A DNA stretch of 64,000 bases. Origin: Lepidodermella squamata. Taxonomy: Eukaryota; Animalia; Gastrotricha. The position numbers were made by a program, and so were the translations under genes. Below the pieces are notes generated by a model. That model was not told where the DNA came from. It saw nothing but the letters and a program-made list of their open reading frames with translations, and did no database searches. Positions 1-64,000 of the stretch are shown piece by piece. Numbering within the stretch: the first letter of the stretch is position 1; each line of letters begins with the position of its first letter. The DNA is taken from NCBI GenBank assembly GCA_047495785.1, contig JBLDXI010000006.1:62001-126000 (forward strand). The letters are read 5' to 3'.

Positions 1-1848
1 AGAAGCCAACTAGCGAGAAAGATCTGGGCATTGACACCGCTGAAAGGTTTTTTAATACCATAAGAGGTACGTCCGTGATAACTTTTCCATCTTACCTTGG
101 GTTGCCGAAAATAATGCGATGTTCTTATTCGCGATCAAATCGCTCAATTCTTCCAGTACACTCTCCTCGCTGCGATTAGCATTGAAAGGATATGCTCGCT
201 GGATAACACTCGCAAACGTTGCTAGAGAAGTGTTAGGAGAGACCAACTCCAATTTTGTAATGAGCGAATTCGGCCTTCCGTAGGAGACGTTTTTCAGATT
301 TTCATTGAGCTAGATGAAATTTTAGAAAAGAATCAGTAAAACAGAGAGCTTTTCTTGTCTGAATTCATCAAAAATTTCAAATTAATTATATTCTGAGATT
401 TGAGATTTCAAATATATCGTTAGCGTCGTTGAATATATCGGATTAAGGCTTGTTTCAAGGTGGCAGGTGACGAGTAAAAAGCCTTTCGACTTGTCTCTTC
501 ACTCACGTTAATAAGGCCGTTTTTTTACTTTCAATTCGAAATGGATTTAAACAAGACTAAATGAGTTATTCAATAACGCTAACGATATTAATTCATTAGA
601 ATACGAATTTAATTTATTTAAAATTGAATTTTCTCCTCTCATGGCTATAGACGATTACCATACAGAAGGAAGGTCACTGCATTCTGTGGCGGTAACGTTA
701 CATCATGGTATTTGCTCGTGGCCTTACGTGTTCTATCATACTCGTTGTCATGGACAGCTCAATGTTTTGAAAGGTTGGATCTTGCGGCCAAGTGATGCCG
801 TTGAAAATCATCGTTCCAACAATTCTCACTGTAATTGATAAATGTCGCATTTCACTCATGGCGGTATGAAGTTCATGAGACCTGTTTGCTTCGACAAGAA
901 TGCATCGTTTAGGCCGCGACAGCTGTCGACAAGAGAGGCTAATAGTTGCTCACTTAGTGACACGTTATAGCAGGCCAAGCAAGAAAAGCCTTCAGTTATG
1001 CCGCTGTTAGCAACCAACTCCGACTGAAAAGGATGGATAGGCATTGGACGGAACGTTATAATAACCTCTGATTCTCGGACTGTTTGGTTTAGGCAAGGCT
1101 CATTATACTACTCTGGTTTCGGGGTGTAACTGTTTGCATTCGACTTTCTTTGGCTTCACCTATTTTGCGTGTAATCACTTACCTCATCACCAGGACCCCA
1201 CTCATGGAAGCCAATTATCAGTGCGTAATCCAGTATAGGTCGAGGAGGCCATTCTGGCCTGTTCAACGCCTGTGCGTTGAGAGTGACTAGCTTCCGCAGT
1301 TCGTAAATTGGCTCAACACCAATGAATACGGAAAAGTGAGACTTGTTTTGGCTGACAATGGCCAGAAAGTGCCATTTTCTCGGGTGCCACGCATTTTTAA
1401 CTGTGGCCGACAAGCGTTGGTTCGAGCCATGCGCGCCAATTTCTGCGCTAAAATTGCCAACGTTCAGCTTGAAATAGATCGTGAAATCCTTTTCTCGAAA
1501 GGAGAGAATCCCTCTTGCCACGCCTCCTGATTGAGACGCGTATGTGAAGAAAAACAGTGACACGGTTTGCTGGCGGTCGAATTCGAAGAGGCGATAGTTC
1601 AAGTCATAAGTAGATAGCATACTAGAAGCTGAGGAATAAGCACTTTCGAGGTAACCAAACGGACCTGCTTGTTGCATGACGCCAGCTGAGGCAGCGTGCG
1701 AGTATTCAGTCACAACGTTTGACACGTTGGCCATGTTTCTCGTGCCGTATTGGCGATTGTACGGCACCAGAAGCAAGGGCTTGCCGAAGCTGGATACCGT
1801 GTCGATGAATGTCGTAGTCAAAATAGAACTGATGAGAAATCGCGTCAT
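1..1848 (-). CDS. 5' part of a multi-exon LamG-like / SEA-like / LamG-like receptor; paralog of the RTK at 30152; runs off the left edge
   Basis: Signal peptide, then FGKPLLLVPYNRQYG..AGPFGY..W.PRKWHF shared with the 30152 gene. Approximate exons 1848-1183, 1023-882, 831-728, 310-97, 40-1, all GT-AG. Shares QRAYPFNANRSEESVLEELSDLIANKNI and ends AVSMPRSFSLVGF, like the 30152 gene. Confidence 0.85.
414..588. mobile_element. Intronic MITE-like element with ~22-bp imperfect TIRs
   Basis: atatcgttagcgtcgttgaata at 414 is the imperfect inverse of tattcaataacgctaacgatat ending at 588. A related sequence starts near 10382. Confidence 0.65.
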
Positions 1849-2972
1849 CGCTCAAGTATATTAGGATGTAATTTATAAAATTCCCTATTGCGTGAAGGTT
1901 AGATGTCATGCTAACAAAAACTTCCTCATGAGGTGTTTCAAGGCATTGATGAGATAATATACGCTGTATGGTAGAGTAATCATTAGTTTCGCGAACATTT
2001 ATTCATCTAAACGGTCGTATATTCTCCATCTATTGTAGATTGAATATCGGCCCCATCTGTGCTGTCTGTTGGGCTAAAGAAGGGCTATTGATCCGTTGAA
2101 TATGCATACTCGTATAAGGATCAGGGAAAGCTATATTACTCAAGAGTCTGAAGCATACTGTGGCAATTTTTCACTCGATTCTAAGAAAAAAATGGTGCAT
2201 GATTGCGACGTGGGAGTTTATTTTTGGCATTCCCAATCGCTTAATCAGTTTCATTAACTTCGGTAGGCGATAAGATTCTCAAGTACTTGCAATAACAAAA
2301 AATTAAAATCCACAGTCGTTCCATTGCCGTCTTATTGCTCATGCGACATATGCCGACTTGAAGTTGAAGAAATTAATTAATATCAATGGAGTGAAATTTG
2401 CATTATCGCCAGATGATTCACCAAGAATCTCAGGAGGAAATATTGATTTCCGCTTCCTCGAGTTCTGAAAGGTGAATTGCTATGTTCTGATCTCTGAAAA
2501 GGTGAAAAGAACCAATCTTTATCAACTGCCTTCTTTTCGAAGGTACTAATTTCAAGGCTTTCAAGGACAACAAATATATCGTTTAGTGGTATTAGGCTGG
2601 ATTTAAAATTGAAATTTTCACATTTGGCATTGCGAAGATGAAATTTCATTCACCACTCGATTTTTATATAAGCCTCAATCCGGCTGAATCGCTGTCAAAA
2701 ATTCGATGCCTTTTCCATTTCTCTTTCCGCAATATGTCCCATCTGAATTTTAAATAATCATCGCGGTAAATAATGATGTATAGTCTGTCAACAAATTGAA
2801 TAACAAAGCGAACTCGCTGCTAAATTATGCGGCCACTTAAACAAAGCGCGCGCATCAGCGCCAAATTAGCCCCGATTTATTAAGTATTCAACATAAACAA
2901 CAACAAAATCTACGAAAGAAATCATGGAATATACAGCCATAATAGGAAAAAATAATAATAAATTTCGTTTAA

Positions 2973-4723
2973 ATGATGAGCAAAAACAAAGTCATGTTGT
3001 CTCGATTCATTCGATCACTGCAAATCTGCGGCCTTGAGCCAACAACTTGCAACGTAGACGATTTCAGCTCAAATTCCAAAGAAACCAGTTCACAAGCCTC
3101 AGCAAAATCGCTTCGGCAATTCGCCTACCCAATTTTTGTCTGCCTGATTTGTTGGGCAAATTTCGCTCGCATTATTTTCGGATGTTTTATTACTACTAAT
3201 TCGAGCGATTCGATTGCTCTGTCTTCGATTGCTATCGCTTATTATCTGATATGCGCTACTTCGAGGACGATTTTCATCGCATTTTCATGGCAAGGAAAAT
3301 GGAGAGCAATTTTAAGACTACTGAACCCGGATCAGTTGATTGAAGGCGAAAATTCACGTGATTGGGCTGAGTTCATCAAAACAGCAACTAACAAACGCTC
3401 AATTGCGCCAATAGGTAGTAAGGAAATTACGGCTTTCAATCGGTTATTAGCCCAATAATTGTATAATGAAAAATTTAAAATTGGCGAATTACTGAAATAT
3501 TTAGGAAAGATTTAGATTTATTTTAAAATAAGAAAAAATGTGGAAAAATAATTAAAAAATAATAAATTGAAATTTGCACTCATTCAAATTTGAATATTCC
3601 TAAATTGCAGGTAAGACCTAGGGATGAACTTGCAAATAATTTTTTTCAAATTTCAATCAGAATCTCACTCATTTTTCAGTTATCCATGCGTTCTGCTGGA
3701 ATTATGTTGTCTCGGCTAATGTGGCTCTATCGACCCTGGCTGCGATTTCGAAAAATATGTTCATGCCTGTTCCCAATATCGAATCGAACTCTGGCAATGA
3801 AGATGGGGCCAGCTTTATATTATTGAATTTTGGCCGCGTGTTTCTCGTTTCAGCAGCGAATTTCACATCCGATTCCGCAATCGCATTTTCATTTGGATTA
3901 ATTTGCTACATCGCCATCGAATTCGGCTATCGGTTTAGACACCTTAAAAATTTCATATCGAAAAATTATCTCATAAAACCATTGCAACGGGCTGAGAAGA
4001 AAGACCCGGAAATACCACTGGTTGTGAAATCAGCCCGCTCGTCAACCTGCGAACAAGACGGGGACACTATCCGCCACGCCTACATCTACTTGTCCGAGTC
4101 TGTGAAAAGCCTCGATAAATCCGCGCGATTTTTCATCGCCGCCTCAATTTTATTCGGATTTTTCGGGATTTTAACGGCAATCTTCGCAAGTCGATTCTTT
4201 GACAATTTGATTCTCAGTGGTTTCTGGGCTGTTATCAGCAGCATTCTGTTGGTCAGCTTCATGATCGCGTCCGGATTTGTAAACAACTCAGCTGCGTGTG
4301 TTGGCAGGGCTTTGTTGAATGTCCCGACTCAAAATTCATTCGGCGAAAATACGGCAGATGGAATTCGGGTATGCCACTCTGGGAATTTTTCAGATAAATT
4401 AAAAAAAATTGGAGACATTAGGTTGTGATTCTGCTTGGTCGCACGAACTACAAACCTGTTGCGCTGACCTTTCTAAATATTTTTAACCTCAATTTCAAGA
4501 CAATTGTTGTGGTGAGTTTGAAAATCGAATTAATTAATTGATTTAATCAACATTTTTACAGATGCTGTTCGCCCTATTTGGCTACATTCTAATTATTATC
4601 GATATTGCGTCGAAAGATAGAAAATTCCCGATCGGAAATTTCAACGTTTCAACAACGCAGACTGCGCTTAAAGTCACCCTGAGTGACTCACTCTATCCAC
4701 CTCATTTTAAAATCACTACGTAA
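2973..4723 (+). CDS. Gustatory-receptor-like (7tm_7 / 7TMIC) protein, 4 exons
   Basis: Multi-TM exons ~2973-3414, 3681-4368, 4422-4511, 4562-4723. C-terminal PVALTFLNIFNLNFKTIVV|MLFALFGYILIIIDI resembles the Gr TM7 'TYhhhhhQF' region, with phase-0 introns at Gr-typical 3' positions. Confidence 0.75.
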
Positions 4724-4869
4724 TTGAAGTCCGTATTTTCAATCGTTTTATTCAAATAAATTTCGAATGTGTGAGTGATTTTCTTGAGCGAATTCGAGAT
4801 AATTTTTCACAGCATCAATTTGATAAATTTTCATACACAACACTCTTCAATCTCGTTTTTTGATCGATT

Positions 4870-7074
4870 TCAAATATCGATACAAGCTCGCTGTTCAATC
4901 TTGCGGCTTGAGCAGTCGAAAGCAGCCGCGAAGGACTGGCTGCTGGTCGCCATTCTCTGCACGCGTGATCGGGCCAGTTCGCCGCCGTCAGCAGAGCAAT
5001 AGGCCTGAGCCCGGGCGATGAAAAACAGCTTCTGTTGCGTGACGTCGAGGTTTTTGCGCTTGAGCAGGCGGTGAGCCACCTTGACGCTGGTGAGGTCATT
5101 CAAAGCGGTGATGGGTTCATCAACCAAATTTTGCTTGGCTAGGCAAGATTTCGAGTCTTCGAACAGCTGATTGCCATTTGCGGCTTGCAGACGCTCGAGA
5201 AGGTCGCGGGCGATTGAGGATGACAGAATTCCAATCTTGACTCCTTGCACTGAGTTTTCGCCTGAAATTTACGGAACAAAAAATTGGAATTAAATAAAAT
5301 ATATTTTAAAATGGTAAAAAATAGTTGGCTCAATAGCCTAAATAATGTTTCAAAAAGTCTAGATTTTTTTCGTTGTTTCTGAAATAGTCAAATTTCAAAC
5401 GGGAGCGGACATTTCCGCGATGAAATTTTGAAATTTCAATTTTTCAAAAAGCATAAATTATTTCAGCAGTTATTTCAGCAGAAAAAGCGAATATTTTCGA
5501 GGTTTGAGGTGTGCCTCGGGTGCTTCCTTGTCTTGGGGTGTGCACCCTAAATGTGGGGTTCCAGCCGTAAATTTCTCCAGAACCTTGATCTATACGAGTT
5601 TTTAGTTATTTTCAAATTTTTATATTAGGAATAATTGGAGATTTCGGTGGTTAGTTACGAGTTTTACAGCGTGTCCCATATAAGTAACGCAAGCAAAGAA
5701 AATACACAGAGAAAAAGGTTCAGAAACTCTAAAATGAGGGACAAAGTCGCATATCATGGCCAGAAAAGTTTAAGAAAAATTAAAAAAATCACGAGAATAG
5801 TGATATCAAGTATGTCACTTGTCAATAGTCCGGAGAAATTGGGTCCGATCGGGTAAAATACCGAAAATTACCGAACCGAATCGCGGATAAAAGAAGATGG
5901 AATATTCTCTCTGTAGGTATAATTTAATAATAATATAATTTTTTTCCTAATTCTGCAATTGTTGTAAACAAAAACTAGATACTCTTTCTGTGTCTTCGGG
6001 CAACAGGGGCCTATGCGCTACCTGCAGACCATCGTTTTTATAAAATAAAATGATCATTGTTGTTTTGTTGATTTTGAATTTTCTACAAAAAGTTGCCTAA
6101 ATTAAAACATAGTTGCGAAACTTCTGGGACACTGTATTTCAGCATGCGCAGCCGATATCGATTTTGATTATCGATTATACCATAAATCAGTGATTTTTTC
6201 GATAACAGCAGCCTTGAAAGTCAATATTCAAAATAATCTCATTTTGGGGTTTCGGATAGCTAAATAAAAGATCCAAGGCTAAAGATGGAGCAAGAAAGGG
6301 ATAAAGTCGAAATCCTAAAAAAATCGGAGAAATTTCGTACCGAAGAGCCCGAACTTCAAGTAGAAAATATTTCGACTCATTTTCCTGTGCTATTCTACGA
6401 ACCAGAACCTGAGGACATTTTAGGTAAGATTCCTCAAGTTTTGAAATTTCCGATAATAATAATAAATATTTGATTATTCAATTATTTAATTTTAGCAATT
6501 TGATAAAATTTCATCAACCTAGAAGGAGGCCCTCGTATCGTTCGGCCAGGCTCAGTTCTGAAAGCACCTTGCTCCACGTGCTAGCAGCATCGAACTTGAA
6601 ATTTCCGAGTTCTTGAATCAATTTCTCCTTTATTTCATTCGCCAGAGCTCGATTTTCTTGAATCAGCGCCGCAATCACCGCGACAGTCTCGTTGTGCAGC
6701 TGTTCGAGCTCAGTCGATTCCTGCCGATCAAGGACGGCTGACTTCCTATCCAGGTCGTTCAGCGTCTGCGCCACGGTGTCCTCAACGTAATTGCCGCAGG
6801 CGTAGTTGTGAAAATCCTCGCATGGGCTGCTCGAGAAGTTGACAGATCGCAGCATAGCCCGCACGTTCTGGCGGCACTCGCGCGTGAATTTGCACGACCG
6901 CATGGCTCGGACTTTGAACATGCCGCCGCCGCAGCCGTTTTTCGACAGTTCAAAGAAAATCGTAGTCACGGCGAAGCTGACGAGGATGGACAGGGCGATG
7001 GTTATGAATGAAATGGCAACATAACGGCAGCAGTTGCTTCGCTTTGGCGAATCGTTTTCACTGAATCTAATCAT
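4870..7074 (-). CDS. Short, catalytically dead M13 (neprilysin-like) type II membrane protein, 2 exons
   Basis: Exon 1 has a TM plus C..EC...SVNFSSSPCEDFHNYACG. Exon 2 (~5262-4870) has QKLFFIARAQAYC...RV...SQSFAAAFDC...C. The phase-1 junction is in frame (LLG|ENSVQG). No HExxH motif. Confidence 0.8.
5667..6134. mobile_element. Tc1/mariner-like MITE in the M13 gene intron
   Basis: TA|cagcgtgtccca ... tgggacactg|TA termini. Internal sequence matches the reverse complement of ~26500-26766. Confidence 0.6.
6150..6280 (+). repeat. Dispersed ~130-bp repeat (second copy 22590-22715)
   Basis: gccgatatcgattttgattatcgat..aaatcagtgattttttcgataacagcagcc aligns with gctgatatcgattccaagtatcgat..aaatcagtaatttttccgatatcagcagtc. 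Confidence 0.6.
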
Positions 7075-7919
7075 CTTGTAAAAATTAGAAAAATTCTAAA
7101 ATTCTAAGCGACCAAGAAATAATATAAATCACAAAAATTTATTTTATTTTGAATTAGAAATTGAATTAAAAAAATTAATAATATAAATTTAAAAAATTTA
7201 AATACAAATGTGAAATAAATCGGTAAAAATTCAGAAAAATCGAACGATGAGCTACAAATTCCAGGTAAAAATGAAATAGTGCTACAATGTCAAAATAATA
7301 CGTATCAGCAAGTAATAAAATAATAATATCGGTCGGTCGCCATTGATGACACATATATTTTTATCTGCATAGTAATAATTGCACCGAAATTCAGGTCAAT
7401 TGGTGCGTTCGACATGGCGACCCGCGCTCATCGTAAACTTTTATTACGTTCAATTTTCATGATTGTTAAGAAGCGTGCGCGTTAAGCACGTGCCGAACAG
7501 TACACGTTTCTATTCATTCATTTGACGATCGTGGATAACAACGAAACTCGTAATTTGAGAAAAAACATTGAATCGATTTTAATTTTCCTGATCCGCATCG
7601 AATGCCGGCAGCCAATGTAATAATGAAAGGCTAGCGGTCAGTATATGTTTGATATAACATCCGTTCTTGAATGCACTTCACGGAGGTTATTCGACGGATA
7701 ATTGTACTGCTATGATAATGCAACCGTCCACACCATTATACCTGGAGCGATTTGCAATAACATATACCTAAAACAGCTATTATCGCGTTGTTTTTTCTCG
7801 TTCCGCGATTTTTTCCGCCCGGTATAAATGCGATTTTACCCAAAGAGAGAGAGAGCACCAACGCACACAGGAATAATAATCGGATAAATTGTAGCCTGTG
7901 TGTGTAATAATAATAAGCT

Positions 7920-8147
7920 ATGGAGACTAAATGGCTTGTTGTTTCGCTGCTCATCTTCTTCCTAACCCTGCTGCTCTTCGTCGCCATGATTGTGCTCTAC
8001 CTGCCTGATGTCTTCCAAGAAGCGGCCCGGGACGAATCAGTAGCTGTCAATCGAACGCTGGCGGGTGACAACGACGAGTACGGCGAGTCGACCAGCGGCT
8101 TCTCCGAGCCATCAAACCTCGAAATTTTGAACCCAGATGCCGATTGA
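7920..8147 (+). CDS. Small single-pass membrane protein (75 aa)
   Basis: ATG ORF that is GC-richer than its flanks, with a strong N-terminal hydrophobic helix, an N-glycosylation site (NRT) and an acidic tail. Confidence 0.55.
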   Translation: METKWLVVSLLIFFLTLLLFVAMIVLYLPDVFQEAARDESVAVNRTLAGDNDEYGESTSGFSEPSNLEILNPDAD

Positions 8148-8701
8148 ACACACAAATTTTACGCAAAAGTATTTTATTAAACACCCTTTTTAAAAAATAT
8201 TTTAATTAATACCTGTTTGAAGCGATTTTTATAAACCATCCGACTTGAATAAAACGGCAACGTCTTTTTGGGACATTTTATTGAAAATATATAGGTAATA
8301 GCAGCATAATTCCTGCTCGTAGAAAATCGCAAAAATGAGGAAATGAAAAATTTGAACTGATTTTTCTAAAATTGTTAGCAGAATTGTTTGAGTCTCACCT
8401 GAATCATAACATAATTTTCCCAAATTTTATTTTAAGATTTAATTTATTTATTTCACCGAAAATATTCCCCATTAACTTAATTTTTGAAATGTTGACCGCT
8501 TTAATCTAAATTATTCATCTCTCTTGAATCTTAAATATAGGGACGTTCTGGAATGCTTTTCCTCGCATATTTCATCGATAAAAAAATAATACTTAGTGAC
8601 ATAAATTACTCGGCAAATGAGACATTTAGAAGCTATACTCTTTAATTTTCTTTATCACAAAAAATATTAATTATTTAAAAAATTAATTTTACACGAAAAT
8701 A

Positions 8702-9865
8702 TTAATCAGAGTGAATGTGCTGTTCGTCTTGGTCATCGAAAAAATCATCTGAATTTGTGAGTTCATTCGATTCTGACGAGTTCATATTTGACCCAGTTTC
8801 AGTTATTTCAGCTTCATTCGAAATTACAGGAATTTCGTCCGCGGTTGTAGATAGTACGGGTTGCGTTTCGATTTCCACCAGCTCAGAACTTTCACCGTTT
8901 AGCGCCCTCTGAAAGTGATGAATCAACTCATAGCAACTTGAGCAGACAACAGCCAGAAAAACCGAGGCAACGCTCAGGGCTAGAGCCGTACAACCAATTT
9001 CAACAGCCCCAGCAGTTTGTCTATCAGTAAAATCCACGTCGAAAAATCGAATATTAAGGTGGCGGTTGATCGCTAGAAAAGCCGTTATCGCGATTTCACA
9101 GCTCGGACTCAGCGCGAAGTAGTAGTAATTTTTAATGCCAGCGATATTAGTCATCTCCTCGTCGAGATTCGTGTCAAAAGTTGCTGTTAACACGTAACTC
9201 ATTACCAAAGTGTAGTAGTGAAAATACGCGGCATGGTACAGAAAAAGGGACGGCCAAAGTAGAGTGCCTACAAAAACGATGGCGAAAACGCCTGGCAATT
9301 GAATGAGGAAAGACAGCCGGACGAATTGAGCCCGAATTCGGCTCGTTGGTCCGAGTTCTTTCAGCCGGAAATTAACTAGGGCCACAAATCCAATTGTCCC
9401 TAAAAAATCACTTTCATAGCCATGGTCGGGTAGCTTCAGCGTGAAGGGTGGTTCGAAGTTGTAGAAAATCACCGCGAAAATGACAGGTAGGCACCTTTGA
9501 AGTGACTCGCCTCGTTTAGTTCGAGGCAGTAAAGGGTTTAAAAAGTGGTTGATCGAACTCCAAAATTTGTAGACACCGTAGCTCAAAACCGCTATTCCAA
9601 CCACCTTAATTGCGAAAATTGTGAACCAGGGCCACGTGAGGTGGGTGATTAGGGCGACTGCTGTTGTTAGGCATAGGAAAACGTGGTATCGATCGCGTTC
9701 TGAAGTTTGAGGCTGCCGAATCTGATCGACAGCCCTAGGTAAGGCTTCATAGGCTTGTCTCATAGCTGCTTTGTATCGATAAGTTGAAATTTCGTCATTT
9801 GGTAAAATGGAGGCCAGAGGAAAATTGCTAGCAATGTCCTCAATTTCAGTTGATAAATCACCCAT
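8702..9865 (-). CDS. Intronless multi-pass membrane protein of unknown family (paralog at 21208-22228)
   Basis: 387-aa ORF with about 8 hydrophobic segments and an acidic tail. Shares SERDRY, WPWF, RL.E.GPT.RIR, LVMSYV, SPSCEI and E.GCTAL with the paralog. Confidence 0.8.
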   Translation of the reverse strand: MGDLSTEIEDIASNFPLASILPNDEISTYRYKAAMRQAYEALPRAVDQIRQPQTSERDRYHVFLCLTTAVALITHLTWPWFTIFAIKVVGIAVLSYGVYKFWSSINHFLNPLLPRTKRGESLQRCLPVIFAVIFYNFEPPFTLKLPDHGYESDFLGTIGFVALVNFRLKELGPTSRIRAQFVRLSFLIQLPGVFAIVFVGTLLWPSLFLYHAAYFHYYTLVMSYVLTATFDTNLDEEMTNIAGIKNYYYFALSPSCEIAITAFLAINRHLNIRFFDVDFTDRQTAGAVEIGCTALALSVASVFLAVVCSSCYELIHHFQRALNGESSELVEIETQPVLSTTADEIPVISNEAEITETGSNMNSSESNELTNSDDFFDDQDEQHIHSD

Positions 9866-10381
9866 TTGGATAAAAAACGAACTGTGGCTGAGAAGTATAA
9901 TGCGTTGATAAGTTACTTAGAGACAAGCATTATTTTGGCACCTAAGCCCTAGTCGTGCGGTCTATAATGCGGAGGATTGCTGATAAGACTTCCAGATAAA
10001 CGTGATAACCAATAAGGTGAAAATATAACCTGGGAATAAGATGCCCTTTAGATACAGCACTGCACACATATTATTATAGCACGATTTCAAAAGCCAGAAA
10101 ATTATTACGTATAGTTAAGAGTCTAGTAGAAAAATTCAAGTTATGAAAAAAGTAAGCTCTTCTTCAAATTAGGCCGTTTCCTCAACTTCATCACCAGGGC
10201 TGTGATCGAATGAAAAGTACCAATGATGCCTCACGAAAATAAATAGAAAAAATATAACAAATTCACAGCCTGCGGCCCGACAGGAATCTGAGGCGAAACG
10301 TTGAGAGTCAAGCCAATAGGCAGGAATGGATTTTATTAACTTCGCGCCATATCAACAGCAAATCGTGATTCACATTGACTG

Positions 10382-10520
10382 ATATTGTTAGCGTCGCTGA
10401 ATAACTCGGATTTAGGCTTGTTAAAATCCGTTTCAAGGCGACCGGTGGCAAGTAAAAAGCGGCGCTTTGTAAAGTGAATGAAGAGGCATAAGGATTTTTA
10501 TTTCTCACCCCTCACCTTCA
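10382..10520. repeat. Diverged copy of the 414-588 MITE family
   Basis: atattgttagcgtcgctgaataactcggatttaggcttgtt resembles the 414-588 termini, and the interior resembles its reverse complement. Confidence 0.5.
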
Positions 10521-11194
10521 GCCATGTTTTCAGATCAGAAAAAGTGCTGATCATTGTGGCGCTCGGTCGGCCGCTCAGATATGAAATGGGTGAAAGACAG
10601 CGCAATACAGTCAATTCAGCTAAATCGAAGAAAAAATGAATTCAGGCTTATTCTCGCTGATAGGTCCAAATCGTGAATTATAATATGCAATATATATGCG
10701 ATTCGTTCAAAGCTATCATACTTGATTGACGATGGAGCCCAATATTGAACCTTTCAAAATCGGCCCTGTTCGACATTGGGGACATTAAGCTTTCCGTTAG
10801 CATGTTAGCATGGATGTCTTTTAATTTATGATCATGGTTGGTTTCATAAGAAGAAGTGCCGGCGAAAAATTGCCCAGCATGTTTATCGTGGACCGTTCGA
10901 AGGGAAAGCTTTGATAAACTAGCACAATGGTGCAACGAATCCCAATCTGGGCTTCTTAACATAAATTACCAAGCACTTGGCACAGCTTTTCTTGCGAACG
11001 TTCCCATTTAATTATTGCATCAAGAAATTGATCTGATTGCAATCCAATGATTATATTGGAGACCCAGCATAGTTTACTTATCTTCAGCAATAAAGAGAGG
11101 AAAATATGATCAGCACAGTTAGCCACATAAGGATTAACTTTGCCTTGATCGATGTTCTAGTGGAAAGTTGTGGAAGATTTCCACTCATGATAGC

Positions 11195-12113
11195 TCAATA
11201 CAGCCCACAGGAGTCGACTTTGAACCCGGTAGCAATGAGAGTGTTTGCTTTGCCGTAATTGGAAGTTGATGTGGTGGGCTTTCCGGAACAGCAAGCCTGG
11301 AAACTGGCGAAACCTGAAGTCGGCCATGCTGGCTGGAATTTTGATAGTTTTACAAGAGTTCGAGTTTTCAAGATTTTTTCAACACTTACAACACCGCTAC
11401 CATCGGTGATCTGTGTTGTAGCCAACACCGTAGTACAGGCGTTGGGAAAACGAAAACAGCGACCTTTCGCCGTGGAAGAAGTAGCGCACACCTTGTAGGG
11501 CTTGTCGTCCGCTGCACCCATACAATATAATAGCGGGGTTGACGCCTGCGTGTACGTGTCATAGACGACAGTAGAAGGAGCAAGAGCATCGCAACAAGCC
11601 TGGAACGTGTTAAAGGATGTCGTAGGTACGCCAGTAGCAGGCTAGAGCAAAAAGGGAAATTATGGCTATTTCGCCAAATCATTGTTACAATCAATAAATA
11701 TATACCACAGCTGTAGGTGTTACAGAGCATGCAGTGGAAGCTACATTAGTGCAGAAATTGATGGTCTTTTTGACACCAGGGCCATCACCGGCTGTTGTAA
11801 TCTGGCACATAGTGTATGCGTTCTAAAGAGAGAAAGATGGGTAGATCAGTCAACCATGCACTATCAGGCATTTTACGTTATCAGTGCAGGATTGTGTGGA
11901 GGTGCAAGTATTTGCGAAACAAGATCCACTTGCGCAGGTAGGTGCACAGCTGGGGCAGGATGAACAAGTTGGACAGGTTGGACAGTTTGCTGATGAGGCT
12001 GGGCATGGCGTGCTTGGGCTTGCCGTTGTGGTTGTAGTTGTAGTTGTGGTTGTCGAGGAAGGGCAGGCGTAACATCCTGCAAGAACGCCGGCCAAAACGA
12101 AAAGAGCTCTCAT
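11195..12113 (-). CDS. Secreted Cys/Thr-rich protein, copy A (4 exons)
   Basis: Signal peptide MRALFVLAGVLAGCYA, a poly-Thr run and CxxC repeats. Three 54-64 bp GT-AG introns give a continuous frame. Internal repeat motif (T/S)F..FQACC. Confidence 0.8.
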
Positions 12114-12630
12114 GTTAACTTTAGCTAAGAATAGAAAAGAATCAAGTTGCCGAGGAAAATAATGATTTCTTGCTCACTTTCAGCCGTTTTAAATACCTTC
12201 GACCAGTCGAGCAAGTATTCGCGTAGGAGTAGTAATTAAAGTGAGCGAAAAAATTTGTCACGTTGTTTGCCATTTGCGCGTGTCATCTGCCCTTCGAATC
12301 AATTATGATAAAAAAAATCCTGGGAACTGAATGTGAGCATGTGCCCTGCGGCAGCCACGAACACCACAGGCATTCCATGAATTGACTGACACTGCAGTAT
12401 ATTTGGAAGATTCTTTTCTTTCACGATTTCACATATATAGAGTACTATGCTCACGCCACATCGCGAATGCCCTTGGACAAGCAGCATCACATTGCTGTCA
12501 TTTTTCACATTCTTCAGGCTGCGTGAGTTGGTGGGCATGACGTGGTGTTGAAGTTCGAGGGAGGGCAAGAATGGCATGCAGCAACCGAGTGCAACACAGC
12601 CATGAAAGTCTTTATTCGTATTCATTGAAA
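11500..12630. repeat. Local segmental duplication (other copy ~16060-17222)
   Basis: 12085-12630 is essentially identical to 16677-17222, including ~500 bp of upstream DNA. 11577-11740 matches 16133-16297. Confidence 0.9.
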
Positions 12631-13505
12631 TGGTGGAAGCATTTTCCCGGGGTTTCATTCAAAAAATGTCAAAAAATCCGTCGTGGAAGGCTCACCACAC
12701 GCTGCCAGGCCCAGCTGCTGGTCGTTATTCACCTGTACAAAATAATATAAAACTGAGTTCTAAACAATTTCAGGAGCAGTAACACCTTGAGTATCGCGTA
12801 GAAACCGACAATTAATGAAAATTATTTATTGACAAAACGCGCGCTCACTAATAATCCATTGTTATAGGTTATTTGAGTTGAATTCGCGCATCCGAGTGCG
12901 CCCATTGTTCTAAATACTCACGGGTAACGGTTCCGCGTGGGCGAGCAGAAACTGCGATTTGCACCTTCTTATTCCTTCGGATATTCGTAAATGCAAGAGC
13001 GCCGTGAATTATGCAGGCAAGTGTTACACAACTCTTGGCAGTGCAAACCGGCGAAACCAAATATGGCCGATTTCAAAATTTAATGAAAACACGCGTACAT
13101 AGGGTAATCGATGTCGAATATAATGATTTTTCTCCTAGAAAACATGATAAATTTTTATCGGTTTTGTTTTGCTATGTCTTGAAAAATTGTATAAATTAGT
13201 CGCGCGCAACTTGATCTCAGCGCCCGCACCTTTCATTGTTTCGTGCGCATACGACTGTGACTATCCGTCGGCTGTCGTCCGCGGATTCGATGCGACAGAG
13301 CTGCGACAGTCGCATGCGACGGTACGAGACGTGTCGTACCTGTCACACATTAGTGAATCCACCTTAATGTATTGAACGCCATATTTCGAAATAGAGTTTT
13401 CTGACTGCTGAGTCAGTTAAGTCAGTAAACTGACTGTTTCCCATGTGAAATTCGTTTCACTAAATTCGATCGGTAATGTAATATGGTAACGTTTTTAATT
13501 ATATA

Positions 13506-14269
13506 CAGTGTGTCCAAAAAATTTTGCAACATTACAAATCGATGCAGCTCCCTCATTTTGGCGAATTTTTCCATGATCAAGACAGATTCTGAAAGCTCAA
13601 ATCACCGCGTTTATTTGGTTAAATTCACATAGCGTTAAGTTCAAAAATGAGAAAGATGTGACAGATAATGTGCAAAAAAATAATTTTCAAAATTACAACG
13701 ACTTTTCGAAATGTCCACCATCGTTTAAAATGCACGCGGTGCTTCGCACTAGAAAGGAATCAACGACTTTCTTCAATAATTCGGCGTTGTTGAGCTCATG
13801 CAGGATCCTTCGGATGGCATTCTTCAGATTTTCCTTGGTTCCATAGTTGCTTTTCCTTGCAAGCCTTTGCTTGAGATGACCCCAAAGCCAATAGTCGAGT
13901 GGATTCAAGTCAGGGCTGTTCGGGGGCCAAGTTTCGCCGCCTCTTGTGCCAATAATGTCATTGCAGGCAGACGTCGGAGAGTTGCCGTGAGTAAAGTAAA
14001 GCTCAACTATACGGGCTTTGACCGTTGGAGGCCACATGCAACGATTAAACAACGAAAATAGCGGTGAAAAAGTCGTTGTCAAAAAGAAATTGCATTTTTT
14101 CATTTCAAACTTTGTTTGTGCACTCATTTTAAGGCTGATTTTTATAAAATGGATATCGAAAAAAACGCGGTGATTTGAGCTTTCAGAATCTGTCTTGATC
14201 ATGGAAAAATTCGCCAAAATGAGGGAGCTGCATTGATTTGTAATGTTGCAAAATTTTTTGGACACACTG
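13506..14269 (-). mobile_element. Internally deleted Tc1/mariner-superfamily transposon (DD37D/DD41D-like)
   Basis: ~105-bp near-perfect TIRs starting cagtgtgtccaaaaaa, with a TA TSD on both sides. The residual ORF joins the N-terminus directly to WPPNSPDLNPLDYWLWG...CILNDGGHFE. Confidence 0.92.
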
Positions 14270-15768
14270 TATAAAACACAAGTTTACTGAGATAATGATA
14301 GTGATAAGAGCACGTAAGCCACTGGGTATATATTGGGCGTGGAGGAGAAAATACGATGTGAAGGTTTTTATTGAGAAAGCTTTCATCCTTAACTAATTCT
14401 ACGTCCATCTAATTCTACGTGGCATCAAAATTCGCTTTTTCACTCACTTTCTTTCTGCCGAATTTTCGCATTAAACTGGCCCGCTGTTACTTCAAAGAAT
14501 CGCACAATTCCCACATGGTTGGTTATTTTTTGCTTCAATGGAAAATATATTCCTGTACAATACAGAAACACTTTTATTAAGATGGACTTTTTATTTTCGC
14601 ATTTTCCTATATAAATGGCGTACAAGATCACTTTTTCCCGCACTTTCTAGCTAAGTTTTACCGAGTTTTTAGCAGATACAGAGGAGAAAAGCAATCTCGG
14701 ATTTACTCAGAATACAGAAACACTTTTCTTGTATGAATGGAACCGAAGATGAATACAGTCTTGAGAATTGCTTAATTCCGCCCGGTGTTTCCGCCCGCTC
14801 CCGCGTTTTAAGGTGGATCTTTTATTATTAATTTCGGTTTTAAAATCCAAATCATTGAATTACTGGGCGAACCAGACTCCATTTAGGGATTGCACTAGCA
14901 AAGCAAAAATGTGAACCAAAGAAAGCATTTTAACAAAAACCATTTTTATTGAACAATAATACTGTGGGAGAGCTTATAAACAATAGTCAGTTCTGGATGT
15001 GACATGCACCGTGCAGTTGTGCAGTTAATTACTTGACAACTGGCGTCGACCATGAAATGGCGTGATTCAAACCGGTTCCTCAAGCTTGACAGGATCACAG
15101 CCCAACAATGCCAATGCCGTCGCTTCGCATAAAGATTTTCCACCGAAACTCGTTTAACAGCATAAAGCATAGTCGGCGTATCATTTCCTGGAATTTTGAA
15201 CCGTGCTAATCGTCTCAAACGCCAATTCTTCGATGTATTGTTGCAGCAACGCCTTCAAAATCATCGCCTTCATCGCCGTCGGATCGAGCGCTGGAATCTG
15301 ATCGGCCAGGAGAAATTTCGTGCTTTTGCTAAAGTAGCTCGATATCTTGAGCATTGCGGTTTTAACGAGCTGATTGGTGTCGCTCAGACTATGCAACAGC
15401 CATCATGTACATTTGGTTAGAATCCACTGCGTTTCCGAGGATTAAATCGCCGATGCCGTGCGTGGTTTCCACCAACAAAGAATTCAGTGCAAAAATTGAT
15501 TTAAAAAAGGAATGAAACAAAAAGAATATGTTAAACGATTTTTTAAGGTTGATTATTTAATTTCAACAAAATTAATTAAGTCAGACACCGTGGGTATATG
15601 AGTGTTTAGGCATTTTATCCAGATTTCCAGTGGAAAATTGGGTTTTTATTCAGAAAATAACCAACAATGTGGGAACAGGAATCCTAAACTTGTGTTTCGG
15701 GCAAAAACTCGATTTCATTTGTTCTTGCTGATAATGCCATACATAAGTTTGAACGATTTTGTGTCCGC

Positions 15769-16705
15769 TCAGCTTCCGCACGTGTCGACAGCGAACCCGG
15801 TAACAAGCAAATCGGTGTTCTTGTAAGTTATTGAATTGTCCGTAAAGTCTGCACAGCAATCCGCAAAAGAAATGTAACCTGTGGTCAGGAAGAATGTCTA
15901 AAGGTTTTGAGTTTGTCACAAGCAAGTTTTCGAGACATATTAAACACTTACGGTACCAGCGAGTGAAAATTTGTTTGTCGTAGTACAGGAACTGGGAAAA
16001 CGAACGCACTTCGCCGACGAAGTCTGAGTAGTAGTTTTACTGCACACTTTGTAGGGAGTATTGTCCACGGCACGCATGCAATACAATAGCGGGGTTGAAG
16101 CCGGCTTGTACGTGTCGTAGACGACGGTACCAGGAGCAAGAGCATCGCAACAAGCCTGGAACGTGTTAAAGGATGTCGTAGGTACGCCAGTAGCAGGCTA
16201 GAGCAAAAAGGGAAATTATGGCTATTTCGCCAAATCATTGTTACAATCAATAAATATATACCACAGCTGTAGGTGTTACAGAGCATGCAGTGGAAGCCAC
16301 ACTGGTGCAGAATTTGATGACATTATTGGTAACAGTGCCTGATGGGTTATCTGGGCTTATTGATGTTATCATTGATGTGGTAATCTGGCACATAGCGTAT
16401 GCGTTCTAAAGGGCGACATATGGGTAGAGCAATCAACCTTGCATTATCAGACATTTTACGTTATCGGTGCAAGATTGCGTCGAGGGGCATCCTTTTGAGG
16501 AACAGGTTGTTCCCGAAGCGCAAGTGCTCGAACAACTCGGGCAACTTTGACAGCTTGTGCATGTTGGACAGTTTGCTGATGAGGCTGGGCATGGCGTGGT
16601 TGGGCTTGCCGTTGTGGTTGAGCCCAAATTCAAAGGTGATGATGCCGGGGCAGGGCAGGCGTAACATCCGGCGAGAACGCCGGCCAAAACGAAAAGAGCT
16701 CTCAT
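15769..16705 (-). CDS. Secreted Cys/Thr-rich protein, copy B (4 exons)
   Basis: Identical signal peptide and the same three intron positions as copy A. Ends ...SFADCC...TGFAVDTCGS*. Confidence 0.78.
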
Positions 16706-17414
16706 GTTAACTTCAGCTAAGAATAGAAAAGAATCAAGTTGCCGAGGAAAATAATGATTTCTTGCTCACTTTCAGCCGTTTTAAATACCTTCGACCAGTC
16801 GAGCAAGTATTCGCGTAGGAGTAGTAATTAAAGTGAGCGAAAAAATTTGTCACGTTGTTTGCCATTTGCGCGTGTCATCTGCCCTTCGAATCAATTATGA
16901 TAAAAAAAATCCTGGGAACTGAATGTGAGCATGTGCCCTGCGGCAGCCACGAACACCACAGGCATTCCATGAATTGACTGACACTGCAGTATATTTGGAA
17001 GATTCTTTTCTTTCACGATTTCACATATATAGAGTACTATGCTCACGCCACATCGCGAATGCCCTTGGACAAGCAGCATCACATTGCTGTCATTTTTCAC
17101 ATTCTTCAGGCTGCGTGAGTTGGTGGGCATGACGTGGTGTTGAAGTTCGAGGGAGGGCAAGAATGGCATGCAGCAACCGAGTGCAACACAGCCATGAAAG
17201 TCTTTATTCGTATTCATTGAAATGCTGGAAAATGCTGGAAAGCAATACACCGTGGAAGGCTCCCTTACTTTTGAACTAGTCTTAACTGGTGATAGTCTGC
17301 TCAATGAGCGAAGGTCGCTTTAAGATCCGAATGAAGTTGTTGTGAGAAGAAAAATACGTTTTTTTTTACTCGGGTAATCATTTTATCACGGATGGGTTAA
17401 GCCTTGGCCTGTAA

Positions 17415-17590
17415 TATAACAGCTTTATATTTGTATGGTATGACATGAGTAAAACGTTTATATCTGTACGGAGCCGCCCGAGATTTACGAGTCGTAACGA
17501 GCCGGAGGCGAGTTGCGATGAGTAAATCGAGTGCGGCGAGTTCAGATATGAACGATTTACGAATGTTATACCGTAAAATATCGAATTGTC
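17415..17590. repeat. ~170-bp imperfect palindrome (foldback)
   Basis: Left arm ggtatgacatgagtaaaacgtttatatctg..gccgc..gatttac pairs with right arm gtaaatc..gcggc..cagatatgaacgatttacgaatgttatacc around a central gagccggaggcgag. Confidence 0.7.
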
Positions 17591-17738
17591 ATAGCGACTC
17601 GACCTATATTTTTGACGACAATTCTATATTTCAATGTAGCAATGGAATTCTCGACGTGAAGCAAATGATTCACAAATTGTCAGCAATTTTCATTTTCGGC
17701 GCATATCGAAAATGTTATTTTATTGAAAAGCTACCATC

Positions 17739-20433
17739 TCAGCCATTTGCGCGATACTCTACAACAGGAATTTTCTTTTCCCGCAAGATGTTTAGTATTC
17801 CGTCTGTTGTCGTCGTTGTAGTAGTAGGCGTGGTGGTTGTTGTTGTCGTTGTCGTCGATGTTGTCGTCGCGAGGACATACGTCGCCGCTGTTGCATTCAC
17901 CTGACACGACAGGGCCAGCTTAGTTTCGTGAGAGATGCTGCGCCAACCTCCAAAATTGTCACGAATATTGGTGGCACTTGCTGCTGATTCAGGATTGCAG
18001 TACATAGCCAAATTGTTTTGCGCAGGCTCCGATGCGATAACGTCGAGAGGGTCTGAAATCAACAAATTGGATGAATCCATCCACTTCCACGTCCACGGTC
18101 CATCTAAATGTAAATGAATGACTGTTATCGCAAGACTTTTCACAAAACCAACCCGTGGTAGAGCACCACACACCGATCCTCAACTGTATGCCGAGCCGGT
18201 TAGTCGTAGCTCTAGCAAATAGGTTCAACGCTTCCGTTCGAGGTGAAAATATGATTGCACCGGGCGACTCCAACTTGCATTTATCCTGACACTCCCAGAA
18301 TGTGGCTGTAACGTTGCTTTTCAATAAGAAGCATATGTCATTGAATTTCACCCAGCCATCTGGGCAGGTCCAGCAGGCTCGAGAATATTCGCAAATGTAG
18401 TTGAACGGCCCGGAGTAGTTTGAGGTGCCGATAGCCTGCCATTTCTTATTATTATTTTGATACCTCAAATAAAACGTGAAGTCTGTTTTGATTGAAGGGC
18501 TTGGGCTGAACCTCAACCAGGGCATCGCACTAGCTGCGAAACTGCCATCGTCATACTGCCAAATGAACCGAGGCCCGATGGCTGGAGCCATGCCATCCAT
18601 CCAATTGAAAATTCCATCTTCATAATCAAAATGTATCCACCTTGAATAACGAGAGGTTAATGACTATACCCGGATCTGCGACAAAACCGTTCGATAGCGT
18701 CCAGCCGGAGCCGGTGCCCCCACCGCCTCGCCTAGCGTAATCTTGTAGGCCCAGCCAATAGGGATTATCCTCCTTGGCTTCATCCATGACAGCGTCCAAC
18801 TCCTCCTGTGAGTTTGGGACGAAGAAATGAGCGCCATTTTCGGTGCACTTCTGCAAAGCTACTAAATGGTGTTCGGCAGACCTGATGGGGTTAAAATGTT
18901 GATCACACCCGGAAGAGAGTTATTGAATAAACTGACGTTGAGTAGAAATAGCAGCTATCGAAGCAACCATTGTACTTATAACCAGCTGGGCAAGAAACTG
19001 AAAAATCCTTTCAAATTATCGTAGAAAAACATGGCATAACTTTGGCATCAAACCGTTCCGCGAGCAGGCTGGCTGCTGGCAATTGGTAGGAGGGGTTGAG
19101 GAAGTCTCGCGGGGAGCTGGCGATTCCGTCACAGCAGTCGAGGTGGTGCCAGAATATTGCAGTATTGCTGGCTGTTGGCAACCAACGCCCTTGTTGCTGC
19201 TCGACGAGCCTTGCCAGCCTTCCCATCCGTCTCTTATCGCGACAACTGTCGTCGAGTCCGGAACCTACCGAACGAACGAATTATCATTACATTTGCTATT
19301 AATATTCTCGATCGAATTCATACCGATTTCATAGCCTCATCCGAAGTCTTAGGCTCGCTAGTTTTCATATCGCAAGGGTCGCTGGCTAAAACAGTGTCAT
19401 TCATGTCTGCCCATATCCATCTCTGGTCTGCAGTGCCAGATAAAAATGTATCTTCTAAGGTGTATATCTTACTGTTTTTATAAAGTCCAAGCCACATCTC
19501 CTTTGAAAATTCGTTGGTCATCATTCGCTGATAAACTAAAATTGCCTCCGTCCGAGGCACCCAAACGTAGGAATTAGCATCAGACGATTTGCAGAAGTTG
19601 TAAGCTGCGCTCGAGCCAAAATCTGTGGTTTTGAAAAGAAAACATTGGTCGAGGTACTTGACCCAACCAGCCGGGCAACTAGCGCAAGCTGTTGAGTATT
19701 CACAGATGTAACCCTTGGATCTTGAGAAGTCACTCTCTGCAACGAGTGCCCAATTGCCACTGACAGATCTCAGGGCAACAGTGAAGCTTGTCGAAGCTGG
19801 TACGTCAACCCACGCAAGCCACGGCTTTGTTTTCTCATAGAAAAGGTTGTTTGTAGTGTTTTTCGTGATTGTCAAAGCTGAAATGCTAGGATTTGATCCA
19901 TCCATCCAGTTGAAAATCCTATCTAAAAATCACCGAGGATGTTGCTCGGCCTCGCCGGAAAATTCTTTACCGTTATCAGCAATGTAGCCTGACGAAAACG
20001 GCCAGACGGAACCTCCGCCGCCCCGTCTCGCCCAATCTTGTAAACCGATGAAGAATTCGCTCGAAGTCGAAAGTTGCGTCGTTATGAAGTTGAGTTCGGA
20101 CTGACTGTTCGGCACGAAGAAATGCGCTCCAACTTTCATGCATGATCGCAGAGCGATTTGATACGCCGTGGCGGTGCTGATTCCAAAGGAATGTTTTCAA
20201 AATCATCCCCTCGTCAAAGAAGGCTTACGTATTGAAGAGATAACAGCTGTCATAACATGAGTTATAGGTGTAGCCAGCCGGGCAGTTTTTCGAAGCTGGA
20301 ATTTGAACTTCGAAGAAATTTCAGCAATCTGCTATAGGTTTTTACGATTTATGTTGCAGGCAGCAGCACATTGGCCTAGGGCCAAATGAAAGTTGCCCAG
20401 CGTCAGGATCAAAGCAGCTAGCAAGCTATCCAT
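17739..20433 (-). CDS. Secreted four-domain C-type lectin (2x2 internal duplication) with Thr-rich linkers; multi-exon
   Basis: Signal peptide from 20433. CPAGY.YN.C.DSCY, GAHFFVPNSQ.EL, GLQD.ARRGGGG and YICEYS.AC..CP.GWVK..D.CF each occur twice. Short GT-AG introns explain the ORF breaks. Confidence 0.85.
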
Positions 20434-21207
20434 TCTCAGTTAGACTTGAAACGTCGCAAATTATATTGTGCCAGCCTTAGAAGGACAATCGAATGCTGTA
20501 GCTTGATCCCTTTAATGCAAATGTTTTTCAACCTCAAGCAATGTATTGCTGCGATTTGCTATTTATTCTTTTCCACGTCTTGTTCAATTATTGAAGAAGT
20601 AGCTGCTTGAATTAAACATGCTCGTCAATAATACTATACGAAAAGTATTCCATTGACTAGCAACCCCAGCATAGGTCTCACATGCAGCATAAAAAAGCTC
20701 GAACTCAATTCTGAGCTTCAATTTAACAGGATGCTCAATGAATTAGGTCCAAATTCATGACACTGAAATTAGGGTCCTAATTTACCCTATTCCTAAACCG
20801 ATGACTAAACCTTTGGTTATTCCTAAACCAAATTTACGGTGAGCGGAACCTAAATTGCTGTAGCGGAAACAAACTTTGAAATTTCCCAATGGCCTGAAAC
20901 CACGTTTCACTATGACTTTTCAGATATTTCTTGCGGGTCACAAAAATTCAAGAAAAAATCACCAGCAAATTCAGCGTGCCATTCTCTATAAGACAGCTTT
21001 CAATTCCGAATTCATGCTTCACCTAAAATTTGTGAAAATATTCAAAAAATTACTCTGTGATTATTTCGACTTGGTTCCTCTAGGACACTACGATTTCAGT
21101 GTCCCTAAATTTTAAATTCTATTGTTTTATTGCTGTTGCCAGTGTGAAAGAAAGAGATGAAGTCGAGCTTGAATATATTTTGTGAAAAAAATCAACAATC
21201 GTATTAA

Positions 21208-22228
21208 TTAAGGCTCGTTTAAATTCTCAGCAAATTGTGAGTCCTGTTCTTGCTGGAACGTATCCTCCGAACCATCATCTGCAATTTGCCTAGCAGTGCC
21301 CTGCTCACTATCGATCGCATCAACAAATACTTCCTCGTCGATCGATTTCATCGAAAAAGACATCGATAAATGCTTTGAAATTCGATAATAACAACGCATT
21401 ATGAACCGAGAAGACACTGATGACTAACGCCGTACATCCTAATTCAACCCAGTAATAATAAGTTGATTTTTCAAAGTTCATCATCATCAAAACTGCTGTA
21501 AAAATGCCAATTTCACAACTCGGGCTGAAATGGTCGTTGTAAGCAAAATGCGATCCAGCGGCAACATGGCCGTCCAAATCTGGCTCAAATAACGCTATCA
21601 TCACGTAGCTCATCACGAGCGAGTAGATATGCATGAGTGCGGCGATGTAGAACAAAATTGAAGGGCATAACAGAATACTAGAAGAGCTTCGCAAAATTCC
21701 CTCCCGAATCCTAGCAGTTGGGCCGATTTCTCTCAAGCGAATATCAACTAGTTGCCAGAATCCAATAGCCGCGAATAAATCGTTGCCAGTTATTTGCGGA
21801 TAGATCAGCTCACCGCCGCCCGTGTACCATTGGAAAATATAGAACATGAAAACAAGCAAACGTTGAACTTCGTCTCGAGAATCTTGGTGATAACAGTTGA
21901 TAAGTTTCAGGCCGCTATTCGCAACAGCAAAATAGCCCATCAGTTTCAAATGAAACGTAGCAAACCATGGCCAGAAGTAGTGAATCGCTAGCATGGCGAC
22001 AGTTATAAGGCTCAATATGCCTTGATATCGGTCGCGTTCTCGGGAAAGAGGCGATCGAATTAAGGCGGCTGATCGCTGCATGGCGTTCCACGCTTTGGTT
22101 AGCGCATTTTCGTATCGAATAGCCGTAGCTGGGTGGCGAAACAGGCCGCGTAAAATGTAACGGAAAACATAGTTGGAACTCGCCGTAATACTATTGTTGC
22201 TGCTGATATTTTCTGAATAATTATCCAT
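21208..22228 (-). CDS. Paralog of the 8702-9865 membrane protein with a frameshifted tail
   Basis: 302-aa ORF. The acidic tail (IDEEVFVDAIDSEQ...) continues in another frame after a 4-bp ATCG duplication at ~21340. Confidence 0.7.
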
Positions 22229-22819
22229 TATTTATTTCTGTGATGATATGCTTTGATAGAGCTAATTTTTTTTCTAATGACTTGTGCTGTTATCACTCTT
22301 CACCCACATTACCTTTGCACATTTGTGTAATATGAATAATACAGGGCTGATATCATTGGGTGACAGCGATAAGACTCTTTTTTTGTCATTCACATGATAC
22401 TAGCAAGAATCTGAAAAATATTTAAAAAATTGTAAAAATCTGATTTTGAAAACTATTATTTTAGATTTAATTAATTTTCTTAATATTTTCCTAAAATATG
22501 GTTTTTCGAGTTTTACTTCATCCCTAAAATTTCTATTTTTTTTTATTTTAACTTTTTGTGCGATAAGCAGTCATTTTGCGACCTGAAGAGCTGATATCGA
22601 TTCCAAGTATCGATATTGCAAATCAGTAATTTTTCCGATATCAGCAGTCTGAAAAGCCAACTTTGAACCTAGCTAATGGTACCAGTTAGCTATAAAATGA
22701 ACAATTCTCAAGGTCATGCGGGGCATCCGCGACCGCGATAATCGGAAAAATTGTAGTGCCATAGCTTCGATTTTTAGTTGTGACATATTTTGACCCAAAG
22801 GATCTTGATTAATCAAGGT

Positions 22820-24270
22820 TTATTTCATAATGAATTTTTTGAAATACAGCAGACCACTCAGTTTTTCAATGATTTCTGTTATATTCTCGGATATTTCCGT
22901 TACGTGAATGTCAAGGCCAAGCAATTGCAAAGCGGCTCGAATTCGATCGTCACGGTCCTTATCGGCGTGGTCGCTTTTGAGCAGTTCATCGACGGTTATC
23001 AATTCGTCCTGAAGCTTCTGAGCAGCAGCTTTATCGTCAGATTCGGCGTATTTTTGTAGGGTGCACAACTCACGCGGCAAGACATTCGCCATTGGACTGA
23101 TAATTCCACTTGCTCCTTGAAAAAATTTGAAAAATGAATAGATTGATAGTTTAAACAACAAACTTCGAAATGGAAAAATTTGATTTTAATTAAAAAAAAT
23201 TCTAGTTAAAAAATTCAACATTTAAATAATTTGAAAGTAACTTGAAAATATAAAAAATTGAAAAATAATTGATGAATTTTAATATTTTTTTTACCTGATT
23301 TCAAGCATGGTAGAAATTGCGAAGCAGATGATGTTAAAATTCGAAACGGTGTCACTCGGCTTGCCATTGATTTTGTCCCACTTCCGATATCGGAAATATG
23401 CGCCAGAACAGGTTTCTCCAAAATCCCGGCTATGTTTTTGTGCTCAGCCAGATGAATGACAGTTTTCACCGTTAGACGCGGCGCTGGGTGCTTTTCGGCA
23501 TCCGCAAATTTCGCCTCGGCGTTATCGATTATCAACGGAATTCGGCTGTGAGAAGCGACCTGGTTATTTTTGAAATAATAAACAAATGGTTTTGAAAAAT
23601 TGGAAAAATATTTAGGTCACCTTGTGAAAATGATAAACCAGTTCGTCCTCGGTGTAATCTTTAACCATGGACGTGACCAAGACTGCATCGGCACCGGCCG
23701 ACGACGCGTTATTCATAGCCTCGATTTCATCAGGAACAGCTTTTAAATAAATTTAAAATAATTTAAAAAAGTTCACACAAATATTGGATAAGCACACACC
23801 CTATTATAGAAATTCAAGCACTAAAATTTGGCAAATGTCAAAAAATTAAAAAAGAAATTAGCTTTTTATAATATTTCAAGTCACAGGGTTACATGGTTAC
23901 CCACCCAAAGGACTCAATAATAGAAAAATCGGAAAATATCGTAATAATTACCGGCTATTAAAACTCGTTTATTGCCAACAGTTTTGCGGACACCGTCGAG
24001 AAATTTGAAAATTTCACTGCTGTTATCGGCAATAACAGGCGGCGGTTCGACGATGAAACCGGCGATCGGCGATTTGTCGAGATGCCGCAACAGCTTGCAA
24101 TACCGATCGACGTCGATTGAACCGTCCGTGTTGAAACTTGGCTGGATGAGGCGCGGGAAGACGCCGGCGGCTTTGAACGCTTCGAGTTGGTACGACTCGG
24201 CGTAGTTTGACAACAGCCGGCGGCAGAGGAACACGCCGGTTTTACTAGCAAAGAATCGCTGAATATTCAT
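22820..24270 (-). CDS. Mitochondrial HOGA1/DapA-family aldolase-like protein lacking catalytic residues; multi-exon, 3' end uncertain
   Basis: Transit-like N-terminus, GVFP....F..DGSID, LIAG, AGADAVLV, LAEHKNIAGI and GASGIISPMANVLP. The expected GIK Schiff-base Lys reads GIL. Confidence 0.8.
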
Positions 24271-25372
24271 AATTTCAGAGGGGAAAAATTATTAATTTGA
24301 AAATTGAGAATACTCAAATGATTACATTCAGATCATTCCTTTGTGCGTCACTTTTATATTGTTGCGTGTCGAAAAAAGGCCGGAACTTTCCACTGAATGT
24401 TACGTAGGAACTGAAAGTAACACTGAAAAATCTCGTGCGAAAAATGGGCGAATAAAATTGGAAATTACTGGATACCTAATGATTTGAAAAAAATCATAAA
24501 TTCAAATTATTTTAAATTTTAAATTTTCATAATTTAATTAAAATTAACCTGTCTCTGATTCTGCACCGAAAAATTCAGGAAGCAAAAAATCGATTTTTCG
24601 ATTGGTCGAACTTCGATTGGAAAAAGCGATTGGTGTTGAACTTTGAAGAGCACCTTCGGTTTTTTATTTTTATATAATAATCATGGTGCAGATACCACCA
24701 GCGTAGTTCTTCTGTTTCCTTGTTTTCAAAGCAAAACCGCGTTTTCCAAGTCCGCCTAGCAAATATTACGCCCAAAATAACAGCTGATACAAACGACCTC
24801 TGCTCTTAACAATTATTACCTTCAAACTTTTCGAATTTTAAATTCTCAACTTGTGCGGAGATTCTACTTTCTTTCCTTTCATTTAACTTTTTGAAAATTG
24901 ATGCGAATTTTCCCAGCCACTTGATGAATCATCAAAAAATCCATGAATAATAAATGACTGGCATAGTACTATATTTGTATACCCTGTACTACTACAACAA
25001 ATGTATTTGCCGTAACTCTTTTTTTCCTATATAATATCGCTATACCGGCTAATAAAAACAGTATGTACAGACAGCATCTGCTGTGATGATTCATCCATTA
25101 CCCTCAAGGGTTATGTGATAAAAAAAATAAAGCCTTATCTTGCTTTAGACTCATTGCACAGAATTTTCTTTTATTGCTACACTGGAGGAGAATATTTAAC
25201 CCTTGAATAATATTACCAGCTAATTTACTCTCATTTTCGTACTCGGATTTTTTTTGAGAAAATACCGAAAAATTACCAAATATTCAACAAATTTCAAAAT
25301 TATTTTCAAAATTCTAAGAAATTCTCAAATATTTTATTCAATTTTCTAGATAATTTTTAATAAATTTGAAAA

Positions 25373-26374
25373 ATGGTCATTGAAGCCGTAATCGATCCGA
25401 AACTCGAAGAGGTGGACGCTTCCCAGTTTCAGTCCAGCCCTGGCGATGAAAACTGGGAGTACAAACAGGTGATCGATCACATCGAAAGCATGCACGGCGG
25501 CGAGGGCGACGAAGCGGCGCGGGCAAAGTGGCAACTCTACGAAAGCTCAATCCCCGAGAACTCGCCATCGATGCACGACAACCTAGCTGGCTACATTGAA
25601 AAATGCTGGGCCAGCCACGCCGGCATCGTCTTCCGGCCCGATCTCTTCTATTTCACGGTTTTCAACGAAATCGCGCAGTACGTTATCAAAAACCACGAAG
25701 AATGTCGGTCGATTTTCACGGACAAGCCGTATAAACAGCAGATTGTCATTGTTCAAGACACGGCCAAGTGCATTGATTTCGAGAAATTAACCGCGGCGCT
25801 GCGCGAGAGAATTCCGAGTTCGATCGAGAAATTGCTGCCCGATTTTACGACTGACACTGAAATGTCCCGAGAAGCTCGTTTGGCCGCCTTCGCTGAGGCC
25901 GCCTCGCCCTACTATATGTACTTCACCACCCTTTGCGGGATTAAAAAGGTCCGGCTTGAAGGTACTCTTGAAGACTGGACCAAAATTGAATCCGCCCTGA
26001 AAAACTGGGCCGATTTGCTGCCAGGTGCTGAGATTAAAAAATATTTGAAAACCACGCTGGAAATTTGCGAGAAAATTGCCGGCCAAGTTCGAGCCGGTAA
26101 GCTAGACACGCAGTTTTGGTCGAAGATTTTCTGGGACGAGCACTGCGGTTCTGGGCACCCTGAGTACTGCGGTTGGCTGATTGATTTGTGCAACAAGCCG
26201 CAGCGATCGTCGCCGTTTGACTTGCGGGGTCACGTGACCAGTGTCGAGTGGCAGGTCATTGGCGGGGATGAGAAGAAATTCATTGTCCATCACGGGCTGT
26301 TTTCGTCGACGCTGGATAGCAACAAGTTCCTGGTTCCAGCATATTCGCGCATCATTTTCACTGAGAAAAAGTGA
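25373..26374 (+). CDS. DUF4419 family protein, intronless
   Basis: H..IVFRPD, AQYV..N.E..R..F, PDFTT, PYY.Y...CGI..V.LEGT.EDW and FW..I...GSG....GW motifs. Confidence 0.85.
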   Translation: MVIEAVIDPKLEEVDASQFQSSPGDENWEYKQVIDHIESMHGGEGDEAARAKWQLYESSIPENSPSMHDNLAGYIEKCWASHAGIVFRPDLFYFTVFNEIAQYVIKNHEECRSIFTDKPYKQQIVIVQDTAKCIDFEKLTAALRERIPSSIEKLLPDFTTDTEMSREARLAAFAEAASPYYMYFTTLCGIKKVRLEGTLEDWTKIESALKNWADLLPGAEIKKYLKTTLEICEKIAGQVRAGKLDTQFWSKIFWDEHCGSGHPEYCGWLIDLCNKPQRSSPFDLRGHVTSVEWQVIGGDEKKFIVHHGLFSSTLDSNKFLVPAYSRIIFTEKK

Positions 26375-26499
26375 TATAGGATAACGACTACTTGATCGCT
26401 TCAATTTTCTAATCAAGCTTCGGAATATATTACCAAATTACTAGAGCGCTTGTTGGCTTTAAAAAATAAATAAGCACTTGAAACCATGTTTGTGTTTAG

Positions 26500-26766
26500 G
26501 ATTATTGAAGAAAACGGGTCTATTTTTCAAATTAAACCTACAGAGAGAATATTCCGTGGAAAACCCGGAAAACCCCAATGGTAACTGGTTCGGTAATTTG
26601 CGGTATTTTACCCGGTTTGACGAAATTTCTTCGGAATTTCTTTATACTATTAGCAAGTAACATAATTTATTAGTATTCTCGTTATGTTTTTGAATTTTCT
26701 AAACTTTTTCTGGCCATGAGATGTGAATTCGTTTCTTTACTTTTCGTTACTTATGGGACACGCTCT
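26500..26766 (-). repeat. Second copy of the 5667-6134 MITE family
   Basis: The reverse complement begins agcgtgtcccataagtaacg and shares catggccagaaaa, gggtaaaataccg and ggaatattctctctgtaggt. Confidence 0.65.
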
Positions 26767-27057
26767 ATTATACGTAGCTTGAATCCAGAAAGGTTTTAAC
26801 GAAGTAATGTACAAAGCATTTATATAACATTTATAGCAGTCATTAAATATTAAGCAAGACGTAATGGGGTGTCACATAAATTTGTCTAATTATTCCATTG
26901 AAAATAAATTAACAGGAAAGACAAAACGATTGTTTATAAATAAATAAGGAGTGCGCGTGTAACCGATCGATGAATGTATGCTGGAATGTTGATTAGTCCG
27001 TCCAGAGGGACTAATTAAAGGTCGGGGCTTAGAAGTTGTACACTGCCTGTTCATTCC

Positions 27058-29427
27058 TCAAGAGTTCGGGGCCACAAGGTCCCGATTTCCACGGCCAAAT
27101 TTCGAAAATAACTCATCAATGGTGGGCCATTGTAGAATGAAAATTAATGACTGTGACGTAGCCAGTGTAAAAGCTGACAGAGTTCCGAACAAGCCATTCG
27201 GCGAACTAGCGAACACTGAGTAAGCAAATGTGCACAGCAGGAGGGAAGAAAAGGTGAAGAACAGAGCGATTGCCGTACATCGCGTTTCTTTTTTTAGCGT
27301 CAAATGTTGACGGCTTGGCTTGGCGGCAGTTGCTGGGTTGAACCTATTTGGATGTATCTTACCGGATGAAATTCTTGCCAAGTCAGACCTTGTGCTCCCT
27401 CCTCGTTTTCGAGTCGAGCTTACCGCTAAGCTTAGAGCGATCCCGAGCAGGAGGCCTTGCAATACAAGGAGAACTATCGGCGCTTTGGAAACAGCGTTTT
27501 CGTTAAGAAAAGAGCATGTGTAGATGAGCTCGGTCCACACTGTATCGCTCTCCGCTTCGTAAAATGAGTTCGATGACGTGGAAGCTATTGGCTTCGATTC
27601 TCCGAGGTACCAAGCTAGAACTAAGCAAACATCCACCACCACAACTACAGCTATAGCTCTGATAAGAACATTTCGATGTCTAGCATTTTCGACAAAGCGA
27701 TGTAGCCACAGCTTCGCGCCAATCGCTGATGTTAAAACGCCGAAACCGATTATCGTTAGTGGCCCAACAGCTAAGCAGAAGATGCCAAGCTTTTGTAGAT
27801 TGGAACCTTCAATTGGATGGAACAAAACTGCAGAAGCCATCAGGGTCGAACCTAGGCAGGTGATGAAATCGAACACGTTCGACGTTTTCAGTATGTACCC
27901 CAGTAGTTGTAGCAGCCATTTGGCAGATATGGTAATAACGGTTGCGGAAATCAAGCCGCTGACAGTATGTTCCCGGACGACATTCTCATGGTGAGCGAGC
28001 AAGGGTTCGGTGCGAAGCACTGATCCTTTGTGCCATCGCAATGGCGTTATTTTCTCGAAGTACTTCTCAGGGTCGGAAATGCTGCGATTCCTTGCGATAA
28101 GAACGGCACTACGGGCGCCCTGATACAGCTGTTCAACTGTAATAGGAGGGTTTATCGATTCATCCTCTCCTGGTAGAAATGCTGCTTTTCCAAGCAATCC
28201 AGTTGCTTCTACGTTCACTGTCCTTTGTCGTATGAGTTCGGTTAATTCAAATTTCCTACGCCTGTCCATGATTATTTCTTTCAGACTATCGTTTCGTTTG
28301 TTAAGTTCGAGCTCGGCGTTGTGAAGAATTCTTGCACCAATAACTACGTCATCGAAGCACATCATTCGCCAAGAGAACGTAGGGTCATTCTCGAAATTCG
28401 GAACCTTCAACGACAAGTATTCATCTAGCTGCCTGGCGGTTATACCAATCTGACTTTTGAAGTTCTTAGACTGAGAGGTTGCAAGAAAGTCCGGCCCTAT
28501 GTACAGCGTGTATTCAGCGAATTCCTGGACCATTTTCCGTGTGCAGCCAGGTGGGAGAATTCCGTTGACTACGTCAATCCATGAATTGAAAATCCAAACT
28601 ACGTTGCGTCCCCACAGGCCTTTTCGATAGGCCTCACATGCCATAGCTGGACAAAAGTTGACGTAGCAGTTGCCGTAGATGACTCGAACATCAGCAGACT
28701 TCAGTCTGGCTAGAGATTCCCGCACCCCCGCGTCGTCCATGTAAAATTCCTCCGCAGCGACTTTTTTCCCAGCTCCGAGAATAGCCTTCGCGAAATAGAT
28801 CGCGTCATCATAAGTTGTCTGGACAGCATCAGCCAGGTATCCCATGCGATTCCAACCCAAATAAAGCATCAGCTTAGCTCTAAATTTCTCGACCTCGACA
28901 AAAGATGGTGCGAAACGGTAGAAATTCGGGTACAGCTTTCGATTTGTAAACTGAGGTTCGGTGCATCCAATCACGACATTGATGAATCCGTAGTGTTGGG
29001 GCAACCTAGCGGCTGTTTTACAGGCTGGCGAGCAGATTCCACCGAGATAGAGAGGCGGAACGTAAGCCTCTCCGTTGAATTTTTCTCTTAATGGCAACGT
29101 CAAGTTGCCGTAGACTCGCGAGCTGTTAACGACCGGCTCTAGGTTTTCGTAGAATTTCAGCGCCATTTCTTGAGCTGCAATGGCCAAACACTGGTCATCG
29201 CCCATGTCGATTTGCAGCTTGTAATTTGGTAGAATATCGGGGCTTGAATTTATTGCCTCCAGGACAAGTGTTACAGCCTCAGTGCACATTGGACCCATGC
29301 TATTGACTGGGCCACCAATCGGAGCACTCATTGGGACTTTCAAGGTGAAAGGCTTCTGTGCGCAGGAAATCATTGGAATCGTCGCCAAAATTGCAGTGAC
29401 CCACCACATTTGTTGTAGGGAAATCAC
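27058..29427 (-). CDS. GABA-B-receptor-like class C GPCR, intronless, intact
   Basis: Signal peptide, Venus-flytrap motifs (INSSPDILP.YKL, DDQC, YPNFYR, ADVRVI) directly linked to 7 TMs (AKLW, D..L.AW) with no Cys-rich domain. Confidence 0.9.
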   Translation of the reverse strand: MISLQQMWWVTAILATIPMISCAQKPFTLKVPMSAPIGGPVNSMGPMCTEAVTLVLEAINSSPDILPNYKLQIDMGDDQCLAIAAQEMALKFYENLEPVVNSSRVYGNLTLPLREKFNGEAYVPPLYLGGICSPACKTAARLPQHYGFINVVIGCTEPQFTNRKLYPNFYRFAPSFVEVEKFRAKLMLYLGWNRMGYLADAVQTTYDDAIYFAKAILGAGKKVAAEEFYMDDAGVRESLARLKSADVRVIYGNCYVNFCPAMACEAYRKGLWGRNVVWIFNSWIDVVNGILPPGCTRKMVQEFAEYTLYIGPDFLATSQSKNFKSQIGITARQLDEYLSLKVPNFENDPTFSWRMMCFDDVVIGARILHNAELELNKRNDSLKEIIMDRRRKFELTELIRQRTVNVEATGLLGKAAFLPGEDESINPPITVEQLYQGARSAVLIARNRSISDPEKYFEKITPLRWHKGSVLRTEPLLAHHENVVREHTVSGLISATVITISAKWLLQLLGYILKTSNVFDFITCLGSTLMASAVLFHPIEGSNLQKLGIFCLAVGPLTIIGFGVLTSAIGAKLWLHRFVENARHRNVLIRAIAVVVVVDVCLVLAWYLGESKPIASTSSNSFYEAESDTVWTELIYTCSFLNENAVSKAPIVLLVLQGLLLGIALSLAVSSTRKRGGSTRSDLARISSGKIHPNRFNPATAAKPSRQHLTLKKETRCTAIALFFTFSSLLLCTFAYSVFASSPNGLFGTLSAFTLATSQSLIFILQWPTIDELFSKFGRGNRDLVAPNS

Positions 29428-30151
29428 TTTGGCAAAGCTTGCTGTAAGGGCTTCTATGCTATTTCAGAAAGTATCTGGCTAGACATATGGTCTGTATTAG
29501 GTTTAATGCATCTTAATCTTAATCTTAAGTGACTTGATGGAAGTTGACGTGACTTTTCCTCTCATTTGAGGATGTAACTAGCTACTTATCACTGGACACA
29601 CGCCATTCTCGTGACCAGATCGATTTCATAGAAAATCATGCGGGCTAAAAGTATAAACACAGACGCTTATGGTATTTGACGTATATCGTGACCACATTTA
29701 TTGGGAGTTGAGAGCTAATTGAGGTTTGTTTTATTTTATTTGTTAATGCTGGTGTATTAAAGCGATCTGCTGGAAATCTTTGATGATCTCCTAAAAAGAA
29801 CTTCCTAAAATGATTTTGCATCATTTACCTATATCAAACTGTTCCCGGCTTGTTTTGAATTCTAAACAAAAAACCTGTTTGGAAAACTGTCGTCTATCGC
29901 GCATATGTTTTATCAAGGACGAAAGTTAATAAAACTGCAATCACAGGCGGATAAACTGATTTTTTATTAAAACTGCAAAGAAAACATAATCGCAGGTTCA
30001 TAATCACGCACTATTAATCTCGAAGTTCAATAATAAAGCCATCAAGACGCTTGGGGTACGAAGAGCGTATATTTTTGTGTAAGAATAATCTTGAGTTTGC
30101 GTATAATTTATCTTCTCCATCTTCTCCTAAAAACTAGAGATAACTAGAGAG

Positions 30152-33100
30152 ATGCACATTCTCCTCATTATGCTACCCATCATGGACAATGTCTCAGGAT
30201 TCGGCCCGCCTTTACTATTGGTGCCTTACAATCGACAATATGGCACAACCAATATTGTGAATGGGTCGAAAACGCTAATAATATATGAAAGTCATGCTTC
30301 CTCAGCTGGCGTTATGCCACAAGCAGGTCCATTCGGTTACTTCGACAGCGCCTACACCGTCTCGCTAGGGGGGTCGTTGTCCACTTATTATTTAGAAGTT
30401 CACTCCTTCGAAAAACGCCAGCGAACAATTTCGACGTTCTTCTTCACATACGCCTCATCAGACCGACTGGCGAGAGGGATCGTCGAGTTTCGAGAGATGG
30501 AGTTCATAATTCGCGTCAGGTTTCAAGTTGCCAATTCTAGCGTTAACATAAGCGCACACAAGCCATACGATGGTTTCCACTCGTTGCAACCCATATCGAT
30601 GACTGTTGATAACGCATGGCAGCCGAGAAAATGGCACTTTATAGCTGTTGTCAGCCACAACGAATCACATTTTTCGGTATTTATGGGTGTCGAGCCGGCT
30701 TACGAACTCGTCAAGCTGGCAACTCTTGATGCAAGTGCTTTCAACGATCCTCAAAATAAGCCTATGCCATACTACATTCTGAAAATCGGTTTTATAGTAT
30801 GGGATATTGTAGTAAGCTTTGGTGTCACTTTCGCACATTCGCTGAACGATGACATTTTTTCAGGGAAAATTGGACACTCATAACGGAGCAACAGAAGGAT
30901 TCTCTTGCTTAGTGACCTACAATACGTCACTGACCCATCAGCAATTGACTTCAATCATCGATGGTTGTCGTGGTCTAAATGAAGAACTAATTTCAAAGCA
31001 AATAGGTCTCGTTTTAAAATTTTTTCAAGCTCTCGTATTCAATGATACTCAATGCAGTTGAAATTGTTGGGAAAATGGTGTATCAAGGCCTCGATTGGCC
31101 GCGAGCAGAAAAGCGTCGAGCAATCAAAGATCACGTGAGACAAATTTATTGACAACTTCAAGCCCTGGACCCCTAACCTAAAGATATTTTACTATTTTCA
31201 GTTGAACGAGATCTTGGGGAACATCTCTTACGGCCCACCGGATTCTTTCATAGCGAAACTTGAGAAGGGCATAGGCAATACCATCATTGCAACGTTTACG
31301 AGCATTATCCAACGAGCATATCCTTTTAATGCTAACCGCAGCGAAGAAAGTGTCTTGGAAGAATTAAGTGATTTAATTGCGAATAAAAACATCACGCTTT
31401 CATCGGCAACGCAAGGTGAGCTATAGAAGATGACCTGAAAATGCGGTTATTCGAAGTTTTAACTTGTAGCGGTGCCAATGCCAAGATCTTTCTCGTTGTT
31501 GGGCTTTTGGCCTATTGCATTGTACCATGGCTTTTACGATTTGGGCCCTCGTCGCCTGACGAGCAAGCCTTTGATCGAACAGCCTTCTTTTCCCAAGCAT
31601 GGCATTTTTGATTTCGCGGGCGTGTGGTTCAGCAGCCAAGTTTTCAAAGTTGACGATTTCGAGATCCCAATGCGATCTACCTCGGGTTTTACTGTATCCT
31701 TCTTCTACCTTTATGACCAATCTTTCCCCGGTATGAGGGGGATTGTCGAATTTCATCCGCACTCGGTCGTTTTCGGATATCAGGATCCTGGTGCTTTAGT
31801 TATCGAACTACCAGGCTGTATCATAGTAGCACCAGGTATATTCCCCAGATCGGAGTGGACTTTTGTAGGATTCGTGTTCTCCGCAGAGCCAAACACGCCG
31901 TGGCTAACAATTTTCAACAATTTCACAGCTATATTCGTTGTTGGAAAGCCGCCAAGCAACGATTTGGCGAAAACTTGGTGGTCTAAATCATCAGGATTCA
32001 CTGTTGGCTCATCGAACTGGACAGCAATGCCTCATGCGATAGCCGCGCTTTCAATTTATGACGGCAAGCTAGCGAGAGATGAGCTGTTCGCCGTTCAAGA
32101 TGCAATGCGTTACACCATATCGCGAGAAACATGCGGTATTTCCTCGAAATTATCGGAGACACCAGTGTCGCCTGTACAAAAACCAACATTTGCTGATAGT
32201 GGTCTATTCCCGTTTATTACAATCTCCAAAGGACAGTGTATATTCTCGTTGCTGACTGATAGAATTGTTATAACGAGCTATTCTTGCCGGGAAATGCTTA
32301 CGTCAAATTTTACTGGCAAGATCTCAAATGGACTCGTTATAGCACAGTTCGAAAAACCATACCCCAACATGAACGTTTGCCTACCGACATGCTGCAATGA
32401 AAAGATCTTGTGGAATGGTGACGCTTATATTGTTGGGCTTCGGGGGTCCAACTTTCTGGCATTACGCTACATTTCTGGAATACTAGTATCTCAATCCAAG
32501 TGTCATCGAAAAAATATCAGCGAGTCACAGCAATCAGACGGACCATTTCTATGCTTTCAAACGAAGCACGAACCCCTCTCACCCTGCGATTTACTCCCAG
32601 GTTCGGCTTTGCTGCTGACCATCGATAGCGACAATGCAACCCAGCTTGGAAGGAGATTTGTTCTCGTAATAGGAATCCTGAAAATCAACCTGCATCTATT
32701 TTTGATATTCTGTGTAGGCCGGCCTATACCTCGATGATCTCAGCGAAACTTGCGATTCAGGACCTCCCATCAAATTCAGGAACACTTTCTGGATGAGTGA
32801 ATGGATAAAAACTACTGCTGGCTGCCTCAATGTTCCGGCAAATCAGCCGTGCCCCTACATCTACGAGTGGGAAAACGTAACTGAAACTTTCACCACTGGA
32901 GCTGTTGTTGAAGAGAAAATACCGGTATCTGAAACAACAACACCGAGTTACGATCAACAAAGCTACACAGGTTTCTACTGATTTTTTATCATTGGCGGAT
33001 TTAAGGACAAATCGTCGTCGGCGCGTCAAAATCCCACTCGCGATCCTGAACTTCATTCGCGAAATTCTTGCTTATAATAATTCCGAATCAAATGAAAAAT

Positions 33101-36100
33101 ATTCAGAAATGATTAAAATAAAATAAAGAAATTTTTAAATATATGTTTTTTCATTTAATTGACCTTCACATTATTTTTGCGGGGTTTGCAGCCCGACGGT
33201 TTGGCGGTTTGGCGGTTTTCGGCATAAACCTTAACCTGTCCGCTGTTCGCTGTTGTTAGAAGTTGTTGCTGTTACCTTCTTGAGCATTTTGCTACGACAT
33301 GACAGTCGCTTAAAGGCCAGATAAGCTATCTCGTAGTGAAAATTGCTGTTTCGAGTTAATGATTACTAACATCTTGCCTTGGCCGATGGATGGAAGCAGC
33401 ATTTTGATAGCGCTTGGTTCAGATATCGTTCATCTCGCTTGATCAATACTGAAGTGCTTTTTGTCCAAGTAGCTACGTGTCAGCGATTATACTAAACGCT
33501 TGTTTCTCAGCCTGGGAATGTCTTCAATTGCTGGTATCACTAATATCGGCTTTTGCGCCCAAGCTTGGCCATCAGCATTATCACCATTGTCATTGTTTAA
33601 TTGGTTTTGCTTCAATAAAGGCAAACCAGCTTGCAGAAGTCTGAGCTAGGAAGTGTTAATGGCTGCGGGCATTTTGTTTTTCATCTAGCAAAGCCAGGGT
33701 GATAGACTGCTGCTATTAGAAACTTGAATACTCAATTAACCTGTATGGCATCTATCATGCGTTTCAACTTGATTCTTTCAATGTTCTGTAATACTGCTTC
33801 TCCATTAACCTTCTCAATGACCAGAGTCAACTATCAACTATCAACAGTTAGTGATAGTTGAATGTCATTTGAACTCAATCTAAAACCAGGTTTAACTGAT
33901 CAAAATCTTGTTTTGCTTGGAAGAAGACTTGATCTCACTTAGATCCACAAAGATTGGTGCGCATTGTTGTCTTTCTTGATGAACAATGACTTACTCGCGA
34001 GACTTATTGCCATCAACCGGAATGGAATCTGCATCGTTATGATTGAAGAGTATGGATTTTCAATGGGGTCCTGTTGCCTTGTCCCTAAACCCTGCTCCTT
34101 GCGTTGATTAAATCATTTTTATTAATATTGAAAATCAAATATTTAGATGAACGCGTTTAAACCACTGTGTTTAATTGTTTTATTCTTCGGCGCCGTCTCG
34201 GCGGCCGTGTTTTGTATTGATAAAACAGGTTATTTCATTCCGTTACTTCTCCACAAATGTTAATCTATATCGGTTTTTAGAGGAGAACCTGGCCGCCTGT
34301 GCTGTGGGCGAGGGCCCTTGTGGGCCTTGGTGCCTAACTGCTTCTGCAACCACTGCACCTAGTGCAACTACTGCTGCAACCACTGTACGTAGTGAAACTA
34401 CTTCTGCAACGCATGAATTCACGGGATTCGCCGGATTCAGTATGTTTACTTTCTTAACGGTCGAATTCGAATTTATTTGGAATGTATCAATTATAGAGAT
34501 CCGACATGATTTGGTCGATTTGGTCGAGCTCCTCCTGACCGCCGTCTCCCTGTTAATTTTTGGATTCGCAATTGTCATCGGCGCCATCACCGGCGTAAAA
34601 GCCTGGTGGGACGGGCGGCGAGCGGCGGGCCAGCTTGTTGCCGCCGCAACTTCGGGAGCACTGCAGGCAGTCGAGGCGGTCCAACCACTCATCGAACGAA
34701 TCTCTATTCCTGTCGAGGCGATCGCTGCCATGCAGCCCCAGCTGGAACGTGTCCTGTCTACACAGCCTAAGTTGAACAAAGAGCTCTCCAGTCTGCTTCG
34801 AAGCCAGGTCAACCACGGCGGCAGTACGCCCCACCTCCGTGGCAGAACGGAAGTTCTTTCGGTCCCGCTGCTTGACCAATCTCGCTCTTCTAGAAGCGGC
34901 TGGAAAATAGTAAGCTTTATTGCCTAGTTTTTATCGCATGTTTGCATGTGCATGTCATTTTCAAGTCGAACACTTCGCAAACTGTTCGCTGAAGAAATAC
35001 GAAAATTGAAAATACGAATTACGAAGATGAGAGATCCAAAGATGAGAGTGAAAGATCCAAAGAAGATTGATTCGATTGATCCAAAGACGTTTGATTCGAA
35101 GAAGATTGATTTGAAGAATGAAAGATTTTCAAGACGATGAAATGATGCACCAAACTAATGCTGTTTTCTCTTTATAGGTTTCTTGACTACTTATTCAGAA
35201 AGTAAGTATTTGAAATTTAATTGATGCAGCCAGGCATGGTTGAAGCTTTGTCGATGCAGCCAGGGAAGTTTTTAACATCAGCGCTTGTGTACTAATGCTG
35301 GTTTTTTTATTTTAATCACGTGCAGTTGTAGAAATTAATTCTCGTTTTAGATGATATTATTTTACTTATTTTTTCTATAACGCTGAGGCGAATAATCTGG
35401 ATTTACTCATCGGATTCGGCGCATTGATTGCGGTTGCTTTGTGTTGCTTGGAGGGTGTAAATTTCTGGATCAGGCTGAGAAATTAGTATTCGGATTTATT
35501 TGGAGTGTATCAATTATATACATCCGAAACAAGCCCCAATATCGGTGCAACACAGTGGTTCGTTGTCTATTAATCTGACAGCGAGGCGATGTAACGTATT
35601 GCCGTTTTTTTAGAAACAAATTTCTGATTGTCTTGCACGAGAGCCAGTGGTACCCGCGAGAAAGGGCGATGAAACGCGCTGCTCAACCGATCTATTATGC
35701 CGGGCTTCACTCCGGATTTCACTGTTTCAACTGATCTCATTCATGGTAATCTGCCGTGATTACAATTTTCTGATTACAATTGTAACATTTTTCGTTCGCC
35801 TAGATCATCAAAGCCACGTTGGGCAACTGCTTGGTTACGGGACAACTGGAATTTTATGACCTATCGAACTTCTTCTCATTGATTTTAAGCTGTTATTTAC
35901 AATGAAAACAACGGAAGTGATCAAATAAAGTTAATTTATTGATTCAAATTCGTCCTTATCTTCCTCGCTTGAATCATCGTCGCTTAAATCATTCACAATA
36001 TCAAAAATGACAGCTCGTTCGTCAAATCTATTGAGATCATTTCCAAGCACATCACGCCGAATCGGGTTTACAAAGCGACAAAATTGCAGAGGGTGACCAA

Positions 36101-39100
36101 GTTGTTGAAACAATGTAAATTTGTCAACAGCTTCAGTTTTGACAAAACACTTGAGATTTTCGAGAGATATTTGAGCATTCAGGCGGCCGCGTTCATGGTA
36201 CTCATCACTAGTCATCACTTGCCCGCATCCTGAATGAAAACTGCTGAAACAAGCTGGGTCTGATATTACAAATTGAGCTTTCGAAGGATTCGAGTTGGCA
36301 TTTTCAACCCGAGAATTTTCTTTTATTGCAAGCTTTCGAACAGGCACGCTCATCGTAGCATATTTTCCAACGGAATAAATAATTTTCAGTAGCAAGTTGT
36401 TAGCCACATCCAGAACAAGTAGAGAGATCGCTCCAAGTAACTTCACTACGTACTTGAAAAGAAAGCTCAAAATCAACAGCAGGAATAGTAAAGCTGTAAG
36501 GTACAAACTTTTGTGGCCACCGCTGGTGTATACGATAAGAAATCCGGCAATGCGCAAATATACACCCATCAAGCATGAAAATCTAGTGTTTTCAATCGGC
36601 TTCGAAAGATAGAATAATGTAAAACCCACGAATGCCGATAAGATCAGTGAAATGAACACAAAATTGACACAAATTTGTCGAATGTAAGCAGCTAATCGGT
36701 GCAAAGCTAGAGTTGAGCTTAAAATAGTTGCTATGAACGCTGATGGCTTATTATTTCTGTAGCTCGAAGAAAAAAATCTAACAGAGCAAAAAACGAAAGC
36801 GATTATCGACGCTAGTACGGCCAAGATGGAACCAGTTGAATAAAACAAGAAGGGCCTCTCCGCCAGGTAAGGTGAGAAAAATACTAGTGCTGAACCGATC
36901 AAAATGAAAGCTATAAAAGAGCGAGAGAAGGGCATGAATGTGTAGGAGATTTTGTATTTCGAATCAAAGAAGCAGACGGCAAATTGAACTCGGCGGTATG
37001 GGTCAACAGCAAACTTCGAGTTTCCCAACAAACGGTCGAACATTATTGATTTCGAATAGTCCAGGACTGTATCCATAACGTTCGAAATTGAGCGCGTGGC
37101 ATTTAAACAACTGACAGTAATAAATTCGTCAGTATCTTCTGCCACCGAGATCACGACTGGTTGGGGAGATACATGCGAAGAATCTAGGCGAATAAACTGA
37201 ACCTAAATGAGGAAGTTATTTCAAATTTAGACTCGAATAAAATCTTCAATAGATAACTAACTTGACCATGCTGCCAGAAATCCAACAGTTCGTCCTGTTT
37301 GACAGGATTGAAAACGAAAACGTCAATGCTGTTAATCCCTGGCTCGATGACGGCTGACAACGAATCGGAAGAGCCAATTTCATAGCGATTGATTGAAACA
37401 AGCCCTAGAACTGGTTCGCCAAGGCACGAGAGAAACAACAACAGCGACATGACTAGGAGCTGAGAACTGTGACTATAGGCTGACATCCAGGGTCTCCAAA
37501 TTGCGTACGGGTCGATAAATCGAATAAAAATTGCGTAAATTCGAGCGAATTCGTATTGCTTTCGATCGATAGAAGGCGCAAATGAACGACGCCAAAACTA
37601 TCACTCCGATAGCCAGTAGAATTGACACAACGACCCAGTAGTTGGGAGTTGGGAGTGATAACGGTAGTGACGAGTCAGATTTGACCGATGAAGTAGGGTG
37701 GATTTGCGCCTTTGGATTGCCCTTGTTGAACAGAAACCAGTTTTCAAACGAAAAATCCGGGGATGAATTCATTTGAAGCGATAAAATTAATTAAAAAGCC
37801 ATGGTAATGCATTCAAATCTAGATTCTAGAAAATTGATAAAAAATTGAGAAATTAGCCCATTGAAGAGAAATAAATTTAATCAAGTCACACGACAATGAC
37901 AAATATAATTTTGATAAATAATAAATAATTTTTTTTGAGGTCTGCAAAACAATAATAAACAAATGGCCACAATAAATTTCTTTGAGCTCTGTCCAAGAAT
38001 TATAAATTATTATCACTTCCGTTCTGTGAAGCTATCCTGATATTCGTGGAAAGCTGATTTTTATCGAACAAGCGTCGAAGTTCAGATCAGCGCCATCGGA
38101 TGCTTTGTGAGAGTTCATCATCATCATTCGTCGTCGCCGAAGTGGTCATCGTCATCGTCATCATCGGCGTCTTCAACATCATTAACATTCGCCCCCAGCA
38201 TTAGATATTTCTGTCGAACGTCGGCTTTTCTCTTTTCAATCTCAGGCTTCTTCATTTTTGAAGGAATCTCGCCAATTTTGTCGAGATAGGGCAAAGGTAT
38301 AGCACCTACAAATCAAATTTAAATACATTTCGGAGACAGAAATATAAATGACCAAGCGCTGAATGAAATTCGATGAAAATAGGCAGACTCAGAATTAATT
38401 AGCCGAAAGATTTTAATCAAATAACCGATTTCTTGCTGTTCCAAATTTCGCAAAGTTCGCTTAATACCATGTTCCTATTGCTAGGATTTGTGCTCAAGAT
38501 CAAATTCGACCTTAACTACTAATTTGGGAGAAATTTCAACTCACCTTCTTTCACCCATTTGAACATGTCCTGCATTTTCTTGGAAGTGAGACGGAGTTCA
38601 CTAGCCACTTTAGGCGGATAGGCCATGGTTTTCTTATAGGTGAACTTCTTATTGGAATCCGTGGCGTCAAACGCTTCGTAAGGCGTTTTGTAGTCCCAAT
38701 CTTGCTTACCTTCGAGCAAGTTGTAATTATCGGTATACCTATAGCAGGAGAAGCGATTAAAAAGTCCACGTTGGCCTTTCGCGACAGGTAGATCGAATCT
38801 TTCTGTATAACTGGGCCCGTGTTTCGCGTTATGAAATTGACCGTGCTTCATTTCGCGAATGATGAAAGGCGGATCGCCGGCAATCGATGCACCCAAAATG
38901 GCGTCTAAAAAAATACAATTTGAAAAATAATCGAAAAAATCCCGACGAATTTAGCAAACAACTATCTAAAAATTTTCATTGATCACGAATCTTTAAATCA
39001 AGGCGAGCGAGCGATCTAAGAACTAAGAGTCGACAATTCTATTCGATACAACGATGGATTCTACCTCCAGAAAGGATCTTTTTAGTTAAGTGAACACCTG

Positions 39101-42100
39101 AAGTAATCCGGGACAAATACAAGTAGTTATGCCCGTGAAGACGAGCAAGAATCAGCGGTGATCTATGTCCAGGCAAGATTGTTGCTAGCTATGGCTGCTG
39201 TTCTGTTGGCTACGGCATGATTGAACACCAGGTGAAAGAGTACGTAGGACGAGCAAGAATCAGCGGTGATCTATGTCCAGGCAAGATTGTTGCTAGCTAT
39301 GGCTGCTGTTCTGTTGGCTACGGCATGATTGGACACCAGGTGAAAGAGTACGTAGGACGAGCAAGAATCAGCGGTGATCTATGTCCAGGCAAGATTGTTG
39401 CTAGCTATGGCTGCTGTTCTGTTGGCTACGGCATGATTGGACACCAGGTGAAAGAGTACGAAGTCCCTGTCACCGACGACGGCCTGTGCATCCTCGAGTA
39501 TGAATTGCAGCTGCAGACACGGCGATTACGCCACGGCTGTTATGTACGGACTAGTCATAACTTCCAGACTCGCCTTTTGGCATGAAGAACAATGAAGCAC
39601 GAACGTGAAAGAAACGAATCAGATTCGCGGCAAAATTGCATTCTCAGTCGATTCAATCCGTGTTTTAATCGAAATTCTTATCTTTACCATCCTTATCCGG
39701 CTTCGATTTAGCCAACGAGGGTAAGAGAGGTAACCATTTCAGAAGAAGGAAGCGAATAGCCCAGCTGTTAAATTCGCCGGTCTCAACTCGGAAACGTGAA
39801 GTCAAAGCAATTTCGCTAGAATATCCCGAAAAATTAAGGCGGATTACGTGACAAACGGCCGCAAAAATTCTCGAATATTCGCCGATTTTCGAAAGTTGAA
39901 TAACTGATCGAATTTCATCGATAATTCCGATTTAAATTCCGAGTGCAGTTTTCCGATTTCCGAAAAGACGCTTTCATCAGATTAGAACAAGTTCAACATT
40001 TCAGACCGGAAATTAGAATGAACAATCGGTTCGGTTTCTGCCAAACGGTAGTCAGTGAAACGCATTCTTCTCTTTATTGCGAGGAAGTTGAGCAGGGGGT
40101 TCGGCGGCAGGGTTAATTTGCAAGCGACGCGCCTCCGGTGTTAATTAAGATGATGATAACAGCCTGGATAAACCTTTTACGCCCTAGGTCATCAGGTTCG
40201 AACAACTCACTCGGCGTCAGGAATGAATTGAGTTAAGGATTAATTCCGCTGTCAAGCTACTATTCAAGCTACTATGAACTTCTATGATCAACGATTCAAT
40301 TTCGAATAATTTCGATAATCCTTAATTATTGGCTTGAATTCAACAATAACTTCAAGTTCAGAATTACTTCTCCAGTCGGTTGGGAATGCCAAGGTGCGAA
40401 TTCGTCGCGCATTCCGTTCAACGGCGCTATGAATTGTGTCGCAGGGTTGCTGAGAATGTCCGACCTAAAGGCAGGTACAATAAAAGCAGGTTTTAATAGA
40501 ATAAGCACGATTCACTCATCTCTCCCGCACTTGAAATAGCCAGGTGCCACGTACAGGTGCTAACTATGTACTAATATTGGTGGCAAGTTGCGGATCATTT
40601 CCGGATCAGAACTCGGTTAATTTCCCAGCAAAAATATTGAATTAATCATCGGCCTCCTTTTTAAAGCAGGTCCAAACTTAAAAGTTCCCACAGAAAGCCC
40701 AGGACAACCTACCTAAATAAGTCAAAACCAAGTTGCACTATAATTGAAGGGGACCTTGATATTTTCTACTAAACATAACGTCACAAGAAAGTGCTTGCTT
40801 GCTTACCACAAAAAAGCGATGTTCAACTGTTCGCAAGGCTCTTCCAGATGCTTTGGCCTCTTGAATGGCCAAATACAGAAAATTCGGAAAATAAGAGTTC
40901 TTGTTTTGACCTAAAAAAATTCAGAAAGTGCAAAATCTCAACGAAAAATTAAGCTAGCTCCAACCTCCAGCGCTATCTGACCACAAGTAGACATGTTCGA
41001 CATCAGGACTCAAGGTCTCCGTTAAATACCTAAAAGGAAAGCAGAATAATTTTGCGCTCAAGCCATTAACACCTACTTTAGAATGCAAGTTCCAACTTCA
41101 GATACGCCTTTTTTCCTAGAAAAATATAAGCGCTTGATGAAATCTCGCTTAATTGTAATTCCAATTACCCTTCATACTCCTCGAATAAATAGTGAACGGC
41201 TTCGCGGGTTACCACATTTAAAACGGTAATATCCCGAGTCTGGAGCTTCGAGTGATACCTAAAAAACACAATGATTCAAGCATTTTGAGAATCGAACTAT
41301 TGAAACTTGCTTAAATTGACAGCAGGGAGTTTCGAGATTTTTCATGAAATCAAAATTGATGACAGCTATTTTGCCGCCACTATTCTTCGCTCTTTCCACA
41401 TCCTGAGCTAAAATCCTCCTAGCGCGATGCTTTCGCTTCATGTGCTTCTCCAGCAGCTTTTTCAGCCGTTCCTGGTTCGGCTTCGAGTCTGTTTTCGATA
41501 GGGATTCAAGGCGCGCGCAAAATTTGCATTTATCAACCTGTGCCAACAGAATGAGTTAAATAATTTACCCCATTTATAAATAATCAATTAAAGAAACCTT
41601 TGGTCTTTGGAAAGCGAGTTTCGGAAAACATCGTTTGAAGATCTGTTTGAAGGTCGTAAGTGAAACGGGCTGATGCACATGCGACTTGCTAGATGTCGGC
41701 GCAGTGCTAGCGAACTCTCTTTGCAGCTTTTCTTCCTGCTCAACGTATTCGCGATGAAGAGAAGCTAAAGAATGAAAGGAATCGATGTAGTCCTTGTCCG
41801 AAGAAGCTCTTTTGTAGTGCGATGGAAGCTTCTCAATGCTCATAATGAATGAAGTAGCGGAATCAAGACGTTCTTTAGAGATCTTCCCAACGCCTTTTTT
41901 CTTCCCGCGGCCATCCGGAGCAATAACAGCTCGAAACTTTGTTTGCTTATTCATCAAGGTGTAATTAATGACATCGAAGGAGATTTGCAGCGCATTTGTA
42001 AAAAAGTAACGGCAAACCTATAACCGAAAGCTTTAAATATAAAATGTAGGAATGATCACTATACCGACCGGCTCGTCATAGGGCCTGTTATGCATTGTCT

Positions 42101-45100
42101 TGTCCAAGGCAGCTTCTGATGGCAGTCGGTACCGGTAATAGCAACGCTGTTTACCGTTCTTCACTGTCATTTGCGAAGGAATTGACACAAAGCGAGCGAT
42201 GAATTGCCTGCGATCTTTGATGTCACCTGAACGCCAGAATTCCTTGCACAGCTTTTTGATTGCTTCGTCTGTGAACTTGGTGTAGCATTTTTCCGGACAC
42301 TTGCAAATAACACGCTTCCCAATCTTAGCCCGAACCATCTTGGCAGGCCGAATAATTGTGCCATCTCGCGATTTCTGAGCTCGCTTGAGGAACTGCTTTC
42401 CACTGTTTCTCAGCTTGAACTCGCGGTCTCTATTACGGGACTAGAAATGCAATAATGACAAGAGATACAAATTGCTGGAAATTCAAGCTTACCTTTCTCA
42501 CTCGTGGATCGACATGAGAGGGAAGCTTCGGTTTAGCCAATTCGCGTAAATGTCGTGGCAAAGACGGTGCCATATCGACGCCTGCATTTAATAAATTTCC
42601 TACAAAATACAACAACACAAATTTATATTTATTGAACATTCGGCATTGAGATGTCGGTTATTGAGAAATACTTTCCATTAAGTTCCATGAGAATAATAAC
42701 AAGAGAGCGATAAATCTGTTCTTGAGCTAAAACAGGTTGGCATCCATGATGATTGAAAGGATCTATCGTTATCAGAGATCAGTTGATCAGAAAGCCAATG
42801 ATAAAAAAATTTATTATAAGAAACGAAAGGCAAGATTTTAAAGTGACTAAAACGCAAGCAAGACGACAGCCAAATTATTTTCAAAACAGGCAAGAGAAAC
42901 GTGATTGGCGGTGAAGGTAGCTGCTAGCTGCGAGACTGGATTAAGCGCGCCTCTGTCTCGTCGATCTGATGGGAAAGTTGGCGAGGTCTTTGGCCAACTG
43001 ATCGGTCTGAGCATACTTCCGAGGATTATTCTCCTTATCGGTAAGAGCATAGACCATCAGATCGTTCTCCTGATTTACCTCGACCGGTGTAGGAGCAGTA
43101 GCGACCTTGCCTGACAAGAAAGCTGGCCATTTCAGCCATATTGGGCGGCGAAATAAAGCAGCCATGGCTTCCTCACGCTTGCAAGCCCAATATGCATACG
43201 CTAGAAGTACATAACGCACAATCAGCACAATTAGATGAGCGTCAAGGCCAGCATCGCTGATCGCCTCAGAGGATTGCGTAATGTACCATTCTATCGCTGC
43301 CATGGGGAAGAAGCTAGACGTGAGCAGGCAACGTTTGAAGGTAGCGGAAAAGAAAAACAGCGACCAATAAAACAACGTTTGGGTCTCAAAAAAATCCTCA
43401 GTGAAGACTGGAAACACTTGCGATAACGCGGATTTAACAGCCGCCGTTTCAAAAGAGCTCTCGAGGGCTTTTTGGGCCGATTGGTAAGACTGAAGTACGG
43501 ACTTTTTGAAGAGCAAGTCGACAAAAAAGTGTTGAGTGTACTCGCTTACAATCTAAATGAGAATTATAAAGCAAATAAGTACAATTTATCCGTCAGAATT
43601 TAATACACACTAACCGGGGTCCAGGGCGATTTCGTGTAGTTGAGGTAGCAGCAGACGGCGCTTGCATCGCTATAAGCTTCAAGGAGAGAGCTCAAAGCTT
43701 CATGATTTCCGCTAACCTTTGGCAGCAGCTTAGCTATAGTTGGTTTTAGTGGCAGTTTGTCATCGGCCTTGGCTTGGTAACAATTATACAGCATCGAGGC
43801 TAAATGGGTCCGGCTGTCTTCAGGCAAAGGCCATTTGCAGCCATCAGAGGCAGTGAAGGTCAGCCAAGCCTCGACACAAGCCTTGCCGGTGCCTTTGTAT
43901 TTTTTAAGGCGATCCATCGACCGAGAACCAGGCTCTTTGTCGCGAAAAGTGCAGCCCTTGAGTTTATCATCGACCTCCTCCGACTTGACACCATCAAACA
44001 CAGAGACGGATGACGGTTTCATTGATGGTAACTCGGCTATTTCATCATTATCATTATCCCCCGAGGGCTCAAGTCTTCCCGCTCCCGGCTCCGCCTTCTC
44101 AAACTTAGCGAGAACAGCATTGACAGTGGATAACACATCCTTGTTGTCTTTGTCATGCTTAAGAACAGCTGCCAGGGTTTCCAGCACATTGAGCGCGCTC
44201 TGAGTGTTTGTAGCAGCTGTGGTTGTCTTAGTCCTAGCTACAGAAGTTGACGATCTGGACGGGGATGGAGTGACGCTGGCTCCGACGACGATGGAAGACG
44301 GAATAGTCGTATCTGTTTTTACCAATGGTTCGGTAAACCAATTGGCGCGCTTGAACAGTTGCTTTGCATTTGGATGAAGAGCAAAGCAGCACAAATACTC
44401 GGACTCTCCGTACAACCAAGTGAATGTCGGAAATGAAACTTCGTCGACTTTCGCTGCGCAAGACTTTAGGGTATCCGCCTTAGGGCTGCAGGTCCCCTTG
44501 CTGTAGCAGTCGAACAAAGACAGTGCCCTGACAACGCGGAGCGAAGTTTCACCTGAGCAACCACAGATGCCGGCGGTGCTTTCCATTAACTTCAACTGTT
44601 CAGTAAGGCAGGACCTGAGGTTAGCGTCCTTCAGCTGAGCAACCTTTTCGTAGAAGCGATGGCCATGCGAATACAGCAACTGCCAATCGGTCGCAATGGA
44701 AGTGGCAGGTGCTGCAGTTGACGCCAACTTGGTCGGTTTGGTTGCTGATGCCGTGGCGGACTTGCTGCTGGTTGCTTGCGTAGAAGTCGACGGGGATAAC
44801 GTACTAACTGTCGTGTCAGCTGTAGCCGACCCATCGTCTTCGTTATCAGCTTCATCACGTCCATCATCGCCGTCAGGTTGACCGTTTTCCTGTTCTTGCG
44901 GCTTTTGATCTCGCTTTAGGCGGATATGACTGCGGAGCAAGATCGACTCAGGGACGGACTCTGAGGCGTCCTGTGCAATCAACCCAAAGATGAGCAGCAC
45001 GGCAAGCGGAATAACTTGCATATCAATAAATTTAGCCGATAAATCTATAAAAGTGGAAAATAACGACACAAGTATCAATTGTTTTATGCCTGCAAGATAT

Positions 45101-47137
45101 AATGTTGCTGGCCAGGCTTCTTAAGACTTGTAAAGTGAGGGAGCGAGATAGCAAGCATCTGCCGACTGCTTAGCTAGTAAATGATTGAGGGATACTTCTG
45201 ATCCATCTACTGTAATGAAAGCATCCAGCAGTTGGCCATGATGTCAATGCGCTACTACGATAGTTTCCCATCGTCGGGGCAATGTTTGCTTGGCATCCCA
45301 ACTTTCTAATAATAATAATAATTTCGTTTTCAAAGCGAACTTCAAGGACCAGAAGGGCATGCCACTTGCTCTAACGCTAGGTCTTAACGTAAGTGAGAGA
45401 TATGAACATCGTAAGACTGAGTTTGACTGGTGCAGTCTAGCTGACACTCCCAGGTTCCCAATTTACTATTTTGTAACGCCATTGATTGGTAACACCACCG
45501 ATGGAGACTCGATCCTGGTTCCATCACTAGGACTTGAACCCAGTCCCGAGCGATATCCCCTCAGATACACAGTTGCTCATCGACCCAACTAAGCCACCGT
45601 GCCTCTTATTCTACCTACTCATCTCTGGCACGAGTATTGAACTCCCAACTTGTAGGTATGGAATTGATTGTTATGGGAATTGGTTTCATTGTCATCGATT
45701 TCTGGCTAATTCAGCTGCAATTGCCAAGTGCCAAATGCTGCTATAAAACCAGACTGCAATAACGATAACTGTAAAAATTTGCATGTTTGCATATTCTCGC
45801 CTCATCTGGGACGCCATCTTGGATTTTGCCTCTTTTTTGTTCCCTGTGAAGGTTAAAAGCCAGGAAAATGATATTTTCATTTTATTTTTATTTTATCAAA
45901 CATTTAAATATAAATTCACTCATTATTAATTATTTCTGTTTAAATTTGTTTTCGCGTGGTTTTCAGGCAGAAATTTGCGAGTGGGATTTTGACGCGCCGA
46001 CGACGAAATTATCTTTCATTTCCCGGTTAGCTGTACTGATTGCGATTATCCTGGGTGTTACAGCCGTAATGACTATACTGGTCATAGTAGGCGTGATCTT
46101 GTACAGAAGGAGGTCTAAATCTTTGGTAAAGCGATTCATCGGCATGTCATTTGAGTCTGAAGCTGCTGATGCTGCGAACTACATCGAAGCTATAGCAGAC
46201 CTATCTAGTCTTCTGAAGGACTTGCCGCAGGCTGAAGAACTCATAGAACAGTTCAAGCCTATCAACATTCAGCCCGAAAGGATCCAACTGAATGAGTTTG
46301 TTGGCGAAGGTCAGTTCGGCTCCGTTCATCGAGCCAGTCTTAAAGACTTTGATAGCAACAGCGAAATCAAGATCGCAATCAAGAGTGTCAAACCAGGTTC
46401 CGCATCAAAATTGACTGATTTTCTAAGAGAAGCCCTCATCATGAAAGATTTCTCTCACCATAATGTTCTGCCCCTTATTGGAGTAGCTGCCGTTAACGGC
46501 ACGCCATGCATCGTTGCTACGTTCATGGCTAAAGGCAGTCTAGATCAATTTCTGAAGAAAACAGACGATGACCGGACTGAAGCGGTGCTTATCGACTACT
46601 GCCTTCAGATTTGCCGTGGCATGGTCTATCTTTCATCGAAAAATTGCCTCCACCGAGACCTCGCTTGCAGGAACGTCCTGGTCTCGGATGATTTCGTGTT
46701 GAAAATCAGCGATTTCGGAATGTCGCGCATCCTCGACACCGATAATGTTTACTACAAGCTGCAAAACAGTGGTGGTGAATTGCTGATACCGATTCGCTGG
46801 TACCCTCCTGAATCCATCGAGCAAATGAAATTCGGCCCGAAAAGCGATGTTTGGTGTTTCGGCGTGACGATGTGGGAAGTATTTTCAGGTAAAACCTAAT
46901 GATCTCTCAATACACCTCCAATATTCATTTTGCGTACTAGAGTGCAAATCGATCCCGTATGAAGGACTGGACACGTCATCAGTGGTAGTTCGAATCACGA
47001 CTGGTAAGGTGCTGGAAAAACCCTTGAAATGTCCCGAGCCAGTCTACGAGAAAGTGATGACAAAATGTTGGCTGGAAACGGCGAGTGACCGCCCATCGTT
47101 TGAAGAGCTGGAAGGAATGATTGTAGAGAATGACTGA
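30152..47137 (+). CDS. Receptor tyrosine kinase: SP, LamG-like, SEA-like, LamG-like, pseudo-trypsin, stalk, TM, kinase
   Basis: Approximate exons 30152-30811, 30864-31005, 31058-31134, 31202-31415, 31470-32665, 32718-32970, 46031-46888, 46941-47137 splice in frame. Kinase has GEGQFG, IAIK, HRDLACRN, DFG and PIRWYPPE. Removing the transposon leaves a normal 63-bp phase-1 intron. Confidence 0.82.
34147..34927 (+). CDS. Cargo: type I membrane protein with small Cys domain and Thr-rich stalk
   Basis: ATG at 34147 gives the signal peptide MNAFKPLCLIVLFFGAVSA. Phase-1 introns 34229-34280 and 34440-34496 splice in frame. One TM (LLLTAVSLLIFGFAIVIGAITGV). 3' end uncertain. Confidence 0.65.
35931..37486 (-). 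CDS. Cargo: NEMP/TMEM194-like nuclear envelope integral membrane protein
   Basis: Signal peptide and an in-frame intron at 37261-37203. LVFFSPYLAERPFLFYSTGSILAVLAS matches the NEMP TM1-2 motif. MTSDEYHERGRLNAQISLENLK...HPLQFCRFV matches the conserved C-terminal NEMP region, followed by an acidic tail. Confidence 0.85.
37473..37772 (-). CDS. Cargo: 99-aa single-pass membrane protein
   Basis: Clear TM (WVVVSILLAIGVIVLASFICAFY) followed by a basic stop-transfer segment. Overlaps the first NEMP ATG by 14 nt. Confidence 0.55.
   Translation of the reverse strand: MNSSPDFSFENWFLFNKGNPKAQIHPTSSVKSDSSLPLSLPTPNYWVVVSILLAIGVIVLASFICAFYRSKAIRIRSNLRNFYSIYRPVRNLETLDVSL
38124..42573 (-). CDS. Sola1-type DDD transposase, 11 exons
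   Basis: CKC..KC...F, VCRYFF..ALQIS, DGRG, SHYKR, F.RPK.DKC..C, FDFMKNL.TP (D1), WSDSAGGQNKN (D2), GHSQQPCDTIHSAVER (D3), PF.I.EM, and an acidic tail. All junctions are in frame if intron 4 uses a GC donor (~41310). Confidence 0.88.
39140..39460 (+). repeat. ~3 x 108-bp tandem repeat encoding a DM9 (DUF3421)-like fragment, inside a transposase intron
   Basis: Near-identical units start at 39140, 39248 and 39356. They translate as YVGRARISGDLCPGKIVASYGCCSVGYGMIEHQVKEY(EV), matching DM9 YVGR..PGK..YEV. Confidence 0.85.
42941..45021 (-). CDS. Cargo: GEX1/KAR5/Brambleberry-like membrane protein with two Cys-rich domains (~672 aa, 2 exons)
   Basis: Signal peptide from MQVIP and an RLKR site. CRD1 is SC...C...R...ALSLFDC...TC......SC..KVD.....F.....E...CC. 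CRD2 is AC...C...R..LA..LYNC...AY..A.AVCCY. An in-frame intron (43614-43553) joins an exon with ~3 TMs. Confidence 0.7.
45305..45642 (-). mobile_element. tRNA-derived SINE-like element nested in the Sola1 element
   Basis: On the minus strand: A box TGGCTTAGTTGG (45596-45585), B box GGTTCAAGTCC (45540-45530), an (ATT)n tail near 45307-45322, and flanking 9-bp direct repeats tcccaactt. Confidence 0.6.
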
Positions 47138-47196
47138 AGCTTAGTTTCCAAAATGACTTCATTTGTTGTAGTTCAATACTAGGCTGTGTTACAGCG

Positions 47197-47375
47197 CAGC
47201 GGCGTAACTAGGTCTACCAAACTGGTGGGGCCAGCCTTGGGGCCAGCACATCTTTTGTACGTATTTGCGGCCCCGAATTTTTCAGACCAAAGGGTCCCCC
47301 CTGTGGTACCCTGAGGGTATTTTTCCAGCTGGTGGGGCCGGTGCCCCCCCTGGCCCCCCCTTAGTTACGCCCCTG
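47197..47375. mobile_element. hAT-type MITE
   Basis: Termini cagcggcgtaact / agttacgcccctg. Exact 8-bp TSD ttacagcg at 47189-47196 and 47376-47383. Confidence 0.88.
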
Positions 47376-47669
47376 TTACAGCGAGAATTTTGAGTATGGA
47401 TCAAAGTAAGAAGATGATCTGAGTTGTCAAATGAGATAGATGAGATAGAGAATACTAGAAAACATTAACCGGACCATGCTCTTCAGCTTCCATTTTTCTC
47501 TGAATCGAAACAACTTTCAAATTAATATCGTTAATTTAACTGCCTGACCATCTCATGAAGCTAATTAATTAAATTGTAAATTGTATGCTTTCGTTAGTAA
47601 ACTGAGATCGACATTTGGATCGTGCAGAATACGAAAGTGAACGAAAACGAATAGAGCAATGCTGCAAAT

Positions 47670-47834
47670 CGTTCGTGGCGCGGAAGAACCCGCACTTCGA
47701 TGATTTTTTGCCCTGACTGTACCCCGCGAGTACAGCCTTGGATACTATATGCAATACTGCGCGTTATGCTGTACTCGCGGGGTACAGTCAGGGCAAAAAA
47801 TCATCGAAGTGCGGGTTCTTCCGCGCCACGAACG
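47670..47834. mobile_element. Foldback MITE, probably non-autonomous Sola1
   Basis: ~67-bp perfect inverted arms starting cgttcgtggcgcgg. AAAT TSD at 47666-47669 and 47835-47838. Excision restores channel helix M4 (MIDSCFVICSIALFVF). Confidence 0.88.
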
Positions 47835-47960
47835 AAATGACGAAACAGCTATCAATCATGCGAACCAATCCAACATGTCCGTTAAGGACACGCAACTGCG
47901 GCCTCCTTTTGTATTTGGATCAAAGAAAGATGCAGCCAACCATAAAATTAGAAGGTTATA

Positions 47961-48076
47961 CAGGGTGTTCGCGTAATAATACTCTGGATGAGCTAAAAAT
48001 AGCTACAAAAAAGCTCAAAGGAATGCAAAAAGTAGCAAAGCTATTTTTAGAAGAGTATTATTACGCGAACACCCTG
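47961..48076. mobile_element. Tc1/mariner-type MITE
   Basis: TIR cagggtgttcgcgtaataatactct with a TA TSD. Excision restores ATIYNLLILWL in M3. Confidence 0.9.
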
Positions 48077-51000
48077 TAGATGGTCGCCGCTATGCAGGAC
48101 CACGTCAAACTCTGAGCAAGCTTGCCCAGGAGAGTATCGTAGGGCTTTTTCGGAACTTCATTTAGAATCGCACTTTGCATTACGGTCATCGTTAGAAGGA
48201 CCGTAACTGAGAAAGCAGCTCGATCTGGCGCATCAGGTGGCATCAGAAAAAGAAACAAATTCAGAGAGGCGAGCGTCGATGAAGGGACTGCAAAGTTTTT
48301 GATGTGATACCCTGGATTTCTCGCAAGTTTAACCGCGAACTTGAACGTGGACACGTAAAAGCCCTTGCAGAAAACTTGACCTGAAGAATTTTCAGTCGAG
48401 ACCAGCGTCCAACTGTCGCCTACACGGGAATGGTTAAAATCGAACAGAAGTTTTTCTTGATCTACTCGAACAATATTGCGGCCTTGTTCGAGGGAGAATT
48501 CGAAATCGCACGTTTGCATGTCCAATGGGAACAACTGAAGTGACAGCTCGCAGCTAGCCTCAAACAAACCCTCCTTTTGCCAATAAAAGTCAAATAGGTT
48601 CTATTGGTTGTTGGCACTTTGGAGGACATCATCATCAAATAGTCGTCATTGATAATCATGTTCCGCATTTGAAGGTTAGCATTAGCCGCCGATAGAAATC
48701 GAATCTTTGGCCGCCACACATTGGGCAAATTGTCGATGTAGACAGTCTCGAAATTTCGGCCAGTTGGAAGGGCGGCCAAAGACCACCACGGGCACGTATT
48801 CACCCGCCAGTGCAGCACCATCAACGCTTTCACAGTTATAATTTCGCTAACTGTGTCGATTTCATTTAGGCCGTTAATTTGAAAGCCAACTTCGATTTTC
48901 AGCGGGGCGTCAGAAGAATTCACAATATTTCTAGGTGCATGTACTGAGGCGTTGAAATTGGCGCAGTTTCGCTGTATCGAAGTCACGTCGATGTAGTCAA
49001 AAGTTGGACCCTCAAAGAACGGCACCATTCGCTCAGCAATTGAGGTCCCGCTGACATAAGTAGTTTGCTGCGAGAAAAGTCGACCGCAAGCGTTGCTGAG
49101 ATTGAAGACTTCATCATGGCTCAATGCGGCGTTGAAGAAATAGACGCAAGCAAATTGCGTTTCTGTTTCAGGTTTGCCAAAGAGTAAATTTAAAGATTTC
49201 TCCCCGGCGTATCCGATGCCTATTTCCATCGAAATATAATCCATTGACACGTTTGCGACTACCGGCGGGAAATGTTCGTCGTTGAAGACCAAGCAATCAG
49301 CAGAGATACCTAGGCAACATAAATTGAGCAACCCTCAATAAGGTTGAACCAGTGAAAAATTGAAGAAATCAACCACTATCTAGATAGAGACTAATAAAAT
49401 AACGTCGCCTATCGGACTCTAAATCTAGGCCTGAAATAGACTTGATGAGTATGCTGTCCCCAGCGTTAATTATTTCTATTCATTTACCTGCTGACCATGG
49501 CTCGTAATAAATCATATGAGAGTACGTTAAGCAGTTGTTATAAGCGTCATCGCTTGAGGTGATGGCGTAGAAAGTCCAAGATCCGGGTTGGTGATATCTC
49601 ACGGTTGATATGACTTCTTGCGAAAACACAGTCATCGAGTTTGCATTCGATATTAGACGGATGTCAATATCCGCTTCAGAGCCTGAAGCGGTGCAAGAAA
49701 CTGAGAGGAAACCGAATATTGTAACAATTCCATTCCCCATCCCATTGTCATTGCATAGCGATTTGATGTAGAACGACAGGGTGAAACCCGAACGCGGCCT
49801 CGGTAGGTTGTCGTAGGCAACCAACCCGTCGAATAAACCTGCGTGCCAGTCAGTATAATTCCACGAAACGCTCCCTTGCCCATAGGGCCCTTCAAATTTT
49901 ATCTCATTCACGTTATAAGAACTTGGCTGGCGGGGTAAGATGGCGTTTCCAGCTCCGTCCCACCCGATTAGCTTCGAATCATACGACAGCGGCCAAAATC
50001 CAATTAGATTCTCCAGCCGAGGAATGCTTGTCATATCTACTCGCGGCTCTATCTCGCCCATTGTTGCTTTAGCAGCGTTGAGACACGGTTTTAGAAACAA
50101 CGATTTCACCTCTTCTGCAGCCAAAGCGACTTTGTACAAAGCGACACATGAAACTTTGAACTCAGAGGTGAGACGAACTGGTCTATGCAGCCATTGTTTT
50201 CGTTTTCCGATCACGAATTCTCGCCGAGTATCTTTAACGTAAAGTTTAGCCGGAACCGTGTAATTTTCACTGAATAGCCTCTGATCATTTGTTCTCATTC
50301 GATAGAAAACAGCCTCGTTCGACGACTTTCGATACGTGAAAGCCAACAAATTGCTATCCCCTGAATTGTTGTCTGGTTCATCGGAATCTTCTCCGGCAAG
50401 GTACCAACTATCAGCCCCAGTTCGCAATGAAATTCCAGCTCTAAACATCTCGAATATGCCATCGAATTCGATCGAGCCAATTTTGTAACTAGCATGTACA
50501 GAAACTGTGAAAGAACTCGGAATTTCGGGTACCGAATAACTGGCGATTCTCGTTCCGCTCGTCGAATCGTAATAACCAGTGTTGCGATGAAATGTGGCTG
50601 TGCTGTTTGTCGGCTGTGTGTCTCTTCGTTTGAAGTTGTGTATCCAGTGAGACCCGAGTAAGCGTCCATAGGCCAGAATGCGATGAGTTGGTCCAAGCGT
50701 GGCAGTTCGATCTTGGAAACATCCAAGCCGATGGTACAAGTAGACAAACTACTCAGAACCAGAATATGACCGCAAAGCATGTCTTTAGTCTTTAGTGCAT
50801 TTTCTCAGCAGGATGACAATTGTACAAAAGCAACTGAAGGTGAAAAATTACGGTCACCACGCGTGGGGTTTAATATCCTCGAGCAAACCCTCTAGGTGTT
50901 TTTCCGAAGGGATGGGTAGGTAACAAATCGGCATTTATTTGTACAGTGTAAGATTACAATGAATTGGAATTGTTTGCTCGCAAAATCGATGCAGTTCCTG

Positions 51001-51689
51001 TCGAAAGGCGTCAAAATCCCCAGCAAATATGAAGCTGGTAGCTAGTGTAAAAATGCTGGCATTCGGCCAAAATGAAACGGAGCCAACATTCTGGAAAGTC
51101 CTATTCTAGAACATTCTATAATCATGAAGAGATTGTTTTTATTTTCAATGCGGGACTTTCTGAGGGGTCACGTGTCACGTGCTCGCTGACCAAATTGAGC
51201 TGGATTTATCGGCGAAGAATTTTTCGTTAAATTAGACTGCAATGTCCTTATTGATCCTTATTACAGTAAGGTTGCACATGGGTAGTCTTAAAATTATTTT
51301 CGATCGATGAGACTCGTCCGCGTGGCATAGGATTGACTTTCCTGGTTACAAATTTATCAATTAATACCGTGATCGTACGCCATTGCAGTACGAAGGTCAT
51401 TAACAGCGACGTTGAAATTGTGAATGCTGACACAGTTCCAATGATTACGTTCGGCGTGTGGTCGAAAACAGATAGAGCGAACGCGCAGACGAGTAGAAAC
51501 GACGACTGGATATAGAGAGCAGCTGCAGAGTATCTAATGTCGTCGTTAGGACGATGCTCTCGAATTCTTGCAGCTGAATCAGCCGAAAAGGTCGACGAAC
51601 TGACTCGTGGTCGAGGCTGAGCACTAGAGCGCCTCTTAAACTCAGCCCCAACCGTAGAAGTTCGCCTTACTTGTTTTCGAGTTGAACTG

Positions 51690-52961
51690 CGAATTATCGC
51701 AGCTCTCCCTGCTGCCGCTGCCGCGAAACCTTGTTGGCTGGATGGCCGACTACTTACGCGATCGCCGCCTCCAGGCCCGTGTCGCCGGCTCCCTCAGTCG
51801 ACAGGTCACGGTTAACTGCGGTGTCCCACAGGGTTCCCCGCTCTCTCCGCTTTTGTATATTCTGTACACTGCCGACCTTCTCTCGGCGCCCAGTGTCGAT
51901 GGTGCCCTGCTTCAGGCTTACGCCGACGATCTTACCGTCGTGGGCGAAGGGCGGTCCTTCAACGCGGCGCAACGCTGTACGCAGCTTGAACTTATCCGTA
52001 TCTCGTCATGGGCGTCAAAGTGGCGCCAGCACTTCAACCCTGCGAAAAGCGAGGCCATGCCTTTCGGCCAGGCTCCGCTAGATCTCCGTCTCAACGGTTC
52101 GCGCATTCCGCAAGTTTCCTCGATGCGCGTGCTCGGCGTACGTTTGGACCCCAAGCTCACCTGGAAAGCTCATATCGATCACGTAGTCTCTCGCTGCCAC
52201 GAGAACATGGGTTTTTTCCGGCGTGCCCTGCACGCCCCTGGTCTTTCTCGTCATTGGCGGCGGATGTTGTACCTCACGCTGATCCGTTCGATCTGGTCGT
52301 TCGGCAACATCTGCCTCTCCACCGCGTCGAAGCAGCAGCTGCGGCGGCTCTCTGTCCTCCAGAATGACTGTCTTCGGGCGATCCTCAGCGTCCGCCGCGA
52401 CGATCGCGTTAGTGTCTCCGAGCTGGAAAGCCGCTGCCGTGTTCCAGGTGTGGCGGCCTTCTTTGCGCAGTGCCAACGGCGATATGCTACCAATGCTGCC
52501 CAGTTTGTCCTGCCTCTGCGCGAGGACCTCGAGAGCGTCCGCCTGTCGCCTCAGCCCCCACCCCGTTCACCCTTCGTACTGCTGAATAGCCGGCTTCCTC
52601 TTGGTCCTCTTCCTACCTTTCTTGGTTAGCCATACCTCACCTTCTCCCCCTTTCTTCTTCCAATTTCTCCGTCTTTGTTTGTTGCCTCCTCCTTCTCCCT
52701 CATACTTTACCGCTGCTTCTACCTTGACTCCCATGCTTTTGATAACTACCCCGCCTTACCTCTCCCTCTCTCCTCTGCTCACCCATCTGTGTATTTGCGC
52801 GCACCGTCGTCGACGAGCGCGGCTCTCCATAGCTGGCCCGTGCCTTGTTAGTATTTTTCTCCTTCTACTTTATTTTGTTGTTGTTGTTTATTGCTGCTGA
52901 GTTATTGAAGATGCTAACGGGGACACAATAAAAGATTTTTATGTTTTTTTTTTTTTATGTT
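51690..52961 (+). mobile_element. 5'-truncated non-LTR retrotransposon (LINE RT C-terminus plus 3' UTR)
   Basis: GVPQGSPLSPLLY, YADD, FNPAKS and LGVRLD.KLTW motifs. Pyrimidine-rich 3' UTR, AATAAA and a T-rich end. aactg direct repeat at both junctions. Confidence 0.92.
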
Positions 52962-54112
52962 AACTGATCGCTAGACTCAAAGCAACGATGAGAAGAAGGC
53001 CCTGAAATCCAAGAAGAGTTATCGGGGCTTTAGGAATAGCGTTTTCTTCCTGAAAGGAGCACAGATAGATGTGCTCAGTCCAAATTGTATCACTGTCAGG
53101 TTCGTAGAAACTCTGCGAAGCTATGTATGCTTTCGGCACCGATTCGCCGATGTACCAAGCTAGAATTAAGGACACATCGAAGACCATCGCTACAGCTAGA
53201 GTCTTAAGATACAGCCGTACACTTCTATCTTTCCTGCAAAATCGATAGCTCCATAATTTAGAGCCGATCGCTATTGTGGATAGGTTGAATCCGATTATCA
53301 TCAAAGGCCCGACAGCTGAGCAAAAAACGCCTAGGCGTTGCAGATTCAAAATATCGACTGGGTGGAACAAAACAGTTGCTGCCATTAAGGTGGAGCCAAG
53401 ACAAGTTAGGATATCGAATGAGTTTTTTGTCTTGAGGATGTATCCAGCGATTTGTAACAGCCATTTCAAGGCCACTGTAAGAACAGTCGTTGCTATCAAA
53501 CCACTTACCGTTTCGCTTTTTACAACAATCTCTCTTTGTCCTGAGATCGGTTCTGTACTGAAAGTTCCTTTCTGCCATCGCAATGGAGCCATTTTCTCAA
53601 AGTATTTCACAGGGTCCGAAATACTGCGATTTATTGCGATTAGAACAGTGGCGCGGCCACCCCTATACAGCTGTTCAACAGTGAGCGGCGGGTTAATCGA
53701 CTCGTACTCCCCTGGCAGGAACGCAGCTTTCCCGAACAACCCAGTTGCCTCTAGGGTCGTCGTCTTCTCACGAATGAGCTCGCTCAATTCAACTTTCCTC
53801 CGACCATCTATGATTACGTCTTTCAAAGTTTCGTTTCGTTTGTTCAGTTCCAGTTCAGTGTTATGAAGAATTCTTGCAGTAATGATAGCTTCATCGAAGC
53901 AAATGATCCGCCAAGAAAGTGCTGTATGTCTCTCATAATTTGGAACCCTCGTAGCTAAGTGATCATCGAACTGCTTGAATGTTATTCCGATTTCCGACTT
54001 GAAACTTTTAGGCTGGGAGTTTGCTAGATAGTCAGGCCCAATGTACAGCGAGTATTCAGCAAATTCCTTGACCATCTCCCTTGTACAGCCAGGATGTAGA
54101 AGTCCGTTGACC

Positions 54113-55837
54113 GCACATTTACGGATCCGCGGTGGTTTCCTCCGGCCACCAAAAAGCCGTGAAAGGCTAGTTTTCCATAATAATTATTTGCGGACGGTAC
54201 TTTTGGCCGCAGCAAATTTTCACTCTTTTCCGCAGCAAATTTCCATTTATTCAATCATGGACGCCAGGTTACGTTTGATAAGAAGCTAATCACGACGCCA
54301 GTTGATAGCGGGGTTCGAGGGCTATCGATTGGCACTAATGTTGCCAAACGAACCCTTTTCAAGTTTCACCAATAGTGTGATTTGTGAGACAAAAGTATGA
54401 TGACTTCGGACTTTCCATCATATCCCCAAATTAGTCAATCTTTTATTAATGAGTTAGGGCTTTTTCGACAGCCCTAATCCTCCTCTATCAGAATAAGTGA
54501 GAATCCCAAGATTTGGAGAAAAATTGGAGAAGCTGGAAAGAAAATAAAGAAATTTGCTGCGGAAAAGAGTATGAATTTGCTGCGGGTTAAAGTATTTTTC
54601 TTATTTGCTCGCACGCTATTGGTCGATTCAAAAATAAACGCGGGAACCGCACTAATGCCACTGTGGAACAAAACAACCGTTGACTTTGCAGGGTTGTGGC
54701 TAAAAGTAAAGACCGACGGATATATTAAGACGGAAATATTAAGAGCTACATTACCTACATTCTCACAAACTGCAAAAATTGACTTTTTGTGAAAATTACT
54801 CCACTAAGAAATGAATAAATTATAAATTTCGAAAGAATTTCTGAAATTTAGCAATAAATCATTGGAGAAAATAAGCCAAGGCTTCAATTTGCAAGCAATT
54901 TAAACCACCTTGATTTTTACAAATTTTACGCTTGGCGTTTTGCAAAATTATAAATAAAAGTTGCATAATTTACTGCTTTTAAATCGATGGTCACAAATTT
55001 AGTTATAATTTTCAATTGAATGGTAGCAAGTACTACCCCTATTTTTTTTAATTTCGAAGGCCCAATTTTATCGTTCCTTTTTGTCGAAATAAGACCGGAA
55101 GATGATCGCAATGCACGCACTGAGCTGGCTGCAAGCCATTCATAACTTGTAGTGACCTAATTAATAAATGTGTGGAAATTTTTGTGTGTTGCAAAAAATA
55201 GCGTTCGCAAGTTTTATTGCTATGTGATATTACTACTGAAGGAAAAAACTATAGCCACGAAGGCAGCATGAACGAACGTAAAAACTGCCATACTGTACTT
55301 GTGACAACCTCACCCTTGAAAAACAAAAAACTTAACCTCGGTTTTATCAACAATTTATTGATATTCAAAATTTTAAGTCCACCTGTGATTTAGCGTCCAG
55401 TTTTTCCGCGCTTTTAATTGACAATTTTCGTTGAATTTTTTGGCGATCGATTTGGGTGATTTTGCCAATTTTTCTAATTTTCAGCCAGGAGTCAAAAAGG
55501 CAAAATGTTGACATTCGGGTGAAAATCACAGCCTTTGCACATTTATTCAATTATTGATTTCACTGGATTTGGGATTTTTGGAAAATTGTTCTATCATTCT
55601 CATATAAAATCCACTTTTTACAGCATCTAAAATGAGGCCCTGTATTTGCGCCGTTCTGCATTATCAACCATGAATCTGTGAAGTCGACGGTTATTTTGTT
55701 TCGCTGTGGCATTAATGCGACTCCCGCGCTTATTTTTGAATCGACCAATAGCGTGCGGGCAATTAATTGTTAGAGAAAACTAGCAGTTCACGGCTTTTTA
55801 GTGACCGGAGGAAACCACCGCGGATCCGTAAATGTGC
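54113..55837. mobile_element. Non-autonomous Mutator/MULE-like element
   Basis: TIRs gcacatttacggatccgcggtggtttcctccgg (33 bp perfect, ~60 bp imperfect). Exact 9-bp TSD ccgttgacc. Confidence 0.88.
54607..55760. mobile_element. Nested non-coding TIR element inside the MULE-like element
   Basis: ~80-bp imperfect TIRs gctcgcacgctattggtcgattcaaaaataa / ttatttttgaatcgaccaatagcgtgcgggc. Flanks are ATTT and AATT (AWWT-like, one mismatch). Confidence 0.7.
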
Positions 55838-57107
55838 CCGTTGACCACATCGATCCATGAATTGAAGATCCAAATGATTTTAGGTCCGAAGAGACCATGG
55901 TTGTAAGCTTCACATGCCATTCCGGGGCAGAAGTTGATGTAGCAGTTGCCGTATATGACACGAACATCGGCTGCTTTCATTCTCGCCAAAGATTCAACCA
56001 AGCCTGCATCATCCATGTAGAACTCTTCGGCCGCCACTTTTTTCCCTGCTTCAAGGATAGCCTTTGCGAAGTAGATCGCGTCGTCATAAGTTGTGTGAAC
56101 GGCATCTGCTAGGTAACCCATTCGATTCCAGCCAAGGTAGAGCATCAATTAGCGTTTAGCTCGAAATTTCTCGACCTCAACGAAAGATGGGGCGAATCGA
56201 TAGAAATTCGGGTAGAGCTTCCGATTTGTAAACTGAGGCTCCGTGCATCCAACAAGGGCGTTGATGAAGCCGTATTGCTGGGGTAGTCTACGGGCGGTTT
56301 TGCAGGTTGCAGAGCAAAGCCCGCCAACAAAAAGGGGCGGAACGTAAGCCTCGCCACTGAAGTTAGTCCGAAGTGGCAAATTGAGACTGCCGTAGACCCG
56401 TGAGCTGTCAACGACCCGTTCGAGGTTTTCGTAGAATTTCAGCGCCATTTGCTGAGCTGCTGTAGCCAAGCATTGATCATCGCCCATGTCGATTTGCAGT
56501 TTGTAGTCGGGTAGAATATCGGGGCTTGAGTTGATGGCCTCTAAAGCCATACTCACTGCTTCGGGACACATGGGACCCGCTGGATTTACGGGGCCACTTA
56601 TTGGGGCATTCATAGCCACTTTCAACGTCCATGGTTTCGAAGCAAATGACAGAAGTGGTAAAATAGCTGGCCTGCACAACATTGTTCTTAAATCTCTGTG
56701 AAAATTGTTGGTAATGCTCAATCACTTGTTGTCGCGATATGATCTGCGTGCTACTTCGAGTTTAATTTGCGTTATCAATTACCTACAACTTTAGTTTGAT
56801 ATACATATCTAAGACTACTCCATGTCGCGTTTATTCAATTAAGTTCGAAGCCTCAGTGACGCAGTTTCAATTACCTCAACCACTTTACATTTGCACTTTA
56901 CTCAATGTCTGTTGAACTCAGCAGACGTACGTTCTCAAAGTACGGAAGAGTTCAGACAGCCCTGTTTACAACTGAAGTTCACCTGCTCAGCTTCCAGGGA
57001 ATGGCAAGATGATTAGGACGAAAGCGGACATAACAAGCGAAAAAGAATCATTGTACCACAATTAAGTCCATTTTATTGTATTTTCTTGCTTTACATAAAA
57101 CAATTTG

Positions 57108-59585
57108 TTAACAATTTGAACCTCTCCTGCTTGCAACTGATGGAACCCGGGGTACAGTCAAACCTTCAATCATCAGCCTAGTTCGGCTGACTTCCATAGC
57201 CGGGGTAACAGCGCTGCGGTCAAATGTCCGGAGCTTCGCCATCGTGAGTAAGGTAGCCACAGTTCGGAACTGCAAGATGAAGGTCATCGATAGAGAGAAC
57301 ACCAAATAGAACACAGCCAAAGTCGCGAGCAACGAATCGGTGGCATCGTCAAAAACCGAAAAAGCAAACCCGCAGATCAGCAAAGTTGAACTGGGAACAT
57401 AGAGTGCCACAGCAGTGCTTTTTACCTCTGTTTGAAAGCCAATGTCTGCAGCTTTTGCATCGGGGTCACCTAGAGGCCGTTCGCTCATCATACTTACTCG
57501 ACGGGTGAATGATTCCGATCGCATTCGATGACTCGTGCTGATTGGCATGACAGTTCTAGGAGCAATAGATGGCCTGGCTTGCTTTCTCGAAGATCGAATC
57601 GCTAGTCCTAAAACTACAACGAGCAACACGCTTTGAAGAGCCAAAATCGCTAGAGGAGCTCTTGGAGCATCTTCTTCGGTCTGAAATGAGCAGACGTAGG
57701 TATACTCAGTCCAAGCAGTATCAGTTTCTGATTCGTAAATCGTTTTCAGGATTGCCACAGCTTTTGGTTTCGACTCGCCAAGATACCAAGTTTGAATGAG
57801 AAACCCATCGACAACAACAAGGACGAACAGGATCGAGTAATGAAATTTTGTATTTATCATCTCGCCAATGTATCGATACGCCCATAATTTGATCCCGATT
57901 GTTGCAACAGTAATGGTGAAACCAAAGATGACTAATGGACCGATGGCCGAACAGAAAATGTCCAGTTTCTGAAGATTGCAGCCATCAATTGGGAAAAATA
58001 GTATAGCAATGCCCACCAAGGTTGATCCAGCGCAAGTCAGAAGGTCGAGGATTGTATTTGTTTGAAGTAAGTATCCAACGTATATCAAGGCCCATTTCAG
58101 GCAGAGTGTGATCGCAGTGATGGCTATCAGACCTATGACAGTTGTTCTGGAGACGTGATTGATACGTTTCGCCTCAATAGGCTCAGTTGTCGGGGTATTT
58201 CTCCTCCAACGTAGACGGGCCATTTTCAGGAAATATCGTTGCGGATCTTCGATGCTTCTGTTCCTGGCAATGAGAACAGTCCTCCTTTCACCTTGGTACA
58301 TTTGCTCGACTATCAGTGGCGGATTGATGGCCTCGTCCGATCCGGGTAGAAACGCAGCATTTCCGTAAATTCCATTCGCCTCGACGGAGATGGAGTTCCT
58401 TCGAATAAGGTCGGTCAACTCAGCTTTCCGAGACTTGTCTTCAATTATAACTTTCAGAGATTCATTTCGTTTGTTCAGCTCGAGCTCGGCGTTGTGAAGT
58501 ATTTTCGCTCCAATAACCACGTCATCGAAACAAATCAAACGCCACGAGAATGCTGGATGATTGTCGTAGTTCGGGATTTTCTTTGCCATGTAATCATCGA
58601 ATTGACTGTAAGTGATACCAGTCTCAGTTTTCCAATCTCTTGGCTGTGAGTTGGCCATGAAATCAGGTCCGATGTACAACGAATACTCTGCGAATTCCTG
58701 AACCATTGCCCGACTGCAGCCAGGAGGGAGAATGCCATTGACTACGTCGATCCACGAATTGAAGATCCAAACAATCTTTGGCCCCCATAAGTTGCGCCTG
58801 TAGGCTTCACATGCCATAGCTGGGCAGAAGTTGACGTAGCAGTTGCCGTAGATTATTCGAACATCCGCAGCCTTGAGCCTGGTGAGAGACTCACGCATTC
58901 CAGCGTCGTCCATGTAAAATTCCTCCGCAGCGACTTTCTTCCCAGCTCCGAGAATAGCCTTCGCGAAATAGATCGCGTCATCATAAGTTGTTTGAACAGC
59001 ATCAGCCAGGTATCCCATACGATTCCAGCCGAGGTAGAGCATCAGCTTTGCTCGAAATTTCTCGACCTCGACAAATGATGGAGCGAAACGGTAGAAGTTC
59101 GGGTAGAGCTTGCGATTCGTAAACTGAGGCTCAGTGCATCCAACCAGAACGTTGATGAATCCGTACTGCTGGGGTAATCTACCAGCTGTTTTGCAGGTAG
59201 GCGAGCAGAGACCGCCCAGAAACAAAGGTGGGACGTAGGCCTCTCCTGTGAATTCAGTCCGAAGAGGCAAAGTCAAGTTTCCGTAGACTCGCGAGCTTTG
59301 AACGACCGGTTCGAGGGTTTCGTAGAATTTCAGAGCCATTTCTTGAGCCGCAGTACCCAAGCACTGATCATCGCCCATGTCGATTTGCAATTTGTAGTCG
59401 GGTAGAATATCGGGGCTCGAATTAATAGATTCCAAGGCCATGGTGACAGCCTCAGTGCACATTGAACCCATTGGATTGACAGGGCCCCCAATCGGAGCGC
59501 TCATTGGAACTTTCAAGGTAAAGGGCTTCGCTGCGAAAGTGAACAACGGCCCAAAGACCAGAATGGCAGATAAGTGTAACATCAC
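57108..59585 (-). CDS. GABA-B-receptor-like class C GPCR, intronless, intact
   Basis: 825-aa ORF with VFT plus 7TM. The VFT is nearly identical to that of the 27058 gene. Confidence 0.9.
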   Translation of the reverse strand: MMLHLSAILVFGPLFTFAAKPFTLKVPMSAPIGGPVNPMGSMCTEAVTMALESINSSPDILPDYKLQIDMGDDQCLGTAAQEMALKFYETLEPVVQSSRVYGNLTLPLRTEFTGEAYVPPLFLGGLCSPTCKTAGRLPQQYGFINVLVGCTEPQFTNRKLYPNFYRFAPSFVEVEKFRAKLMLYLGWNRMGYLADAVQTTYDDAIYFAKAILGAGKKVAAEEFYMDDAGMRESLTRLKAADVRIIYGNCYVNFCPAMACEAYRRNLWGPKIVWIFNSWIDVVNGILPPGCSRAMVQEFAEYSLYIGPDFMANSQPRDWKTETGITYSQFDDYMAKKIPNYDNHPAFSWRLICFDDVVIGAKILHNAELELNKRNESLKVIIEDKSRKAELTDLIRRNSISVEANGIYGNAAFLPGSDEAINPPLIVEQMYQGERRTVLIARNRSIEDPQRYFLKMARLRWRRNTPTTEPIEAKRINHVSRTTVIGLIAITAITLCLKWALIYVGYLLQTNTILDLLTCAGSTLVGIAILFFPIDGCNLQKLDIFCSAIGPLVIFGFTITVATIGIKLWAYRYIGEMINTKFHYSILFVLVVVDGFLIQTWYLGESKPKAVAILKTIYESETDTAWTEYTYVCSFQTEEDAPRAPLAILALQSVLLVVVLGLAIRSSRKQARPSIAPRTVMPISTSHRMRSESFTRRVSMMSERPLGDPDAKAADIGFQTEVKSTAVALYVPSSTLLICGFAFSVFDDATDSLLATLAVFYLVFSLSMTFILQFRTVATLLTMAKLRTFDRSAVTPAMEVSRTRLMIEGLTVPRVPSVASRRGSNC

Positions 59586-60128
59586 TTGTGAATTTTCTAG
59601 CGAGATGAAATGGAAATTAAAGGGTGAATAATCAGTTCAAGCCCTTTTTATACGGATTTCAAAATTAATCGCGTTAGTGCATTCTTTTCCGGTGTTGTTT
59701 TGCGTTTTGTGTACGGTTTTCATGCAATCAAGTTAATCATATGGTGTCCAGACTTATAACGTGACTCTCACTGTGATTGGAAAATGACTGCCTACGTCAG
59801 TACTGAATTATTAAAATTTCTCCATTAATAGGTACAAGTGCTTTAAAAATATCTTCAATTAAGCTAATTGTGAATTTTGGGATACCTATGGTATAGAAAA
59901 GCTACAACTCGGACGGGTCCGGTTTTGTCAACCTTTTTCAAGAGACTACTACCCTTGATGATACTTTAATTGATGACTTCAAAAGGGACCTTCCAGCGTT
60001 ACACTTTATTGTATTTCACTCGTAGATTGAAAGTAAGGAGGAAAGCTAAGAAAGAAGGCTACAACAAGTTATAAGGTCGCCAAGGCAGAATCGGGTCTCC
60101 ACAACTTGTTCTCGCTTGTTCTAGCAGT

Positions 60129-61418
60129 TTAGTTTGACTTGATGATGACGATGGCGTAGGCCTGAATTCCAGCATAGCAAGCGAGGGCGATGCCAAAACC
60201 GAAGATATCCAACACGCGCATGAAGCTGCAACTCGCCTTGCCGACACTTACCTGCCGCTTCAGGTACTTCTTGTTATCGCCAAAGTTCGACAGGCAGCAG
60301 GCGATCATTTCGTAAAAGGTGACCAGAGCAGCGAACCACGACAGCAGGAGGATGTAGTCGCTCAACAGAATTCGGTCCGATGTCTTCGGAACATCCTTCA
60401 GAACATCCGACTGCGCTACAGTCAGCGCTAGAAGGATCGTCACAGCGAATGTCGGCCTGTCTGGCTTATCTGGCGGCATTAGGAACGTGGCCAGCTCCAA
60501 CAGCGACAAGCAAATACTCGGCAGAGCGAGGTTGATGAAGTAGAAGTCAGGCTTTCGAGTTATCGTGATTGAAAAATCGACAACGCTCACGTTATTTCCG
60601 CTGATTTTCGCGAAACGTGTCGTTGCATCGCAGCTAGTGAAATCCCACTCCGTACCAGGCTGGCCGGGGCAGATTGGCAGAACGTTTTGGTCGCTGAATT
60701 GCAAAAGGTTCGACGAACGCTGGAAAGCGAACGAAAAGAAGCAGGTCTGGCTGTCGTAGGGGAATTTCGCGAGGAACAGCTCGCACTGAGCCTGGAAAAA
60801 CCCGCGACGGACGTAGTAGAAGTCGAAATCTGTCATGCCTGTGCTGCCGTCATCCTTCAAGGTCGCCACCATGTCATTACCAAACTGCTCGCCCTTCATG
60901 AAAATGTCTGACGAACTTGTTGTGAAGATGTACGTCGGAACCCAGATTGAAGTCTTTAGGTCCTGATTTTTAGGGATGAATAGCCGTTTCAGGGTGGTAG
61001 CCTGGTAGGCTGGTACACTATTGCAAGTCTTCACTCGCCAATGAAGCCACATCAGCGCTGAAACTTTCATCGTTTCATCGACATCGCTGAATTCGACGAG
61101 GCGATCCACTGCGAAAACAGCCTCCATTACAGTGGGATAGTCGTAGTTAGGAGGGGCAGTTCGATTTGGCGCGAAATCGCCGCAGTACTGCATGACTAAA
61201 TCAGTTGTCAGTTCAGGCTTGGACAAATCCTTCGTCAGCGACGGGTACAGGCCTTCGATGAGTTCTTTCGCGTTGTTGGCGACTCGACTGCTCGACAAGC
61301 GGGTTTGGTCATTTTTCAACTTGGCAACGGTCCAAAGAGGCTGGGAAGCCGTAGATGCCGCTATATCACCCTTAGCTTCAGCCAACAGCGCCAGCAAAAA
61401 GATGGATACAATTTTCAT
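60129..61418 (-). CDS. Divergent intronless Cys-loop (nAChR-like, non-alpha) ligand-gated ion channel
   Basis: Signal peptide MKIVSIFLLALLAEAKG, IWVP, Cys-loop CELFLAKFPYDSQTC, RKPDFYFINL..P and M2 DRPTFAVTILLALTV. Short M3-M4 loop and no loop-C vicinal Cys. Confidence 0.9.
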   Translation of the reverse strand: MKIVSIFLLALLAEAKGDIAASTASQPLWTVAKLKNDQTRLSSSRVANNAKELIEGLYPSLTKDLSKPELTTDLVMQYCGDFAPNRTAPPNYDYPTVMEAVFAVDRLVEFSDVDETMKVSALMWLHWRVKTCNSVPAYQATTLKRLFIPKNQDLKTSIWVPTYIFTTSSSDIFMKGEQFGNDMVATLKDDGSTGMTDFDFYYVRRGFFQAQCELFLAKFPYDSQTCFFSFAFQRSSNLLQFSDQNVLPICPGQPGTEWDFTSCDATTRFAKISGNNVSVVDFSITITRKPDFYFINLALPSICLSLLELATFLMPPDKPDRPTFAVTILLALTVAQSDVLKDVPKTSDRILLSDYILLLSWFAALVTFYEMIACCLSNFGDNKKYLKRQVSVGKASCSFMRVLDIFGFGIALACYAGIQAYAIVIIKSN

Positions 61419-61825
61419 CGCTGCAACGAACAAAAACTCTGAAAATCGCAAAAAGTGTTTTTCTCGCTCGCAAAAAAACACAATTTGTTCCGATCAAATC
61501 ATCACACCTGCGGTTTTATTAGCTCCCTCTAGCAATAAAGCTAAGAGAGAGAAGTGCGTTTATTAATTTTGTGTTTACTCAGGCAGCAGCTTCGTTTATT
61601 GAAGTGGCAAGATCCTTTTGAAGAGTCGAAGCAAAAATATCGAATTTCAAGGGCCGCGTGTAATTGCCTAAATTAGGGAGTGGATGCGAGCTGAATGCTG
61701 AATGCTGAATCGAACGTGAGAGAACCAAGAAACAAAAACGGTAGCATTTCAGCTCTCAGCTATCATTTTACTGATTAATGTCGCTGATGAGCTATCAAAT
61801 TTGAAGAATTTGTCTGTCAATAAAG

Positions 61826-64000
61826 ATGAGAGTAGATCAAACTACGGTTTTCGCCGTTATTTGCCTGATACATTCCAGCAAAGCTTTGAGAAAGCCTAAC
61901 AAGATTGTCATGTTGCACATCACTCGAATGACAGGCGGTGAACCAATGTCGGACGATTGTAGGCGAGGGGCTCAACTAGCCGCAAGGGTCGTCAATAACC
62001 GGTCAGACATCCTACCAGACTACGAACTGGAAATCGAAGACGGCGATGAGAAGGCGGCAGCTTCAGCTACAGTCCGAGTATGGATGGACTTCACGAATCG
62101 CTTCATCAACAACTACGACGCTTTGGCCCAGAAAAACACTTATCAGTCGCCTGTTTCCATTGGAATGTGGGTGTCGAATGGATGCAAAGCTGTTGGCAGT
62201 TTCATCCACCAATTTCAATCGGTCAACATCATGGAAACATGCTCAGCATGTAAGTCTTAAAATTCTGAAAATTCCTTCTTAAAAATGTTTGCTCAGATTT
62301 CTTGACGGATAAAAAGCTTTACCCGAACATGTTCACAACAAACCAGCCAGTGAACCCGAAATTTTTCGGTATCGTTCGACTTCTCAAGGAAGTATATGGG
62401 ATCAAAAAGGCGATAACTTATAGCGGGAGTATCAACGATTTCGCAGCGATTTTGAGCTTCCATCAAATCGCTACTGAGCAAGGAATTGATGTTGTTTGGC
62501 TTGATTCTGTCATTCAGTTGGATCAAGAGCGAGCTATGACTCTGAAGAAGAGTGATGCTCGCTTTATCGTAGCGATCTTAACTGCCCTAACCGATACCGT
62601 TGATTTCTTCTGCCAGGCCTACAGGGTCGGAATTCGGGGTCCGCGTTACACTTTTGTAATCACGGACTCTTCACTGCCTGTTCCTAGTATCTACGCGGAG
62701 GCGGCTATTCCTAGGAACTGCAATCGCACTGTTTTGTATGAACAAACCGCACAGACCTTCGAAATTGCAGCCGGATTCAATATCAATCTCGAAAATGAAG
62801 TGCCTTGTGAGTTTGGCTACACTCAGACACAATTCGACGTTATGTTTAATCAGATGAAAAACGGAACTCCGCCTGCGATCGACTACGACAGACGCTACCT
62901 ATGCCACGACGTAGCAATGCATGCGATTTTGATTCTGAACAAAACTGAAAACACGTTGAAAGCGAGTGGGAGTAATTTGACCCTGAAAGACTTCGTAACC
63001 CATCGACAATCCGTTGGCGCGGTGATTAAACAAGAAGCTGATCGGATTGATTATCGATCTTTGCATACTGCCCGGACGAAATACGACGCTGAGGGGCAAC
63101 TTTTCAGCAGAGATACGTTTCTGCTGAAATGGTTCCCGGGCGAAGGTTATCGAAATGTCTTCGCGATCCAACGTCTAGACACCCCGCTAACTTGGTCGTA
63201 TGAAAGCTACAAAGTTCGCCAGATCGGGAACCCGAATTGGGGAACAAAAGACGGATTGGCGCCCCATGATAGGGCTTACATTAGCCTGACATTGCAACCG
63301 TCTCAATCCACGCTAGTCGCAGTGATTATATTCGCGGGGTTAATCTCGGCGTTTCAAGTATTCGGAATGTTGATTTTCGCGATCACTCGAAGGAATTTAG
63401 GATCTTCACTATTGATTGTAAAGAGCCTTGGGTTATTGGGGTGTCTAATGTTGAACGCCTCCGCAATCGCTCATACTTGGCCTACGGAGATCAGTTTTGC
63501 CCTAGAGTTGGAAATCGTAAGACTTAGCTTGGTAATAGGAGGCCTGTCTCTTCTTAATGGCGTTGCCGCTACAACGCCTTACTCCATGCTGAGAAACGGC
63601 GTCCTAATGCTTCAGCAAAAGGGTAACAATTCAAGCAGTAGCTCAATGTCACGGAAGGCTAAGATTTTCGCTATTGTCCAGAATCGGGCTTATAAGTATC
63701 TAATAGCCTTCGTGGCACTGAACGCCCACATTTTGATAGTTTGGCTCATTGCCAAGGATGGTTTACATTGCAGTATTTCAATGCCCGATCAGCCGATTGT
63801 TGACGATGAAAATGATGTAATGATCAGTCAGTACCTTGTAGCTTGTATCTCAACACTGCATCACCGTTCTTGGATTATGGCTCTAGGAGCTTTTCACATT
63901 CTGATTTTGAGCACTGGCTGTTTGTACGCGTTCAGACTACGACAGGTCAAGGAACTTGATGTCACCCTTGCAGCGCTAATGGTCATCAATGCGAATGTCA
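61826..64000 (+). CDS. Divergent GABA-B-like class C GPCR; runs off the right edge
   Basis: VNNRSDILPDYEL, intron 62250-62296, then LYPNMF, KSDARFI, FCQAYRVG..GPRYTF and TM helices in an open frame to the window end. Confidence 0.85.

Follow-up and report, generated by a model that had tools for sequence, protein, structure and literature searches.

The 64,000-nucleotide stretch of Lepidodermella squamata DNA analysed here (the window) contains a young, recently transposed, Sola1-type element that is unusually rich in genes. The usual description of a cut-and-paste transposon in animals is a transposase flanked by a pair of repeats. This element, in contrast, is bounded by perfect terminal inverted repeats (TIRs) and a target-site duplication (TSD), apparently encodes its own transposase, and moves four complete membrane-protein genes of cellular type, one of which belongs to the NEMP family. 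The reading preferred here, which is held with slightly better than even confidence, is that of a probably autonomous Sola1-type cut-and-paste transposon that moved recently and carries captured host genes as passengers.

Boundaries and insertion site

The element spans positions 33013-46005 of the window (12,993 bp) and lies in an intron of a host receptor tyrosine kinase gene, with the following features at its ends.

32718..32970, + strand: host receptor tyrosine kinase exon upstream of the insertion, ending in phase 1, with the donor GT at 32971
33009..33012, no strand: left TSD copy, AAAT, read directly and identical to 46006-46009
33013..33041, + strand: left TIR, 29 bp, 100% complementary to 45977-46005
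45977..46005, - strand: right TIR, 29 bp, 100% complementary to 33013-33041
46006..46009, no strand: right TSD copy, AAAT, read directly
46031..46896, + strand: host exon downstream of the insertion, encoding a transmembrane (TM) segment, a juxtamembrane region and a Tyr-kinase domain (Pfam PK_Tyr_Ser-Thr, E=1.5e-66)

Repeat detection lengthens the TIRs to 30 nt (33012-33041 and 45977-46006), the added pair being the adjoining TSD bases. With up to three mismatches allowed, the TIR 29-mer occurs at just two sites in the window, while shuffled sequences give an expectation of 0. The host acceptor AG has its last base at 46030; the split codon is completed by the exon that starts at 46031. When the element and one TSD copy are subtracted, the host intron measures 42 + 21 = 63 nt. 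The perfect 29-bp TIRs, the AAAT duplication and the 63-bp host intron had all been proposed in a sequence-only reading of this DNA, and each was borne out, the first by the full complementarity of the two ends, the second by direct reading of both flanks and the third by this subtraction.

Were there no mobile element at all, the inverted repeat and its flanking AAAT would have to be a coincidence or an assembly artefact. The presence of a single copy in the window could be read in that way, but the repeat is perfect over 29 bp, its 4-bp flanks are identical, an exact, phase-compatible intron of 63 nt is restored by removal of the unit, the repeats enclose a transposase-like gene and the shuffles gave no match, so that this alternative is exceedingly improbable. 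The locus is a cut-and-paste element bounded by TIRs and a TSD inside a receptor tyrosine kinase intron.

Transposase and provisional assignment to Sola1

The transposase gene lies in the interior of the element, and its model comprises ten exons.

38522..42573, - strand: transposase gene, 10 exons, 626 aa, frame open through all exons
42573-42493, 42440-42069, 42017-41598, 41537-41311 and 41258-41169, - strand: exons 1-5
41115-41077, 41029-40965, 40910-40807, 40464-40368 and 38904-38522, - strand: exons 6-10

Its introns measure 52, 51, 60, 52, 53, 47, 54, 342 and 1463 nt, with GT-AG splice sites in eight and GC-AG in one, and the spliced model is stop-free over 1878 nt (626 codons). Three Asp motifs are present, NFDFMKN from residue 352, WSDSAGGQNKN from residue 426 and GHSQQPCD from residue 468, the assignment of the catalytic Asp residues being a reading of motifs rather than of an alignment or a fold. 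The apparently intact spliced transposase of the sequence-only reading is thus recovered as a 626-aa open frame with its Asp motifs in DDD order; both the integrity of the frame and the triad are apparent, as judged from the gene model. The last exon (38904-38522) is probably part of this gene, given a matching splice phase and a motif that we take to be shared with related transposases. Two other models of this region were set aside. The 143-aa ORF at 38522-38950, considered as a separate gene, was reassigned as the last transposase exon, and a phase-compatible splice to 38904 was preferred to a model in which exon 9 reads through and stops at about 40290, which would give a 524-aa product.

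A preference for AWWT targets is regarded as the hallmark of Sola1 (PMC3845634, with reference to Bao et al. 2009), and the AAAT duplication agrees with it. Membership of Sola1 is accordingly suggested by the TSD, the TIRs and the apparent DDD triad, and is provisional beyond the TSD and the Asp motifs. A Pfam scan of the transposase exons matched no other transposase superfamily, and at E<=10 the larger exons gave noise at most. The lack of a Pfam transposase match in any exon fits the published absence of a Sola model (PMC5751038). In addition, a word-indexed protein search with exon 3 was blank, which is weak evidence since such a search needs shared 5-mers and similar length, and motif strings such as GQNKN were not found in the relevant literature.

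Cargo genes

Four membrane-protein genes and a short tandem array share the element with the transposase.

34147..34927, + strand: 242-aa type-I membrane-protein gene (gene model), the sole cargo gene on this strand
34147-34228, + strand: its exon 1, encoding a signal peptide, followed by an intron of 52 nt
34281-34927, + strand: its exon 2, encoding a Thr/Ser-rich ectodomain, one TM segment and a tail of about 100 aa
35934..37486, - strand: NEMP-family gene, 498 aa (Pfam PF10225 match, gene model and hydropathy)
37486-37262, - strand: its exon 1, encoding a signal peptide, followed by an intron of 59 nt with donor GTTAGT
37202-35934, - strand: its exon 2, encoding about five TM segments, a C-terminal domain and an acidic tail
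37476..37772, - strand: 99-aa ORF with one strong TM segment (ORF and TM segment)
39140..39463, + strand: tandem array of a DM9 fragment, three 108-nt units, inside transposase intron 9
42944..45021, - strand: 672-aa membrane-protein gene (ORF/gene model and hydropathy), no family match
45021-43615, - strand: its exon 1, encoding a signal peptide, an acidic Ser/Thr/Ala-rich linker and two Cys clusters
43552-42944, - strand: its exon 2, encoding one weak and one strong hydrophobic segment, after an intron of 62 nt with donor GTTAGT

The cargo consists of complete genes, not fragments. Each of the four has a start codon and at least one TM segment, and three encode a signal peptide. At the element's own stop-codon frequency, open exons of 423 and 506 codons have chance probabilities of about 2e-10 and 3e-12. 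The earlier description of four membrane-protein genes with introns of their own holds for the four frames and for three of the genes, which are each interrupted by a single short intron (62, 59 and 52 nt), but not for the 99-aa ORF, in which no intron was seen. This small ORF, whose last few bases overlap the start codon of the NEMP-like gene, has no Pfam match at E<=10, and its open frame and TM segment suggest that it is a real gene. Likewise, the 242-aa protein has no Pfam match, including at E<=10. Across the Cys-rich sub-domains, the small ORFs and all larger transposase exons, the hits obtained at E<=10 (Dirigent, 0.013; ecTbetaR2, 0.22; IL13, 0.08) are noise.

Three of the four cargo genes share the strand of the transposase, and cargo is found on both sides of the transposase gene. 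In size, the cargo introns (52-62 nt) belong with the host intron (63 nt) and with seven transposase introns out of nine (47-60 nt), and cargo GC3 (0.42-0.54) lies near the range of host genes in the window (0.46-0.63). As an alternative, the cargo might be the host's sole functional NEMP and Cys-rich genes, enclosed between Sola1 ends by macro-transposition or nested insertions, in which case the element would matter mainly as a carrier of essential host genes. The genes are intact, their codon-position GC is like that of host genes, and their placement on both sides of the transposase is as expected from a larger mobilised segment or from repeated captures. However, the unit sits with an intact TSD in the 63-nt intron of an unrelated receptor-kinase gene, which marks a secondary location, and no internal copies of the TIR were found within the element (29-mer, up to three mismatches). 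Enclosure of essential host genes is therefore considered quite unlikely.

The array in transposase intron 9 is of a different nature. Tandem Repeats Finder (TRF) reports 3.0 copies with 99% matches, the copies being 98-99% identical, and Pfam DM9 matches it in three stretches (E=2.3e-22) that cover just profile positions 7-49 of 115. The presence of this fragment array in a transposase intron shows that the element also gathers foreign pieces of genes as junk.

The NEMP-family protein

NEMP1/TMEM194 proteins (PF10225) are inner nuclear membrane proteins, and the family is needed for nuclear-envelope integrity and fertility. The exon-2 ORF of the 498-aa gene matches PF10225 with E=3.5e-16 and 60 bits (cut-off 28.7) over profile positions 9-242 of 249, corresponding to residues 92-379 of that ORF. 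Hydropathy segments of the 498-aa model lie at residues 8-33, 164-190, 192-223, 245-276, 283-301 and 304-354, and are followed by about 140 soluble residues. What had been called a NEMP-like gene from the letters can thus be identified by its profile match as a genuine, full-length member of the NEMP family. A word-indexed protein search with the 423-aa NEMP exon was blank, which is again weak evidence given its need for shared 5-mers and similar length. Host receptors in the same window likewise score weakly against Pfam. For this reason the score of 60 bits is unremarkable, and the divergence of the NEMP protein is no sign of a long residence in the transposon.

The Cys-rich protein and a possible nuclear-envelope module

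Kar5, GEX1 and Brambleberry are nuclear-fusion proteins that are recognised by an N-terminal signal peptide, a nearby Cys-rich domain with six conserved cysteines, a coiled coil or two, and a C-terminal set of two or three TM domains. The 672-aa cargo protein begins with a hydrophobic signal peptide (residues 1-21), has Cys clusters at C138-C212 and C357-C458, and has a weak (about 528-552) and a strong (about 569-594) hydrophobic segment towards its C-terminus. Cysteines of the first cluster are at positions 138, 153, 155, 172, 178, 188, 211 and 212, while those of the yeast Kar5 cluster are C56, C68, C91, C105, C116 and C141; the spacings of 15/19/6/10/23 in the cargo protein and 12/23/14/11/25 in yeast Kar5 are alike in number and order only. 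The two Cys regions of the cargo protein have no similarity to each other that BLASTP detects. Modelling of residues 145-506 with AlphaFold2, run without an alignment, predicted mostly helices, at a pLDDT of 41 that makes the model unusable.

The sequence-only reading had labelled this protein GEX1/Brambleberry-like, and the label was not confirmed. No match to Pfam Tht1 (PF04163) was obtained even at E<=10, including with sub-domains. An exhaustive phmmer search of 1.84 billion representative proteins (1.84e9) with the Cys-rich exon gave 0 matches at E<=1e-3. The word-indexed search with the 473-aa exon also gave 0, as weak evidence under the same need for shared 5-mers and similar length. 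Homology to Kar5, GEX1 or Brambleberry is therefore unproven, and the fit is one of architecture and roughly Kar5-like Cys spacing.

These observations bear on a further possibility, in which a maintained nuclear-envelope accessory module is made up of the NEMP-like gene and the Kar5/GEX1/Brambleberry-like gene, and perhaps also of the two small membrane proteins. Such a module would act in germ cells or zygotes, for nuclear access, to reach the partner pronucleus or as drive at karyogamy. The NEMP-family match is real and nearly covers the profile, and the 672-aa protein combines the signal peptide, a cluster of six (plus two) Cys residues and the C-terminal hydrophobic segments with a largely helical, low-confidence prediction; the Kar5 family is itself defined by architecture, namely a signal peptide, a Cys cluster, a helical middle and C-terminal hydrophobic segments (PMC4291462). 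Moreover, the cargo genes are complete and open, three of the four lie on the transposase strand, and the perfect TIRs indicate that the element moved recently as one unit. Against the module stand the lack of sequence or profile support for Kar5/GEX1/Brambleberry homology, Cys regions that are not detectably alike, and the single strong TM segment of the 672-aa protein. The element is a single copy with an evident junk DM9 fragment also aboard, a nuclear-envelope function is known for just one of the four cargo families, and the weak NEMP score has a parallel in the host receptors of the window, which also score weakly against Pfam. On balance a maintained module is unlikely, and any nuclear-envelope function of the cargo is speculative. 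It is similarly doubtful, and a little more so, that a Sola1 lineage keeps under selection a NEMP-type protein, a very divergent Kar5/GEX1/Brambleberry-type protein and two small partners that favour its transmission in germ cells or zygotes. A selected set of this sort, if real, would represent a type of accessory function that is new among eukaryotic cut-and-paste transposons.

Searches for copies and relatives

The element is known here from a single copy. Within the window, tblastn found no paralogues of the three spliced models outside the element, and Rfam and tRNA scans gave no matches. Scanning of JGI metagenome contigs with a 24-mer of the TIR returned one match of 25-26 nt, on a GC-rich contig of 3 kb with no further similarity. 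As a second copy this match was rejected and taken as chance, the contig being without further similarity. Queries with the NEMP exon and with exon 3 of the transposase found no related loci in viral contigs, and a literature search found no paper that connects transposon cargo with Sola elements, NEMP or Brambleberry/GEX1/Kar5.

Captured host genes as the preferred explanation

In the preferred explanation, the 626-aa DDD-type transposase would bind the 29-bp TIRs and excise the entire segment between them, as known behaviour of the family suggests. Reinsertion would follow at an AWWT tetranucleotide, here AAAT in the 63-nt intron of the receptor tyrosine kinase gene, with duplication of the target. 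Everything between the TIRs would travel passively, including the four complete membrane-protein genes with their short host-type introns and the triplicated DM9 fragment. The cargo would be host genes acquired through gene capture or transduplication, and its products, if expressed at all, would be ordinary membrane proteins of the ER or nuclear envelope that are dispensable for transposition. Under this explanation the element is probably autonomous, and the capture origin and passenger status of its cargo are the likely reading.

The TIRs, the TSD and its fit to AWWT, the open transposase frame and the NEMP match agree with this explanation, as do the host-like intron sizes and GC3 of the cargo and the capture of DM9 junk. 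On the other hand, described gene-capturing DNA transposons carry mostly fragments, while four complete-looking genes are present here, and the compact array of three cargo genes on the transposase strand is a better fit to maintained accessory genes than to debris. The explanation extends to one copy, and no host gene was found as the source of the cargo. At the least, the element would clearly exemplify the transduplication of whole genes by a Sola1-type transposon, and would offer a route for duplicating membrane-protein genes or spreading them horizontally. Conservation of the cargo across copies would raise the question of nuclear-envelope manipulation by transposons.

Comparison with known systems

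With Sola1 as described (Bao, Jurka and Kapitonov 2009, through PMC3845634, PMC4455052 and PMC10294476), the element shares TIRs and a 4-bp TSD of the AWWT type. Its putative catalytic motifs have an Asp-only (DDD) appearance, and a Pfam transposase match is lacking here as in Sola1. Among DDE/D elements, those of Sola1 rank with the longest (PMC10294476), but this one, at about 13 kb, is longer than curated bivalve Sola1 elements, which average about 5.4 kb. It also contains four additional complete genes, whereas the Sola1 descriptions consulted mention a transposase only.

Gene-capturing TIR transposons of the Pack-MULE type likewise hold host-derived coding sequence between TIRs and are moved by DDE/D enzymes, and the DM9 fragment array resembles a typical capture. 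Unlike the present element, which has an open transposase gene of its own, Pack-MULEs are non-autonomous and carry mostly gene fragments (PMC6431247). Whole genes make up the main cargo here, bringing with them introns, signal peptides and TM segments, and the DM9 array is the only fragment. Polintons/Mavericks, Teratorn and Terminons (PMC6431247), and KolobokP with its His-Me endonuclease (PMC9587614), similarly have more than an integration enzyme aboard, and the extras of giant elements include membrane or structural proteins, as here. However, those systems are virus-like or carry DNA-metabolism enzymes, while the genes of this element encode cellular-type membrane proteins and include no replication or capsid genes.

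At the level of single proteins, the NEMP-family product resembles NEMP1/TMEM194 in matching nearly the whole domain and in its layout of a signal peptide, some five TM segments and a soluble domain at the C-terminus, and differs in being transposon-encoded, low-scoring (60 bits) and known here from its sequence. The 672-aa protein resembles Kar5/GEX1/Brambleberry proteins (PMC4291462, PMC7586128) in its signal peptide, an N-terminal cluster of at least six Cys residues with broadly similar spacing, a helical middle region (predicted, low confidence) and C-terminal hydrophobic segments. In contrast to these proteins, it has just one strong TM segment and no significant sequence or profile similarity, its signal peptide is followed by a long low-complexity linker, and it has a further, partial cluster of Cys residues.

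Element ends and insertion site

The outer limits proposed in the sequence-only reading of the window hold. The two terminal inverted repeats (TIRs) are fully complementary and AAAT flanks both, therefore the element is 12,993 bp long with a target-site duplication (TSD) of 4 bp.

Ends of the element
33009-33012 and 46006-46009, AAAT TSD copies, directly outside the TIRs
33013-33041, left TIR, 29 bp, perfect complement of the right TIR
45977-46005, right TIR, 29 bp, perfect complement of the left TIR

A repeat search returns 30 nt, not 29, because the adjoining T and A of the flanks also pair. With as many as three mismatches allowed, the 64 kb contain the 29-mer at these two sites only, and shuffled sequences contain none. 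Both flanks are parts of one plus-strand gene: the upstream host exon stops at 32970, one base into a codon, with GT next, and the acceptor AG ends at 46030, with the following exon supplying the rest of the split codon. In the product of this downstream exon, a transmembrane (TM) segment and a basic stop-transfer stretch come before a tyrosine-kinase domain (Pfam PK_Tyr_Ser-Thr, E=1.5e-66). Taking out the element and one AAAT restores the 63-nt intron that had been suggested as the pre-insertion site, a size class shared with all other short introns modelled here. The candidate first exon of this receptor-kinase gene is probably ORF 30131-30880 (+). A near-identical stretch (…LLLVPYNRQYGT…) is common to it and ORF 1159-1851 (-), which would belong to an inverted paralogue at the left window edge.

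Transposase and classification

Transposase gene and its intronic insert
42573 to 38522, minus strand, transposase gene; ten exons joined in frame, 1878 nt (626 codons), stop-free
39140-39463, plus strand, DM9 fragment array; three tandem 108-nt units in transposase intron 9 (40367-38905)

Eight transposase introns are GT-AG and one, intron 4 (41310-41259, minus strand), is GC-AG (donor GCAAGT), no GT donor at this junction preserving the frame. Seven introns measure 47-60 nt and one 342 nt, whereas the one holding the DM9 array reaches 1463 nt. The DM9 units are 98-99% identical to one another, and all three encode one and the same 36-aa segment of a DM9 repeat; the array has the look of an exon fragment that the element captured and that then, recently, multiplied in tandem.

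The transposase model has a Cys-containing N-terminal region and three Asp blocks, NFDFMKN (from residue 352), WSDSAGGQNKN (from 426) and GHSQQPCD (from 468). In our reading they follow the order and the distances typical of an RNase H-like DDD transposase, by motif rather than by alignment; the earlier claim of an apparently intact, spliced DDD transposase is borne out for the frame, and the triad is putative. Exon 9 is joined to the final exon in this model on the strength of a matching splice phase and of a PPF-x-I-x-EM motif that related proteins also have, which makes this last junction a probable one. Read-through of exon 9 would instead stop near 40290, giving a 524-aa protein that retains all three Asp blocks.

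The proposed Sola1 identity is accepted as "Sola1-type" because of the target site, the apparent Asp triad and a blank Pfam scan, that is, on TSD and motifs rather than on similarity to Sola1 reference transposases. To our knowledge, Sola is the one superfamily with 4-bp TSDs in which an all-Asp triad goes together with a target other than TTAA. No transposase exon matched a Pfam family, which agrees with Sola transposases having no Pfam model (PMC5751038), and AAAT fits AWWT, a target described as a hallmark of Sola1 (PMC3845634).

Copies and relatives

Elsewhere in the window, nothing resembles the transposase or the cargo. Relatives outside it were sought in prokaryotic, viral and metagenomic collections; viral contigs searched with the NEMP exon and transposase exon 3 yielded no related loci. 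The products of three intronless host ORFs had no exact match in the protein collection, from which this genome is evidently absent. The TIR scan of metagenome contigs gave one exact 25-26-nt match (L001, Ga0187893_10078578, positions 387-412), on a GC-rich contig without similarity outside the match. It is taken as chance, though longer than a random match should be. No paper in the literature search tied Sola elements to cargo, or transposons to NEMP or Brambleberry/GEX1/Kar5.

Cargo genes

Cargo of the element
34147-34927, plus strand, predicted 242-aa type-I membrane protein; signal-peptide exon, 52-nt intron
37486-35934, minus strand, NEMP-like gene; two exons, 59-nt intron, 498 aa
37772-37476, minus strand, 99-aa ORF; one strong TM segment
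45021-42944, minus strand, 672-aa Cys-rich protein gene; two exons, 62-nt intron

Four membrane-protein genes with their own introns had been described; all four frames are present, with introns modelled in three. The long open frames of the two supposed nuclear-envelope genes are far above chance, exons of 423 and 506 codons having probabilities of 2e-10 and 3e-12 at the element's stop-codon frequency. Exon 2 of the NEMP-like gene matches Pfam NEMP (E=3.5e-16; 60 bits, the cut-off being 28.7) from position 9 to position 242 of the 249-position profile. In the gene model, a signal peptide is followed by some five hydrophobic segments and then by a soluble domain at the C-terminus. Judged by this profile match, the predicted protein is a genuine NEMP family member, as had been claimed.

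The 672-aa protein is less readily placed. Its N-terminal part comprises a signal peptide, then an acidic and then a Ser/Thr/Ala-rich linker; eight Cys lie at 138-212 and six at 357-458, with a helical stretch between, and two hydrophobic segments, one weak then one strong, follow. The defining features of Kar5/GEX1/Brambleberry proteins are a signal peptide, six invariant cysteines within a cysteine-rich domain, one to two coiled coils and two to three C-terminal TM domains; their sequence is conserved in the cysteine-rich domain only (PMC4291462). The signal peptide and the C-terminal hydrophobic segments of the 672-aa protein fit this layout, and Cys spacing in the first cluster is 15/19/6/10/23 versus 12/23/14/11/25 in yeast Kar5 C56-C141. 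However, Pfam Tht1, the Kar5-family model, does not match even at E<=10, and, with the long exon as query, neither phmmer run exhaustively on 1.84 billion representatives (E<=1e-3) nor a word-indexed homologue search gave a hit. BLASTP detected no similarity between the two Cys regions, and AlphaFold2 without an alignment was uninformative (pLDDT 41). Membership of this family is a lead rather than a result, and somewhat doubtful.

Genomic setting

The window has the character of an invertebrate-type animal genome, with introns of 50-60 nt, and is not of human origin.

Other features of the window
11486-12341 and 16042-16933, segmental duplication, ~4.6 kb apart, blocks 82-97% identical; same minus-strand ORFs in each copy (11198-11745; 15951-16322)
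27061-29463 (-), 57111-59636 (-) and 62269-63999 (+), local intronless class-C GPCR-like gene family; pieces at 52963-54183 and 55801-56721 (-)
51658-52626, plus strand, reverse-transcriptase ORF fragment; RVT_1, E=9e-14, most GC-rich part of the window
60132-61493 and 48465-49334, both minus strand, Cys-loop ligand-gated channel-like ORFs; weak Pfam scores, 40 and 21 bits

The GPCR-like ORFs match ANF_receptor and, weakly, 7tm_3; one paralogue is apparently in two pieces with ~1.6 kb of other sequence between. The RVT_1 fragment probably represents a non-LTR retrotransposon that has been truncated. In general, this genome's proteins seem to have diverged from the reference profiles.

Origin of the cargo

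The most likely reading is a young Sola1-type element, probably autonomous, whose cargo would be host genes that it picked up and then moved along as passengers. The cargo introns are host-sized, codon-position GC is like that of host genes, and the DM9 fragment shows that foreign pieces accumulate in the element. Long independent evolution cannot be read from the modest NEMP score, since ORFs of host channels and GPCRs likewise match Pfam weakly (40 and 25 bits). Alternatively, the cargo could be a maintained nuclear-envelope module acting in the germline or zygote, as the sequence-only reading proposed. All four cargo genes look complete, and three of them form a compact array on the transposase strand, which speaks against pure junk and for such a module. 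Present evidence does not support this strong functional claim, and we consider a module quite unlikely.

Pack-type elements typically carry gene fragments (PMC6431247), unlike the apparently whole genes present here, and the reported mean length of bivalve Sola1 is under half of the ~13 kb of this element (PMC10294476). We regard it as a Sola1-type transposon with whole-gene cargo.

Follow-up and report, generated by a model that had tools for sequence, protein, structure and literature searches.

The window analysed here is a stretch of 64,000 nucleotides of the gastrotrich Lepidodermella squamata, and its positions 30152-47137 raise the question of whether the coding segments lying on the two sides of a large transposon belong to one gene and, if so, which kind of receptor this gene encodes. 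What the ectodomain recognises is what defines a receptor tyrosine kinase (RTK), and the original prediction had placed in front of the kinase an ectodomain made of two LamG-like domains, a SEA-like domain and a trypsin-like domain deprived of its catalytic residues.

Gene Structure and Paralogs

The analysis confirmed that the plus strand between 30152 and 47137 holds a single animal receptor tyrosine kinase gene, interrupted by a transposon. The gene has eight exons and 1,198 codons; the splice phases are all compatible, the splice sites are all canonical, and no stop codon or frameshift occurs in any of the eight exons. The encoded parts follow in the order signal peptide, Laminin_G_3/ConA-like domain, insert of about 100 aa, second Laminin_G_3/ConA-like domain, trypsin-fold pseudoprotease, Cys motif with a Thr-rich stalk of the O-glycan type, transmembrane (TM) helix and tyrosine kinase. 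The features of the locus are the following:

30152-30811, plus strand: exon 1, within the ORF 30152-30883; start codon, hydrophobic signal-peptide-like N-terminus and bulk of Laminin_G_3-like domain 1
30864-31005, plus strand: exon 2; C-terminal portion of Laminin_G_3-like domain 1 with a GFSC...CRG motif; tblastn matches in paralogs
31058-31134, plus strand: exon 2b, a 77-nt micro-exon that opens the insert domain of about 100 aa between the two lectin-fold domains
31202-31415, plus strand: exon 3; remainder of the insert domain (the SEA-like part of the original prediction); conserved in 7 paralogs
31470-32665, plus strand: exon 4; Laminin_G_3-like domain 2, spanning about 31470-32180, followed by the greater part of the trypsin-fold pseudoprotease, at about 32180-32665
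32718-32970, plus strand: exon 5; completes the pseudoprotease (final strands, C-terminal helix) and adds the conserved Cys motif C...QPCP and a Thr/Ser-rich stalk
32971-46030, plus strand: intron 6 of 7; 13,060 nt now, 63 nt before the insertion; includes a TGA at 32979-32981
33013-46005, no strand assigned: TIR transposon of 12,993 bp within the intron; Pfam matches identify a NEMP-family ORF and a DM9-repeat ORF, beside further ORFs
46031-46888, plus strand: exon 7 of eight; TM helix (about 46031-46105), juxtamembrane segment, tyrosine kinase to subdomain IX
46941-47137, plus strand: exon 8, the last; closes the kinase domain and carries the stop codon, with a nearly tail-less C-terminus

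The same order of parts was found, each time within about 5 kb, at at least seven paralogous loci of the same genome, and it is the collinear, compact exons of seven paralogs that bear out the earlier claim that removal of the transposon unites two loci into one receptor kinase. Collinear homologs of exon 1 are present at at least 7 of these loci, and its hydrophobic N-terminus is conserved in the paralogs. The first intron, with a donor GTAAGC at 30812 and an acceptor at 30863, gives exactly the spacing of paralog L013, which is intronless at this point. The donor of exon 2 (ATAG|GT, conserved in paralogs) is in phase 1 and the acceptor of exon 3 in phase 0, so that micro-exon 2b is required between them; it is flanked by introns of 52 and 67 nt, and its peptide is conserved, in collinear position, in L011, L012 (twice), L017 and L013. 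This micro-exon was missing from the earlier account, where it falls between the first LamG-like and the SEA-like parts. Exons 4 and 5 are uninterrupted in paralogs L014 and L016; in the window, the motif strings originally reported for the protease-like region were all found again in the ORFs 31472-32737 and 32718-32978. The last intron measures 52 nt, from the donor TCAG|GTAAAA at 46888/46889 to the acceptor at 46940; six of the seven introns lie between 52 and 67 nt.

The kinase exons of the window copy are 76-84% identical to those of the paralogs. The receptor family is large and shows turnover, as in a birth-and-death cluster. No sequence of human appearance was noticed in the window.

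The Transposon and Its Intron

The termini of the transposon form a perfect inverted repeat of 30 nt (33012-33041 and 45977-46006), flanked by a 4-bp target-site duplication, AAAT, at 33009-33012 and 46006-46009. A second copy with identical termini, and with ATGT as target duplication, lies at C11:1012364-1028566, and the element is missing from all paralog loci examined. The insertion looks recent, because the inverted repeats are perfect. No transposase domain was identified in those transposon ORFs that were scanned with Pfam; ORFs on the opposite strand are also present and could disturb the expression of the receptor.

The junction 32970|46031, implied by the original prediction, fits a conserved phase-1 donor at 32970|32971. 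The donor ACAG|GT occupies one and the same codon position in L011, L012, L015, L016 and the window copy, and the corresponding intron measures 54 nt in L011 and L012 and 48 nt in L016; in L013 and L014 the frame likewise breaks ahead of the TM exon, and the donor context differs there. The short introns of L011 and L012 at the boundary of the TM exon have an open frame by chance. The predicted splice product of the window gene reads ...YT|AVLIAIILG, to be compared with ...YT|VTLVAIILG in L011. Since the closest paralogs keep this donor ahead of the TM exon, both the TGA at 32979 and the transposon are intronic, and therefore the coding sequence is intact. A nonsense mutation at TGA 32979 within one continuous exon, the other way of reading this site, was ruled out by the DNA of seven paralogs, with its conserved donor and short introns.

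Taken together, the window gene is probably a coding-intact member of a lineage-specific RTK family with a lectin-fold/dead-trypsin ectodomain, in which a 13-kb TIR transposon has recently inserted; the element would have landed in an intron of 63 nt, directly upstream of the TM exon. A full receptor can be made from this gene only if the 13,060-nt intron is spliced. Transcripts of the receptor family were absent from the protein collections searched.

The gene could instead have been functionally split by the transposon, a reading that we consider possible although rather unlikely: transcripts from upstream would stop at the TGA 32979-32981 and give a secreted ectodomain, and the TM-kinase would be either silent or expressed on its own from the right end of the element. 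The expansion of the intron from 63 to 13,060 nt, where the remaining introns have 52-67 nt, speaks for a split, as do the secreted versions of the same module known in the metagenome relatives described below. Moreover, the ORF 45868-46899 runs in frame from the transposon through the 3' remnant of the intron into the TM-kinase exon, so that the ATG at 45868, inside the element and in frame with 46031-46888, is a start site for the kinase that may be entertained, doubtfully. However, the same open frame ends the C11 copy of the element and is, for this reason, an accident of the transposon rather than an adaptation. In addition, both splice sites of the intron and its 21-nt 3' remnant are intact, and every exon is still open; with an insertion that looks so recent, a split would be predicted to have left no trace in the sequence yet.

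It is quite improbable, by comparison, that the window copy is a dead pseudogene of the birth-and-death cluster, like its upstream neighbour. The latter (L017, C6:58.5-64.5 kb) carries stops in the kinase exon, its corresponding intron holds an insertion, and it belongs to a family that is large and turning over. Against this, the window gene keeps eight exons free of stops and frameshifts and canonical splice sites, and its dN/dS against the paralogs is 0.1-0.25 (about 0.10-0.14 in the kinase and about 0.2 in the ectodomain), values that are rough because dS is saturated in most pairs.

Kinase and Membrane-Spanning Region

The Pfam family PK_Tyr_Ser-Thr (PF07714) matches the ORF 45868-46899 with E 1.5e-66 and the segment 46982-47137, in exon 8, with E 2.8e-07 (Pfam positions 216-255). 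The translation shows the GxGxxG Gly-loop, the Lys of IAIK, HRDLACRN, DFG, PIRW and the YY of the activation loop; Pfam matches and motifs agree, as originally proposed, on an intact kinase. The TM-kinase exon opens with a hydrophobic stretch of 25 residues followed by RRRSK, an arrangement conserved in the paralogs; the signal peptide and the single TM helix were assigned by reading the sequence. The juxtamembrane segment carries a conserved Tyr in NYIEAI, and the protein ends about 10 residues past the kinase domain.

When scored by domain against the PDB, the kinase reaches 167 bits with EphA2 and 164 bits with MET, its best matches, which we rate as equal. It has no MET-specific similarity. 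The appearance of EGFR as the top PDB match (E 1.5e-61) was an artefact of a construct with two kinases in tandem, which summed 2 x 105 bits.

The Lectin-Fold Domains and the Insert

The exons were analysed singly, and the domains of the ectodomain were assigned from profiles, relatives and a fold model. In fact, Pfam and PDB searches with the single ectodomain sequences of the window returned nothing, Trypsin and Laminin_G_3 included, and the direct matches of family members to Laminin_G_3 (PF13385), which the relatives do match, were marginal (E 0.025). A word-based protein search with exon 4 as query was also blank and is uninformative, given its length window and low sensitivity. The profiles of domains 1 and 2, compared with hhalign, were instead related with a probability of 96.4% (E 1.2e-09, 207 columns). 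Paralog L014, whose uninterrupted ORF is about 38% identical to the window copy and has the same motifs, was modelled with AlphaFold (pLDDT 83, pTM 0.85), and residues 19-240 of the model form a ConA-like jelly roll (Z 16-18). Fold model, relatives and hhalign thus agree on two domains of the Laminin_G_3/ConA-like type, where two LamG-like domains had been predicted. Clostridial neurotoxin binding domains, at the top of the Foldseek list (TM about 0.3, rmsd 12-16 A), reflect only the shared ConA-like jelly roll and indicate no toxin.

For the insert domain, profile searches against Pfam and PDB found nothing, and an ESM Atlas search with the insert-domain ORF of a paralog gave no usable match. 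Exon 3 alone, modelled with AlphaFold in the form lacking micro-exon 2b, gave a beta-hairpin and a helix (pLDDT 70) with a best fold match of Z 2.9, and no SEA entry was among the fold matches of this model. The SEA autoproteolysis motif GSVVV is absent from the insert domain. The SEA-like label of the original prediction was thus not confirmed by these searches and this model.

A Trypsin Fold Without Catalytic Residues

Residues 258-456 of the L014 model adopt the fold of S1 proteases, many of which they match with Z 16-19 and an rmsd of 2.5-3.0 A across 172-206 residues. The matches include inactive S1 proteins (protein Z, Z 18.6; haptoglobin, 17.3; HGF beta, 16.7 for 7mo7_D and 16.1 for 1si5_H) and active proteases (plasminogen, 19.3; MASP-2, 19.1). 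When the family profile was compared with the PDB, 31 of the 34 weak matches were S1 proteases aligned in register (E 0.009-1.3), azurocidin included. In the window copy, the triad positions His57, Asp102 and Ser195 are occupied by Ser, Gly and Pro, Gly193 and Asp194 are substituted together with Ser195, and the activation cleavage site R|IVGG is absent. The N-terminal barrel has lost about 30 residues from the stretch that separates positions 57 and 102. Three disulfides are retained, 42-58, 168-182 and 191-220. Because the triad is replaced and R|IVGG is missing, the domain is a pseudoprotease and no enzyme. The original prediction of a trypsin-like domain without His57 and Ser195 is therefore borne out, with the fold now given by the L014 model, and Asp102 has to be added to the losses.

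Relatives Outside the Genome

A search with the exon 4 profile retrieved P0001-P0008 with E values from 1.8e-44 to 4.6e-19. The closest relatives outside the genome (P0001-P0008 and P0090) are secreted proteins from ENA metagenome contigs. Five of them were scanned with Pfam: P0001-P0003 have Laminin_G_3 and Trypsin, P0006 and P0007 have CUB and Trypsin, with E from 2.3e-14 to 6.6e-24 for PF00089. As in the window receptor, a ConA-like domain directly precedes a trypsin-fold domain without His57 and Ser195; P0002, P0003, P0005, P0008 and P0090 end in the same C-terminal Cys motif as exon 5, and in P0002 the signal peptide and the first lectin-fold domain are present as well. Unlike the receptor, with which they share about 22% identity, these proteins have neither TM helix nor kinase, they lack the insert of about 100 aa between the lectin domains (the counterpart of exon 3 is missing from P0002), they retain the segment 57-102, and they have a GDEG motif at the site of Ser195. 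The lectin-fold and dead-trypsin module thus has its homologs in a rare secreted protein family, and it is joined here to a TM-kinase exon.

The profile gave 168 matches, many of which align just to the lectin-fold half of exon 4, and no kinase-fused relative was present among the 163 external proteins, drawn from a library of 1.84 billion proteins. A fusion of one metagenome relative with the adjoining kinase gene (L027) was considered and rejected, the pseudoprotease gene stopping at its Cys motif and the neighbour being a separate CUB-TM-kinase gene. P0066 (1,253 aa, with Destabilase domains) likewise has Laminin_G_3 domains immediately 5' of an S1 domain; it differs in having no kinase, and it looks catalytically competent because the R|IVGG site, AAHC and GDSGGP are kept.

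One further reading, less probable still than a pseudogene, starts from this homology: a secreted, ligand-like dead-protease protein would have been captured onto a kinase, and the transposon would now be separating again the soluble ectodomain from a TM-kinase, possibly constitutively active, driven from the end of the element. If it were true, one chain would hold the partnership that vertebrates divide between HGF/MSP and MET/RON.

Possible Role and Comparison with Known Receptors

Under the preferred reading of a coding-intact receptor, the rigid pair of lectin fold and pseudoprotease may be the ligand-binding unit, in which the dead protease would offer a protein-binding surface, as it does in HGF beta, haptoglobin and protein Z; dimerisation driven by the ligand would follow and switch the kinase on through trans-phosphorylation. 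Least probable of all is the earlier idea, built on the analogy with HGF/MSP and MET/RON, of a tethered ligand or a decoy for protease inhibitors: the structural matches do include HGF beta and further dead proteases, but these are no better than the matches to active proteases, the receptor has neither a Sema/PSI/IPT ectodomain nor any MET-specific similarity in its kinase, and capture of canonical inhibitors or serpins is unlikely because the cleft is eroded (Gly193, Asp194 and Ser195 replaced, about 30 residues lost between 57 and 102, no activation site).

If expressed, the receptor would provide a natural example of a pseudoprotease that came to serve as a sensing module, and a clean instance of a domain captured from a family of secreted proteins. 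The window copy is, in addition, a natural experiment, in which splicing either copes with a 13-kb insertion in a 63-nt intron or fails to, leaving the receptor divided into a soluble and a kinase half.

With RTKs in general, lineage-specific ones of shuffled ectodomain included, the protein shares the signal peptide, the single TM helix and a kinase with HRDLAxRN, DFG and the activation-loop YY. In contrast with the named RTK classes, its ectodomain is free of the domains typical of them, such as Sema, Ig, FN3, EGF or Cys-rich ones, and there is hardly any C-terminal tail; the literature searched contained no class with an ectodomain of dead trypsin fold and lectin fold, and, the 163 external proteins having yielded none either, the statement that no established RTK class is known to carry its own pseudoprotease is supported within these searches. 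MET and RON differ in their Sema-PSI-IPT ectodomain and in the C-terminal docking site, which the window receptor, ending soon after the kinase, does not have. The beta chains of HGF and MSP, haptoglobin, protein Z and azurocidin resemble its pseudoprotease in being chymotrypsin folds that have lost the catalytic residues and serve as protein-binding modules; they are, unlike it, soluble ligands or carriers with a complete N-terminal barrel, and the likeness is structural, at the level of the S1 family.

Gene Structure and Paralogous Loci

The window spans 62001-126000 of contig C6. The compact animal genome (a 121-Mb assembly in 151 contigs) was searched with three pieces of the gene at 30152-47137 (+ strand): the first open reading frame (ORF), the 421-aa ORF and the kinase ORF. 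All three were found collinear, on one strand and within ~5 kb, at no fewer than seven loci, on contigs C60, C30, C28, C1 and C12 and at two more directly upstream on C6; further, more distant copies of the family lie on C31, C29, C46 and C9. Since order and strand are the same at the seven or more loci with all three pieces, the ectodomain and kinase pieces are ancestrally one gene, as the original prediction had proposed in joining the plus-strand ORFs into one receptor tyrosine kinase (RTK). The joined exon order also stood, but the 77-nt micro-exon 2b had been overlooked.

Exons of the receptor gene
30152-30811, +, exon 1, splice sites read
30864-31005, +, exon 2, splice sites read
31058-31134, +, exon 2b, 77-nt micro-exon required for the phase fit
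31202-31415, +, exon 3, splice sites read
31470-32665, +, exon 4, splice sites read
32718-32970, +, exon 5, splice sites read
46031-46888, +, exon 6, TM-kinase exon, splice sites read
46941-47137, +, exon 7, splice sites read

The peptide of micro-exon 2b is conserved, at the collinear position, in the paralogs L011, L012, L017 and L013. The resulting model has eight exons with mutually consistent phases, each open in frame, and comprises 1,198 codons plus the stop, with introns of 52, 52, 67, 54, 52, 13,060 and 52 nt; phases and open frames were verified separately for each exon on the unjoined sequences. L012 (G000:C30:137000-144500) carries a tandem duplication of exon 2 and micro-exon 2b at 4414-4927 (-), with two copies of each ~225 nt apart.

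A Transposon in the Pre-TM Intron

The gene halves lie 13 kb apart because an element occupies 33013-46005. Its terminal inverted repeats (TIR) of 30 nt are perfect, and it is flanked by a target duplication of 4 bp, AAAT (33009-33012 and 46006-46009). The same termini recur in another copy, on C11, where the duplication reads ATGT instead, which identifies the element as a mobile TIR transposon. The perfect repeats and the intact duplication suggest that the insertion is recent. As cargo, the element carries an ORF of the NEMP family (nuclear envelope membrane protein) at 35931-37154 (-) (Pfam, E 3.2e-16), and a further ORF inside it, at 39217-39585 (+), encodes two DM9 repeats (PF11901, E 3.7e-17) with a near-perfect internal duplication of 28 aa.

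The closest paralogs (L011, L012, L015 and L016) share with the window a phase-1 donor, ACAG/GT, at the equivalent codon, and the corresponding intron is short, 54 nt in L011 and L012, where it happens to be open, and 48 nt in L016; in L013 and L014 the frame is also broken before the TM exon, in a different donor context. Comparison of the paralog DNA places the acceptor directly 5' of the TM-coding sequence. The pre-TM intron of the window copy, formerly 63 nt, is now 13,060 nt (32971-46030), and the junction 32970/46031 reads ...YT/AVLIAIILG, the counterpart in L011 being ...YT/VTLVAIILG. The coordinates originally proposed for RT-PCR, 32970 and 46031, coincide with this junction. Production of the receptor by the window copy would thus depend on splicing of the 13-kb intron.

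In the main alternative, which we regard as rather unlikely, the insertion would have divided the gene between a secreted ectodomain, ending at the intronic TGA, and an orphan TM-kinase. In its favour, the element contains an ATG (45868) in the frame of the TM-kinase exon; from this codon, in the right end of the transposon, the frame crosses the intron remnant (45868-46030, +) into that exon. The C11 copy ends with the same open frame, 93% identical over 46 aa, so the frame belongs to the element. The idea that the element interrupts a coding exon, with the TGA at 32979 as a nonsense mutation, was dropped, since the donor and short intron conserved in the closest paralogs make both element and TGA intronic.

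The neighbouring paralog L017 (G000:C6:58500-64500), in inverted orientation, extends into the window at 1-2500 (-); its kinase exon carries a stop and its pre-TM intron a repetitive insertion of ~0.6 kb. This intron has thus been struck twice in the cluster.

The Ectodomain

The ORFs upstream of the kinase gave no matches in Pfam or in a single-sequence PDB search. Homologs of exon 4 at 13 loci were combined in a profile (A1), which, compared with the PDB, gave weak matches (E 0.009-1.3), 31 of 34 being S1 proteases aligned in register. For structure prediction we used the ORF of paralog L014 (C1), a natural, uninterrupted sequence, ~38% identical to the window, in which exons 4 and 5 are joined without an intron. 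With an input alignment of 26 rows, the model reached a mean pLDDT of 83 and a pTM of 0.85, the latter suggesting that the lectin-fold and trypsin-fold domains pack as a rigid pair. In an all-against-all structural search, residues ~258-456 matched the chymotrypsin fold (Z 16-19.3, rmsd 2.5-3.0 Å over 172-206 residues), both in active S1 proteases, including plasminogen, MASP-2, enteropeptidase, thrombin and hepsin, and in protein Z, haptoglobin and HGF beta, which are dead proteases; the trypsin fold of the family is confirmed by way of this paralog model. Residues ~19-240 matched ConA-like jelly rolls (Z 16-18). Clostridial neurotoxin binding domains, in the Foldseek top list, share only the jelly roll (TM ~0.3) and were set aside. 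A profile of exons 1 and 2 matched that of the second domain (96.4% probability, E 1.2e-09, 207 columns), indicating that the gene has two homologous Laminin_G_3-like domains.

Between them lies an insert of ~100 aa (exons 2b and 3), specific to the receptor family, which found no match in Pfam, a PDB profile search or the ESM Atlas. Exon 3 modelled alone, without micro-exon 2b, gave a beta-hairpin and a helix (pLDDT 70; best structural match, Z 2.9), and the label "SEA-like" is a guess.

When the receptor family was aligned with the active trypsin domain of the external protein P0077, the catalytic positions of the window domain proved to be Ser at 57, Gly at 102 and Pro at 195, in agreement with the predicted loss of the catalytic His and Ser. 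Gly193 and Asp194 are likewise substituted, the alignment contains no activation cleavage site in the window domain, and ~30 residues are absent between positions 57 and 102, a segment that secreted relatives retain; all three canonical disulfides (42-58, 168-182 and 191-220) are kept. With the triad replaced, the activation site lacking and ~30 residues missing, the domain is a dead, partly eroded S1 domain. The lectin-fold/pseudoprotease pair most likely binds a ligand, glycan or protein, and dimerisation upon binding would then activate the kinase.

The Kinase

Pfam recognised only two ORFs of the gene, both as PK_Tyr_Ser-Thr (45868-46899, E 1.5e-66; 46982-47137, E 2.8e-07). The translation contains the full set of catalytic motifs, as originally reported, with YY in the activation loop and a conserved Tyr in the juxtamembrane segment, and the protein ends ~10 residues past the domain. 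EphA2 (167 bits) and MET (164 bits) gave equal best per-domain PDB scores, and we see no grounds for a MET-like label; "EGFR" as top match was due to a tandem-kinase construct. Against the paralogs, dN/dS was ~0.10-0.14 in the kinase exon and 0.18-0.27 in the ectodomain exons, rough values because dS is largely saturated. Between L011 (G000:C60:33800-40800) and L012, dS reached 0.32 across the ectodomain exons, against 0.03 for the kinase exon, which is 99% identical at the aa level; the contrast points to gene conversion, or partial homogenisation, in the kinase half.

Neighbouring Genes and Comparison with Known Proteins

On the minus strand, 27058-29427 is a single-exon ORF of 789 aa in which hydrophobic segments come after an ANF_receptor ligand-binding domain (E 9.3e-26); an ANF_receptor ORF resembling it, of 815 aa, adjoins a pseudoprotease gene on the ENA metagenome contig L027. 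At 48061-49331 (-), lectin-fold-like sequence precedes exons of a Cys-loop channel (Neur_chan_LBD, Neur_chan_memb). The external protein P0028 (1,099 aa) combines Laminin_G_3 and Neur_chan_LBD, so such a fusion is not confined to this genome.

Among 1.84 billion representative proteins, profile A1 found 168 matches, only a handful covering both halves; many others cover the Laminin_G_3 half only, and those scanned have Laminin_G_3 domains. No kinase motif was present in the 163 external proteins fetched, and a collection of 15 billion proteins contained none within 50% identity of the receptor family. The matches P0001-P0008 (E 1.8e-44 to 4.6e-19) are ORFs on ENA metagenome contigs; in the five scanned with Pfam, the domains were Laminin_G_3 and Trypsin (P0001-P0003) or CUB and Trypsin (P0006, P0007). 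Like the window pseudoprotease, relatives of this type lack His57 and Ser195, with GDEG at the Ser195 site; they terminate after a conserved Cys motif and are therefore secreted. P0002 shares with the receptor the signal peptide and first lectin-fold domain, but not the insert. P0066, which combines Laminin_G_3 with Trypsin, has the motifs R/IVGG, AAHC and GDSGGP and appears to be an active protease.

The statement that no established RTK class has a pseudoprotease ectodomain held in full-text literature searches, which turned up no RTK whose ectodomain resembles a protease. Free shuffling of RTK ectodomains is known from invertebrate lineages and from those of protists. On L027, ~0.8 kb separates a secreted CUB-lectin-fold-dead-trypsin gene from a distinct CUB-TM-tyrosine-kinase gene (2303-4090, +) on its downstream side, and neighbour pairs of this kind could have been the raw material for the fusion in the gastrotrich genome.

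Follow-up and report, generated by a model that had tools for sequence, protein, structure and literature searches.

A transposon-borne gene of Lepidodermella squamata with two candidate GEX1/KAR5-like Cys-rich domains

Proteins of the GEX1/KAR5/Brambleberry family have six conserved Cys residues in an N-terminal Cys-rich domain (CRD), with one to three coiled coils between the CRD and the transmembrane segments (TMs). To our knowledge, no other widely conserved factors have been shown to be required for the fusion of nuclear membranes. How these proteins work is unsolved, and every known member is a host gene with a single CRD. We analyzed a gene in a 64,000-nucleotide stretch of DNA from the gastrotrich Lepidodermella squamata (the window) whose product may carry two domains of this kind, and we compared it with the described members of the family.

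Gene model and predicted protein

The gene is on the minus strand and has two exons, with 469 codons in exon 1 and 203 codons in exon 2, for a predicted product of 672 aa.

43615..45021, minus strand: exon 1, aa 1-469 (signal peptide, RLKR, spacers, CRD1, helical segment and CRD2), from the ORF and its translation
43553..43614, minus strand: intron of 62 bp, GTTAGT...TTTAG (GT-AG), with an in-frame TAA 12 nt in
42944..43552, minus strand: exon 2, aa 470-672 (predicted helical stalk, hydrophobic block and cytosolic tail)
42941-42943, minus strand: stop codon closing exon 2

The first-pass annotation had joined two ORFs into one protein of ~672 aa across a 62-bp intron. The ORFs, the frame and the GT-AG signals bear out this predicted splice. 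The parent ORFs are present at 43600..45078 and 42941..43516, both on the minus strand. Splicing from the donor GTTAGT (43614) to the acceptor TTTAG (43553) takes out 62 bp exactly, with the frame preserved, and the exon-2 frame opens right at the acceptor because the acceptor AG belongs to an in-frame TAG. The size of the intron is typical locally, as a neighboring kinase gene has a short intron of ~54 bp.

No RNA run among the sequencing runs contains the gene, the contigs found being DNA and paralogs only. One 151-nt record, from a run labeled RNA-Seq, spans the intron in unspliced form and probably derives from DNA. Judging from the sequence, intron retention would give a 473-aa secreted form, ended by the TAA 12 nt into the intron. 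We also compared exon 2 with paralogous contigs from sequencing run X1. Twenty of the 38 differences are at third codon positions (p=0.011), and one paralogous contig has many small indels relative to exon 2.

The following features were read in the spliced protein.

44974..45021, minus strand: predicted signal peptide, aa 1-16 (MQVIPLAVLLIFGLIA), with a hydropathy of 1.4-1.8 over aa 1-24, then a polar region
44911..44922, minus strand: RLKR, aa 34-37, an R-x-K-R dibasic (furin/Kex2-type) motif found by regular expression in the spliced protein; a candidate site
44689..44832, minus strand: Ser/Thr/Ala/Pro-rich spacer 1, aa 64-111, 79% S+T+A+P
44347..44625, minus strand: CRD1, aa 133-225, with six Cys positions (138, 153/155, 172, 178, 188 and 211/212)
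44206..44325, minus strand: Ser/Thr-rich spacer 2, aa 233-272, 62% S+T+A+P
44107..44205, minus strand: helical segment between the CRDs, aa 273-305, two helices in the AlphaFold2 (AF2) model, where pLDDT is best and still low (59-64)
43615..43890, minus strand: CRD2, aa 378-469, with Cys 382, 395, 414 and 457/458 at positions 1, 2, 3 and 6, and without positions 4 and 5
43181..43381, minus strand: hydrophobic block, aa 527-593, with a strong TM at 572-593 and two weak helices at ~528-545 and ~552-569
42944..43180, minus strand: C-terminal tail, aa 594-672, ending in RSTRQRRA, with the RXR-type motif RQR at aa 668

The signal peptide, the RLKR motif, the acidic and Ser/Thr-rich spacers and the two Cys domains described in the first-pass annotation were all read in the spliced sequence, the signal-peptide cleavage site being judged by eye rather than by a prediction tool. 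The RLKR motif is present, but at aa 34-37 and not at aa 33-36. The acidic stretch that follows it, aa 38-63, consists of 44% D+E. A further Cys, at aa 357, was grouped with CRD2, and a single N-x-T site is found at aa 461 in that domain. Of the approximately three TMs proposed earlier, only the helix at aa 572-593 is strongly hydrophobic, while the other two are weak. AF2 without an alignment gave pLDDT values of 39.5 (aa 100-469) and 41.3 (exon 2), too poor for fold comparison. These low-confidence models place helical stretches of 33 residues at aa 273-305 and of ~57 residues at aa 470-526. As judged from those helices only, a long coiled coil is not evident in the product.

Comparison of the Cys-rich domains with GEX1

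The successive Cys positions of CRD1 are spaced by 15, 19, 6, 10 and 23. In the Cys-rich domain of AtGEX1, the spacing is 12, 20, 13, 9 and 22 (PMC7586128 Suppl. Fig. 6A), and in Kar5p it is 12, 23, 14, 11 and 25, so that by sequence the CRD1 pattern resembles both. Residues in common with plant GEX1 include A-x2-L-x-D-C-[FY] at Cys 3, S-C-x2-K-h-D-[DE] at Cys 5 and, at Cys 6 of CRD2, D-A-x-S/A-x-C-x-Y-L. The reference rows for our comparisons were land-plant CRDs printed in PMC7586128 Suppl. Fig. 6A, 4 of the 9 rows being used. They were transcribed from machine-read text, and the AtGEX1 row is one residue short. The family comparison thus comprises four land-plant GEX1 sequences and leaves out animal Brambleberry, fungal Kar5 and the protist members.

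The positive result was obtained with hhalign, in which a two-row profile of CRD1 and CRD2 aligned with the four-row GEX1 profile with a score of 27.0 (P=2.5e-4, Prob 43%), both CRDs being in the same register on GEX1. This score was reached in none of 1,500 shuffles (600 of columns, 500 with the Cys fixed and 400 of the template), and the reversed template scored 13. Smith-Waterman alignments with the Marchantia and Physcomitrium GEX1 sequences gave z values of 4-5.5, with the score reached in 0-13 of 3,000 shuffles, and the target ORF was the top raw match among 755 window ORFs for three of the four GEX1 queries. In contrast, rice GEX1 showed no similarity to it. The first-pass annotation had called for a profile search of each domain. 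With an HMM of three to four GEX1 CRDs, CRD2 scored 7.6 bits (reached in 3-8 of 5,000 shuffles), but CRD1 was at chance, and in a window-wide scan with the GEX1 CRD HMM the whole ORF ranked only 4th-5th (E=1.5). The GEX1 likeness claimed for the domains was thus recovered by the profile-profile comparison, whereas HMM and pairwise searches were marginal. As the gene was picked for its resemblance to GEX1, a P of ~1e-4 is not decisive at genome scale. Altogether, GEX1/KAR5-type homology of the Cys domains seems likely, albeit unproven, and we lean slightly toward it.

The claim that the CRD is doubled found modest support. In a MAFFT alignment of CRD1 with CRD2, all shared Cys are in register, including those of the terminal CC doublet, and a Smith-Waterman alignment of the two gave a p of ~0.018. 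BLASTP between them found nothing, however, and CRD2 has only four of the six defining Cys, those at positions 4 and 5 being missing. The match to GEX1 rises when CRD1 joins CRD2.

Database searches provided no relative of the protein. In Pfam, both exons and each CRD alone had chance-level matches only, with no match to PF04163 (Tht1) at E<=10. The missing Tht1 match is uninformative because the true Marchantia GEX1 CRD, used as a control, is likewise without a Pfam match. No homologue was found in a word-indexed search of 5.8 billion proteins with exon 1, CRD1 alone or exon 2. A phmmer search of 1.84 billion representatives with exon 1 returned no match, animal relatives included; that library lacks the proteins of this genome, since exon 1 did not even find itself. 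Nothing was found in the ESM Atlas by feature search with exon 1, CRD1 or exon 2, in the PDB by sequence search, in metagenome contig scans with exon 2 and both CRDs, or in a viral contig scan. An exact-protein look-up of the exon-1 ORF product gave no record. Rfam and tRNA scans of the window were blank as well.

The carrier transposon and its second cargo gene

The gene is cargo inside a 12,993-bp transposon bounded by perfect 29-bp terminal repeats, with AAAT duplicated at the target site; the element is inserted in a receptor kinase gene. This setting, unmentioned in the first-pass annotation, alters the most likely role of the gene.

33013..33041, no strand: left terminal inverted repeat, 29 bp, with the AAAT target-site duplication before it (33009-33012)
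45977..46005, no strand: right terminal inverted repeat, 29 bp, 100% complementary, then AAAT (46006-46009)
40291..42440, minus strand: transposase-like ORF remnants in three frames, with motifs such as VINFDFMKNLETP, LWSDSAGG and VGHSQQPCD
35934..37154, minus strand: NEMP-family gene, main exon, Pfam PF10225 (E=3.2e-16, 60.2 bits against a cut-off of 28.7)

This copy moved recently, as its perfect terminal repeats show. Pfam returned no match for the transposase-like remnants. By its Pfam score, the second cargo gene is a true NEMP-family member. A weak tblastn match between the TM region and another part of the element was rejected, as it runs through a stop codon. We found no report in the literature of transposon cargo of the NEMP-family plus GEX1-like kind.

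Proposed role and relation to known systems

The reading that we prefer, to which we give an even chance, is that of an intact two-exon cargo gene of a 13-kb cut-and-paste DNA transposon, coding for a membrane glycoprotein with two divergent, tandemly duplicated GEX1/KAR5/Brambleberry CRDs. The large N-terminal part of such a protein would face the ER or perinuclear lumen, or the cell exterior, and both CRDs would be helical, disulfide-bearing domains. On the model of Kar5p and GEX1, the CRDs may mediate lumenal protein-protein contacts, possibly disulfide linked, and the hydrophobic block would serve as the membrane anchor in the ER or nuclear envelope. The Arg-rich C-terminal tail, by the same analogy, would be on the cytosolic or nucleoplasmic side and keep the protein in those membranes. 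Together with the NEMP-family protein, the gene product might remodel or tether nuclear-envelope membranes to the benefit of the transposon. A bolder version, which we regard as unlikely, is that of a selfish transposon family with its own nuclear-envelope kit, a doubled-CRD GEX1/KAR5-like fusion or tethering protein plus a NEMP-family protein. With this kit, the transposons would favor their own transmission by having nuclear membranes remodeled or fused, be it in the germline or in the early embryo.

The main competitor, less probable in our estimation but to be taken seriously, is a lineage-specific orphan cargo glycoprotein, the product of a real gene that the transposon family retains, whose Cys domains are unrelated to GEX1/KAR5, the likeness being a chance match of a short, helical domain with Cys residues that was selected for looking similar. 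It would account for the blank outcome of every database and family search, for the nonsignificant window scan with the GEX1 HMM and CRD1 at chance, and for the absence of any match to rice GEX1 and an hhalign Prob of only 43%. A chance match fits poorly, however, with a profile-profile score that none of the 1,500 shuffles reached, even those with fixed Cys, and with two domains that take the same register on GEX1. The architecture and the Arg-rich tail also fit GEX1, and the partner gene in the element encodes a nuclear-envelope protein.

The same protein, with or without a GEX1-derived CRD, may instead leave the ER, be cut at RLKR by a furin-type protease, carry O-glycosylated stalks and act at the plasma membrane as an envelope-like adhesion or fusion protein, secreted or at the cell surface; such a protein might help the element pass between cells. 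The RLKR shortly after the signal peptide, the two Ser/Thr-rich spacers and the 473-aa secreted form from a retained intron are in line with this, as is the reported finding of Arabidopsis GEX1 at the plasma membrane when its C-terminus was masked. The case is nevertheless built from sequence motifs, and the C-terminal RQRR counters trafficking beyond the ER, since an ER-retention role of the RXR type has been proposed for the Arg-rich end of plant GEX1. Moreover, no likeness to a known viral or cellular fusogen appeared in Pfam or the PDB, and the viral contig scan was blank; we rate this alternative as improbable. Still less credible is a silent or decaying passenger, namely, a captured gene fragment that has ceased to be expressed or spliced, in a non-autonomous copy. 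The transposase is indeed disrupted here, its pieces lying in several frames, the gene is in no RNA run, and the indel-bearing paralogous contig would fit decay. Nevertheless, 672 codons are open over both exons with intact splice signals, the differences between paralogs favor third codon positions, and the perfect terminal repeats indicate a recent move of the copy.

If the GEX1 likeness, weak but measurable, holds, a GEX1-like membrane protein would be an unusual transposon cargo. Our preferred reading, if true, would mean that mobile elements can recruit nuclear-envelope machinery and would lead one to ask how a cut-and-paste element profits from altering the nuclear envelope. The gene would also provide a natural variant, with tandem CRDs and short helices, for dissecting CRD function. 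An old idea has parasitic DNA promoting the fusion of cells or of nuclei, and the nuclear-envelope kit, if real, would be a concrete case of it. Should the likeness fail, the gene would still be an orphan that recurs as a passenger of large transposons and is apparently under constraint, of moderate interest for the mobile-element field.

With GEX1 of plants and protists, the product has in common a predicted signal peptide, a putatively lumenal six-Cys CRD of similar spacing with shared residues around Cys 3, 5 and 6, and an Arg-rich C-terminal tail that would be cytosolic; near its C-terminus, one strong and two weak hydrophobic helices may correspond to the approximately three of GEX1. Unlike GEX1, it has a second CRD, in which Cys 4 and 5 are missing, as well as an RLKR site, spacers rich in Ser/Thr and a CC doublet in place of the single Cys 6, and it lacks evident long coiled coils. 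Whereas GEX1 is a host gamete gene, this is an animal transposon gene, and the similarity is found only at the profile level (P of ~1e-4). Compared by description, Kar5p/Tht1 of fungal karyogamy (PF04163) likewise has a signal peptide, a six-Cys lumenal domain and C-terminal membrane anchors, but Kar5p has two coiled coils and two TMs, and the product described here does not match PF04163. Brambleberry, which acts in karyomere and pronuclear fusion in zebrafish, is the animal member of the family and, also compared by description, is built along the same general lines as far as the literature describes it. As for the carrier, gene-carrying ("giant") DNA transposons likewise have perfect terminal inverted repeats, a 4-bp target-site duplication, transposase remnants and several passengers; the element here is 13 kb long and, in contrast to them, its passengers are membrane proteins, one a true NEMP-family member by sequence and the other GEX1-like.

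Gene model and protein features

The first-pass annotation had joined two ORFs in frame over a 62-bp intron into a protein of about 672 aa. Coordinates, splice signals and translation agree with that model.

Open reading frames and predicted structure of the cargo gene
43600..45078, minus strand: ORF 1 (ORF scan of the window)
42941..43516, minus strand: ORF 2 (ORF scan of the window)
45021 (ATG) to 43615, minus strand: exon 1 (ORF and translation)
43614-43553, minus strand: predicted intron of exactly 62 bp, GTTAGT...TTTAG (splice signals)
43552 to 42944, minus strand: exon 2, with the stop codon at 42943-42941 (ORF and translation)

The length of each exon is a multiple of three, giving a predicted product of 672 aa. 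As the acceptor AG belongs to an in-frame TAG, the exon 2 frame is open exactly from the acceptor. The adjoining kinase gene has an intron of comparable size (~54 bp). Intron retention would introduce a TAA 12 nt into the intron and yield a predicted 473-aa secreted form. In a run labelled as metagenomic RNA-Seq, one 151-nt record reads through the unspliced intron and probably derives from DNA; no RNA run containing the gene was found among the sequencing runs searched. A 2020 run (X3, labelled metagenomic RNA-Seq) contains two records of 151 nt that match 43514-43929 at ~98% identity, indicating that this organism or a close relative is present in an environmental sample. Contigs of another run, X1, are ~80-87% identical to exon 2, and therefore paralogs of the gene exist in the same genome. 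Third codon positions account for 20 of the 38 differences between paralog and exon 2 (p=0.011), a rough sign of coding constraint, although one X1 paralog also bears small indels.

The hydrophobic N terminus, RLKR motif, acidic stretch, spacers, Cys clusters and hydrophobic C-terminal block described earlier were all seen in the protein. Its roughly three proposed transmembrane (TM) segments fared unequally, as only one is strongly hydrophobic.

Features of the predicted protein
aa 34-37: RLKR
aa 138-212 and 357-458: Cys clusters
two spacers rich in Ser/Thr/Ala/Pro (79% and 62% in composition)
aa 461: NYT site
aa 572-593: strongly hydrophobic helix
about aa 528-545 and 552-569: weakly hydrophobic helices
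C-terminal tail: 79 aa, ending in RSTRQRRA

The transposon and its insertion site

The gene lies in a 12,993-bp element bounded by repeats, which bears the marks of a cut-and-paste transposon with a 4-bp target-site duplication.

Features of the element
33009-33012 and 46006-46009: AAAT flanking both arms, 4-bp target-site duplication
33013-33041 and 45977-46005: perfect 29-bp inverted repeat arms at the element ends
34175-34927, plus strand: additional cargo ORF of 250 aa, Thr/Ala-rich stretch and TM segment
35934-37154, minus strand: NEMP-family gene (Pfam PF10225, E=3.2e-16)
37184-37486, minus strand: small ORF upstream of the NEMP-family gene, signal peptide
37473-37772, minus strand: small ORF upstream of the NEMP-family gene, TM segment
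39140-39463: tandem repeat with a 108-bp unit present 3 times at 98-100% identity
42440-40291, minus strand: transposase-like ORF fragments, spread across three frames

Read from its right end to its left, the element carries the cargo gene (45021-42941), the transposase-like pieces, the 108-bp tandem repeat, which separates these remnants from the NEMP-like gene, that gene itself and a small membrane-protein ORF. The sole long plus-strand ORF, that of 250 aa, had no Pfam match. This copy has 100% identical terminal repeats and an intact target duplication, even though its transposase frame is split three ways, which suggests that it moved recently and may depend on transposase from another copy.

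Joining the flanks of the element (32990-33012 and 45940-46040) restores an open receptor tyrosine kinase frame, ...FFIIGGFKDKLSFISRLAVLIAIILG..., that runs through the juxtamembrane and TM segment. Thus, the element interrupts a host coding exon or lies at the edge of one. Within the element, at its right end, the open frame AEICEWDFDAPTT follows a polypyrimidine-AG (ttttcag, ending at 45966) and continues in phase into the host exon. With such a signal and frame, splicing of the host kinase gene across the 13-kb insert might still occur. Just outside the element and downstream of the kinase exons, 47669-47835 contains a perfect inverted repeat of 68 nt with a 31-nt loop.

Cys-rich domains and their comparison with GEX1

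We compared the two Cys-rich domains (CRDs) with each other. A MAFFT alignment of CRD1 and CRD2 only paired C138 with C382, C153 with C395, C172 with C414 and the two CC doublets with each other, the doublet at Cys 6 being common to both. The proposed doubling thus gained support from Cys register and from a Smith-Waterman comparison (p=0.018), but BLASTP detected no match between the two.

Members of the GEX1/KAR5/Brambleberry family are described as having a signal peptide, an N-terminal six-Cys CRD, coiled coils and two or three C-terminal TM segments. The six Cys are spaced by 12, 20, 13, 9 and 22 in AtGEX1 (PMC7586128), by 12, 23, 14, 11 and 25 in Kar5p and by 15, 19, 6, 10 and 23 in CRD1, whereas CRD2 keeps positions 1, 2, 3 and 6. 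Nine land-plant GEX1 CRDs are printed in the supplement of PMC7586128, four of which (Arabidopsis, rice, Marchantia and Physcomitrium) were transcribed from machine-read text, the Arabidopsis row being short by one residue. Smith-Waterman scores were assessed against 3,000 composition-preserving shuffles per test. Marchantia gave z 4.0 with CRD1 (3-13 shuffles reach it) and 4.8-5.2 with CRD2 (0-4); Physcomitrium was not significant with CRD1 and gave 5.2-5.5 with CRD2 (1-4); Arabidopsis gave 2.3-3.1 and 1.8-2.0, respectively, and rice was not significant with either. The exon 1 ORF was the top raw match for 3 of the 4 queries among 755 window ORFs of at least 40 aa, with small margins. A HMMER profile of 3-4 GEX1 CRDs gave 7.6 bits with isolated CRD2, reached by 3-8 of 5,000 shuffles whether Cys were fixed or not, and chance level with CRD1; hmmsearch across the window ranked the entire ORF only 4th-5th (E=1.5).

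Profile-profile comparison gave the strongest evidence: using hhalign, a two-row CRD1+CRD2 profile matched the four-row GEX1 profile with a score of 27.0 (P=2.5e-4, probability 43%), and CRD2 alone gave P=0.0032 (probability 9.9%). No control equaled 27.0: the highest scores were 22.7 in 600 query column shuffles, 24.1 in 500 shuffles with Cys columns fixed and 21.0 in 400 template column shuffles, and one reversed template gave 13.0. For this one protein, the similarity is statistically real (P ~1e-4), and non-Cys residues bear it as well as Cys. The match improved with both CRDs combined, as homology among all three predicts. Nevertheless, since the gene was chosen for its family likeness, this P value could still reflect chance at genome scale, and the GEX1 profile was tiny and of plants only. 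The resemblance to GEX1 claimed at first pass is supported by hhalign but not by CRD1 in the HMM search or by rice GEX1, one of the four orthologs. We lean narrowly toward homology of the CRDs with the GEX1/KAR5-type domain, and slightly more toward duplication, as a claim on these two domains.

The protein had no match in Pfam, in a word search of 5.8 billion proteins (queries exon 1, CRD1 and exon 2), in phmmer against 1.84 billion representatives, in an ESM Atlas feature search, in the PDB or in contig scans. The Pfam result is uninformative, because a genuine Marchantia GEX1 CRD likewise had no match. AlphaFold2 without alignment gave a pLDDT of ~40, too low for a fold comparison.

Predicted topology and possible role

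Given a cleaved signal peptide and either one or three passes through the membrane, the CRDs, spacers and NYT site would face the lumen or outside, and the tail the cytosol or nucleoplasm. In plant GEX1, an RXR-type endoplasmic reticulum (ER)-retention signal has been proposed to reside in the Arg-rich tail, and GEX1 moved to the plasma membrane when that tail was masked. Trafficking beyond the ER had been suggested on the basis of RLKR and the Ser/Thr-rich stretches only; the RSTRQRRA end would suit a resident of the ER or nuclear envelope at least as well. In Kar5p, conserved Cys are essential, and a role has been proposed for them in linking one molecule to another across the perinuclear lumen. 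A CRD in tandem could, by analogy, act as a tether or cross-linker between such partners. As its neighbor in the element belongs to the NEMP family of nuclear-envelope proteins, a nuclear-envelope role is plausible for the cargo set.

In our literature search, no transposon was reported to carry a GEX1/KAR5-like or NEMP-like gene. Should the homology fail, the cargo gene would be an orphan passenger. To our knowledge, GEX1/KAR5/Brambleberry family members have a single CRD; if the homology holds, the doubled CRD, the short helices and the mobile carrier would all be new within this family.
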